Shown here piece by piece: positions 1-32,000 of a stretch of DNA of 32,000 bases. Within the stretch, counting starts at the first letter, position 1. Each line of letters opens with the position of its first letter. Below the pieces are notes generated by a model that made no database searches, was not told where the DNA came from, and saw only the letters and a program-made list of their open reading frames with translations. The position numbers were made by a program, and so were the translations under genes. This DNA is from Candidatus Saccharimonadota bacterium. Lineage in GTDB: Bacteria; Patescibacteriota; Microgenomatia; UBA1406; GWC2-37-13. Where the stretch lies: contig CP066689.1 in assembly GCA_016432445.1 (NCBI GenBank), positions 840,001 through 872,000 of the forward strand, read 5' to 3'.

Positions 1-345
1 TGCATAACAGGCAGCATGAATAATATAGTTAATCGTGTGCTTAAAATTAAAATCTTTGGATAAATCTTTTTTTATTGGGATGATATTTTTGTCCAAAGAG
101 GATAAAGTCTTAATATCTTGGTTAGGACTATGCAAACTTAGGCAATATAAAGTAGTATTGTAACCTTTCTTTTTATTTAGAGAATAGATAATATGAGCAA
201 TATAGCGGCCAAAAAAACCGTTTGAACCTGTAAGTAGTATTTTTTTTCCCTTAAACGGTTTTAGGTTAATCGATTTAATAATATTTAAACAATCTTCAAT
301 AACTACTGAACTTAATGGCAATTCTTTTTTAATCCTTTTATTCAT
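1..345 (-). CDS. SDR-family NAD(P)-dependent epimerase/dehydratase/reductase, N-terminal 115 codons (the gene runs off the left edge)
   Basis: It is absent from the ORF track because it is open at the window edge. My reverse-strand translation from the ATG at 345-343 gives MNKRIKKELPLSSVVIEDCLNIIKSINLKPFKGKKILLTGSNGFFGRYIAH...INYIIHAACYA, with a GxxGxxG Rossmann motif (TGSNGFFG). It starts 4 nt after the stop of the TPP-enzyme gene, so it belongs to the same operon. Confidence 0.6.
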   Translation of the reverse strand, partial: MNKRIKKELPLSSVVIEDCLNIIKSINLKPFKGKKILLTGSNGFFGRYIAHIIYSLNKKKGYNTTLYCLSLHSPNQDIKTLSSLDKNIIPIKKDLSKDFNFKHTINYIIHAACYA

Positions 346-349
346 ATCT

Positions 350-2155
350 TTAAGGCTGTATATTTTGGATTGCTGCTTTATTTACTAAAGGTTTGATATA
401 AAGATTACTAAATAATTCTTTTCTATCTAGATAAGGATATTGATCTTCAATACCTGTATTCCATCCTAATCTAGGAATTAATATTGTATTAATATCAGTT
501 TTAACGTCACAGATAACAGGTCCTTTATAGCTTAATACTTTTTTTATTTTTCTTTTCGCTTCAGAATAATTCTTAATGATTTCAGTATGTATTCCATAGG
601 CTTGAGCAACTTTAGAAAAGTCAGGGTGAGTATAACCCCCTTTTAAATCTGATACAAAGTGTCGAAAATTTAGATAAAGATCTTGAAACTGTTTGATAAT
701 ACCATAAGTTTCATTATTTAAAATGAATACTTTTACGGGAATATTATATGCCTTCATTGTCTGAAGCTCTTGCATATTAATCTGCATTCCGCCATCTCCT
801 ATGGTACAAATTACATTTTTTGTTTTACTTTTTTTGGCAAAATAAGCACCCAATGATGCAGCATAGGAATAGCCCATGGGAGAATGTGCCCACGATGTTA
901 TGATCTGCTGACCTTTTTTTATCTTAAAAGCCTGTGCTAAATGAACGATATTACCTCCGCAATCACCAACAATAACATCATTAGGTTCCAAAATCTCAGA
1001 TAACAATTCCATAAAAGCATAACCATTTAATCTTGATTTGGCTTTTTTGTATTCAGGTAAAACTACCGGATATTTTTTCTGCCACTCCTTGGTTTTTGCC
1101 AGCCAACTTTCAAATTTATTTATTTTATTCTTTCCAAGGCTTGATTTTAAAATCGCTATAAAGTCTCTTAAATCAGCATGGATATTGACATGACCCTTAA
1201 CCTGCTGATGATTTAGTTCATCAGAATCTATATCAATAATATATCTTTTTGCTTCTCTAGCAAAGCTGTCAACAAGGCCGCCTGTTTGGCGCCCATCATG
1301 CCTTGAACCTAAAGAGAGCAAAAGATCAGCATTTTGAAAGGTTAAGTTTGCTCCTCTTTGCCCATAGGTGCCGATTCTCCCTCGATACAAAAGGTACTCC
1401 TCATCAAGCACATCTATCGCTGCCCATGTCAAAACAACTGGAACTTTTAAAGTTTTAAGCAGCTCTTTTAATTCTTTAATCATTTTAGAATGGATAATAC
1501 CTCCTCCAACTAAAACCACTGGTCTTTGTGCTTTTTGAAGATCCTTTAAATAAACCTGTATTTTTTCTTTTACACTTTCTTTTGTCTCAGTATCCATTTT
1601 TATTTTTTCTTTAAATGAAATCAGTTTCTTCTCGTCGACCTCAGCTATCTGGATATCAGCAGGCAAATCTATCAAAACAGGGCCCGGTCTTCCAGATTTG
1701 GCGATATGAACAGCTTTCTCAAGCTCATACCTTATCATTTTAGGATCTTTGATCATTACTGCGTATTTAGTTATTGTTTTAACAATACTCACAACATCTG
1801 TTTCTTGAAATCCAACCTGTTTAACCGGCAAATTTCCTTTTGTGAATTGGCTATGTACCTGACCCGTAATCGATAACGTTGGAATAGAATCAAACCAAGA
1901 GCAGCAGATACCTGTGATAAGATTAGTTGCCCCAGGGCCGCTGGTTGTAATAGCTACTCCAAGATTACCACTTACTCTAGCATAAGCATCTGCGGCCATT
2001 GAAGAAGCTTGCTCGTGCTGAGAAGTGATAAAACGTACTTTTTTTGTTCTACCAAAAGCATCAAGTAGAGGAGCTATAACCGACCCAGTAATGCCAAAAG
2101 CAGTGTTCACACCAATTGAGACTAGATAATCAACAATATAGTCTGAGACTTTCAT
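350..2155 (-). CDS. Thiamine-pyrophosphate enzyme of the acetolactate synthase large-subunit family (three-domain, 601 aa); the specific reaction is unknown
   Basis: The N-terminal PYR domain has GPGATNLITG and ...GFQETD. The C-terminal TPP motif is GDGGMQINMQELQTMKAYNIPVKVFILNN, i.e. GDG-X24-NN. No ilvN, ilvC or ilvD neighbour is present. Confidence 0.85.
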   Translation of the reverse strand: MKVSDYIVDYLVSIGVNTAFGITGSVIAPLLDAFGRTKKVRFITSQHEQASSMAADAYARVSGNLGVAITTSGPGATNLITGICCSWFDSIPTLSITGQVHSQFTKGNLPVKQVGFQETDVVSIVKTITKYAVMIKDPKMIRYELEKAVHIAKSGRPGPVLIDLPADIQIAEVDEKKLISFKEKIKMDTETKESVKEKIQVYLKDLQKAQRPVVLVGGGIIHSKMIKELKELLKTLKVPVVLTWAAIDVLDEEYLLYRGRIGTYGQRGANLTFQNADLLLSLGSRHDGRQTGGLVDSFAREAKRYIIDIDSDELNHQQVKGHVNIHADLRDFIAILKSSLGKNKINKFESWLAKTKEWQKKYPVVLPEYKKAKSRLNGYAFMELLSEILEPNDVIVGDCGGNIVHLAQAFKIKKGQQIITSWAHSPMGYSYAASLGAYFAKKSKTKNVICTIGDGGMQINMQELQTMKAYNIPVKVFILNNETYGIIKQFQDLYLNFRHFVSDLKGGYTHPDFSKVAQAYGIHTEIIKNYSEAKRKIKKVLSYKGPVICDVKTDINTILIPRLGWNTGIEDQYPYLDRKELFSNLYIKPLVNKAAIQNIQP

Positions 2156-2189
2156 AAAAAAATTAAAATTTATAAATTAAAGTTACTAA

Positions 2190-3356
2190 TTATAGTTTAG
2201 AAAGTGATTTTTTAATTCTTTTTATACCTTTATCTAGCATCTCTATTGACGTAGCATAGGAAATTCTTAAGTAGCCCTCACCATACTCACCAAAAGCTGT
2301 TCCGTCAAGCAAGGCTACGCCTGCGTCTTTTAAAATATACTCAGCCATCCATTTTGATGTTTTTCTGAATGATTTTATATTAGGAAATATATAAAAAGCT
2401 CCTTGAGGATTTTGACAAGTTATCCCATCAATTTCATTTATTTTTTTAACAATAAAGTTTCTTCTTTCCTCAAATTCTTTAACCATTGCTTCAACTTTTT
2501 TTTGCGGCCCGCTTAAAGCTTCTAAAGCCGCATATTGAGTAAAAGTAGCTGTGCAAGCTATAGTATGAGTTAAAAGACAATCAATTCTGTCTATTATGCT
2601 TTCAGGTGCAGATATATAGCCAATTCTCCATCCAGTCATAGAATAAGTTTTTGAAAAGGCATCAACTAAAAGAGTTCTGTTTTGAATGCTTTTAATACCA
2701 TAAAAGCTGGGATAAATAAAATTATCATAAATTATTGTTGCATAAATCTCGTCAGTCATTATCCAACAATCAGTTCCTTTAACCAAATCAGCTATTTCTA
2801 ATAAATCTTTCATAGGTATCACACCGCCTGTTGGATTACTTGGAGAATTTAATACTATTAATTTAGTTTTTTTAGAGAAGTTTTTTCGTAATGCTTTCAT
2901 GTCAAAACTGAAGTTATTTTCTTCAAGAAGAGGAATAGGTTTTCGAACTGCTCCAGTAAAATCAATAACTGCTTCGTATGCCGGAAAACTAGGACTTGGG
3001 TAAATCACTTCATCACTTTGATTTAACAATACTGACATCGCAATAAATATGGCAGTTTTACCGCTTGGAGTAATGGCTATTTGTTTTTCTGAAACATTGA
3101 GGTTTCTAGTTTTATTAATTTCTTCAGCTATTTTTTTTCTTAAAGGCATTATTCCAAGTGGAGCAGTATATTTTGTAAATCCTTTTTTAATTGCATTAAT
3201 TCCAGCTTTTGAAATATTTGATGGAGTAGGAAAATCCGGCTGCCCGATTTCAAAATGAACGATATTTTTTCCTTGTCTTTCAAGATCTTCACATTTGGCA
3301 AGAACATTGTATGCTCCTTCAGGTTTAAGAATATTTACCCTTTTTGCAGTTTGCAT
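2190..3356 (-). CDS. Class I/II PLP-dependent aminotransferase (aspartate aminotransferase-like)
   Basis: 388 aa. Motifs are SPSNPTGGV and SKTYSMTGWRIGY, where the Lys is the expected PLP-binding residue. The overall fold-type I layout is typical of AspC/AspB-type enzymes. Confidence 0.85.
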   Translation of the reverse strand: MQTAKRVNILKPEGAYNVLAKCEDLERQGKNIVHFEIGQPDFPTPSNISKAGINAIKKGFTKYTAPLGIMPLRKKIAEEINKTRNLNVSEKQIAITPSGKTAIFIAMSVLLNQSDEVIYPSPSFPAYEAVIDFTGAVRKPIPLLEENNFSFDMKALRKNFSKKTKLIVLNSPSNPTGGVIPMKDLLEIADLVKGTDCWIMTDEIYATIIYDNFIYPSFYGIKSIQNRTLLVDAFSKTYSMTGWRIGYISAPESIIDRIDCLLTHTIACTATFTQYAALEALSGPQKKVEAMVKEFEERRNFIVKKINEIDGITCQNPQGAFYIFPNIKSFRKTSKWMAEYILKDAGVALLDGTAFGEYGEGYLRISYATSIEMLDKGIKRIKKSLSKL

Positions 3357-3404
3357 ATTTGCATGATTATATACTAATTTATTTCAGAAGTAAATAGGAA
3401 TATT

Positions 3405-3433
3405 TTGATGAAATCAATAAGATGTGTTATATT
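3405..3433 (+). promoter_or_regulatory. Candidate sigma70-like promoter for the ask-hom-asd operon (TTGATG-17 nt-TATATT)
   Basis: The hexamers were read directly from the 85-nt divergent intergenic region. The -10 element ends 8 nt before the ATG at 3442, which would give a near-leaderless transcript. AT-rich DNA produces such hexamers by chance. Confidence 0.25.
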
Positions 3434-3441
3434 ATCAAATT

Positions 3442-4329
3442 ATGATTATAATGAAATTCGGTGGAGCCGCCTTAGCAAGAGCTGCAAATATTTTGATAAC
3501 TTCACAGATAATAAAAAAATATTCTGCAGAAGCAAAATTGGTCATAGTCGTTTCAGCAATGAAAGGAATTACTGATAAATTAACAGAAGTCGTTAATTGT
3601 TTAAATAATCGCCAGATCAAAAAAGGCTTAATAATATTAGCAAATATTAAGAATATTCATCTGTCGACAGGAAAATCTTTAAACGTAAGCGTTAAAACAC
3701 AGTTTAGAATAAAACTACTTTTAAATAATTTGGGAAGATTTATAATTAATAATAGAAATAAGAAAATAACGGCTGATAAGATCGATTATATTCTTTCTTT
3801 TGGAGAAAGGTTAAGCTGTTTAATTATTTCTAATACATTGAAACTACAAGATATAATTGTTTGTCCAATTGATGCTTCCCAGCTTTTAGCCACTGATGGT
3901 AAATTTGGAAAAGCAAAACCTCTTAATTATAAAAAACAAGAGAGCATTAAAAAAATGCTTCAAACATTAATTGAAAATAATATCACACCTATTGTTACAG
4001 GCTTTATTGGTTATGCTCCTGACGGTAGAATTACTACTTTGGGAAGAGGCGGATCTGACTTAACTGCTGCCTATTTAGCTAATTTACTAAATGCTGACGC
4101 GCTATATTTTTGGAAGGATGTTGATGGCTTCTATGTCGATGATCCTAAGAAAAACAGTCAATCATTAATGTTTAATAATCTCTCATACAAAAAAGCTGAA
4201 ATTTTAACAAAAAACGGTGCCAAAATATTACATCATCAAACAATTAGTCATATAGAAAAAAATAATATCCCCATATACATTAAAAATTTTTTAAATCCCA
4301 AAGCAACAGGGACTTTAATAACTGAGTAA
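3442..4329 (+). CDS. ask: Aspartate kinase, catalytic domain only (no C-terminal ACT regulatory domains)
   Basis: Motifs are MKFGGA at the N-terminus, LGRGGSDLTAAYLA and WKDVDGFYVDDP. The protein ends at ...NPKATGTLITE, which is where ACT domains normally begin. I prefer the ATG at 3442 (MIIMKFGG) over the track's GTG at 3424, because the truncated paralogue at 17190 starts with the same MIIMKFGG. Confidence 0.85.
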   Translation: MIIMKFGGAALARAANILITSQIIKKYSAEAKLVIVVSAMKGITDKLTEVVNCLNNRQIKKGLIILANIKNIHLSTGKSLNVSVKTQFRIKLLLNNLGRFIINNRNKKITADKIDYILSFGERLSCLIISNTLKLQDIIVCPIDASQLLATDGKFGKAKPLNYKKQESIKKMLQTLIENNITPIVTGFIGYAPDGRITTLGRGGSDLTAAYLANLLNADALYFWKDVDGFYVDDPKKNSQSLMFNNLSYKKAEILTKNGAKILHHQTISHIEKNNIPIYIKNFLNPKATGTLITE

Positions 4330-4330
4330 A

Positions 4331-5401
4331 ATGTCTTCACTAATTTTAAATATTATACATCTGGGACCAGGCAAAGTTGGGAAAATCTTTATAAAACAAA
4401 TTTTAAAGAAGAAGTCAATTCTTGAAAAAGAGTATTCGATAAAAATAAAATTTATAGGAATATTTAACTCTAAAAAAGGCTTATTTAATATTGGCGGTAT
4501 AAATGAAAGTATCTTGAAAAAAATTGCAGTATCAAAAAATATTGAAACATATCTTAAAAACATAAACATTAGAAATTTTTTCGATGATGTTTTATCTTGT
4601 AGTCATTTCGTCGTTATTGATACCTCAGCTTCCGAAGATACCTTTGATGTTTTAAAAAAATCATTAAAAAAAGGTTCTTTTGCAATCTTATCAAATAAAA
4701 AATCTCTAACCGTAGATTACTCAAAGTTCAAAGAGCTTATGAATTTTAAAAAACAAATATTTTTTGAAACTACAGTTGGAGCAGGTTTACCGATAATCTC
4801 AACAATAAAAGAATTAACTGAAACCGGAGACGAAATTCTTCACATACAAGGGTGCCTCTCTGGAACACTAGGTTTTATATTTGATCTTCTGCAAAAAGGT
4901 GAAAAATTTTCTAGAGCTGTAGAACTAGCTAAGAAAAATTGTTTTACCGAACCTGATCCAAGAGATGATTTAGGAGGTCTTGATGTAGCCCGCAAAGCCT
5001 TAATTATAAGCCGACTTATTGGCCGTCAAATAAATCTTAAAGATATAAAAACTCAAAGTCTGTACCCAAATGAACTACATGGAATTGGAGTTAATGATTT
5101 TTTAAAAAAGATTGCTATTATTGATAGTTACTACCATAATCTCATTATAAAAGCTAGAAAAAACAATCAAGTTTTACGATATATAGCTCATGTAGAAAAA
5201 CACTCAACAACTGTTGGGATTAAAAACGTTCTCCTAAAAAGTGATATGGGATCTTTAGAAGGACCTGATAACATCATCATTATAAAAACAAAACGCTACT
5301 TCAATAATCCTTTGGTAATTAAAGGACCAGGGGCGGGTCCTGAAGTGACAGCGGCTGGAGTATTTGGAGATTTATTAAAAATTATAAAAATGATGAAATA
5401 A
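4331..5401 (+). CDS. hom: Homoserine dehydrogenase (resembles the ThrA/MetL C-terminal domain type)
   Basis: It has an N-terminal NAD-binding GPGKVG motif. The core GAGLPIISTIKELTETGDEILHIQGCLSGTLGFIF closely resembles the E. coli ThrA dehydrogenase domain as I recall it. It starts 1 nt after the ask stop. Confidence 0.85.
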   Translation: MSSLILNIIHLGPGKVGKIFIKQILKKKSILEKEYSIKIKFIGIFNSKKGLFNIGGINESILKKIAVSKNIETYLKNINIRNFFDDVLSCSHFVVIDTSASEDTFDVLKKSLKKGSFAILSNKKSLTVDYSKFKELMNFKKQIFFETTVGAGLPIISTIKELTETGDEILHIQGCLSGTLGFIFDLLQKGEKFSRAVELAKKNCFTEPDPRDDLGGLDVARKALIISRLIGRQINLKDIKTQSLYPNELHGIGVNDFLKKIAIIDSYYHNLIIKARKNNQVLRYIAHVEKHSTTVGIKNVLLKSDMGSLEGPDNIIIIKTKRYFNNPLVIKGPGAGPEVTAAGVFGDLLKIIKMMK

Positions 5402-5404
5402 GCT

Positions 5405-6487
5405 ATGAAAAAATTGAGAGTAGGCATCCTTGGATCAACAGGCATGGTTGGACAAAGATTTATTTCTTTGTTAAATAATCATCCTTGGTTTGAGATAAGC
5501 TGTGTAGCAGCATCCCCTGAGTCGGCCGGAAAAAAATATGATCTAGCTATAAAAGGAAGAACTAATCCAGAAACAAAAATTCCTGATTACGTTAAACATT
5601 TAAAAATAAATTCTGTTGAAGATGATTTTAATTCAATTGTTAAAAAAGTAGATTTCGTTTTTTCAGCCTTAGGTATGGAAAAAGAAAAAGTTGCTAATCT
5701 AGAAATAGCTTTTGCAGAAAAAGGAATTCCTGTAATATCTAGTAACTCAGCTCATCGCTGGACTCAGGATGTACCTATGATTATGCCCGAGATTAACCCT
5801 AATCATATTAAACTCATTGATATTCAAAGAAAAAAACGAGGGTGGAAAAGCGGATTAATATTGGTAAAGCCTAACTGTTCTATTCAATCATATGTTATTG
5901 TTTTGACTGCCCTTTGCAAATTTAAACCTTTAAAAGTTTCTGTCACTAATCTTCAAGCAATATCTGGTGCAGGTAAAACATTTGATACATGGCCTGAGAT
6001 GGTTGATAATGTCATTCCTTTTATAAAAGGGGAAGAAGAAAAATCAGAAAAAGAACCTTTAAAAATTTGGGGGGAAATTACTAAAGATAAAATCTACTGT
6101 GATAGTAAACCTTTAATATCTTCAACATGCATACGCATACCTGTTTCCAATGGTCATATGTCAAGCGTCGCCGTCAAGTTTAAAACAAAACCTTCAAAAG
6201 AAGAAATAATTCATGCAGTGAAAAACTTTAAAAATCCTTTAAAAGATCTTCGTCTTCCCTCCGCTCCAAGGAATAATCTCATTAAATATTTTAATGAATT
6301 AGATAGACCTCAAACTAAATTTGACAGAGATTATCAAAATGGTATGGGTATAACCATGGGAAGACTAAGAGAAGATACGTTATTTGACTGGAAATTTATT
6401 ACATTATCGCACAACACAATAAGAGGTGCTGCAGGAGGTGCAATTATTGCAGCTGAGTTATTAGTAAGAAAAGGCTATATTAAATAA
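5405..6487 (+). CDS. asd: Aspartate-semialdehyde dehydrogenase, archaeal/fungal-type
   Basis: Motifs are GILGSTGMVGQRFISLLNNHPWFE, KPNCSIQ (active-site Cys) and IPVSNGHM (catalytic His). It starts 3 nt after the hom stop. Confidence 0.9.
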   Translation: MKKLRVGILGSTGMVGQRFISLLNNHPWFEISCVAASPESAGKKYDLAIKGRTNPETKIPDYVKHLKINSVEDDFNSIVKKVDFVFSALGMEKEKVANLEIAFAEKGIPVISSNSAHRWTQDVPMIMPEINPNHIKLIDIQRKKRGWKSGLILVKPNCSIQSYVIVLTALCKFKPLKVSVTNLQAISGAGKTFDTWPEMVDNVIPFIKGEEEKSEKEPLKIWGEITKDKIYCDSKPLISSTCIRIPVSNGHMSSVAVKFKTKPSKEEIIHAVKNFKNPLKDLRLPSAPRNNLIKYFNELDRPQTKFDRDYQNGMGITMGRLREDTLFDWKFITLSHNTIRGAAGGAIIAAELLVRKGYIK

Positions 6488-6504
6488 TATTAAATAATTT
6501 AAAA

Positions 6505-7611
6505 ATGTCTTTTAAATTTATTGCTCTTACACGGCCTCTTATTGGAAAAAAAGAGATTAACGCAGTAACTCAAGTGTTAAACTCTGGAATGCTTACTCAA
6601 GGCCAAGTTGTCTCTATATTTGAAAAAGAATTCTCTCAATATTGCAAAGTAAAATATGCAATCGCATGCAATAATGGCACATCAGCATTACATATTGCTC
6701 TTTACTCAATAGGTTTAAAACCAGGAGATGAGGTTATTACTACTCCTTTTACCTTTGTTGCCACAGCTAATTCTATTTTAATGGTTGGCGCTGTCCCTGT
6801 TTTTGTTGACATTGAACCTTTTACTTTTAATATTGACACTCAAAAAATTGAAGCAGCTGTTACAAAAAAAACTAAAGCTATTCTTGTTGTTAATCTTTAT
6901 GGTCAACCTGCTGATTACGATAGAATTTTATCTATTGCTAAAAAGCATAACCTAACTGTAGTTGAAGATGCCGCTCAATCAGTAGGTGCAGAATATAAAG
7001 GTAAAAAAAGCGGTAATTTAGCAGACATTGGCTGTTTTTCTTTTTATGGCACAAAAAATATAACCTGCGGTGAAGGAGGCATGATAACAACAAATAATAA
7101 ACACTATTATGAAAAATCTCTTTTATTTAGGAACCATGGCCAAGATGAAAAAAAGAAATATTTTTATAGCGATATCGGTTATAATTACCGGCTTACTGAC
7201 ATACTTGCTTCAATTGCCTTGATTCAGTTAAACAAGATTAAAACTATGACAAAAAAAAGGCAGATGATTGCTTTAAAATACGACAAGATATTAAGAGATG
7301 TAAATGGGATCACAACTCCCTTTACTGCACCCAACAGAACTCATGTTTATCATCAATACACTATAAAAGTTACAAAGGATTTCAAGCTAAAAAGATATGC
7401 GCTGAAAGATTATCTTTATAAGAAAGGAGTCCAGACAAACATTTATTATCCTAAACCTCTTTACGAATTTGATCACCTTCAAGTTGGCAAAAAACAAAAG
7501 AGTTATCCTATAACAGAAGCCGTTACTAAAGAATGTTTATCTTTACCCATTTATCCAGCGCTTAAAAACAGCGATATTGATTACATTATTGATTTGATAA
7601 AAAAAATATAA
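6505..7611 (+). CDS. DegT/DnrJ/EryC1/StrS-family nucleotide-sugar aminotransferase
   Basis: 368 aa. The signature is FSFYGTKNITCGEGGM, with the PLP lysine codon at 7054-7056. It lies 17 nt after asd, in the same transcription unit. Confidence 0.85.
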   Translation: MSFKFIALTRPLIGKKEINAVTQVLNSGMLTQGQVVSIFEKEFSQYCKVKYAIACNNGTSALHIALYSIGLKPGDEVITTPFTFVATANSILMVGAVPVFVDIEPFTFNIDTQKIEAAVTKKTKAILVVNLYGQPADYDRILSIAKKHNLTVVEDAAQSVGAEYKGKKSGNLADIGCFSFYGTKNITCGEGGMITTNNKHYYEKSLLFRNHGQDEKKKYFYSDIGYNYRLTDILASIALIQLNKIKTMTKKRQMIALKYDKILRDVNGITTPFTAPNRTHVYHQYTIKVTKDFKLKRYALKDYLYKKGVQTNIYYPKPLYEFDHLQVGKKQKSYPITEAVTKECLSLPIYPALKNSDIDYIIDLIKKI

Positions 7612-8310
7612 ATGCACGAACGTATTAAAAAATTAAGTGTTATTTTACCTTACTATCATGAAAGTTATGAAAGTTTAATCAAAGGAATTAATAAGATTGC
7701 TGATTTTCTAAAAAATAATAATATTTATTTTGAAATTATCATCTCGCAAAATGGATGTTTAAAAAAAATTAAGCCTCCTTATTCTTATTGTAAAGTAGTA
7801 TTTGATAGTAATAGAGGATTGGGGACAGCAATTAAAAAAGCCGTTAAAGTTTCCACTGGAGATTATTGTTATTTTCTCTCTCTTGAAGTACCTTTTAATT
7901 TTACTGATTTAAAACAGATGATAAATAAGTGTGATCAATACGATTTAATAATCGGATCTAAACTTCATCCTCATTCAATCTATCAGATCAACATTGTCAG
8001 AAAATTAGTTTCTTATATAAGCTGTGCAATCGCCTCTATATTATTACCCAACTTCAGAATAAAAGATCCAAACGGGACATTATTTGGAGATTCGAAAATT
8101 TTCAAAAGCATATGTAAACATATTATAAGTAATGATTTCTTTTTTAATACTGAGCTTGTTTATGCTTATGTTAAAAACAATAAGAGAGTTATAGAAGTTC
8201 CTGTCGTCTACACTAAGAATGATTATCGCTCATCAGTTAGGATTCTAAAGGATGGTTATAAATACCTTATTCAGATTTTTAATCTTTGTTTTGACAACCG
8301 CCGTTCATAA
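7612..8310 (+). CDS. Family-2 glycosyltransferase of the DPM1/GtrB/ArnC (polyprenyl-phosphate sugar synthase) type, with non-canonical acidic motifs
   Basis: Motifs are LSVILPYYHES, ...RGLGTAIKKAVKVSTGDY... and LIIGSK. My hand alignment to GtrB-type enzymes puts QNG where DGS is expected and SLE where DXD is expected. The start abuts the stop of the upstream gene. Confidence 0.6.
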   Translation: MHERIKKLSVILPYYHESYESLIKGINKIADFLKNNNIYFEIIISQNGCLKKIKPPYSYCKVVFDSNRGLGTAIKKAVKVSTGDYCYFLSLEVPFNFTDLKQMINKCDQYDLIIGSKLHPHSIYQINIVRKLVSYISCAIASILLPNFRIKDPNGTLFGDSKIFKSICKHIISNDFFFNTELVYAYVKNNKRVIEVPVVYTKNDYRSSVRILKDGYKYLIQIFNLCFDNRRS

Positions 8311-9260
8311 TAATCTCTGAATATATTATTACCGCCAAGACTTTCTTTAAATCTAGCCAAACCCCAGTTAGGTTCCATATTCACAGTAAACAAACCTAAA
8401 TCATAAAAATAATACCCTTTTTGACGGCACTCGTTCAAAATTTCATGAAAAAGCAAATTTAAAGGACGGTACGACTGATAATCGTTATCCTGACTAATAT
8501 AGAAAGCCAGCATTACTTTTTCATTACAAACAAAGTTTATAACTCCGGCTATTAATTTTTCATTCAAATAAGCACTTTTTAAACTAATCTTATCGGGAAA
8601 TAATTCTTTAAGTTTCAATAATTCCTCTAATGAATGTGTCGGATTAACATTATATTTTTTCATTAAATTTACCTTAAGAAGATTGTAAAAAGTAATAAAA
8701 TCATCCGAGTTTTTTGTTTTAATCTTTTTCTTTACTGCTTTTCTAAGCGCTGTCCTTGCCTCTTGTTTAAAAATATTACTAATATTTGTTTCTAATTTAA
8801 GACTAACAATGCTAGTTAACTCTCTCTTTTTTAAATAAAAACCATTTTTATGAAAAGCAAACTCAATATTGTTTGAAGGAAGTTTGTGATAAAGAATTGG
8901 AGGAGGAGTTATTTGCATTTTTTCACATCCAAGACGTGTCACGTATTTAATTAGCTCTTCCACTAATTTACATGTATTTTGAAGACTTAAGACTTTCTTG
9001 TGTACAATTCCTCCATAAGTAGCACCTGGATGAGAAGCAAAAATTAAATTTTTTCCTTCTTTCTTCAATACAGCTGGCATTACTGCAATTAGTTTATCAT
9101 CTTCTAAAAACAACAATGAGCAATCTTTGAAACGATTATTCGGATGATAACTTAAAAATCTTCTCATTTGAAAAATAGTGCCATTATTGGATTCCATAAT
9201 AAATGAGTCCCATAACTTACTCAAAGTTTCTGAAAAACGAAGCATTTTCATTTTTTTCAT
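8271..9260 (-). CDS. FemAB/GNAT-fold (Acetyltransf_6-like) acyl- or aminoacyl-transferase
   Basis: 329 aa. The N-terminal half reads ...WDSFIMESNNGTIFQMRRFLSYH...IAVMPAVL...HPGATYGGIV, a layout typical of FemX-like proteins found in polysaccharide loci. It is the last gene of the minus-strand operon. Its 3' end overlaps the convergent GT2 by 40 nt. Confidence 0.5.
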   Translation of the reverse strand: MKKMKMLRFSETLSKLWDSFIMESNNGTIFQMRRFLSYHPNNRFKDCSLLFLEDDKLIAVMPAVLKKEGKNLIFASHPGATYGGIVHKKVLSLQNTCKLVEELIKYVTRLGCEKMQITPPPILYHKLPSNNIEFAFHKNGFYLKKRELTSIVSLKLETNISNIFKQEARTALRKAVKKKIKTKNSDDFITFYNLLKVNLMKKYNVNPTHSLEELLKLKELFPDKISLKSAYLNEKLIAGVINFVCNEKVMLAFYISQDNDYQSYRPLNLLFHEILNECRQKGYYFYDLGLFTVNMEPNWGLARFKESLGGNNIFRDYYERRLSKQRLKI

Positions 9261-9266
9261 ATCTTT

Positions 9267-10115
9267 TCAGAACAAGATTTCTTCAATGGATAATTTTTTT
9301 TTAGTTTTCAATAAGATTACTCCATCTCCTACGCTAATAAGATAGTAACCTTTTACTTTAGCCAATACTTCACCAACTTTATTTGACAAGTAGCTCTCTT
9401 GAAACTCAACTCTTTCCTTTTTTCGGTTGAAGGCAAATGTATTAGGATAGGGAGATTTTAAAGCCCGGACCAAATTAAAGATTTCTCTAGCGTTGTTTTC
9501 CCAAATTATTTTACCATCTTCTTTGTTCCTTTTTGGGGCATAAGTTGCATTATTTTCATTTTGTTTTTTACCTTTTAATCTTTTTTTCACCTTAGATATT
9601 TTTTTAACAACTTGAACCAGCAATTGTGCGCCTAGTTTAACTAAAGCTTTTTTAACGGTATTTATATCATCGTAATTACTTAAAGGTATTGTTTTTTGTA
9701 AGAGAATATCCCCGGAGTCCATGCCTTCATCTAAGTAGTGGACAGTTACTCCTATCTGTTTTTCATCCCGAATAATAGCCCAGTTAAGCGGGTGGTAACC
9801 TCGGTATTTAGGCAATTCCCCAGCATGAACGTTGATTGAACCAAATTGCGGGTAAAATATTATATTTTTAGGAAAAATTTTTGGGAATGAAGCAACAATC
9901 ATTAAGTCTGGTTTAATTAATTTCATTTTAGTAAAAAGTACTTGTGAGGATTGATAAACTTCCAAATCGATATTCCGTCTATTACATAATTGCTGTATAC
10001 CTTTAACATCGTAATTTTTAGGTACAATAACAGAAACTATTTTGAACCTATTATTTAAAAGTTCCTTTAAACATTTGTATCCATTATCTCCCCAGCCAAT
10101 AAATAATATTTTCAT
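9267..10115 (-). CDS. Formyltransferase (ArnA N-terminal domain / sugar N-formyltransferase-like)
   Basis: It has INVHAGELPKYRGYHPLNWAI plus SGD, the Asn/His/Asp catalytic pattern of formyltransferases. A C-terminal Fmt-like subdomain is present (ATYAPKRNKEDGKIIW...LVRALKSPYP). It lacks the tRNA-Fmt PDxxxGRG motif. Confidence 0.8.
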   Translation of the reverse strand: MKILFIGWGDNGYKCLKELLNNRFKIVSVIVPKNYDVKGIQQLCNRRNIDLEVYQSSQVLFTKMKLIKPDLMIVASFPKIFPKNIIFYPQFGSINVHAGELPKYRGYHPLNWAIIRDEKQIGVTVHYLDEGMDSGDILLQKTIPLSNYDDINTVKKALVKLGAQLLVQVVKKISKVKKRLKGKKQNENNATYAPKRNKEDGKIIWENNAREIFNLVRALKSPYPNTFAFNRKKERVEFQESYLSNKVGEVLAKVKGYYLISVGDGVILLKTKKKLSIEEILF

Positions 10116-10122
10116 AAAATCA

Positions 10123-11064
10123 TTACGATAAAACCTCCAAAGCTTTTAAAGCCGGCATTACATTACTTATATCTGGCATATTTCTATTACGAAGAAAGTC
10201 GCGAATCTCTTCTTTAAGTGGTTCTTTCTTTGAGATAAAAATCTCTTTTTTTACTCCTTCAGACAATGAAATCAACTCAAAAAAATCTCCATCCGGTTTA
10301 ATTTGCATAATTTTATCATAAAGAGTTAGTTTTTGAAGTATGTAGTCAAGCTCGATAAAACCATCGGTACCTGTAACATAAAGTTTTCTCATTTTGATTG
10401 GTGTTATCCAGTTTGTTTGAATTAAACCTGAGGCATTTTTATATTCTAAAAGCAATGAAGCAGAGTCTGATATGTTTTTTTTGAAGATTTGATGCTTAAT
10501 AATTTTTTTGGTGTGAGGAAACTCATCTAGAAGATAATTGAAAACATCGATGTCATGAATAGCTAGTTCTATAGAAACATCAGAGCTTGGAAATGATGGG
10601 GGACTAATACCAACACGAACCGCCAGTAAGCTTATAATCATTCCTAATCTTTTTTCTTTGATTATCTTTTTAAGTTCGATTACAGCAGGATTAAAGCGTT
10701 CTATATGACCTACCATTAAAAATGTTTTGCTCTCTTTTGCCTTTTCAAGCATTTCCAATCCTTCATTAAAAGAGGAAGCAATTGGTTTTTCAACTAAAAC
10801 GGGAATTTTTTTTCTTAAACAGTCTATTGTAATATCTTTATGAAATTTTGTCGGCACCACGACAGACAATGCTTCTGGTTTCTCCTTTTCTATTAATTCT
10901 CTATAATCTTTATAGTAGTTAGTTTTAAATTTTTCTGCTAAAGGTCTGCCTATTTCAGGAAGAATGTCGGCGATACCCACAAGTTGAGATATTTCACTAT
11001 AGACTCGTGCGTGATTTTTTCCCATATTCCCAGCACCAATTACTGCTGTTTTAATATTCTTCAT
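10123..11064 (-). CDS. Gfo/Idh/MocA-family NAD(P) oxidoreductase (WbpB/GnnA-like nucleotide-sugar dehydrogenase candidate)
   Basis: It has an N-terminal VIGAGNMGKNHARVY Rossmann motif and the VEKP motif. It sits 6-7 nt from both neighbours in the operon. Confidence 0.8.
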   Translation of the reverse strand: MKNIKTAVIGAGNMGKNHARVYSEISQLVGIADILPEIGRPLAEKFKTNYYKDYRELIEKEKPEALSVVVPTKFHKDITIDCLRKKIPVLVEKPIASSFNEGLEMLEKAKESKTFLMVGHIERFNPAVIELKKIIKEKRLGMIISLLAVRVGISPPSFPSSDVSIELAIHDIDVFNYLLDEFPHTKKIIKHQIFKKNISDSASLLLEYKNASGLIQTNWITPIKMRKLYVTGTDGFIELDYILQKLTLYDKIMQIKPDGDFFELISLSEGVKKEIFISKKEPLKEEIRDFLRNRNMPDISNVMPALKALEVLS

Positions 11065-11070
11065 ACTAAA

Positions 11071-13449
11071 TTATTTTAACGGTCTGAATCTTTTCCAAGG
11101 AAATATTAAGAAAATAAGGAGTGTAATTAAGGAGATTATTGAGATGTAAGCCCCCAAGTAAAATTTATCAGGTTGATAAACAAACTTTACCTCATGTTCA
11201 CCATCATCAAGAAAGACCCCTCTTAAAGCGACGTTAGTGCGATAAATCTCAACTGGCTTCTCATCCACATAAGCCTTCCATCCAGGATAATAAGAATCAC
11301 TTAAAACTAAGAAAGAACTGCCTTTACTGCTAGCTGAGATTTTTACTTGAGAGTTTTGATAATCTATTATCGTTGCCAGAGATTCAGATTTATTCAAAGA
11401 AAGTTTCGGCAATTGATCTGATGAAGCTACCACTGCTGATTCTCTCAGATTTAGAGTATCCATGAGGCTTAAGGCCTCTTCATCATTGGTAGTACTTTTA
11501 ACTTCCCCAACTAAATATACTCTAGGAAACCTATCAAGATTTTCGTAAGCATATACATTCGAACCAACAGGTATTATAGTCCCGTTAAGTTCTGTATATC
11601 GATTTTTATCTTTTTTTGGCATGAGGGAGGCGATTACCATTTTGATTTTTTTAGGCTCTTCTTTTTCTAAAGTTTTTGTCGTAATAATATAACTTACTCC
11701 CAAAAGATCAAGAACTGGTGAATTAAAATCAAAATGAGCAGCAGTTTGATTAAAATAATGGGTCATTAAAGTGCTGTAATAATTAGAATAAAAGCCATAA
11801 TAACCATCAAGTTGGTATAATTTTTCAGCAGATGAATTGTAACGAAGACCTGACTCAAGAAAGTAAGCCCTGCTATAATCTTCATTTATTTTATCATCTA
11901 ATGAACTGATAATTTCGCTTTTTGTATTAAAAACTCTAGGATCTAATTCTGAATTCGTTTGTGGATAACTACTGTTTAACGTAAAAAGATCAAAAAGAAT
12001 TATCAAAACTAAAAATACTTTAAAAAATCTTGATGGCTGTACATAGAAATACTTAATTAAAATAACACTCGATCCAAGCACTATCAAAGGAATTAATGAA
12101 AAACGAATCATTTCAGCAATTGTCCCTTGGTTGGGAACAGGAGGAACAATTGCCTTTAGGATGAATAATCCAAACCAAAATAAAGAAAAAGCAATAAAAA
12201 TCTTTTTAATTTGACTATTAACTATCTCAAAGCTAATTTTTCTATTCTCTAGAATATTAACTCCAATAGCAACTAAAATAGCTAAACCGAATGTAACAAT
12301 GTAATTTAAGAAGGCAGGTCTTCTCATACTGTCATAAAGAGGTACTATTTTATATATTAACGAATGCAAAAAAGTCAGATTCCCCAATGAGAGCACAAGG
12401 AAGAAAAAACTGATAACCACAAAAAATTTAACGTAACTTTTATTCGAGTATTTTAACGCTAAATAGATTAAAAATAATGACAAAATACCAACATAACCAT
12501 AAACATTACCGCTATCTTTGACACCGTAAAAATAAGGAACAAAATAGTTTAAAATACCCTCAACTGTCGTATTGTAATAACCAGCGCCAACTACATTGTA
12601 AATTTGTCGAGCAGCCAAATTTGCTTGTTCCATGTTTGGCAGTAATACGACCGCTGACAAAAAAATTGCTGTTAGATGTGTAATAAATAAAAAACCAAAT
12701 GTTGTAATGAATGTTTTTAAATTTTTAGCAAAAAAGTAGAAAATTACTAAACTAATAAATATACTGTTGTAGATAAATAATGGAGAATAACCTGATAAGA
12801 GTACTAAAGCTGTAGCAAATCCAGCCAAGATAGCTCTCCTAAAAGAATTTTTCTCTAAAGCTGTCCAAAGGAAATAAAGCTGTAAAGGAAGAAAAGCTAC
12901 TCCAGTAGAAGGGTAAATATAAATAACCAAAAAAATGAATGCACCGCTAAAACCATATATTATTCCAGCAACAAAAGAAGAAAAACTGCTTAATTTTAGA
13001 CACCGTTTAACAAAGAGGTAAGTAAATATACCGGCTAAACTCATATGAAATAACGGAAAGTACGTAATAAAGAAAAGATAATATTTAGAGGAGAAAAAAC
13101 TTGAAATAAAATAAAACAAAAATTTTATCGGATAGAATAATCCACTACGATCTACTGCACCTACCCAAGGCATTCCTAGAAGACTGTAAGGATTCCAAAA
13201 AATTGAAGATATTGACTGGCTGCCTTTTATTATATCTTGAAAAATATGCACTCCATAAACAAAATCTGGATAATAGCTACCATCAAATTCTGCATCAAAA
13301 AATACTAAACTAATATTAGAAAGATCCAAATTGCGCCAAAACGCAATAAAAGGAAAAATAAAATAAGGAAGGATTATTAAAATATAGAAATGTTTAGTAT
13401 AGAGAAAATTAAAGACTTTGATAATAAACCGTTCAATTGTTTTTACCAT
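11071..13449 (-). CDS. YfhO-like GT-C-fold membrane glycosyltransferase
   Basis: 792 aa. A polytopic N-terminal portion covers most of the first ~490 residues. The first loop is acidic (FFDAEFDGSYYPDF). The extracytoplasmic C-terminal domain reads DSYYPGWKAYVDEKPVEIYRTNVALRGVFL...VKFVYQP and is followed by a terminal TM anchor, an architecture characteristic of YfhO. Confidence 0.7.
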   Translation of the reverse strand: MVKTIERFIIKVFNFLYTKHFYILIILPYFIFPFIAFWRNLDLSNISLVFFDAEFDGSYYPDFVYGVHIFQDIIKGSQSISSIFWNPYSLLGMPWVGAVDRSGLFYPIKFLFYFISSFFSSKYYLFFITYFPLFHMSLAGIFTYLFVKRCLKLSSFSSFVAGIIYGFSGAFIFLVIYIYPSTGVAFLPLQLYFLWTALEKNSFRRAILAGFATALVLLSGYSPLFIYNSIFISLVIFYFFAKNLKTFITTFGFLFITHLTAIFLSAVVLLPNMEQANLAARQIYNVVGAGYYNTTVEGILNYFVPYFYGVKDSGNVYGYVGILSLFLIYLALKYSNKSYVKFFVVISFFFLVLSLGNLTFLHSLIYKIVPLYDSMRRPAFLNYIVTFGLAILVAIGVNILENRKISFEIVNSQIKKIFIAFSLFWFGLFILKAIVPPVPNQGTIAEMIRFSLIPLIVLGSSVILIKYFYVQPSRFFKVFLVLIILFDLFTLNSSYPQTNSELDPRVFNTKSEIISSLDDKINEDYSRAYFLESGLRYNSSAEKLYQLDGYYGFYSNYYSTLMTHYFNQTAAHFDFNSPVLDLLGVSYIITTKTLEKEEPKKIKMVIASLMPKKDKNRYTELNGTIIPVGSNVYAYENLDRFPRVYLVGEVKSTTNDEEALSLMDTLNLRESAVVASSDQLPKLSLNKSESLATIIDYQNSQVKISASSKGSSFLVLSDSYYPGWKAYVDEKPVEIYRTNVALRGVFLDDGEHEVKFVYQPDKFYLGAYISIISLITLLIFLIFPWKRFRPLK

Positions 13450-13542
13450 TTAAATAAAGTCCAGTATATAGTAGAAGATATATCAATTCAACTGATCTTT
13501 ACAGGGTAATCAAAAGGAGTTGGTACAGAAAGGATAGAATTT

Positions 13543-14198
13543 ATGGATATGTACCAACTAAATCAAATACCAACAGAAACTCAGTTTAAAAAATATTTAA
13601 TTAAAAACAGTTTTTGGAAAACAAATCAATTGTCCAGTGTGTAAATGTAGGCAGACATATGCAGTTCAAGGAAGATATCGATGTAGGAAATGCAGATTGA
13701 GATTTTCGCTCCTGTCTCATACCTGGCTTAACAATATGAAGTTGCCATTACAACAGTTTTGGTTAATCTTATGGTGCTGGACGACACAGGCACCAGTAAG
13801 ACAAACAGAATCGTTCTCTCAGTTGTCCAAGGTAACAGTACGTCATTGGTTTGATGAGTTTAGGTCTCATTTGCCCTTTAAGCCGGAGGTATTGGAGAGA
13901 ATGGTACAATTAAGCATATTTTGGAGGGAGAAATGGAAAAGCCTTAATGTTGGCTAAAGAGGTAGGGACAAGAAAACTTGCCTACCAAGTGATTCCAAAC
14001 ATACTAGATCACTCAAGAGACATTCACAAGAAGTTTGGAGTTTTACGCACTTTTATCAGAAAAATGTATCATCATGTGACGGTTGCCAAGTTGCCCGAAT
14101 TAGTGGGAGAATTCTGTTACAGATTTTCCCACCCCGAAGTCTTTAGTTCACCACATGAGTACTTGCTAAACTCATTACGTCTTATGCCAACTCGTTAA
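13543..14198 (+). mobile_element. Decayed IS1595-family (ISXO2-like) transposase gene: at least two frameshifts and loss of the DDE core
   Basis: There are three consecutive frame fragments. The first is MDMYQLNQIPTETQFKKYLIKNSFWKTNQ. The second carries the zinc ribbon, CPVC...YRCRKCRLRFSLLSHTWLNNMKLPLQQFWLILWCW. The third ends ...EFCYRFSHPE, which resembles the usual C-terminal E-F-x-F-R-F-N-H-R motif. The roughly 100-aa catalytic middle is missing. My hand GC counts here are 38-45% per 60-nt line. Confidence 0.7.
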
Positions 14199-14239
14199 GA
14201 ATACCCTCTTTACCATAGATTTTTATGATTAAAATCATT

Positions 14240-15097
14240 TTAATCTTGCAGTTTAACATTTCGAAAAAGACAATCCATCACAGGCATTTTTCCTATGCTT
14301 GTATCATCATAATTTCTAAATCCTATTAACTGAAAATTGAACTCTGATGAATATAGCTGAGACATTAGGGAAGAAAGTGTATAATTTCGATTGTCTTCAA
14401 CAGTAATCTCTATAAATAAAAAATTTGTTTTTGCTAAAGTTTTAGCTGCTCCTTTAAGCACTAAATGTTCAAATCCTTCAACATCTATTTTCAATAAATC
14501 AATTAACTTAATTTTATTTTTCGCAATAAAGTTATCAAGAGTCTCAACGACAACCCCTATTTTCCCTTTATTATCAAAGTGACTAACAGAGGATTGATCA
14601 GGATTAAATGACATTTTTGCTACGCCTTGCTTATCAGATAAAGCAATCTTCTTTGTTTTTGTTTTTTTATCATTTTGAAAATTAAGTTCCAAACATTTAT
14701 AAGTTTCAGGAATGGGCTCAATACTGTATATTGCTGAATTGGGATAAAGTTCTCTTATAAGTTTTGAAAAAAAACCAACATTTGCACCAACATCAATAAC
14801 TAAAGAAAGATTTTTTATCTCTGCCAAGTTAAGAAGATATTGGTGACGAGCTAAAATACTTTGATAGCCTGCGATTCCGTAAGGCGAATCATAAAATATT
14901 TTTTGCCCATAAAGATTTGCATAATCATCACCTATTTTAAATTTTTTAAATGGCCGCATAATCAACAAACTGTACTTAATTAAATAAAACATCATTTTTT
15001 TTGATAAAGACCATTTTGAAACAACAAATAATCTATAATCTAAGGTAAGTGATTGTTTTATAAACCAATAAATGTTTTTCATATAAATGTTTTTCAT
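14240..15097 (-). CDS. FkbM-family SAM-dependent methyltransferase
   Basis: Motifs are VIDVGANVGFFS, ...IYSIEPIPETY... and KIDVEGFEHLVLKGA. The ATG overlaps the upstream TGA (ATGA). A second in-frame ATG lies 15 nt downstream. Confidence 0.8.
   Translation of the reverse strand: MKNIYMKNIYWFIKQSLTLDYRLFVVSKWSLSKKMMFYLIKYSLLIMRPFKKFKIGDDYANLYGQKIFYDSPYGIAGYQSILARHQYLLNLAEIKNLSLVIDVGANVGFFSKLIRELYPNSAIYSIEPIPETYKCLELNFQNDKKTKTKKIALSDKQGVAKMSFNPDQSSVSHFDNKGKIGVVVETLDNFIAKNKIKLIDLLKIDVEGFEHLVLKGAAKTLAKTNFLFIEITVEDNRNYTLSSLMSQLYSSEFNFQLIGFRNYDDTSIGKMPVMDCLFRNVKLQD
15068..15097 (-). repeat. Perfect 2 x 15-bp tandem duplication that includes the FkbM start codon (ATGAAAAACATTTAT x2)
   Basis: The plus strand at 15068-15097 reads ataaatgtttttcat ataaatgtttttcat. 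The protein therefore begins MKNIYMKNIY. Confidence 0.9.
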
Positions 15098-16056
15098 AAA
15101 TCATCAATTTGAACTCCAGCCTTATACCATTCAATTGTTTTTAATAATCCCTGTTCAAGAGTAAATTTTGGCTCCCAATCAAGCAGTTTTTTTGCCTTAT
15201 CAATAGACACATACTGTTTATTTATTTCTTGTTTTCTCACTATCTTTGTCGCAACTGGAGTTATAGTTGAACCATAGTATAATTTAATAATCTTTTTTAT
15301 TATTGTGGCATTACTATAATGTTTACCTGTCCCAAAATTAAATATGATATTATCTGATTCCTTTTTTAAATCTTTTAGCTTTTCAGCGAGCATAATATAG
15401 GCATCTATAGCATCATCTATGTATAAATAGTCTCTGGTTGTTCTATCGTAAAAGATCTCAGGTCTTTTATTTTTCATTAATAACTGAATAGTTCGTGGTA
15501 CGATGCGGACATTATTGTCTCCATAGCCGTAAGTATTTACAAACCTGGCGATGGCAATCGGTAAATCATAATAAGAAGCATACGTTTGGGCAATCATATC
15601 AGCACAGGCCTTAGAAGTTTCATAAGGTCTTGAGGGTCTAGGAAAATATTCTTCTAAAAATGGAAGGATATTTTTTCCATATACATGCGAAGTAGAGGCA
15701 ACAATAATACCTTTTAAATTATTATGTCTTGCAGCTTCAAGTATATTCCATGTTCCTTTAATATTAACTTCAAATGTAGTAGTCGGATCATTACTTCCGA
15801 CATCAACAATAGGCTGTGCAGCTAAATGAAAACAAAAATCAAAATTATTTTTGTTAAAAAGCGTTAATATAGCTTCTTTATCACTTATATCGACTACAAT
15901 AACATTTAAGTTTAGGTGTTCTTTTTTAAATGAACTATGATTACTTAATGCATAAACTGTTCCATCTAATTCTAGAAGCTTCCTAACTAAAGCCTTCCCA
16001 ATAAAACCAGTAGCGCCTGTTACCAATATTTTTTTATTTTTCCAAAAGTTACTCAT
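15094..16056 (-). CDS. Extended-SDR NAD-dependent nucleotide-sugar epimerase/dehydratase (the N-terminus resembles CDP-glucose 4,6-dehydratase)
   Basis: Motifs are FWKNKKILVTGATGFIG and the YETSK catalytic YxxxK. It has ATGA overlaps with both neighbours. Confidence 0.8.
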   Translation of the reverse strand: MSNFWKNKKILVTGATGFIGKALVRKLLELDGTVYALSNHSSFKKEHLNLNVIVVDISDKEAILTLFNKNNFDFCFHLAAQPIVDVGSNDPTTTFEVNIKGTWNILEAARHNNLKGIIVASTSHVYGKNILPFLEEYFPRPSRPYETSKACADMIAQTYASYYDLPIAIARFVNTYGYGDNNVRIVPRTIQLLMKNKRPEIFYDRTTRDYLYIDDAIDAYIMLAEKLKDLKKESDNIIFNFGTGKHYSNATIIKKIIKLYYGSTITPVATKIVRKQEINKQYVSIDKAKKLLDWEPKFTLEQGLLKTIEWYKAGVQIDDL

Positions 16057-17054
16057 TTTAGTTTTCTTATAAATCCTTTAATTGTTGCCAATCCATAAAT
16101 ATATAACATCACCCAGCACATAAATGGATGTATAAACCAAGCATAGTCCTTTATTTTCATCCAACCTCTAATACTATCAAATATCGGTTTAATTAACGTT
16201 ATAGTATATATTATATAAAGAACCAGTTTTAATGAATCTTCTGGGTAAAAAACACTGTATCTTCTTGCTGAAAAATTTTCCAGGTAATACTGATCCACAA
16301 ACTGTTTTCTTCTTTTGATAAAGTTAAAAAACTTGCTGTTTGTCAAATGAATAATATCATCTTTTATAAAGGCATACTTAGTGTATCCAAGTTTTACAAG
16401 ATCTACATTAATATCTATGTGGAAATATTGTTCTGGTTCGTGATTTGATTTTTCAAAGTATGTTTTTTTAATAAGAAAACCATTCGCTCCTAATGTTGGA
16501 ATTTTCCTGGGTTTATTACGATCAAATTCAACAAGATAGTAGTCTCCGCAATCACATGATTTACCAATAAGAGCATACTTATCTTGAATATAATCTTGCC
16601 TATCAGCTTTTCCTAGATAATAGGGAACCGGATCATTAACACCAAACAATGCAAAATATCGATCAAGAGCTGTCAAATCCTTATCGTAATGGTATCTAAG
16701 CGTCTCCGTAGCAACAATATTTTGATTTTCCAGATGTGGTTTAAGCATTTTATTTAGCCATTCTTTATGGGGAAGAATATTGTCATGATCAATGCATAGT
16801 ATATATTGACCCTTTGCATATTGTAGTCCGTAACCTTTATTGTACTCTGCAGATTGACTTGAAGTAGGAACATTAATTATTTTCGCACCGTAATTTTTTC
16901 CTATTTTTTGTGTGTTGTCTGTTGATCCTCCATCGGCAAGTATTAGCTCAATTTTTTCCTGCGGGTAATTCTGAACACGTATTGAATTTAAAGTTTTATC
17001 CAGCGTTCTTTCGGAGTTAAATGTAGCGATCACAACAGAGATTAGTTTATTCAT
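16053..17054 (-). CDS. Family-2 glycosyltransferase with a C-terminal membrane segment
   Basis: It has the canonical motifs ISVVIATFNSE, LADGGSTDNT and IDHD (DXD). The C-terminus is hydrophobic (WFIHPFMCWVMLYIYGLATI). Confidence 0.8.
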   Translation of the reverse strand: MNKLISVVIATFNSERTLDKTLNSIRVQNYPQEKIELILADGGSTDNTQKIGKNYGAKIINVPTSSQSAEYNKGYGLQYAKGQYILCIDHDNILPHKEWLNKMLKPHLENQNIVATETLRYHYDKDLTALDRYFALFGVNDPVPYYLGKADRQDYIQDKYALIGKSCDCGDYYLVEFDRNKPRKIPTLGANGFLIKKTYFEKSNHEPEQYFHIDINVDLVKLGYTKYAFIKDDIIHLTNSKFFNFIKRRKQFVDQYYLENFSARRYSVFYPEDSLKLVLYIIYTITLIKPIFDSIRGWMKIKDYAWFIHPFMCWVMLYIYGLATIKGFIRKLK

Positions 17055-17146
17055 GGCAATTTAAAGTACTCCAATTTTAACATCTCTTATTACCATCATC
17101 AATCTTGTGTGTAGAACCTTACGTAGAGAAGTCAGCTTGTGTATTC

Positions 17147-17174
17147 TTGTCACTGTCTTAGATTTGGATATAGT
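17147..17174 (+). promoter_or_regulatory. Candidate sigma70-like promoter (TTGTCA-16 nt-TATAGT) upstream of the ask remnant and the long plus-strand operon
   Basis: The hexamers were read directly. There is no other long intergenic region before 17427. A chance occurrence in AT-rich DNA is quite possible. Confidence 0.2.
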
Positions 17175-17189
17175 AAAATAAATAAGTAT

Positions 17190-17321
17190 ATGATTATCAT
17201 GAAATTCGGAGGTGCTTTACTTTCTACAGCCGCAGCAATTCTTCACACCTGCCGGATAATCAGATCTTACCGAACCAAAAATAAAATCGTATTAGTCGTT
17301 TCTGTAAAGTGCAACGCATGA
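17190..17321 (+). pseudogene. Truncated 5' remnant of a second aspartate kinase gene
   Basis: MIIMKFGGALLSTAAAILHTCRIIRSYRTKNKIVLVVS... aligns with the ask N-terminus, with 23 of the first 38 residues identical by hand alignment. The first 27 nt differ at 4 positions, all synonymous third positions. The frame stops after 43 codons and no rest of the gene follows. Confidence 0.65.
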
Positions 17322-17426
17322 TTAAAAATTTGTTACATTATCTCATAATACGATCCGAGTGCTGCAGGCGTAGCAATTTTAATCGCAGAACTGTTAACCA
17401 GTAAAAGATATATTAAATCATTAAGC

Positions 17427-18182
17427 ATGAAATTTAAATTTATCACTCTTAATCTTTGGGAGGGCGGTCTCCTACTTGACAACGCTCTGGAGTTTTTAAA
17501 GAAGGAAAATGCCAATATCGTTAATCTACAGGAAACGTTTAATGAAAAAGACGAAACCTTGGAGAAAAGGTATCGATCTGGCGCTATAATTAAAAAGGAA
17601 CTGCATTATCTCTGCGATTTTTTTTCTCCAACATTTCTTGACATTAGAATACCAGAAAAGCTTAATCAAGGTAACCTTGTATTATCTCGTCATCCGATAA
17701 TAAAAACCGATACTATTTTTTATGACGTCCCTTATGGAAATTTAACAGTTAACAACAATGATTATTCATTTAACCCGCGCAATTTACAGCATGTTAACAT
17801 TCGTACCGGGGATACTGAATTGAATGTTTTTAACACTCAAGGTATCTGGGGATTTGACGGTAACGACAACGAAAGACGCATAGAAATGAGCCGAATTATA
17901 GTTAAGGAAATAAAAGGCAAACAAAATGTAATTCTTGCTGGAGACTTCAACGTTCATCCCGACACAATAACTATTGGAAATATAGAAAAATATTTAAAAA
18001 ACGTTTTTTGTAACGAACTGAAAACCACCTTTAATATGAAAAGAAAGGCAAAATCCGGCGGCTTTGCCAATTCGGTTGTAGATATGGTTTTTATAAGTAA
18101 AAATATAAAGGTTTTTGATCACTATTGTCCTGATGTTGATGTATCCGACCATTTACCTTTAATATGTTCATTTGAAGTTTAG
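17427..18182 (+). CDS. Endonuclease/exonuclease/phosphatase (EEP) family phosphoesterase
   Basis: Motifs are ITLNLWEGG, NLQET, AGDFNVHP and a C-terminal VSDHLPL. No signal peptide is evident. Confidence 0.8.
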   Translation: MKFKFITLNLWEGGLLLDNALEFLKKENANIVNLQETFNEKDETLEKRYRSGAIIKKELHYLCDFFSPTFLDIRIPEKLNQGNLVLSRHPIIKTDTIFYDVPYGNLTVNNNDYSFNPRNLQHVNIRTGDTELNVFNTQGIWGFDGNDNERRIEMSRIIVKEIKGKQNVILAGDFNVHPDTITIGNIEKYLKNVFCNELKTTFNMKRKAKSGGFANSVVDMVFISKNIKVFDHYCPDVDVSDHLPLICSFEV

Positions 18183-18233
18183 CTTATAGGTATGTTAAAA
18201 TTAATAGTCTGTTCTATCCAATAGAAAAGAAAA

Positions 18234-19418
18234 ATGAAAAATAATAAAATGCTCTGGCGGTTGCAGGAAAATATTATCGATCAAAAGAATATAAAAACTT
18301 TGATTGATTTTATTAAATCAACCGAAAGATATACCCAATTTACAAAAGTAAAAGAATTTGAGGAAGCATGGTCAAAATGGCAGGGTCGCAAATACAGCGT
18401 ATTTGTAAATTCAGGAAGTTCAGCAAATCTTATTATCTTGGATCTTCTTAAAGATATCTATAAATGGAAGGCGGGCGATGAAATTATTGTACCAACAATA
18501 ACTTGGATCACCGATATTTCTTCCGTATTACAGCTGGGGTTAACTCCTATTTTTGTTGATATTAATCTTGAGGATTTTTCATTTAATTATCAAGACCTAC
18601 AATCTAAAATCAACAGGAAAACGAAAGCAATTTTTCTTTCGCATCTCATTGGATTTCCTGCGGATATGAAAAAAGTTAAGAAAATGATCAAAGGGAAAAA
18701 TATTGCGATCATTGAAGACTGCTGCGAATCTCACGGTGCAACTATAGATAATATTAAAGTAGGAAACCTTGGTGATGTAAGCTCTTTTAGTTTTTACTGG
18801 GGTCACCACATGACCACTGTTGAGGGAGGGATGGTCTCTACAGATAATGAAAAAATATACAAGTATGCGCTGCTAAAAAGATCTCACGGATTAGCCCGTG
18901 AACTACCACCTAAATATCACGCATACTACAAAAGAAGGCATAAAACTATCGATTTTAATTTTCTTTTTTTAACAACTGGCTTCAATGTAAGAAATACCGA
19001 ACTTAGCGCTGTCCTGGGATTATCTCAACTGAAAAAAATTGACCAATATATAAAAATAAGAAATGCCAACCATAAAAAATTCGTGAATATCCTAAAAAAA
19101 TATTCGGATTTTTTTGCAATTCCTTATAAAGACGGCATTTCTTCTTTTTGTCTGCCGTTTATACTAAAGAAGGCCTCCTTAAAAAAACCTCTTCAAAAAT
19201 TTTTGACCAAAAAAGGTATAGAATCAAGACCTTTTATAAGTGGCAACTTGTTAAAACAACCTTTTTTGAAAAAATATTCAAAGCTCAATGGCTTTCCTAA
19301 TGCCGACCATATACACAGTAATGCTTTTTATATCGGTAATAATCAGTTTGTAAATGAAAATCGATTGGAACTGCTTGATAAGACGCTCAGTGAATTTTTC
19401 GACAACAACCATGATTGA
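18234..19418 (+). CDS. ColD/E1-type PLP/PMP-dependent nucleotide-sugar 3-dehydratase (GDP-4-keto-6-deoxy-D-mannose 3-dehydratase-like)
   Basis: It has the DegT fold, but the PLP lysine is replaced by histidine. Compare FSFYWGHHMTTVEGGM (His codons at 18804-18809) with FSFYGTKNITCGEGGM in the paralogue at 6505. It has only 3 Cys, so an E1-type 2Fe-2S site is unlikely. Its length and local motifs match ColD as I recall it. Confidence 0.7.
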   Translation: MKNNKMLWRLQENIIDQKNIKTLIDFIKSTERYTQFTKVKEFEEAWSKWQGRKYSVFVNSGSSANLIILDLLKDIYKWKAGDEIIVPTITWITDISSVLQLGLTPIFVDINLEDFSFNYQDLQSKINRKTKAIFLSHLIGFPADMKKVKKMIKGKNIAIIEDCCESHGATIDNIKVGNLGDVSSFSFYWGHHMTTVEGGMVSTDNEKIYKYALLKRSHGLARELPPKYHAYYKRRHKTIDFNFLFLTTGFNVRNTELSAVLGLSQLKKIDQYIKIRNANHKKFVNILKKYSDFFAIPYKDGISSFCLPFILKKASLKKPLQKFLTKKGIESRPFISGNLLKQPFLKKYSKLNGFPNADHIHSNAFYIGNNQFVNENRLELLDKTLSEFFDNNHD

Positions 19419-20337
19419 TAAAAAATCAAAAACCTACATTGTTGGTCATAATGGACTAATAGGATCAGCTATTTTAAGAAAATACATTGGAGAAGGCTAC
19501 GGTAATTTACTCACTAAAACTCGTCAGGAACTCGATCTGACAAATCAGTGCAAAGTTGAGGAATTGTTTAAAAAAGAAAAACCGGACTACGTTATTTTGT
19601 CTGCAGCAAGAGTTGGCGGAATAAAAGCAAATATGACTTATCCGGCAGAATTCATATATGAAAATTTGATGATACAGAACAATGTTATTTGGTCTGCATT
19701 TAAGTATAAAATCAAAAAACTTATGTATATAGCCTGCGGCTGTGCATACCCGACGAACTCGACACAACCTATGAGAGAAGAGTATTTGCTTACCGGGCCA
19801 CCTGAACCAACGAATGAAGGATTCGCAATTGCAAAAATTGCCGGATTAAAGCTCTGTGAAAAAATATATACGGAGTACGGAATGAAGTTTGTATCATGCA
19901 TCCCTACAAACACTTACGGAGAAAATGATCACTTCGATGAATTAAGATCTCATGCAATTCCAGCTTTACTAAAAAAAATCCATAATGCAAAAAAGAGTAA
20001 CAGTCCAGCTATTACGCTCTTTGGTACTGGCAAAGCTGAACGTGAATTTATATATGTTGACGATATTGCTGAAGCTGTTTTTCTTCTTATGAATGTTTAT
20101 GAAAAAAATGAAGTTATTAATATCGGATCGGGAGAAGCTCTAAGAATTAAAGAATTAGCTCAAATTATCAGAAAAGTAGTCGGTTATTCAGGAAAAATAT
20201 TATATGATACGTCAAAACCCGATGGAATGCTAAAAAGAACACTCGATTCTTCGAAAATAAAACAGTTGGGATTTTCTTGCAGGGTACCTCTTCTTGAAGG
20301 CATCGAAAGAACCTATAATTATTTCCTACGGATATGA
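19411..20337 (+). CDS. GDP-L-fucose synthase / GDP-L-colitose synthase family (Fcl/ColC) 3,5-epimerase-4-reductase
   Basis: Motifs are YIVGHNGLIGSAI, LSAARVGGIKANMTYPAEFIYENLMIQNNVI, EPTNEGFAIAKIAG and IPTNTYGEND. I prefer the start at 19411 (MIDKKSK), which overlaps the upstream stop by 8 nt, over the track's start at 19354. Confidence 0.8.
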   Translation: MIDKKSKTYIVGHNGLIGSAILRKYIGEGYGNLLTKTRQELDLTNQCKVEELFKKEKPDYVILSAARVGGIKANMTYPAEFIYENLMIQNNVIWSAFKYKIKKLMYIACGCAYPTNSTQPMREEYLLTGPPEPTNEGFAIAKIAGLKLCEKIYTEYGMKFVSCIPTNTYGENDHFDELRSHAIPALLKKIHNAKKSNSPAITLFGTGKAEREFIYVDDIAEAVFLLMNVYEKNEVINIGSGEALRIKELAQIIRKVVGYSGKILYDTSKPDGMLKRTLDSSKIKQLGFSCRVPLLEGIERTYNYFLRI

Positions 20338-21590
20338 AAAATGTTGGAAAACGAAGCATCCTTTACATTGTCAATTTTTACGGTTCTCCGCCTCTCAACT
20401 ATTTCGAAAAATATTTAAATGAAAATAAGTCTACATATCTCACTATTATCAAATTACCAGCAGTACGGCCTTCAAAGAACAGAATTAATATTGACGCCTT
20501 TATTAAAGACGAAAAAGGCAATAAACACAACATAGATCTTAATCTTTTTTTTCCACTACCTAATTTTCTGGTTTTCATGGTTCAATATGTACTCAATTTT
20601 TTTATTCTTTTTATTCTCCTTTCAAAAATAAAAAGAAAGAAATTTAACATTATAATCGGCGAAACCAATTTCGGCGGAGCCAACGCGTATATTTTAAAGA
20701 AAATCGGACGGTGCGATTTTTCAATTTATTTTAACGGTGATATCTTACCAGATACACAATCGTCAAATAAATGTTTTTTTCTCCCTAATAACGAATCCTT
20801 TTTTTCGCCCTTTTTTAAATTTATCGATTCTATGTTGATAATGACTCAATATCTTTTAAGAAAAATGGGGTATGGAAACGATTTGATTTGGTTTGGTGAT
20901 AAAAAAATAGAGGAATGGGACTCTAAAAAAGGACTGGAAGCGCATAACAAAATCATATTTCACGGGATATTAATTGATTATAAAGAATACGAAAAATATA
21001 ACTCCGTGAAAAAAAATATGAATGATATTTGTTACTTAGGCAGAATAGACGATTATGTCGGTTTTGACATATTAATACCGAGCCTTGCTCTTATAAAAAA
21101 AATACTTCCCGGTATTAGAATGCATGTTATCGGAGGTAGTGTGGTCGGTATAGAAAAGTACCGAAATCTAGCAAAACAAAATAATGTGGAAGATAATATA
21201 AAATTTTACGGCTATGTTCCCAAAATGGAAGACGCTTATAATATTATGTCTCATTGCGCGTTAGGGTTGGCACTATATAAACCCGTTAAAGACAATGTTT
21301 CAATGTATACTAATCCCGGCAAGCCTAAAGAATATATAAAAGTAGGTCTACCTGTACTTCTTACCAAGGGCGGACCTGAAATAGGCCAGGAAATAGCAAA
21401 ATATAATGCGGGCGTCGAGGTTGATTTTGATAAGGAAAAAGTCACGGATGCAATAATTAAAATAATAAGTGACAACAATATTTATGTCAAACTTCAATCG
21501 GGCGTAAAAAGATATGCCCTTAAAGAAGACATTAACATACATTTTAAGGAGTTTTTTAAAAATCTGGAAAAATTACTCATTAAACATTGA
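20334..21590 (+). CDS. GT-B fold (GT4-like) glycosyltransferase with a hydrophobic N-terminal insert
   Basis: The C-terminal half reads ICYLGRIDDYVGFDILI...MHVIGGS...IKFYGYVP...PKEYIKVGLPVLLT, typical of the Glycos_transf_1 domain. It has an ATGA overlap with the upstream gene. Confidence 0.6.
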   Translation: MKNVGKRSILYIVNFYGSPPLNYFEKYLNENKSTYLTIIKLPAVRPSKNRINIDAFIKDEKGNKHNIDLNLFFPLPNFLVFMVQYVLNFFILFILLSKIKRKKFNIIIGETNFGGANAYILKKIGRCDFSIYFNGDILPDTQSSNKCFFLPNNESFFSPFFKFIDSMLIMTQYLLRKMGYGNDLIWFGDKKIEEWDSKKGLEAHNKIIFHGILIDYKEYEKYNSVKKNMNDICYLGRIDDYVGFDILIPSLALIKKILPGIRMHVIGGSVVGIEKYRNLAKQNNVEDNIKFYGYVPKMEDAYNIMSHCALGLALYKPVKDNVSMYTNPGKPKEYIKVGLPVLLTKGGPEIGQEIAKYNAGVEVDFDKEKVTDAIIKIISDNNIYVKLQSGVKRYALKEDINIHFKEFFKNLEKLLIKH

Positions 21591-21659
21591 AAATATCTAA
21601 AAATTAAGTTATGATATTCTCTATATATTCGAATTATCTTCAGTGATTTTTGAACAACT

Positions 21660-24020
21660 ATGCGGATCGTAATAAATATAATTAAATTCATAAAGCACCA
21701 TAAATACATGTTTATGTCTATATTGGTGCTTGCACTTATATCTTATCTTAATATTCCCCCAAAAGGTTACCTGATCGGAGGAGGGGATTTCTATCAGAGA
21801 TCTTATCTAAGAGACAATTATTTTAATTTTTTCTTTACCTGGTCTGAAAAAATCGGCGTAGGACATATTTCCGATGTTCAATATGCCGTTTTTTTTCTTC
21901 CATTTTATATTTTGGATTTACTCGACAATGTGGCTGCACAACAGTTTTTATTTATGTTTATTTTTATATTTCTATCTTTCATAAGTTTCTATCTATCACA
22001 AAGGTACTTCGTTAATAATAACAGCGAAAAAAAATACAGCTATCTTTTTTCACTACTGTATGCAATAAATCCTTTTACTTTTTCTGTATTAAGAACATCT
22101 GCCGGATATCACCCTTTCTTTTTTCTCTATCCTTTTATCCCTTTATTTTTTGGCTTAATATACTCTTATTTAAAAAACGCACAAAATTATATAAATAAGG
22201 AGCTTGCTGTTTTTATTATTGTTAGTTTTTTCCTTTCTGTTTCATTCGGTAATTTCGCTTTCTTTATTTCCTTGTTTGTTTTTGTTTCTTTATTTTGTTT
22301 TTTTCTTATTTTAACTAATGAGGTTAATATTAGTAAAAAAACATTCTTAAAGTTTGCTGTCCTTTTGCTAAGCTTTATATTTTCCACTCTTTACAATGTC
22401 GCCAGCCAAATTCCGCTAATGCTTGTACTAAATCGCCAGATAAGTAACTCTGAAATACCATTGGCGGACATATGGAGTTGGATGACCTATCAAAGATTAT
22501 CTTTACAAACTCAAGTCCTTTTTAATACGGACTATGATAAAAGCGCAGTATTTCTTTTTAGTACAGTTCTGTTCATGCTGTTTATTGCGTCAATGATCTA
22601 TTATAAAAGCAGGTTGAGCCGCATTATGTCGATCCTTGCTGTTATATCAATATTCGTTACCTCTAAGGGGCTGGAAATTTTTCCTTCGTGGGTAGTAAAA
22701 CCTATCTTTACATTACCTTTAATTAATAGTTTAAGAACAGGTAATAAAAGCTACATCTTTCTTCCTTTTTTTATTTTAATCGTGCTCTTGTTATGTTATA
22801 GATCAACAAAAGAAACCATCGTTAAATACTTATTTATCCTATCTTCTATACTAATTATCTTATCTTGTTTCCCTTTACTCAACGGTAAAATTTTAACTAA
22901 TTATTCCCCCTATTACGCCAAAGACGAAAATTATTTGACTGCTAAATACACCTTTATCTTTCACCTACCAAAACCCTACGTAAACATTAATAAAGCTATA
23001 AATCCCAATGAACAGAATCGCATCCTTGTTTTGCCATATTCTGTAATTAACAGTGTGGGATGGATGAACTATACGAATTGGAAATATGTCGGAGTTGATC
23101 CTGTTATTTCCCTGGTGAATAAGCCTCTTGTCAATCCAAACTATTATCTATACCCATCGACCTGGAATTATGGAGAATTATGGAATCGGCAATCTGAAGA
23201 AGAGTCCCTTTGGATATTTCCATTTGCTTCGATCACGAACTCAAAATACATACTTTATCATAAAGATGTCGATCCTCAATTTATTGATCAAACAATGGAT
23301 AAGATAAAATACTACCAGAAACTTGGACTGATAAGTAAAATTCAAGAAAACAATTATTTTATATTTTATAAAATTAATGAAAAGTTTTTTGTCCCGCGGG
23401 TATATGTGCCAAAGAAAGTTACAGTAACTGATAAAAGAATAGAAGATTTCGCAGAACTACTTGGAAATGAAATTCAAACAAATGACTTTGCCGTATATTT
23501 TACTGAACAAAATTTAGGAAAAAATACTTCACTTCTAGAGAAAACTTCTTCTTCTGTAAAATCTAAATTTGAATTTAAAAGAATTAACCCTGTTAAGATT
23601 CGCATTGCTGCTCATAATGTAAAAGATTCATTTCCCATAATTTTTTCGGAGGGATTCCACGACGAATGGAAGGCTTACCTTGTCAAAACTGAAAAAAGAA
23701 CTAGCTTGCCGGCGGGAAACATCTTGGAAACCCTCACAGGAAAAGGTATCGGAGAAGATAAACACTTTAAGGCTAATGGATATGCAAATTCCTGGATCAT
23801 CAATCCTGTTGAACTCTGCATTGACACGAAGTTTTGCCGTAAAAATTCTGATGGAACCTACGACATGGAGCTGATTTTCGAATTTCATAGGCCGCAGATG
23901 TTATTTTATACCGGTCTAATTATCAGCGGAATCACTCTCTTGATAAGCCTTATTTATTTAATAAGAAAGAACATGTTAAAAAAAATTCGTAAAAATCACA
24001 GAAATGTTCCCAAAGTATAA
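21660..24020 (+). CDS. Polytopic GT-C-like membrane protein (YfhO/AftD-DUF3367-like)
   Basis: 786 aa. The N-terminal portion is multi-TM (about 400 aa) and the first loop is acidic (IGGGDFYQRSYL). The C-terminal soluble domain carries EWKAYLV and NGYANSWIINP and ends in a TM anchor. This repeats the WKAY-plus-terminal-anchor layout of the YfhO-like protein at 11071-13449. Confidence 0.5.
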   Translation: MRIVINIIKFIKHHKYMFMSILVLALISYLNIPPKGYLIGGGDFYQRSYLRDNYFNFFFTWSEKIGVGHISDVQYAVFFLPFYILDLLDNVAAQQFLFMFIFIFLSFISFYLSQRYFVNNNSEKKYSYLFSLLYAINPFTFSVLRTSAGYHPFFFLYPFIPLFFGLIYSYLKNAQNYINKELAVFIIVSFFLSVSFGNFAFFISLFVFVSLFCFFLILTNEVNISKKTFLKFAVLLLSFIFSTLYNVASQIPLMLVLNRQISNSEIPLADIWSWMTYQRLSLQTQVLFNTDYDKSAVFLFSTVLFMLFIASMIYYKSRLSRIMSILAVISIFVTSKGLEIFPSWVVKPIFTLPLINSLRTGNKSYIFLPFFILIVLLLCYRSTKETIVKYLFILSSILIILSCFPLLNGKILTNYSPYYAKDENYLTAKYTFIFHLPKPYVNINKAINPNEQNRILVLPYSVINSVGWMNYTNWKYVGVDPVISLVNKPLVNPNYYLYPSTWNYGELWNRQSEEESLWIFPFASITNSKYILYHKDVDPQFIDQTMDKIKYYQKLGLISKIQENNYFIFYKINEKFFVPRVYVPKKVTVTDKRIEDFAELLGNEIQTNDFAVYFTEQNLGKNTSLLEKTSSSVKSKFEFKRINPVKIRIAAHNVKDSFPIIFSEGFHDEWKAYLVKTEKRTSLPAGNILETLTGKGIGEDKHFKANGYANSWIINPVELCIDTKFCRKNSDGTYDMELIFEFHRPQMLFYTGLIISGITLLISLIYLIRKNMLKKIRKNHRNVPKV

Positions 24021-26886
24021 AAATATTTTAATCCTTTTTACAACCAGCATACTTTTAAGTTTGATGCTTCCCTTTATAGAGTCGGATAAATTCGAACTAA
24101 AAGTATCAGATAATAAGTTCCAATCCAATCATCAAGAATATACTATTGGGCCTGATATATCCCGTTATCACATTAATTATGTGAACACTAATGTCGTTTT
24201 AAAAACCGCGCTCAATGATTCTAAATATGGATTAATTAGTTTTCTTAATGACATAAAAGCCACGGTACTGCCCGCACAGAACCTTTCGATCTCGTTTGAA
24301 AGAATAGCGGAATTGGGAACATGGAGTAAAAAGTTATCAATAATTAATAACGCTCATAATTCTAAAGAACTTAAATCTTGGTGGATTTCTTATCAGACCA
24401 CTCCTTTAACCGTCTTTAATAATGATAAATTTCGCAGTTGGGAATCTATTCTTGCCAGATATTTAATTTCAACTGAAAAATACATAAATCATATTAAATC
24501 GCAGGACAATAAAATGCAAAGTGCACTAGCAATTATATTGAGACTCTCTCTTAATGAAAACCAATTGCAAATAAATAAAGATATTTATAATTTGCAACGA
24601 GACTATAAGGATAAAGAATATCTACAGATTATTTCTGATAGTATTTTTAAAGATTTGAACTCCCAGGTAGATCAACTCATATCGAGTTATAGTCCAATCA
24701 CACACCATTACGATCTCTCTGAATTAAGAAAAAGTAAAGAATATGGAATTTATAACGTTTATATCTCTAAGCCAGATAACATAAAATTTGATTGGGGAAA
24801 TGCGCTATTGCAGGGAAAAAATTCCAAGTTCAAGACGCTTTCTAAAGATTCCCAACCTTATAATGGCTTGTTATTCGACGGTGTTGAAATCACTCCAAAT
24901 TTAGACAAGCTGACTTTAAACTTCACCGATATCAAAAATTCTGCTCGGGACACCTGGTTAGCGGAAATCGATCAAGCTAATCAACAATACAAATACGTTT
25001 TATATCTAAAGGATATCAATCCAAAGATCGGTTATATGCTAAATCTGATTTACCAAACTATTTATCCTTTGGATTTTGTCATAGAAGAATTGCAAGGTTC
25101 ACTTGCAGATAATAATCAAGTCGTCTGGAATAAAAGTAATATGATCTGGAAAGATGTTATCCTATCTCCAAGTAACCCAAGTCATTATCTTAGAAAAGTG
25201 TCTTTTACTTTTAATGACGAATTGATCCGACAAAGAATCGTAATAGAGTCGGAAAAACCGTTACCTGAAGATTTTTTCGACCATTTCAAGTTGCAAATAT
25301 TCCCCGTCTTTGAATCCTACGTAACATTAAAACAAATCGCTAAACTGGAAAACCTGAAAGCAGAAATCAAAATCAAAGAGATAAAGAAAAATATTTACTT
25401 AGCAAATCTTAAGAATTTAACTTTAAATGAAGAGAAAAAAGTTAAGTCATCATTAGGACTTACATACTGGATAACAAAAAAAACCAATTATCAAAACGCT
25501 ACATCTTTAACAATTGTATTTTGGCCGCCTATCGCTATAAAGTCTATCTTATTTATATTAATAATAATTATAGTAATAAAGTTAGTTTATGAAATTTATC
25601 TAAAGCAAATATTAGAAAATAATAAGGAATTGTATTTGCCTTTAACAAATAAACTAAAGAATTATCTGAACGTTATAGCTAGAATTATATCTGCACTTAC
25701 CAACTCAGTATATTTCAGAATAAAAGAAATTAGGTTAATACTGTTCATAATGATTTTAACCGGTATTTTGATAGATATCGGCCTCATCAAATTTGGACTA
25801 ACTAAACGAGACTCATTACTCACGGTCTACATCGTTGGCGTTCTCTGGTTAATAACTCTAGTAGGATATCGTGGAAAAACCGCACTGTCTTTTTATATGT
25901 CCTTAGTTCTTTTCATCTTGTTTTCGATATTACTCATGATAAATCTTCCTATAATAGGTGAAAGACTCTTGACATGGTCTTATGTCTTTTTATTGTTTGG
26001 AAGCATTCATGCTTTAGGTGAAGTTTGTGTAAAAAGAAATCTCATTAACGAAAACAATAATCCTAACATATCAGTTACTCCAAAATTATTATCATTATTA
26101 TCTATAATGCAAAAATGTTTAAAGTATTCTTTACACCTGTTGATTAACTTATTGATAATAGCATTAAAATATCTTAAGTATTACTTATATTTACTGGATA
26201 AATTATTAACATTCATGTTGAAAAGCCTTGATGCGTTCATACACCTAATAACTGCTAAGTTATTACATTCTCATTTATATATTCTTTATAAACGTATGAA
26301 GGTAATTATTCACAAGTCTGTAATAAACATCCCCTGGTTTTCTAACCCCATTTTTTTCCAAAATATCCAGATCCATCTTCGCAAATCATTTCAGTATTCG
26401 ATAAAAAGCACTACTTGGCTCCTCACTGCTACAGTAATCATTTATCTTGTTGTTTTACTTATAAATGCAGGCTTTAAGTCTCTTAATCTTCGTAAAGTTA
26501 AAGAATCGCGTAATCCGGTCGTTCAAAAATTTGAACCAAGAATCGTTTACTACGCAACAAAAGTAATCATAAAAGGAAAAAATTTCGGATGGAAAAATGA
26601 AGGTGAAGAACTCATCAGTAACTTCGGCAAGGTCTATACTGACTTTTGGTCGAATGAGAAAATTATATTTACTATACCGCTTCATTGGAAAACTGGCGAA
26701 GTTTCGTTACGGTTGGAAAAGCCCAATATCTGGCAAGGAAAACCGATCATCTCCAAAAGTAAAATAATTACGCTTTGGCTGCTTCCAATCACCGCATCTT
26801 TTACGAATGCCGACACGGAGTTTTATGAACAGATGTCGTTGACAGATAAAGAAACGCAAAAAATAAACGGCTATGAATGGCACTAA
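24004..26886 (+). CDS. 960-aa membrane protein of unknown function with a C-terminal IPT/TIG-like beta-sandwich
   Basis: It has an N-terminal signal anchor followed by about 480 aa with no motif I recognise. A TM cluster spans roughly aa 505-830 and includes a Leu-rich amphipathic stretch (LHLLINLLIIALKYLKYYLYLLDKLLTFMLKSL). The C-terminus reads PVVQKFEPRIVYYATKVIIKGKNFGW...IIFTIPLHWKTGEVSLRL (from nt 26515). The start overlaps the upstream gene by 17 nt. Confidence 0.4.
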   Translation: MFPKYKNILILFTTSILLSLMLPFIESDKFELKVSDNKFQSNHQEYTIGPDISRYHINYVNTNVVLKTALNDSKYGLISFLNDIKATVLPAQNLSISFERIAELGTWSKKLSIINNAHNSKELKSWWISYQTTPLTVFNNDKFRSWESILARYLISTEKYINHIKSQDNKMQSALAIILRLSLNENQLQINKDIYNLQRDYKDKEYLQIISDSIFKDLNSQVDQLISSYSPITHHYDLSELRKSKEYGIYNVYISKPDNIKFDWGNALLQGKNSKFKTLSKDSQPYNGLLFDGVEITPNLDKLTLNFTDIKNSARDTWLAEIDQANQQYKYVLYLKDINPKIGYMLNLIYQTIYPLDFVIEELQGSLADNNQVVWNKSNMIWKDVILSPSNPSHYLRKVSFTFNDELIRQRIVIESEKPLPEDFFDHFKLQIFPVFESYVTLKQIAKLENLKAEIKIKEIKKNIYLANLKNLTLNEEKKVKSSLGLTYWITKKTNYQNATSLTIVFWPPIAIKSILFILIIIIVIKLVYEIYLKQILENNKELYLPLTNKLKNYLNVIARIISALTNSVYFRIKEIRLILFIMILTGILIDIGLIKFGLTKRDSLLTVYIVGVLWLITLVGYRGKTALSFYMSLVLFILFSILLMINLPIIGERLLTWSYVFLLFGSIHALGEVCVKRNLINENNNPNISVTPKLLSLLSIMQKCLKYSLHLLINLLIIALKYLKYYLYLLDKLLTFMLKSLDAFIHLITAKLLHSHLYILYKRMKVIIHKSVINIPWFSNPIFFQNIQIHLRKSFQYSIKSTTWLLTATVIIYLVVLLINAGFKSLNLRKVKESRNPVVQKFEPRIVYYATKVIIKGKNFGWKNEGEELISNFGKVYTDFWSNEKIIFTIPLHWKTGEVSLRLEKPNIWQGKPIISKSKIITLWLLPITASFTNADTEFYEQMSLTDKETQKINGYEWH

Positions 26887-26892
26887 ATATTG

Positions 26893-26907
26893 CTTGTTAT
26901 TAACAAG
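26893..26907. promoter_or_regulatory. Perfect 7-1-7 palindrome cttgtta-t-taacaag between the 960-aa gene and the radical SAM cassette
   Basis: It was read directly, 7 nt after the stop at 26886 and 65 nt before the ATG at 26972. It could be an operator or a weak hairpin. No T-run follows it. Confidence 0.25.
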
Positions 26908-26971
26908 TGTTCATTGTATGATACTTAATCTAACGAATCACAACTATAAATGCTTATGATTAAAATTTTTT

Positions 26972-28522
26972 ATGACAACCTCTACTAAGACAACTAAAAA
27001 AAAAATCGTATTGTTTGCGGCAAACACTAGGTACGTGGGGCCTCCGTTGGGACTACTTTCAATTACGAAACTTCTTGATTTAAAAAAATACGATGTCAAA
27101 ATTATTACACAAAATGAATATCCCGACTGCGAGAACGCTCTGGTAAAAGAGTGCAAAGGCGCAATATGTCTCGGTATCTCCGTAATGTCTGGGTTTCCTC
27201 TTAAAGCTGCAAAAAGAGTCTCGCAAAGAGTTAAAGCAAAATATCCAAAATTGCCAATTGTATGGGGAGGGTGGCTAACTACCACATTGCCTGAAGAAAG
27301 TTTGAAGCCTTCTTATGTCGATTATGTCTGCATGGGCCAGGGTGAAAGGTTATTCAGTCAGCTTATCGACGTAATCGATTCACGTAATTTTAAAGATTTA
27401 AATAAAATACCCCGACTTGGATACAAAAAAGGCTCAAAAATATTTTTGAGTAAAAGGATCGGGACCGATGACATTGATAGCCTACCTGATTTTGATATGG
27501 ATTTGATTAAATGGGAAAATTATCTTGAAATTACGGACTTCGGAAAAAGAGTTATTCGAATGACAACAAGTTATGGATGCCCCCACAGATGCTCATTCTG
27601 TTGCGAACCTTTAAACTCGACAAGAATTTGGAAAGCACTATCAGCCGAAAGAGTCATCAACTATATTAAAAAATTGAAAGAAAAAGTGGACTTTGACGGT
27701 CTTACAATTGTAGACAGTAATTTTTTTGTAAGCGAAGAGAGAACCATAAAGATATTCAAAGGCATACTAGACAGTAAACTAAATATTAAAATAGGACAGG
27801 TCAATGGCAGAACGAATATTCTGGTAAGATACGCTCCTTCAACATGGAGACTTCTTAAAAAGGCCGGTTTATATAATATACTGGTCGGAGCAGAGTCGGG
27901 TAATGAAGAAATAATGACCTTCATTAACAAAGATGCAACAGTCGAGGATACTGTAAAATTGGCAAAAATTTGTACTAAATACAGCGTGCAGATGCTGGCT
28001 TCGATGATCGTTGGATTGCCTACTGAAAGATACTTAAACGACAAGGAAAAGGCATTTCAGGAAGATCTAAACGGAGTTATAGATTTGTATCATAAAATAT
28101 CACCGGTCGGATTACAGCATCAATTAATAGTTTTCGCCTTTGGGCCTTTACCTTTTTCTCCTTTATATAACAGATCTATAGAAATGGGATTTAAACCGCC
28201 TGTCGATATCGACGGCTGGGCAAACTATGCGCTAAGAAATGTTCGCGTTCCGTGGATACCGAAAAAAGGGTTCAGTAAAGTAGAGGTATTAAATTACACT
28301 ACAATGGCAATTGCCATGGATCGCTCAAATTTATTTTCTTCTTTTCCACCCTCAATAAATATGTTAATCAAGCCTACTCTTGCTATATTTAAAAAAATTG
28401 GTGAGTGGAGATTCCGAACTAAATTCTTAAGTTTTCCTCTGGACTTATGGCTTTTTTATTCTGGTATGTATGTATTTAATGAAATTAATAAAATATTTAA
28501 AATAGTACGTTCTACGAGATAA
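26972..28522 (+). CDS. Radical SAM enzyme with an N-terminal cobalamin-binding-type domain (class B-like)
   Basis: The N-terminal Rossmann-like region reads KKIVLFAAN...LPIVWGGW...CMGQGERLF. The cluster motif is CPHRCSFC (27578-27601). 516 aa. Confidence 0.8.
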   Translation: MTTSTKTTKKKIVLFAANTRYVGPPLGLLSITKLLDLKKYDVKIITQNEYPDCENALVKECKGAICLGISVMSGFPLKAAKRVSQRVKAKYPKLPIVWGGWLTTTLPEESLKPSYVDYVCMGQGERLFSQLIDVIDSRNFKDLNKIPRLGYKKGSKIFLSKRIGTDDIDSLPDFDMDLIKWENYLEITDFGKRVIRMTTSYGCPHRCSFCCEPLNSTRIWKALSAERVINYIKKLKEKVDFDGLTIVDSNFFVSEERTIKIFKGILDSKLNIKIGQVNGRTNILVRYAPSTWRLLKKAGLYNILVGAESGNEEIMTFINKDATVEDTVKLAKICTKYSVQMLASMIVGLPTERYLNDKEKAFQEDLNGVIDLYHKISPVGLQHQLIVFAFGPLPFSPLYNRSIEMGFKPPVDIDGWANYALRNVRVPWIPKKGFSKVEVLNYTTMAIAMDRSNLFSSFPPSINMLIKPTLAIFKKIGEWRFRTKFLSFPLDLWLFYSGMYVFNEINKIFKIVRSTR

Positions 28523-28525
28523 CCT

Positions 28526-29311
28526 ATGACTCAAAACCTACAACAATACCCCGACCTACTACAATATTTAAATATTTATTATAATAACCGTTATACCAAA
28601 AGAATCGAAAAAATAGTGTTTTCAATACTAAGGAAACATGCAAAGAAACTAAAGAAAAAATTAAGTATCTTAGATTCTGGTTGCGGAGTAGGATATTTCT
28701 CCAAACGCGTTCTAGAGCAATTGCCTAAAGAGGTAAAAAAAATTGTCGGCATAGATATAGAAGAATGGGTTGATAAAACGCTTTTTAAGAATAACAAATT
28801 CGAATTCATAAAAGCGGATGCCACTTCTACTAAAAAAAAATTCCATTCATCAATATTTGATATTATTGTCTCTAATGACGTCATGGAGCATGTCGAAAAC
28901 GACTCAGAGTATATAAAAGAGTGTTCAAGATTAATAAAAGATAATGGTATTTTCATATTGATAACACCAAATATTGAACGTTTTACCCAGCTATTACTTT
29001 CTATCTTCTCAAAAAAAATCATGAAGTTTCCTAAAACAACTGGTGTGGAGTTAGTCAATGGCAAAGAAATTCATCATGTCCATTTAAGAGAATACAATAA
29101 AATTAATTTGCAAAAAATAATTAATAAATACTTTCCTTTTTCTTTATGGATTCCTTTTTTTGTAGGTATTAAGATTCCTGGACTAAATTTTGTAGGCAGT
29201 TATCATTTGAAAATTAATAGACTGCCTTTTTTAGAAAAACACACTAATCATTTCTTAGTTGTATGCTCCAAAAATTTACCAATAATCAGTAAATTAAAAA
29301 CAATTTATTAA
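28526..29311 (+). CDS. Class I SAM-dependent methyltransferase
   Basis: Motif I is ILDSGCGVGYFS. The post-motif region DIIVSNDVMEHV is typical of Methyltransf_11/23-like proteins. It starts 3 nt after the upstream stop. Confidence 0.8.
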   Translation: MTQNLQQYPDLLQYLNIYYNNRYTKRIEKIVFSILRKHAKKLKKKLSILDSGCGVGYFSKRVLEQLPKEVKKIVGIDIEEWVDKTLFKNNKFEFIKADATSTKKKFHSSIFDIIVSNDVMEHVENDSEYIKECSRLIKDNGIFILITPNIERFTQLLLSIFSKKIMKFPKTTGVELVNGKEIHHVHLREYNKINLQKIINKYFPFSLWIPFFVGIKIPGLNFVGSYHLKINRLPFLEKHTNHFLVVCSKNLPIISKLKTIY

Positions 29312-29349
29312 GCTTGAAAATATAGATTTAGTAATGTAATATTCTTGTT

Positions 29350-29565
29350 GTGAGTAAAAATTCAAATATAAAGAAAGTCGTTTTAGAGAAGGCAAAATGC
29401 ATAGGGTGTGCAACCTGTGTAGTCCTTTGTCCAGAAGTTTTTTCTTTCAATGATAGCGAAACCATAGCTGTAGTAAATGATAAAGCTGTTGAAACTACTG
29501 ATTGTGAAAAAGTCAGATCTGCAGTCCAAGCTTGTCCATCAGAGGCTTTACTAATAAAAGAATAA
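29350..29565 (+). CDS. Small single-cluster 4Fe-4S (or 3Fe-4S) ferredoxin
   Basis: 71 aa with a GTG start. It has CIGCATCVVLCP (29398-29433) plus a distal ...VQACP, the pattern of mono-cluster ferredoxins. The stop lies 1 nt before the next ATG. Confidence 0.8.
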   Translation: MSKNSNIKKVVLEKAKCIGCATCVVLCPEVFSFNDSETIAVVNDKAVETTDCEKVRSAVQACPSEALLIKE

Positions 29566-29566
29566 T

Positions 29567-31225
29567 ATGCAACAATTATTAAAAGATAGCCGAACATTAG
29601 AGCTAACTATCGATCACAAAAAAAGTATAGTAAAAATAACTGATAAGGGAAAATGTGATATCGCTTTTGTTACCCGACCTTCAGAACATGGAGAATTTAT
29701 ACCTTTTGCGGAAATATCATTATCCGCCTACGTCAGATATAAGGGTTTTAATACAACAGTAATTGATACCAATCCTGTAATAGAAACTGCTCCAACAGCC
29801 GTCGTTACTGTCAATGATAAGGATTATCAGGCTTATTTTGAATATGTGAAAAATACTCTTATTGAGTTAAATCCAAGGTACATAGGAATCGGTACTTTCA
29901 CCAGCGATTATGATTTTGTCATCAACTTTGCCAGAAGAATAAAAAGATATGTTAATGCCAAAATCATCGTCGGTGGAGTTCATTCAACTGTAATACCTGA
30001 AGATTTCATTTATGAAAGATCCCCTATAGATATTGCCGTCATTGGTGAAGGAGAATTGACATTAGAAGAAATATTAAAGCTTGACGAACTGAGTCTTAAT
30101 AACTTAAAAAAAATAAAAGGTATTTGTTATTTTGACCAGAAACAAAAAAAGACTATCACGACAGAAAGACGTGAATTAATTAAAGACTTATCAATACTTC
30201 CCATGCCTGCCTATGAGGATTTGGATATGACTTTTTATGCGAAACCCAAAAAAAGAGTCATCGGATATGCATATTATTCAGTTGTTCCAGTTTACTCTGG
30301 AAGAGGTTGTCCTTTCCGATGTAATTTTTGCGCCGCCAACAGTGTCTGGGGTAAAGGATTATCCCGTAATCATGCCGTCGATAGAATAATTGATGAAATA
30401 CAAATGCTTGTTGAAGAATACAAAGTAGATGCTATTTATATGATTGATGATACTTTTACTTTAAGCAAAGAAAGAGTTTTTGAATTTTGTGAAAAAATTA
30501 AACCTTTAAATATTGTCTGGGCGGCTCAAACTAGAGTAAACTGCATAAACGAAGAAATGATCAAAAGAATGAAAGATGCCGGCTGCACTCAGCTTACCTT
30601 TGGAGTTGAAACAGGATCTCAAAGAATGCTAAATCTCACCAAAAAAGGAACGACTGTTCAACAGGTACGTGATGTTTTCAAATGGTGCAAAAAACACAAT
30701 ATGAGAACATTTGCCAATATGATGTTTAATCTTCCTGATGAAACAGAAGAAGACGTAAAGTTAAGCTATGAGCTTTATAAAGAAATTAAGCCTGATGATT
30801 TTGGAATGGGTCTAACCGTAGCTTACCCCGGAACTGAACTTTATAATCAATATTTTAAAGGTAAGTTTGATAAAAGCGAGTATCATCTTTTAGCCAGAGC
30901 GCGATCCTTCGGAGCAGGCCGATTCAAGCTGGCTAGACATAACTTAGATCCTCAAGAGCTACTGGTGGATTTTAGAATTAATCTAAAATTACAGCATCTA
31001 TTTCCTTTATCAGCAAGAATTATTTTTTCAAAGGAATACAGGGATATGATTAAAAGATCTTATTATAAAAAGGATTATATAAAAAATATTATCAGTGATC
31101 TACCAAATGTTCTTGTAAGATCATCGGGAACGCTTTTTTATAATGTAATAAAAATCTTCCCCAAGGTCATTAGACAGCCGGTTATTGTTCTTGCTAACAA
31201 CGTCGGACTAAAATTCGCTAACTAA
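29567..31225 (+). CDS. Radical SAM enzyme with an N-terminal cobalamin-binding-type domain (class B-like), second copy
   Basis: Motifs are YIGIGTFT...KIIVGGVH...VIGEGELTLEEIL, followed by CPFRCNFC (30308-30331). 552 aa, with an extra ~90-aa N-terminal extension. Confidence 0.8.
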   Translation: MQQLLKDSRTLELTIDHKKSIVKITDKGKCDIAFVTRPSEHGEFIPFAEISLSAYVRYKGFNTTVIDTNPVIETAPTAVVTVNDKDYQAYFEYVKNTLIELNPRYIGIGTFTSDYDFVINFARRIKRYVNAKIIVGGVHSTVIPEDFIYERSPIDIAVIGEGELTLEEILKLDELSLNNLKKIKGICYFDQKQKKTITTERRELIKDLSILPMPAYEDLDMTFYAKPKKRVIGYAYYSVVPVYSGRGCPFRCNFCAANSVWGKGLSRNHAVDRIIDEIQMLVEEYKVDAIYMIDDTFTLSKERVFEFCEKIKPLNIVWAAQTRVNCINEEMIKRMKDAGCTQLTFGVETGSQRMLNLTKKGTTVQQVRDVFKWCKKHNMRTFANMMFNLPDETEEDVKLSYELYKEIKPDDFGMGLTVAYPGTELYNQYFKGKFDKSEYHLLARARSFGAGRFKLARHNLDPQELLVDFRINLKLQHLFPLSARIIFSKEYRDMIKRSYYKKDYIKNIISDLPNVLVRSSGTLFYNVIKIFPKVIRQPVIVLANNVGLKFAN

Positions 31226-31247
31226 TACTACGTGATATAATTTCTTA

Positions 31248-32000
31248 ATGAAAATAGTCAAGAAATTATATGAATATTTTCCTTTAATCTTACTTTTAAT
31301 AGGTGGTTTTTGGTTCCGTTATGTTGGAATTGTCAAAAATCTTTCATTTTGGAATGATGAAATCCATACGGCTATTTTTTCAAGAGGAATCTTATGGTAT
31401 GGTAAACCTGTTACGGAAATTGGTACCGGCACGGGTCTCTATCAGCTACCTTTGTATTATATTACAGCTTTATCTTTTAAAATTTTTGGTATTTCTGAGT
31501 TTGCAGCTCGGATACCTTCAGTCATTGCAGGAACGTTCTTAATCGCCATTGTATTTTTTATAACAAAAAAAATTATCAGTACAAAAGAAGCTTATATTGC
31601 ATCCTTTTTAATTGCTTTTTCCCAAATTCAACTTGCCTGGTCTACTCAGCTTCGTCCTTACATCTGGATTGAAATATTTACATTTATCGTAATGTTTCTT
31701 TGCTACCGTAACATAACAAATAAAGTTAAGATCATTGATAAATCTATACTTATAGCTATTCTCGTGGCATTAACTGCCTCTTTATTTCATGGAACCGGCT
31801 TGATAAATATATTCTTAGTAGCGACAACGATTTTCTTTAAAAGCATAATAAACAGGAAATATTCATACCTTATATTAATAATACCGTTTGCTGTAGTTTC
31901 CTCGTTTATCTTTTATTTTTCTTTAAACAAAATTATCCTTAGTATGCCTTGGATATGGATGATTAGATTTGATACCTTGCATTACCAAGTTTTCTTAAAA
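31248..32000 (+). CDS. ArnT/PMT-like (GT39/GT83-type) GT-C membrane glycosyltransferase, N-terminal 251 codons (the gene runs off the right edge)
   Basis: It is absent from the ORF track because it is open at the edge. My translation from the ATG at 31248 gives MKIVKKLYEYFPLILLLIGGFWFRYVGIVKNLSFWNDEIHTAIFSRGILWYGKP...FAARIPSVIAGTFLIAIVFFITKK... It has serial TM helices and an acidic DE motif in the first loop. The track ORF at 31303-31542 lies in another frame inside it. Confidence 0.65.
   Translation, partial: MKIVKKLYEYFPLILLLIGGFWFRYVGIVKNLSFWNDEIHTAIFSRGILWYGKPVTEIGTGTGLYQLPLYYITALSFKIFGISEFAARIPSVIAGTFLIAIVFFITKKIISTKEAYIASFLIAFSQIQLAWSTQLRPYIWIEIFTFIVMFLCYRNITNKVKIIDKSILIAILVALTASLFHGTGLINIFLVATTIFFKSIINRKYSYLILIIPFAVVSSFIFYFSLNKIILSMPWIWMIRFDTLHYQVFLK

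Follow-up and report, generated by a model that had tools for sequence, protein, structure and literature searches.

The aspartate kinase (AK), homoserine dehydrogenase (HSD) and aspartate-semialdehyde dehydrogenase (ASD) genes analysed here lie in a glycan cluster of a CPR bacterium with a tiny genome, within a 32,000-nucleotide stretch of DNA (the window). The best model for this module, given a probability of roughly 50%, is that it supplies a homoserine-derived C3 branch for an NDP-4-keto-3,6-dideoxyhexose. If true, "amino-acid biosynthesis" genes in a CPR surface-sugar cluster would be the raw-material supply for a deoxysugar side-branch. The partners kept across related loci are a divergently transcribed aminotransferase, a ThDP enzyme and an SDR, and not the DegT, GT2 and FemAB-like genes. 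The first-pass annotation, which centred on positions 3405-8310, was right about the missing ACT domains and the glycan-cluster setting but not about the partners; the ThDP enzyme lies outside that region.

The AK gene (3442..4329, + strand) runs from an ATG at 3442 to a stop codon ending at 4329, a GTG upstream at 3424 being a less likely alternative start, and encodes a catalytic domain only. PF00696 is the sole Pfam domain (residues 7-288 of the 301-aa ORF), and alignment to the 473-aa AK of M. jannaschii covers residues 4-299 and ends exactly at the start of the ACT domain, confirming the absence of ACT domains reported earlier. The KFGG, SFGE and GRGGSD motifs are kept in this alignment, and the score of 230 lies above the NCBIfam asp_kinases cutoff of 208.7. 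The HSD gene (4331..5401, +) encodes a 356-aa protein similar to ThrA's C-terminal part and lacking a regulatory domain (PF00742, 149 bits; NF006959, 336 bits over positions 465-815 of the ThrA model), and the ASD gene (5405..6487, +) encodes a 360-aa enzyme of the archaeal/eukaryal type (TIGR00978, asd_EA, 343 bits against a cutoff of 301; NF006416, 450 bits). The gene layout first described holds in its coordinates, in the spacers of 1 nt (AK/HSD), 3 nt (HSD/ASD) and 17 nt (ASD/DegT), in the abutment of DegT and GT2 and in the 85-nt divergent intergenic region (3357..3441), except that the kinase has 295 aa plus stop rather than 296 aa. The intergenic region matches no Rfam family, and its promoter-like matches are indistinguishable from background. 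No thrB, thrC, metA/X, dapA or lysA was found among window ORFs of at least 100 aa, in agreement with the first reading; these ORFs were all given other families or are membrane or unassigned proteins without a Pfam match.

The divergent operon begins with a 388-aa class-I (AspC/aromatic-type) aminotransferase (2190..3356, - strand; PF00155, 226 bits), which scores below all NCBIfam equivalog cutoffs (best, archaeal aspartate aminotransferase, 359 against 550) and has a P. horikoshii aromatic aminotransferase as its best PDB match. Sequence does not separate it from an aspartate aminotransferase, and it could simply supply aspartate to the kinase. The second gene encodes a 601-aa YerE-like ThDP-dependent carboligase (350..2155, -) with three TPP domains. 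Its best PDB matches are 8RPH (360 bits) and 5AHK (302 bits), which are JanthE and PpYerE, the two solved YerE-like enzymes (PMC12188165, PMC12247030), followed by AHAS at 269 bits. It carries the 6-aa insertion after TGQV of JanthE and PpYerE, which AHAS does not have and which was found in all AK-linked homologues, and its score of 434 falls below the NCBIfam AHAS equivalog cutoff of 538; on these three grounds an identity as acetolactate synthase was rejected. The operon ends with an extended SDR (Pfam Epimerase/GDP_Man_Dehyd; MNKRIKK...LLTGSNGFFG), of which the N-terminal 115 codons are present (1..345, -) before the gene passes the window start. The complete gene in locus L089 (5828-6904) encodes 358 aa and begins 4 nt past the ThDP gene, and orthologues of 56-70% identity come after the ThDP gene in L004, L087, L001 and L092-094. 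The closest solved relatives of the SDR are UDP-glucuronate decarboxylases (best 104 bits) and include no characterised side-chain reductase, an observation that runs counter to the preferred model.

Seven gene orders place a YerE-like ThDP gene no more than a few kb from an AK module. An operon of aminotransferase, ThDP and SDR genes diverges from AK-HSD-ASD in the window/L089, L004, L001 and L087, and from AK-ASD in L131, while in L130 the order ThDP-aminotransferase-SDR diverges from AK-ASD-HSD. AK-HSD-ASD precedes a reverse-strand aminotransferase gene and a forward ThDP gene in L006 and L119, with which the fragment L097 is compatible, and faces reverse-strand aminotransferase-ThDP genes in L086; L088 has AK-HSD-ThDP, and in L095 a reverse-strand AK-ASD pair diverges from aminotransferase-ThDP-SDR. 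By comparison, none of 76 ordinary AK loci (L010-L085) had a ThDP/AHAS-like match at E<=1e-10. The HSD gene is tightly coupled, with spacers of 0-3 nt or overlaps, in 9 of the 11 AK-linked loci, and the aminotransferase adjoins the ThDP gene in most of them. The aminotransferase-ThDP pair, with aminotransferases of 30-35% identity, also occurs in distant low-GC loci without AK (L117, with zero gap, L108, L109, L121 and L124). L092-094 possess ThDP, SDR and ColD genes, and neither an aminotransferase nor an AK gene lies within 8 kb of them, which counts against the model. Every locus is dense in NDP-sugar enzymes and glycosyltransferases; the placement of the module in glycan clusters, as first proposed, persists across relatives.

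A predicted acceptor pathway is encoded further along the cluster. The NDP-hexose 4,6-dehydratase (15094..16056, -) matches the NCBIfam models for CDP-glucose (166 bits) and then dTDP-glucose 4,6-dehydratase (156 bits) and has an 83% orthologue in L087. The PMP-dependent 3-dehydratase (18234..19418, +) is of the ColD type by its best PDB matches (ColD, 230 bits; E1, 166 bits) and has the Schiff-base lysine replaced by histidine, GHHMTTVEGG aligning with SHHIATMEGG of ColD; His-type homologues are present in L001, L006, L088, L130, L095, L093 and L116. A 4,6-dehydratase together with a His-type ColD/E1 3-dehydratase was found in the window and seven other clusters, and the pair is predicted to yield an NDP-4-keto-3,6-dideoxyhexose, the acceptor type known for YerE and ErwE. 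In the window, 9-15 kb separate these two genes from the AK module, a distance that does not favour the model. A GDP-L-fucose-synthase-like, ColC-like epimerase/reductase (19354..20337, +; NF047922, 394 bits), which probably begins in fact at the ATG at 19411, follows; L001, L092-094 and L095 likewise have a ColC/Fcl-like gene behind their ColD-like one, and in L092-094 the ThDP, SDR, ColD and Fcl genes succeed one another directly on one strand.

For the substrate of the aminotransferase, the identity of the donor, the nucleotide of the acceptor and the role of the SDR, we infer the following scheme. AK-HSD-ASD would be a recruited aspartate-to-homoserine copy without a feedback domain that serves the divergent operon: AK would convert aspartate to aspartyl phosphate, ASD would convert this to aspartate semialdehyde, and HSD would reduce the latter to L-homoserine, from which the class-I aminotransferase would form 4-hydroxy-2-oxobutanoate. 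The ThDP enzyme would decarboxylate this keto acid and transfer a 3-hydroxypropanoyl unit to C4 of the NDP-4-keto-3,6-dideoxyhexose made by the 4,6-dehydratase and ColD-type 3-dehydratase, and the SDR may then reduce the side-chain ketone, as YerF does, or handle the keto-sugar. The predicted end product is a 4-C-(1,3-dihydroxypropyl)-3,6-dideoxyhexose for the surface glycan; we know of no report of a natural sugar with a C3 1,3-dihydroxypropyl branch. ErwE and MMAR_2332 as well as MyGE, all of them YerE-like enzymes, accept 4-hydroxy-2-oxobutanoate, and ErwE rejects pyruvate (PMC9306805). In the scheme described by the same work, a reduction with NAD(P)H comes after the ThDP-dependent branching, and donor keto acids are said to be obtainable by transamination (PMC9306805).

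In L095 and L131, AK and ASD sit beside the aminotransferase-ThDP-SDR operon and HSD is absent there, and L088 has no ASD or aminotransferase nearby; homoserine therefore cannot be proved to be the common intermediate. An unlikely alternative is that aspartate semialdehyde is the key intermediate, serving as the YerE-like donor of a beta-aspartyl-type, amino-acid-bearing branch or as an acceptor, with the aminotransferase making aspartate from oxaloacetate or later modifying the branch and HSD being accessory. Besides the two loci without HSD, this is consistent with the assay of YerE-like donors as aldehydes (acetaldehyde) in addition to 2-oxo acids (PMC12247030), and the top NCBIfam model of the aminotransferase is an aspartate aminotransferase. 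However, the tightly coupled HSD would be left without a role, and HSD may be encoded elsewhere in the L095 and L131 genomes, L131 being a 9-kb contig only.

The module could also be a housekeeping one, making homoserine for threonine and methionine, with its position in the glycan cluster incidental or its use dual, although this is quite unlikely. The first-pass annotation had taken the loss of ACT domains as a sign of dedication to glycans. HMM and tblastn searches with ACT regions, covering the window and 12 related loci, found no ACT-coding ORF, which bears out the earlier statement that no separate ACT subunit lies nearby. The ACT-less AK is no truncation artefact, because some 40 protein clusters with lengths of 285-334 aa make up the family in Microgenomates and an identical AK protein is present on 9-10 independent contigs. 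AKs of a neighbouring clade, also without ACT domains, belong to clear threonine operons in L003 (AK-HSD-ASD-P-loop protein-ThrC), L008 and L009 (ThrRS-AK-ASD-ThrC), whereas the glycan-linked AK of L095 retains its ACT domains. ACT loss is therefore a lineage trait and no marker of glycan use. The threonine-operon AKs, of the same broad family, are compatible with a housekeeping role, as is the equal similarity of ASD and HSD to threonine-operon and glycan-linked copies. Against such a role, the YerE-like linkage is retained through the seven gene orders and missing at ordinary AK loci, thrB and thrC are present in neither the window nor any glycan-type locus, and the glycan-linked ACT-less AKs, including that of the window, form one clade apart from the thr-linked AKs, all members of this clade with known context being glycan-linked. 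As to Thr/Met/Lys genes elsewhere in the genome, neither a second ASD nor ThrC is among the matches listed (best 120) for the window's 1,103,789-bp contig, although thr-type orthologues of relatives do appear in the same lists, which weakly favours a dedicated role.

The first-pass annotation had proposed that a C4 compound (homoserine, aspartate semialdehyde, 2,4-diaminobutyrate or 2,4-dihydroxybutyrate) is amide-linked to a DegT-derived amino sugar by a FemAB/GNAT-like coupling enzyme. O-antigens are known to contain amino sugars N-acylated with hydroxy or amino acids, and AK-HSD-ASD-DegT-GT2 are spaced by 0-17 nt in the window and L004, the only loci where DegT adjoins the AK module. The DegT-family sugar aminotransferase (6505..7611, +; PF01041, 432 bits) retains its catalytic lysine (motif FSFYGTKNITCGEGG) and is followed by a small, 232-aa GT2 glycosyltransferase (7612..8310, +; PF00535, 27.8 bits) with weak AglJ similarity. 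The GT2 gene overlaps by 40 nt a convergent FemAB/GNAT-like (Acetyltransf_6) gene (8271..9260, -; PF13480, 34 bits; FemAB, 24 bits), beyond which lie genes for a sugar N-formyltransferase (9267..10115, -), a GFO/UDP-GlcNAc 3-dehydrogenase-like oxidoreductase (10123..11064, -) and a 792-aa YfhO-like polytopic membrane glycosyltransferase (11071..13449, -; PF09586), with YfhO-like orthologues in L004, L087 and L001. The GFO-like dehydrogenase and Lys-type DegT offer an adjoining 3-amino-sugar route beside an acyl/aminoacyl-transferase-like gene, and with the formyltransferase they suggest a 3-amino, 3-formamido sugar; the GT2 is probably a polyprenyl-phosphate sugar transferase partnering the YfhO-like protein. 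However, the expected synteny with DegT, GT2 and FemAB-like genes is confined to the window, L004 and, in part, L087, and is absent from L001, L006, L086, L088, L095, L119, L130 and L131, and the GT2 is conserved solely together with the GFO/Fmt/FemAB/YfhO block. While the DegT/GT2/FemAB/Fmt/GFO genes are missing in most AK-linked loci, the aminotransferase and ThDP enzyme are kept, and amide linkage would leave these two and the SDR without a role. In addition, the substrates of FemAB-type enzymes are aminoacyl-tRNAs, and no charging of tRNA with homoserine is known. Together with YfhO, these genes make up a separable amino-sugar module next door, and amide linkage is improbable, the conserved partners of the AK module pointing to C-C branching of a keto-sugar. 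A non-glycan small molecule made by the six genes (3-hydroxypropanal or 1,3-propanediol via 4-hydroxy-2-oxobutanoate, or an acyloin), with the ThDP enzyme a plain decarboxylase or carboligase, fits an aminotransferase, a ThDP decarboxylase-family enzyme and a reductase on family grounds alone but is highly improbable given the NDP-sugar enzymes and glycosyltransferases packing all loci, the same-strand run in L092-094 and the grouping of the ThDP enzyme, which is with YerE-like lyases that accept ketones and not with simple decarboxylases.

Among known systems, the window AK shares the KFGG, SFGE and GRGGSD motifs with ThrA (bifunctional aspartokinase I-homoserine dehydrogenase I) and canonical AKs, its HSD is closest to the ThrA C-terminal domain, and the gene order AK-HSD matches the ThrA domain order. 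In contrast to ThrA, the two activities reside on different polypeptides, the entire ACT region is absent with no ACT subunit nearby, and the linked genes are predicted to act in sugar branching rather than being thrB and thrC. The threonine operons of the related Microgenomates loci L003, L008 and L009 likewise have catalytic-only AKs of about 300 aa, with ASD and HSD of matching types (46-66% identity), but they run on to genes for a P-loop protein and for threonine synthase or adjoin ThrRS. Genes for a ThDP enzyme, an aminotransferase or sugar metabolism are absent from them, and their AKs lie outside the glycan-linked clade. As in the colitose pathway (Gmd-ColD-ColC), a ColD-like His-type 3-dehydratase precedes a GDP-fucose-synthase-like enzyme, and L095 has a true Gmd ahead of its ColD-like and Fcl-like genes; in the window, however, the 4,6-dehydratase is closer to CDP- or dTDP-glucose enzymes than to Gmd, and the ThDP carboligase is proposed to intercept the 4-keto-3,6-dideoxy intermediate. 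The YerE/YerF and ErwE/ErwF systems of yersiniose, erwiniose and caryophyllose (PMC9306805, PMC12247030) share with the window a YerE-subclass AHAS-like ThDP enzyme beside an NAD(P)-dependent reductase in a surface-glycan cluster, a 4,6-dehydratase and PMP-dependent 3-dehydratase making 4-keto-3,6-dideoxyhexose, and dedicated genes for the 2-oxo-acid donor. The window differs in its CPR host, in its ColD-type rather than E1/E3-type 3-dehydratase and in its predicted and so far undescribed C3 branch. The described systems use pyruvate as donor or a donor assembled by an aldolase (ErwI/ErwJ, MMAR_2331, MygI), whereas the window has no linked aldolase and instead carries a transaminase and a complete aspartate-to-homoserine pathway.

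The aspartate kinase (AK, 3442-4329), homoserine dehydrogenase (HSD, 4331-5401) and aspartate-semialdehyde dehydrogenase (ASD, 5405-6487) genes lie on the plus strand of the window, whose G+C content is 30-37%, and are followed on the same strand by a DegT gene (6505-7611) and by a GT2 gene (7612-8310) that directly abuts it, with successive spacers of 1, 3, 17 and 0 nt. The DegT protein is of the Lys type, unlike the window's ColD-like member of the same family. A class-I aminotransferase gene (2190-3356, minus strand) is divergent from AK across 85 nt. The first-pass annotation had placed all of these ORFs exactly, and only its AK length of 296 aa requires correction to 295 aa, with the stop codon at 4327-4329. 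AK is an aspartate kinase by profile search (PF00696, 149 bits; TIGR00657, 230 bits against a cutoff of 208.7), and the motifs KFGG, SFGE and GRGGSD are intact in an alignment with M. jannaschii AK, of whose 473 aa it covers residues 4-299, terminating at the catalytic/ACT boundary. It shares 51% identity with a Gottesmanbacteria protein and 46% with a Roizmanbacteria protein, closest relatives that place the window in a Microgenomates (CPR) bacterium. ASD scores above its curated equivalog cutoff. As already proposed, AK possesses only an amino-acid-kinase domain and has no ACT match in Pfam, and neither tblastn nor an HMM search of the window and 12 related loci detected an ACT-coding ORF for a separate subunit. 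AKs of ~300 aa make up ~40 protein clusters, which shows ACT-less AK to be a genuine family, as opposed to a truncation product. AK is predicted from its sequence to phosphorylate aspartate and, as expected without ACT domains, to be insensitive to Lys and Thr. An Rfam scan of the entire window returned no riboswitch, T-box or leader upstream of AK at threshold, and promoter and terminator scans of the window gave match counts equal to background.

Neighbourhoods were sampled around related ACT-less AKs and around homologues of the adjacent ThDP enzyme, and each locus was scored with the window's proteins. The genes that travel with the AK module (AK-HSD-ASD) are those of the divergent operon: the aminotransferase, a 601-aa ThDP enzyme (350-2155, minus strand) and an SDR (minus strand), which starts at 345, separated by 4 nt from the end of the ThDP gene, and continues past the window edge. 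Most of this operon had played no part in the first-pass annotation's reasoning. Linkage of the AK module to the ThDP enzyme is found in seven gene orders among the window and related loci (window/L004/L001/L087; L006/L119; L086; L088; L130; L131; and L095), and no ThDP or AHAS-like gene lies within ~10 kb of AK at any of 76 ordinary loci from bacteria and archaea. The retention of this linkage despite repeated rearrangement is the strongest evidence for functional coupling of the AK module and the ThDP enzyme. The synteny with DegT and GT2 that had been proposed proved to be local, as the DegT, GT2, FemAB-like, formyltransferase, GFO and YfhO genes accompany AK-HSD-ASD in the species of the window and L004 alone, and partly in L087; the retained partner is instead the divergent operon.

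The ThDP enzyme carries a similarity-based annotation as acetolactate synthase large subunit and has a three-domain ThDP fold (TPP_enzyme_N, _M and _C) with a GDG...NN cofactor motif. Its best solved-structure matches are 8RPH (360 bits) and 5AHK (302 bits), with AHAS at no more than 269 bits. These two structures are JanthE and PpYerE, respectively, the two structurally solved YerE-like lyases, and YerE-like lyases are the sole decarboxylase-family subclass known for acyl addition to isolated ketones (PMC12188165, PMC12247030). A six-residue insertion after TGQV is common to the window enzyme, all AK-linked homologues, JanthE and PpYerE, and is missing in E. coli and yeast AHAS. Identity as a true AHAS was rejected given this insertion, scores under the cutoffs of TIGR00118 (434 against 538 bits) and of the other AHAS models, and the lack of an ilvN/C/D context, with no AHAS small subunit, ilvC or ilvD present in the window or related loci. 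By sequence, the ThDP enzyme is assigned to the YerE-like subclass and is a predicted sugar-ketone carboligase, an assignment based on comparison with two characterised members, JanthE and PpYerE. A second ThDP type, an E1 alpha/beta pair or split transketolase, occurs in these same CPR glycan clusters (L001, 14125-16126; L086, 11729-12939; L088, 3411-5157), and both types are listed as sugar-ketone branching enzymes (PMC12247030). The presence of two kinds of ThDP enzyme in these clusters makes several different C-branched sugars possible in these bacteria.

CDP-4-keto-3,6-dideoxy-D-glucose is the substrate of YerE and ErwE (PMC9306805). The window encodes an NDP-hexose 4,6-dehydratase (15094-16056) and a ColD-like 3-dehydratase of the DegT family (18234-19418; best match ColD, 230 bits), followed by a GDP-fucose-synthase-like enzyme. 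In the ColD-like protein the Schiff-base Lys is replaced by His (GHHMTTVEGG versus SHHIATMEGG in ColD), a replacement that is the signature of PMP-dependent 3-dehydratases. Homologues of this His type are present in seven other clusters with the ThDP enzyme; in L092-094 the ThDP, SDR, ColD-like and Fcl-like genes are consecutive on one strand, and in L095 a genuine Gmd lies ahead of the ColD-like and Fcl-like genes. This distribution makes a 4-keto-3,6-dideoxyhexose route a regular companion of the ThDP enzyme.

Transamination of homoserine yields 4-hydroxy-2-oxobutanoate. This compound is accepted by ErwE, MMAR_2332 and MyGE, the first of which rejects pyruvate (PMC9306805). Longer-branched sugars start, in the published scheme, from a hydroxylated 2-oxo acid produced by an aldolase of the cluster; this acid is joined to the keto-sugar by a YerE-like enzyme, and the side chain is then reduced by an NAD(P)H reductase, with amino-acid transamination named as an alternative donor route (PMC9306805). 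No aldolase is linked to the AK module. The module is best explained, with a probability of about 0.5, as a source of the donor used in YerE-type C-branching of a 3,6-dideoxy-4-keto sugar. AK, HSD and ASD would convert aspartate to homoserine as the donor precursor, the aminotransferase would convert homoserine to 4-hydroxy-2-oxobutanoate, the YerE-like enzyme would place the branch derived from it on the 3,6-dideoxy-4-keto sugar, and the SDR would reduce the side chain. This scheme assigns a role to all six conserved genes. The aminotransferase is not separable by sequence from aspartate or aromatic aminotransferase, and the nearest solved relatives of the SDR are UDP-glucuronate decarboxylases; the SDR could act in side-chain reduction or in making a 4-keto-pentose acceptor. 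Distant homologues on low-GC marine contigs exhibit aminotransferase-ThDP adjacency without AK, and the pair abuts with no gap in L117, which fits a transaminase that makes the donor out of an amino acid the cell already has. CPR cells are generally without such amino-acid pathways, which would account for a supply line carried inside the cluster.

One locus of 64% GC, L116, was rejected as support. It contains (6807-16523) an aminotransferase/YerE-like ThDP pair and an E1-sized His-type dehydratase near a canonical lysC(ACT+)-asd, with 3.5 kb between the pair and lysC-asd. The ask-asd operon is common and the adjacency is probably coincidence, although it could be a separate occurrence of the linkage seen in the other loci.

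In some lineages the true branch point may be aspartate semialdehyde and not homoserine. L095 and L131 carry AK and ASD without HSD, and L088 has no ASD or aminotransferase nearby, a pattern that makes an earlier branch point possible; alternatively, the missing genes, among them the HSD of L095 and L131, may lie elsewhere.

A housekeeping role for AK-HSD-ASD is a further rival explanation, given that ACT-less AKs do occur in plain threonine operons. In L003, AK-HSD-ASD and a P-loop protein precede threonine synthase (301 bits to plant ThrC), L008 contains the same first four genes, and L009 has the order ThrRS-AK-ASD-ThrC. Together with the glycan-linked AK of L095, which keeps its ACT domains, these operons rule out ACT-lessness as proof of glycan dedication and show that ACT loss is a lineage trait. 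On a neighbour-joining tree, a rough method, glycan-linked AKs form one clade with threonine-linked AKs outside of it, and ACT loss is probably older than the recruitment. This loss would fit a dedicated supply role without being diagnostic of one, and alone is no evidence of a secondary-metabolic role for a Microgenomates AK. The housekeeping reading is countered, however, by the linkage to the ThDP enzyme over seven gene orders and at none of the 76 ordinary AK loci. As stated earlier, no thr, met or lys genes lie within the window, and neither homoserine kinase nor threonine synthase is present in the window or any glycan-type locus. For copy number, searches were performed with a relative's ThrC and the window's ASD, with the best 120 clusters taken for each. 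Gottesmanbacteria threonine-operon orthologues were among the matches listed (ThrC, 64-75% identity; ASD, 66%), and no ThrC or second ASD on the window's 1,103,789-bp contig was among the best 120 clusters listed per search. This extends the check for remaining pathway genes beyond the window as a weak negative, and hints at an organism without threonine synthase or a second ASD, fitting a dedicated module.

The P-loop protein of the ACT-less operons (211 aa; L003, 13033-13668; L008, 3712-4347) is conserved between ASD and threonine synthase, with a GMSxVGK[ST] motif, a weak match to AAA_33 and 48% identity between L003 and L008. It has no solved-structure match, these operons show no GHMP-type thrB, and the protein is a candidate non-orthologous homoserine kinase. 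Protein P0242 (521 aa), the second-best match to the window ASD among the matches listed (591 bits), is ~160 residues longer than usual with an extra Gp_dh_C match, and could reflect either a fusion or an error in gene calling.

The proposal that a C4 acid is amide-linked to an amino sugar by the FemAB/GNAT-like protein (8271-9260) is not supported, as this gene is present only in the window, its same-species counterpart L089 and L004, with a 38% homologue in L087, is absent from L001, L006, L086, L088, L095, L119, L130 and L131, and so is not kept with the AK module in most AK-linked loci. What stands of that model, on the evidence of synteny, is a dedicated, unregulated aspartate-to-homoserine glycan module.

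Several other glycan-region genes were observed. The block at 6505-13449 (Lys-type DegT, small GT2, FemAB-like, formyltransferase, UDP-GlcNAc-3-dehydrogenase-like and YfhO) looks like a self-contained 3-amino/3-formamido sugar module with a polyprenyl-phosphate carrier and extracellular transfer by a GT-C enzyme. Short Cys-rich ORFs (MCKCRQTYAVQGRYRCRKCR...) at 13637-14198, transposase N-terminal-like by eye only, lie between two glycan gene blocks, and the 791-nt gap between their flanking genes is of equal length in the independent assembly L089. Two polytopic membrane proteins (786 and 960 aa; 21660-26886) with no Pfam match follow a GT4 gene, and the glycan region closes on its right with a SAM methyltransferase between two radical SAM enzymes of the B12-binding type (516 and 552 aa; 26972-31225), which may function in C-methylation or other modification of sugars or lipids. 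Just past the window's left edge, L089 (708-3993) encodes a TylC3-like NDP-sugar C-methyltransferase (Methyltransf_13/14) and an asparagine-synthase-like amidotransferase, accompanied by a GT1 and a SAM methyltransferase.

Tentatively, Microgenomates may make an undescribed class of C-branched deoxysugar, whose branch would derive from homoserine, or from aspartate semialdehyde in some lineages, and for which a duplicated aspartate pathway without regulatory domains would feed a YerE-like carboligase. If true, sugar C-branching would for the first time be seen to draw on an amino-acid pathway and transaminase instead of an aldolase. The locus would add transamination of a purpose-made amino acid to the published acyl-branched-sugar scheme as a new donor route, and it predicts a concrete new sugar. 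Most amino-acid biosynthesis is usually said to be missing from CPR bacteria, and 'amino-acid biosynthesis' genes counted in their genomes would in part be glycan genes. AK, ASD and HSD, which automated reconstruction would score as biosynthetic capacity, appear to serve cell-surface glycan chemistry, and CPR metabolic reconstructions may therefore mislead. The predicted, naturally regulation-free AK and the YerE-like carboligase, which probably prefers 4-hydroxy-2-oxobutanoate, are of interest for biocatalysis and for engineering the production of C3 and C4 chemicals from homoserine. A literature search found nothing on homoserine-derived sugar branches or on ACT-less aspartate kinases in Patescibacteria; aminotransferase/AK-linked YerE-like clusters may already be noted in a 2024 survey, that of Krug et al., which reportedly covers more than 200 YerE-like clusters.

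Compared with known systems, the window module differs from the threonine operons of L003 and L009, where threonine synthase is linked to the AK genes. The HSD matches ThrA in its C-terminal part (NF006959 positions 465-815, 336 bits), and the earlier description of a split ThrA stripped of control holds for this homology and for the missing ACT region; ThrA, however, is a fusion of AK and HSD with a regulatory region at its centre, whereas the window has two separate ORFs and no interdomain region. In the published branched-sugar scheme the donor is supplied by an aldolase, whereas here a transaminase lies beside a complete aspartate-to-homoserine pathway. YerE-like systems encode the enzymes that make an NDP-4-keto-3,6-dideoxyhexose, along with an NAD(P)H reductase next to the ThDP gene, and the window has counterparts of both in its 4,6- and 3-dehydratases and the SDR adjacent to the ThDP gene.

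What the first reader, a model, noticed from the sequence alone, without database searches (positions are those of the whole stretch)
26972..31225. Ferredoxin-supplied pair of cobalamin-type radical SAM enzymes plus a SAM methyltransferase, embedded between GT-C glycosyltransferases
Seen in sequence: four genes are packed with gaps of 3, 38 and 1 nt. The 516-aa and 552-aa proteins each have an N-terminal Rossmann-like domain of the B12-binding type (IVWGGW...GQGERLF; IIVGGVH...GEGELTLEEIL) followed by CxxxCxxC (CPHRCSFC, CPFRCNFC). Between them lie a class I methyltransferase (LDSGCGVGYFS) and a 71-aa mono-cluster ferredoxin (CIGCATCVVLCP...ACP). The cassette sits inside a same-strand operon. 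Two large membrane proteins lie upstream, and an ArnT/PMT-like GT-C starts 22 nt downstream. I see no short peptide ORF that could be a RiPP precursor. Established knowledge: class B radical SAM enzymes typically methylate unactivated carbon or phosphorus centres (GenK, Fom3 and TsrM-type chemistry) and need a low-potential electron donor. Inference: this is a self-contained, redox-supplied tailoring module. It would C-methylate, or otherwise radically modify, a sugar or the polyprenyl-linked glycan handled by the flanking GT-C enzymes. I know of no characterised envelope-glycan pathway with this gene set. If the host is a reduced-genome bacterium, it would also depend on scavenged cobalamin.
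Basis: partly seen in the sequence, partly recalled or inferred. Interest (0 to 1): 0.8.

Follow-up and report, generated by a model that had tools for sequence, protein, structure and literature searches.

The report
Radical SAM enzymes tailoring CPR surface glycan
A tiny-genome groundwater bacterium (Candidatus Roizmanbacteria) carries, inside a cell-surface sugar-chain operon, a ferredoxin paired with a B12-type radical enzyme plus two optional extra tailoring genes, which points to uncharacterised radical chemistry on envelope sugars.

Summary
Four tightly packed genes at 26972-31225 encode two B12-domain radical SAM proteins, a class I methyltransferase and a mono-cluster ferredoxin. They lie in a long same-strand glycan operon of a Candidatus Roizmanbacteria genome.

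- Glycan link: strong. All 13 related loci that I inspected are sugar or glycan loci. The upstream 786-aa protein has a GT-C fold. In one metagenome contig the rSAM-2 orthologue is fused in frame to a YfhO-type GT-C.
- Fixed quartet: no. Collinear sister operons lack either the methyltransferase or rSAM-1. The conserved core is ferredoxin, rSAM-2, PMT_2, MurJ, GT2, GT2. rSAM-1 and the methyltransferase are swappable accessory genes.
- Chemistry: unproven. Neither rSAM reaches the cut-off of any curated subfamily. Cobalamin binding is plausible, because the Rossmann domain aligns with those of the cobalamin binders OxsB, TokK and CysS. It is not shown, and the best solved-structure sequence match is AprD4, which does not bind cobalamin. 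C-methylation is therefore the default guess, not a result.

I found no literature describing such enzymes in envelope-glycan pathways. Verdict: a new variant of a known enzyme kind, of moderately high interest.

The parts
29350..29565 (+). Mono-cluster [4Fe-4S] ferredoxin (71 aa, CxxCxxC...CP). Conserved partner gene of rSAM-2 and its inferred electron donor.
   Evidence: Pfam Fer4_13 at 51.2 bits and Fer4_15 at 45.0 bits. A homologous ferredoxin ends 1-3 nt before the rSAM-2 orthologue in L001 and L007, and about 35 nt before the called start in L004 (overlapping the longer ORF by 11 nt). It also precedes it in the window and in L173. This holds although the ferredoxins of L001 and L007 are only 28-31% identical to the window's.
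29567..31225 (+). rSAM-2, a B12-domain radical SAM enzyme (552 aa) and the core catalytic gene of the module. Radical SAM cluster ligands are C248, C252 and C255.
   Evidence: PF02310 at 45.7 bits and PF04055 at 90.7 bits. No NCBIfam cut-off is reached. AlphaFold model has pLDDT 87.6, with a five-strand Rossmann domain followed by a TIM-barrel-like core. Foldseek top hits are MgmA, AprD4, TsrM, OxsB, CysS and TokK. The orthogroup is small: two representatives at 50% clustering score above 700 bits and the next scores 374 bits. An orthologue is fused to YfhO in L091.
26972..28522 (+). rSAM-1, a second B12-domain radical SAM enzyme (516 aa), 26% identical to rSAM-2. It is an accessory gene, absent from a collinear sister operon.
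   Evidence: PF02310 at 47.8 bits and PF04055 at 54.2 bits. It is absent from L173 with no tblastn remnant. Full-length orthologues at 44-86% identity occur in Microgenomates, WWE3 and a PVC-group genome, always in sugar or glycan loci.
28526..29311 (+). Class I SAM methyltransferase (261 aa). It is an accessory gene, absent from a collinear sister operon.
   Evidence: Methyltransf_31/11/23 at 57-61 bits. It is absent from L004 and present at 72% identity in L173. Related MT domains are fused to B12-rSAM relatives: P0266 (Methyltransf_23 at 82.5 bits, 29% identical to this MT, E=4e-10) and P0390.
31248..32000 (+). PMT_2 / ArnT-like GT-C glycosyltransferase. The window holds 251 aa; the host contig gives 499 aa. 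Part of the conserved core.
   Evidence: PF13231 PMT_2 at 37.9 bits. On the host contig the full gene is followed by MurJ, GT2 and GT2. The same order is found in L004 and L173.
21660..24020 (+). 786-aa polytopic membrane protein with a GT-C (AftD-like) fold. Its family recurs next to rSAM-2 orthologues.
   Evidence: No Pfam hit and only 13 homologues. AlphaFold pLDDT is 73. The nine best PDB matches are all GT-C enzymes, with AftD at E=1.6e-6. A family HMM hits proteins beside rSAM-2 orthologues in L004, L173, L005 and L091.
24004..26886 (+). 960-aa membrane protein of unknown function. Conserved in the sister operons.
   Evidence: No Pfam family above cut-off; a weak TIG hit (E=0.019) at residues 838-905. 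Orthologues are present in L004 and L173.
18234..21590 (+). Upstream genes of the same operon: an RfbH/ColD-like sugar 3-dehydrase (18234-19418), a GDP-L-fucose-synthase-like reductase (19354-20337) and a GT1 (20334-21590). Together they suggest a 3,6-dideoxyhexose branch.
   Evidence: Pfam DegT, Epimerase and Glycos_transf_1. Best NCBIfam hits are RfbH at 233.6 bits (cut-off 423) and GDP-L-fucose synthase at 393.6 bits (cut-off 500), both below cut-off. Orthologues of the reductase, and in L092 also of the GT1, flank rSAM-2 orthologues in L092 and L007.
6505..13449 (.). Second glycan gene set in the window, linked to rSAM-2 in other genomes: DegT (6505-7611 +), short GT2 (7612-8310 +), FemAB-like (8271-9260 -), formyltransferase (9267-10115 -), UDP-GlcNAc 3-dehydrogenase-like (10123-11064 -) and YfhO GT-C (11071-13449 -).
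   Evidence: Pfam; NCBIfam. Orthologues of DegT, GFO, GT2 and YfhO sit beside Fd and rSAM-2 in WWE3 (L001). In L091 they run directly into the YfhO::rSAM-2 fusion, whose YfhO part scores 476 bits against the window's YfhO.

Best explanation
This is the tailoring section of a cell-surface glycan operon of a Candidatus Roizmanbacteria (CPR) bacterium.

Conserved core (shown by synteny): a small [4Fe-4S] ferredoxin, rSAM-2, a PMT_2 GT-C glycosyltransferase, a MurJ-type flippase and two GT2 enzymes.

Proposed mechanism (inferred):
1. The ferredoxin reduces the radical SAM cluster of rSAM-2, and its corrinoid if it has one.
2. rSAM-2 cleaves SAM to a 5'-deoxyadenosyl radical.
3. That radical abstracts a hydrogen from an unactivated carbon of a sugar.

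The most likely outcome is transfer of a methyl group from methylcobalamin, giving a C-methyl branched sugar. A non-methylating outcome (dehydration, deoxygenation or rearrangement) is not excluded.

rSAM-2 orthologues sit next to GT-C enzymes, and one is fused to a GT-C. I therefore favour action at the cytoplasmic face of the membrane, on a polyprenyl-phosphate-linked sugar made by a GT2, before flipping and transfer by the GT-C.

rSAM-1 and the class I methyltransferase are independent, strain-variable accessory enzymes. Each adds a further decoration. They are not obligate partners of rSAM-2.
For: - Domains: both rSAMs pass the Pfam cut-offs for B12-binding and Radical_SAM.
- Structure: the rSAM-2 model (pLDDT 87.6) has five strands and five helices N-terminal to the rSAM core, the layout of class I B12-rSAM enzymes described in PMC12931638. 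Its best fold matches are MgmA, AprD4, TsrM, OxsB, CysS and TokK.
- Cobalamin hint: with the family profile, the Rossmann region aligns with the cobalamin binders OxsB, TokK and CysS. AprD4 aligns only over the rSAM core.
- Core and accessory genes: the window has rSAM-1, MT, Fd and rSAM-2. L004 has no MT. L173 has no rSAM-1. All three share PMT_2, MurJ, GT2 and GT2 downstream.
- Ferredoxin: it directly precedes the rSAM-2 orthologue in 5 of 8 loci, across Roizmanbacteria, WWE3 and a third lineage.
- GT-C coupling: L091 encodes one 1332-aa ORF that is YfhO (Pfam 83.7 bits) joined to an rSAM-2 orthologue at 56% identity. The last transmembrane helix is followed by KGRR, which would place the rSAM domain in the cytoplasm.
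- GT-C neighbours: the AftD-like 786-aa family lies next to rSAM-2 orthologues in 5 of 8 loci.
- Glycan context: every rSAM-1 and rSAM-2 orthologue locus is full of DegT, epimerase, GT1, GT2, methyltransferase and GT-C genes.
- MT link: class I MT domains are fused to B12-rSAM relatives in P0266 and P0390.
Against: - No chemistry is shown.
- The best sequence match among solved structures is AprD4 (E=7.7e-22; 9.7e-29 with the profile). AprD4 does not bind cobalamin and dehydrates a sugar diol.
- In a low-confidence alignment, the residue matching TokK's hydrophobic lower-axial Trp76 is Ser113, followed by the near-invariant Asp114. That is a polar setting, which the review associates with enzymes that are not radical methylases.
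- The YfhO fusion was seen on one metagenome contig only.
- Three of eight rSAM-2 loci have no adjacent ferredoxin.
- Several orthologues sit among soluble nucleotide-sugar enzymes (SIS, E1/transketolase pair, Fcl-like reductase). That fits a nucleotide-sugar substrate as well as a lipid-linked one.
- Neither rSAM has a transmembrane helix. Only the C-terminus of rSAM-2 is markedly amphipathic.
- CPR genomes are rich in glycan genes, and I could not compute a background rate for the association.
Confidence: 0.6

Rival explanations
1. The same enzymes act on soluble nucleotide-activated sugars in the cytoplasm, as ordinary steps of NDP-sugar biosynthesis and not on polyprenyl-phosphate-linked intermediates. 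One candidate substrate is the GDP-3,6-dideoxyhexose suggested by the upstream RfbH/ColD-like and Fcl-like genes.
For: - rSAM-2 orthologues lie directly between nucleotide-sugar enzymes. In L005 these are a SIS isomerase, an E1/transketolase pair, DegT, epimerases, and GHMP kinase with NTP transferase. In L092 they are the GT1, an Fcl-like reductase and an E1/transketolase pair.
- rSAM-1 orthologues follow DegT and formyltransferase (L009), follow DegT, rSAM-SPASM and WbqC (L174), or sit among dTDP-sugar genes (L175).
- Neither rSAM has a transmembrane segment.
- All characterised sugar-modifying B12-domain rSAMs (GenK, GenD1, Fms7, MoeK5, AprD4, OxsB; list) act on soluble small molecules (my knowledge).
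Against: - The in-frame YfhO::rSAM-2 fusion is hard to explain for an enzyme that acts on a freely soluble precursor. So is the recurrent adjacency to GT-C genes and not to the NDP-sugar genes in the Roizmanbacteria operons.
- The fusion is a single observation.
Confidence: 0.3
2. The 'B12-binding' domains do not bind cobalamin. One or both enzymes are AprD4-like radical SAM enzymes that dehydrate, deoxygenate, oxidise or epimerise a sugar and do not methylate it. The class I methyltransferase would then be the only methylating enzyme of the cassette.
For: - AprD4 is the best sequence match of rSAM-2 among solved structures, and its second-best fold match.
- The review PMC12931638 states that AprD4 and ArsL homologues sit in the B12-rSAM similarity network without binding cobalamin. 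It also states that non-methylating members cannot be told from methylases by sequence.
- A polar Ser-Asp pair aligns with the lower-axial position.
- The operon already encodes sugar deoxygenation genes.
Against: - The AprD4 similarity covers only the rSAM core. The N-terminal domain aligns with those of the cobalamin binders OxsB, TokK, CysS and MgmA, and passes the Pfam B12-binding cut-off.
- The NCBIfam AprD4 model scores 90 bits for rSAM-2 and 40 bits for rSAM-1, against a cut-off of 500.
- According to the review, every B12-rSAM network group with a characterised member includes C-methyltransferases.
Confidence: 0.25
3. The rSAM enzymes modify something other than a sugar. Candidates are a peptide or protein (RiPP-like maturation, or the protein acceptor of the PMT_2 enzyme), or a lipid such as the polyprenyl carrier or a membrane lipid.
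For: - The best NCBIfam similarities are to ApyD (RiPP), HpnJ (hopanoid), BchE (tetrapyrrole) and the ladderane lipid rSAM.
- PMT-type GT-C enzymes often glycosylate proteins (my knowledge).
Against: - All of those hits are far below the curated cut-offs, for example 175 bits against 750 or 578.
- There is no conserved short ORF. The only intergenic candidate is not conserved.
- None of the 13 related loci contains hopanoid, tetrapyrrole or RiPP-transport genes. All contain sugar-modifying and glycosyltransferase genes.
Confidence: 0.07

Closest known systems
Class B (cobalamin-dependent) radical SAM sugar C-methyltransferases of antibiotic pathways: GenK, GenD1/GntE, Fms7, MoeK5
   Same: They share the N-terminal B12-type Rossmann domain plus a CxxxCxxC radical SAM core. 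They act on unactivated carbons of sugars (list in PMC12931638). This is the chemistry I consider most likely here.
   Different: Those enzymes work on soluble secondary-metabolite intermediates in actinomycete gene clusters. Here the genes lie in a primary envelope-glycan operon of a CPR bacterium. They are coupled to GT-C enzymes, a flippase and a dedicated ferredoxin, and once fused to YfhO. I did not test sequence membership in those subfamilies, because none of them was among the NCBIfam hits listed.
AprD4 (PDB 6FD2), radical SAM 1,2-diol dehydratase of apramycin biosynthesis
   Same: It is the best sequence match of rSAM-2 among solved structures (E=7.7e-22) and a top fold match. Its substrate is a sugar, and it has an N-terminal Rossmann-like domain.
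   Different: AprD4 does not bind cobalamin. The similarity covers only the rSAM core. The NCBIfam AprD4 model scores 90 bits against a cut-off of 500. rSAM-2 is therefore not a member.
MgmA/QCMT (PDB 9CCB), TokK, CysS, TsrM, OxsB: structurally characterised class I B12-radical SAM enzymes
   Same: They have the same two-domain architecture and are the best fold matches (TM-score normalised to the target 0.43-0.71). The Rossmann region aligns with the family profile.
   Different: Sequence identity is 14-17% over the fold alignments. Their substrates are different (a protein glutamine, carbapenem, a thiopeptide tryptophan, a nucleoside). The window proteins have their own C-terminal helical domain.
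HpnJ and BchE, the large unresolved cluster of B12-radical SAM enzymes
   Same: They give the highest NCBIfam scores: 174.8 and 152.3 bits for rSAM-2, and 99.5 and 97.9 bits for rSAM-1.
   Different: The scores are far below the cut-offs (577.6 and 481.35). None of the loci contains hopanoid or bacteriochlorophyll genes.
Three-component lipid-carrier glycosylation systems: ArnC/ArnD/ArnT and CsbB/GtcA/YfhO
   Same: They use a GT2 that loads a sugar on polyprenyl phosphate, a flippase, and a GT-C that transfers the sugar outside the cell. In the Arn pathway a tailoring enzyme (ArnD) acts on the lipid-linked sugar at the cytoplasmic face (my knowledge). The window encodes GT2, MurJ, PMT_2, YfhO and a formyltransferase.
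   Different: No known system of this type includes a radical SAM enzyme or a ferredoxin. My literature searches found none.

Membership tests
Radical SAM superfamily | CxxxCxxC cluster motif and a PF04055 match above the gathering score | tested here: met
   CPHRCSFC in rSAM-1 and CPFRCNFC in rSAM-2. PF04055 scores 54.2 and 90.7 bits against a cut-off of 29.5. C248, C252 and C255 are invariant in 30 homologues.
Class B / B12-dependent radical SAM enzymes (class I architecture) | N-terminal B12-binding-type Rossmann domain (PF02310) preceding the radical SAM core | tested here: met
   PF02310 scores 47.8 and 45.7 bits against a cut-off of 32.1. The rSAM-2 model has five strands and five helices before the core, as the review describes for class I. 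The best fold matches are B12-rSAM enzymes.
Class B / B12-dependent radical SAM enzymes | Actual binding of cobalamin (base-off) about 11 A from the [4Fe-4S] cluster | not testable with these tools
   Only indirect evidence is available. The Rossmann region aligns with OxsB, TokK and CysS but not with the N-terminal domain of AprD4. AprD4 and ArsL show that domain hits do not guarantee binding.
Radical B12-rSAM methyltransferases (TokK- or Mmp10-like) | Hydrophobic residue at the lower axial face of cobalamin (TokK Trp76) and a hydrophobic residue between cobalamin and cluster (TokK Trp215) | tested here: inconclusive
   In the phmmer alignment, TokK W76 aligns with Ser113 and W215 with Ala257 of rSAM-2. 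The alignment confidence there is low, and register shifts of a few residues are possible.
Curated B12-rSAM subfamilies (HpnJ, BchE, ApyD, PhpK/Sden_1168, HpnR, BzaD, MgmA, KedN5, ladderane rSAM, TIGR04013, TIGR04295) | Whole-protein score at or above the NCBIfam curated cut-off | tested here: not met
   The best scores are 174.9 bits (ApyD, cut-off 750) and 174.8 bits (HpnJ, cut-off 577.6) for rSAM-2, and 99.5 bits (HpnJ) for rSAM-1. No model reaches its cut-off.
AprD4 family radical SAM diol dehydratases (NF033070) | Score at or above 500 bits with full-length alignment | tested here: not met
   The scores are 90.4 bits for rSAM-2 and 39.9 bits for rSAM-1, covering the core only. PDB alignments cover only residues 205-437.
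RiPP maturase radical SAM enzymes | A conserved precursor peptide gene next to the enzyme | tested here: not met
   The only short + strand ORF lying mainly in an intergenic gap (26873-26959) has no start codon and carries indels in the sister locus. None of the related loci shows a RiPP context.
GT-C glycosyltransferases (for the flanking membrane proteins) | Polytopic GT-C fold or a family HMM match | tested here: met
   The downstream gene hits PMT_2 at 37.9 bits (cut-off 26.1). The upstream 786-aa protein has no HMM hit, but all nine of its best PDB fold matches are GT-C enzymes (E from 1.6e-6 to 7.6e-3; model pLDDT 73). The 960-aa protein is not assigned.
Mono-cluster [4Fe-4S] ferredoxins (Fer4_13 / Fer4_15) | CxxCxxC...CP ligands in a protein of about 60-80 aa, with an HMM match above cut-off | tested here: met
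   CIGCATC...ACP is read in the translation. Fer4_13 scores 51.2 bits (cut-off 24.5) and Fer4_15 scores 45.0 bits (cut-off 22.4). Electron transfer to rSAM-2 is inferred from the conserved adjacency only.

The most novel reading that the evidence does not exclude
rSAM-2 and its ferredoxin work physically coupled to a GT-C glycosyltransferase, as the YfhO fusion suggests. Together they carry out radical C-H functionalisation, for example C-methyl branching, of a polyprenyl-phosphate-linked sugar at the inner face of the membrane, before the sugar is flipped and transferred. This would be the first radical SAM step known in lipid-carrier-dependent envelope glycosylation. rSAM-1 and the methyltransferase would act as strain-variable modules that diversify the surface of CPR bacteria.
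Probability: 0.3. Interest if true: 0.8.

Novelty: new variant of a known kind. Interest (0 to 1): 0.6.

Why it matters
Function is known for only a few of the more than 100 sequence groups of B12-type radical SAM enzymes (PMC12931638). All known sugar-modifying members belong to antibiotic pathways.

Here two uncharacterised families sit in envelope-glycan operons. These families are widespread in CPR bacteria and also occur in a PVC-group genome. One family has a conserved ferredoxin partner and, in one contig, a direct fusion to a GT-C glycosyltransferase.

If radical chemistry decorates surface glycans of these episymbiotic, reduced-genome bacteria, three things would follow:
- a new class of sugar structures, and a new enzymatic route to them;
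- a cofactor dependence (Fe-S clusters and possibly scavenged corrinoid) for building the cell surface;
- a mechanism of strain-level surface variation, through gain and loss of rSAM-1 and the methyltransferase, which bears on host attachment and phage evasion.

The finding also gives clear, testable constructs: the ferredoxin with rSAM-2, and natural operon variants that lack rSAM-1 or the MT.

Tried and rejected
- Genome-collection scan with the 30-sequence rSAM-2 alignment. Labelling their neighbours with single-sequence phmmer probes was too insensitive for GT families. It found glycan-type genes in about a quarter of loci and gave no usable background rate. I use it only to note that B12-rSAM paralogues often form arrays.
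- Metagenome scan with the single rSAM-2 protein. It found nothing. The repeat with the orthogroup alignment gave two true orthologues, L091 and L092.
- Telling a cobalamin binder from a non-binder by fold. MgmA, which binds cobalamin, and AprD4, which does not, score about equally. This approach is not decisive.
- Mapping TokK's Trp76 and Trp215 onto rSAM-1 and rSAM-2. The pairwise alignments disagree by about four residues, so I treat the result as inconclusive.
- RiPP precursor hypothesis. The 28-aa ORF at 26873-26959 is not conserved. Rejected.
- Hopanoid, bacteriochlorophyll and ladderane roles suggested by the best NCBIfam names. Rejected because the scores are far below cut-off and the contexts are wrong.
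- N-terminal extension of the WWE3 orthologue P0006 as a true methyltransferase domain. The similarity is only sub-threshold (Methyltransf_11 E=0.0096; BLASTP to the window MT E=0.025). I keep it as a hint. The clean MT fusions are P0266 and P0390.
- Promoter and terminator scan of 16500-32000. The counts equal those of the shuffled controls, so it is not informative on operon boundaries.
- Literature searches for B12-rSAM together with CPR glycosyltransferases, O-antigen, YfhO or undecaprenyl. They returned nothing relevant.

Full report
**Observation.**
- rSAM-1 at 26972-28522 (516 aa)
- a class I methyltransferase (MT) at 28526-29311 (261 aa)
- a 71-aa ferredoxin (Fd) at 29350-29565 (GTG start)
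- rSAM-2 at 29567-31225 (552 aa)
- gaps of 3, 38 and 1 nt

A PMT_2-type GT-C gene starts 22 nt downstream at 31248 and runs off the window. Both rSAM proteins pass the Pfam gathering scores for B12-binding (47.8 and 45.7 bits, cut-off 32.1) and Radical_SAM (54.2 and 90.7 bits, cut-off 29.5). The MT hits several class I models. The ferredoxin hits the single-cluster models Fer4_13 and Fer4_15. The two rSAMs are distant paralogues, 26% identical.

**Host and wider context.** A 100% identical protein is annotated in a Candidatus Roizmanbacteria genome, on a contig of 1.10 Mb. The host is therefore a CPR (Microgenomates) bacterium. Most of the rest of the 32-kb window is sugar or glycan genes: two DegT-type enzymes, epimerases, GT1 and GT2 enzymes, an FkbM methyltransferase, a formyltransferase, a UDP-GlcNAc 3-dehydrogenase-like enzyme and a YfhO GT-C. 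On the host contig the operon continues past the window with PMT_2 (499 aa), MurJ, GT2 and GT2.

**Flanking membrane proteins.**
- The 786-aa protein has no Pfam hit and only 13 homologues.
- Its AlphaFold model (pLDDT 73) has nine best PDB matches, and all of them are GT-C glycosyltransferases: AftD, STT3, AftA, AglB and ArnT. The phrase 'embedded between GT-C enzymes' therefore holds at the fold level.
- The 960-aa protein remains unassigned.

**What kind of rSAM enzymes these are.**
- No curated subfamily claims them. The best NCBIfam scores are ApyD and HpnJ at 175 bits, against cut-offs of 750 and 578, and BchE at 152 bits. For rSAM-1 the best score is about 100 bits.
- The rSAM-2 model is confident (pLDDT 87.6). 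It shows a five-strand, five-helix Rossmann domain in front of the radical SAM core, plus a C-terminal helical domain. This matches the class I B12-rSAM layout described in a 2026 review (PMC12931638).
- Foldseek ranks MgmA/QCMT, AprD4, TsrM, OxsB, CysS and TokK on top.
- The best sequence match among solved structures is AprD4. The review stresses that AprD4 does not bind cobalamin, and that non-methylating members cannot be recognised by sequence.
- With the family profile, AprD4 aligns only over the rSAM core. The Rossmann region aligns with the cobalamin binders OxsB, TokK and CysS.
- I read this as cobalamin binding being more likely than not, but unproven. Mapping the TokK lower-axial and stacking residues gave Ser113 and Ala257, from a low-confidence alignment. 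I treat that as inconclusive.

**The quartet is not a unit.** Three collinear Roizmanbacteria operons differ only by presence or absence of two genes:
- Window: rSAM-1, MT, Fd, rSAM-2.
- L004 (rSAM-2 83% identical): rSAM-1, Fd, rSAM-2, with no MT.
- L173 (85% identical): MT, Fd, rSAM-2, with no rSAM-1.

tblastn finds no remnants of the missing genes. All three share the upstream 786-aa and 960-aa proteins and the downstream PMT_2, MurJ, GT2 and GT2 genes. In a WWE3 genome the two rSAM orthologues lie on different contigs. The conserved core is therefore Fd, rSAM-2 and the GT-C/flippase/GT2 genes. rSAM-1 and the MT are independent accessory tailoring genes, a pattern typical of variable surface-glycan decoration.

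**Ferredoxin.** A homologous small ferredoxin directly precedes the rSAM-2 orthologue in 5 of 8 loci: the window, L004, L173, WWE3 L001 and L007. It ends 1-3 nt before rSAM-2 in L001 and L007. This holds although the ferredoxins of the two most distant loci, L001 and L007, are only 28-31% identical to the window's. Another B12-rSAM in L009 sits next to a ferredoxin and an FNR-like flavoprotein. A dedicated reductant role is a reasonable inference, but I did not test it.

**Link to glycans and to GT-C enzymes.**
- Every locus holding an rSAM-2 orthologue at 47% identity or more is a sugar or glycan locus. These are L001, L004, L005, L007, L091, L092 and L173. The same is true of the seven loci holding an rSAM-1 orthologue or close homologue (48-86% identical) that I inspected: L004, L008, L009, L010, L174, L175 and the window.
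- The 786-aa GT-C family recurs beside rSAM-2 in 5 of 8 loci.
- In metagenome contig L091 a single uninterrupted 1332-aa ORF joins a YfhO GT-C to an rSAM-2 orthologue at 56% identity. The YfhO part scores 83.7 bits in Pfam and 476 bits against the window's own YfhO. The join follows the last transmembrane helix and a KGRR motif, so the Fe-S domain would face the cytoplasm.
- That fused gene is preceded by orthologues of the window's DegT, GFO and GT2 genes at 6505-11064. The same gene set flanks Fd and rSAM-2 in WWE3.
- Among more distant relatives, class I methyltransferase domains are fused to B12-rSAM enzymes. P0266 has Methyltransf_23 at 82.5 bits, and its MT domain is 29% identical to the window MT. 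P0390 is a second case.

**Most likely mechanism.**
- Shown: domain content, the conserved Fd/rSAM-2/GT-C synteny, the accessory nature of rSAM-1 and the MT, and the glycan context.
- Inferred: the ferredoxin reduces the rSAM-2 cluster (and corrinoid). SAM cleavage gives a 5'-deoxyadenosyl radical, which abstracts hydrogen from an unactivated sugar carbon. Methyl transfer from methylcobalamin is the most likely outcome, because every characterised B12-rSAM group includes C-methyltransferases.
- Because of the YfhO fusion and the GT-C adjacency, I favour a polyprenyl-phosphate-linked sugar at the cytoplasmic membrane face as the substrate. This is analogous to tailoring of lipid-linked sugars in the Arn pathway (my knowledge).
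- A soluble nucleotide-sugar substrate is the main rival. Several orthologues sit among NDP-sugar enzymes, and neither rSAM has a transmembrane helix.
- A cobalamin-independent, AprD4-like reaction is the second rival.
- Peptide or lipid targets are unlikely. There is no conserved precursor, and no such pathway genes occur in any locus.

**Novelty.**
- The enzyme class is known.
- The rSAM-2 orthogroup is small and, in the named records, found in CPR genomes. Two representatives at 50% clustering score above 700 bits, and the next scores 374 bits.
- The rSAM-1 family is broader: Microgenomates, WWE3, Shapirobacteria, Parcubacteria, PVC group, Omnitrophota and Spirochaetes.
- I found no paper describing B12-type radical SAM enzymes in envelope-glycan pathways, with GT-C enzymes, or in CPR glycan loci.
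- I rate it a new variant of a known kind.

Noticed in passing
L091:5569-9567 (metagenome contig Ga0210017_1002403): One uninterrupted 1332-aa ORF fuses a YfhO GT-C glycosyltransferase to an rSAM-2 orthologue. It was seen on a single contig, so an assembly or sequencing artefact at the junction cannot be excluded.
   Followed up: partly
window 350-6487: Aspartate kinase, homoserine dehydrogenase, aspartate-semialdehyde dehydrogenase, a class I/II aminotransferase and an acetolactate-synthase-like ThDP enzyme (434 bits, below the 538 cut-off) sit next to the glycan genes. This is unexpected in a CPR genome with little amino-acid biosynthesis. The ThDP enzyme could be a YerE-like sugar-branching enzyme; that idea comes from my knowledge and was not tested.
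   Followed up: no
window 6505-13449: The gene set here is DegT, a short GT2, a FemAB-like acyltransferase, a formyltransferase, a UDP-GlcNAc 3-dehydrogenase-like enzyme and YfhO. It looks like a pathway for a 3-amino sugar (formylated or aminoacylated) that is loaded on a lipid carrier and transferred by YfhO. Four of the six (DegT, GT2, the GFO-family dehydrogenase, YfhO) are conserved beside rSAM-2 in both WWE3 (L001) and L091. The FemAB-like gene is conserved only in L001, and the formyltransferase in neither.
   Followed up: partly
window 18234-20337: The DegT-family protein scores best against RfbH (a sugar 3-dehydrase). By eye it has His where aminotransferases carry the catalytic Lys (SFYWGHHMTT). 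It is followed by a GDP-L-fucose-synthase-like reductase. Together they suggest a colitose-like 3,6-dideoxyhexose. The 327-aa ORF overlaps the DegT gene by 65 nt, so its true start is probably the internal Met at about 19411.
   Followed up: partly
P0277, P0279, P0280, P0342, P0389: These are giant proteins of 1,800-2,330 aa. Each gives three to five separate matches to rSAM-2, so they appear to be multi-module fusions of B12-type radical SAM domains.
   Followed up: no
P0289: This B12-rSAM relative carries an intein splicing domain inserted between the B12 domain and the radical SAM core.
   Followed up: no
L020, L010, L034, L035, L009: B12-rSAM paralogues often occur in arrays. L020 (an unclassified bacterium) has eight copies within 20 kb. 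L010 (a PVC-group genome) has four copies interleaved with GT1 and GT2 genes. L009 has three copies together with a ferredoxin and an FNR-like flavoprotein.
   Followed up: no
L005:7368-9379 and L092:13761-15764: An E1-dehydrogenase and transketolase-like ThDP enzyme pair lies next to rSAM-2 orthologues in two unrelated loci. Such pairs attach two-carbon branches to sugars in some antibiotic pathways (my knowledge). This may hint at branched-chain sugar chemistry.
   Followed up: no
L174:6248-7989: A radical SAM/SPASM protein and a WbqC-family protein lie directly upstream of an rSAM-1 orthologue, after a DegT gene.
   Followed up: no
P0006 residues 1-196 (WWE3 orthologue of rSAM-2; L001:10001-12160): An N-terminal extension of about 190 aa starts with an INIGCG motif and has sub-threshold similarity to class I methyltransferases (Methyltransf_11 E=0.0096). 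It may be a degenerate methyltransferase domain.
   Followed up: partly
window 24004-26886: This 960-aa membrane protein has no family assignment and a weak IPT/TIG-like C-terminal region (residues 838-905, E=0.019). It is conserved in the sister operons, and in L004 it is split into two ORFs.
   Followed up: no
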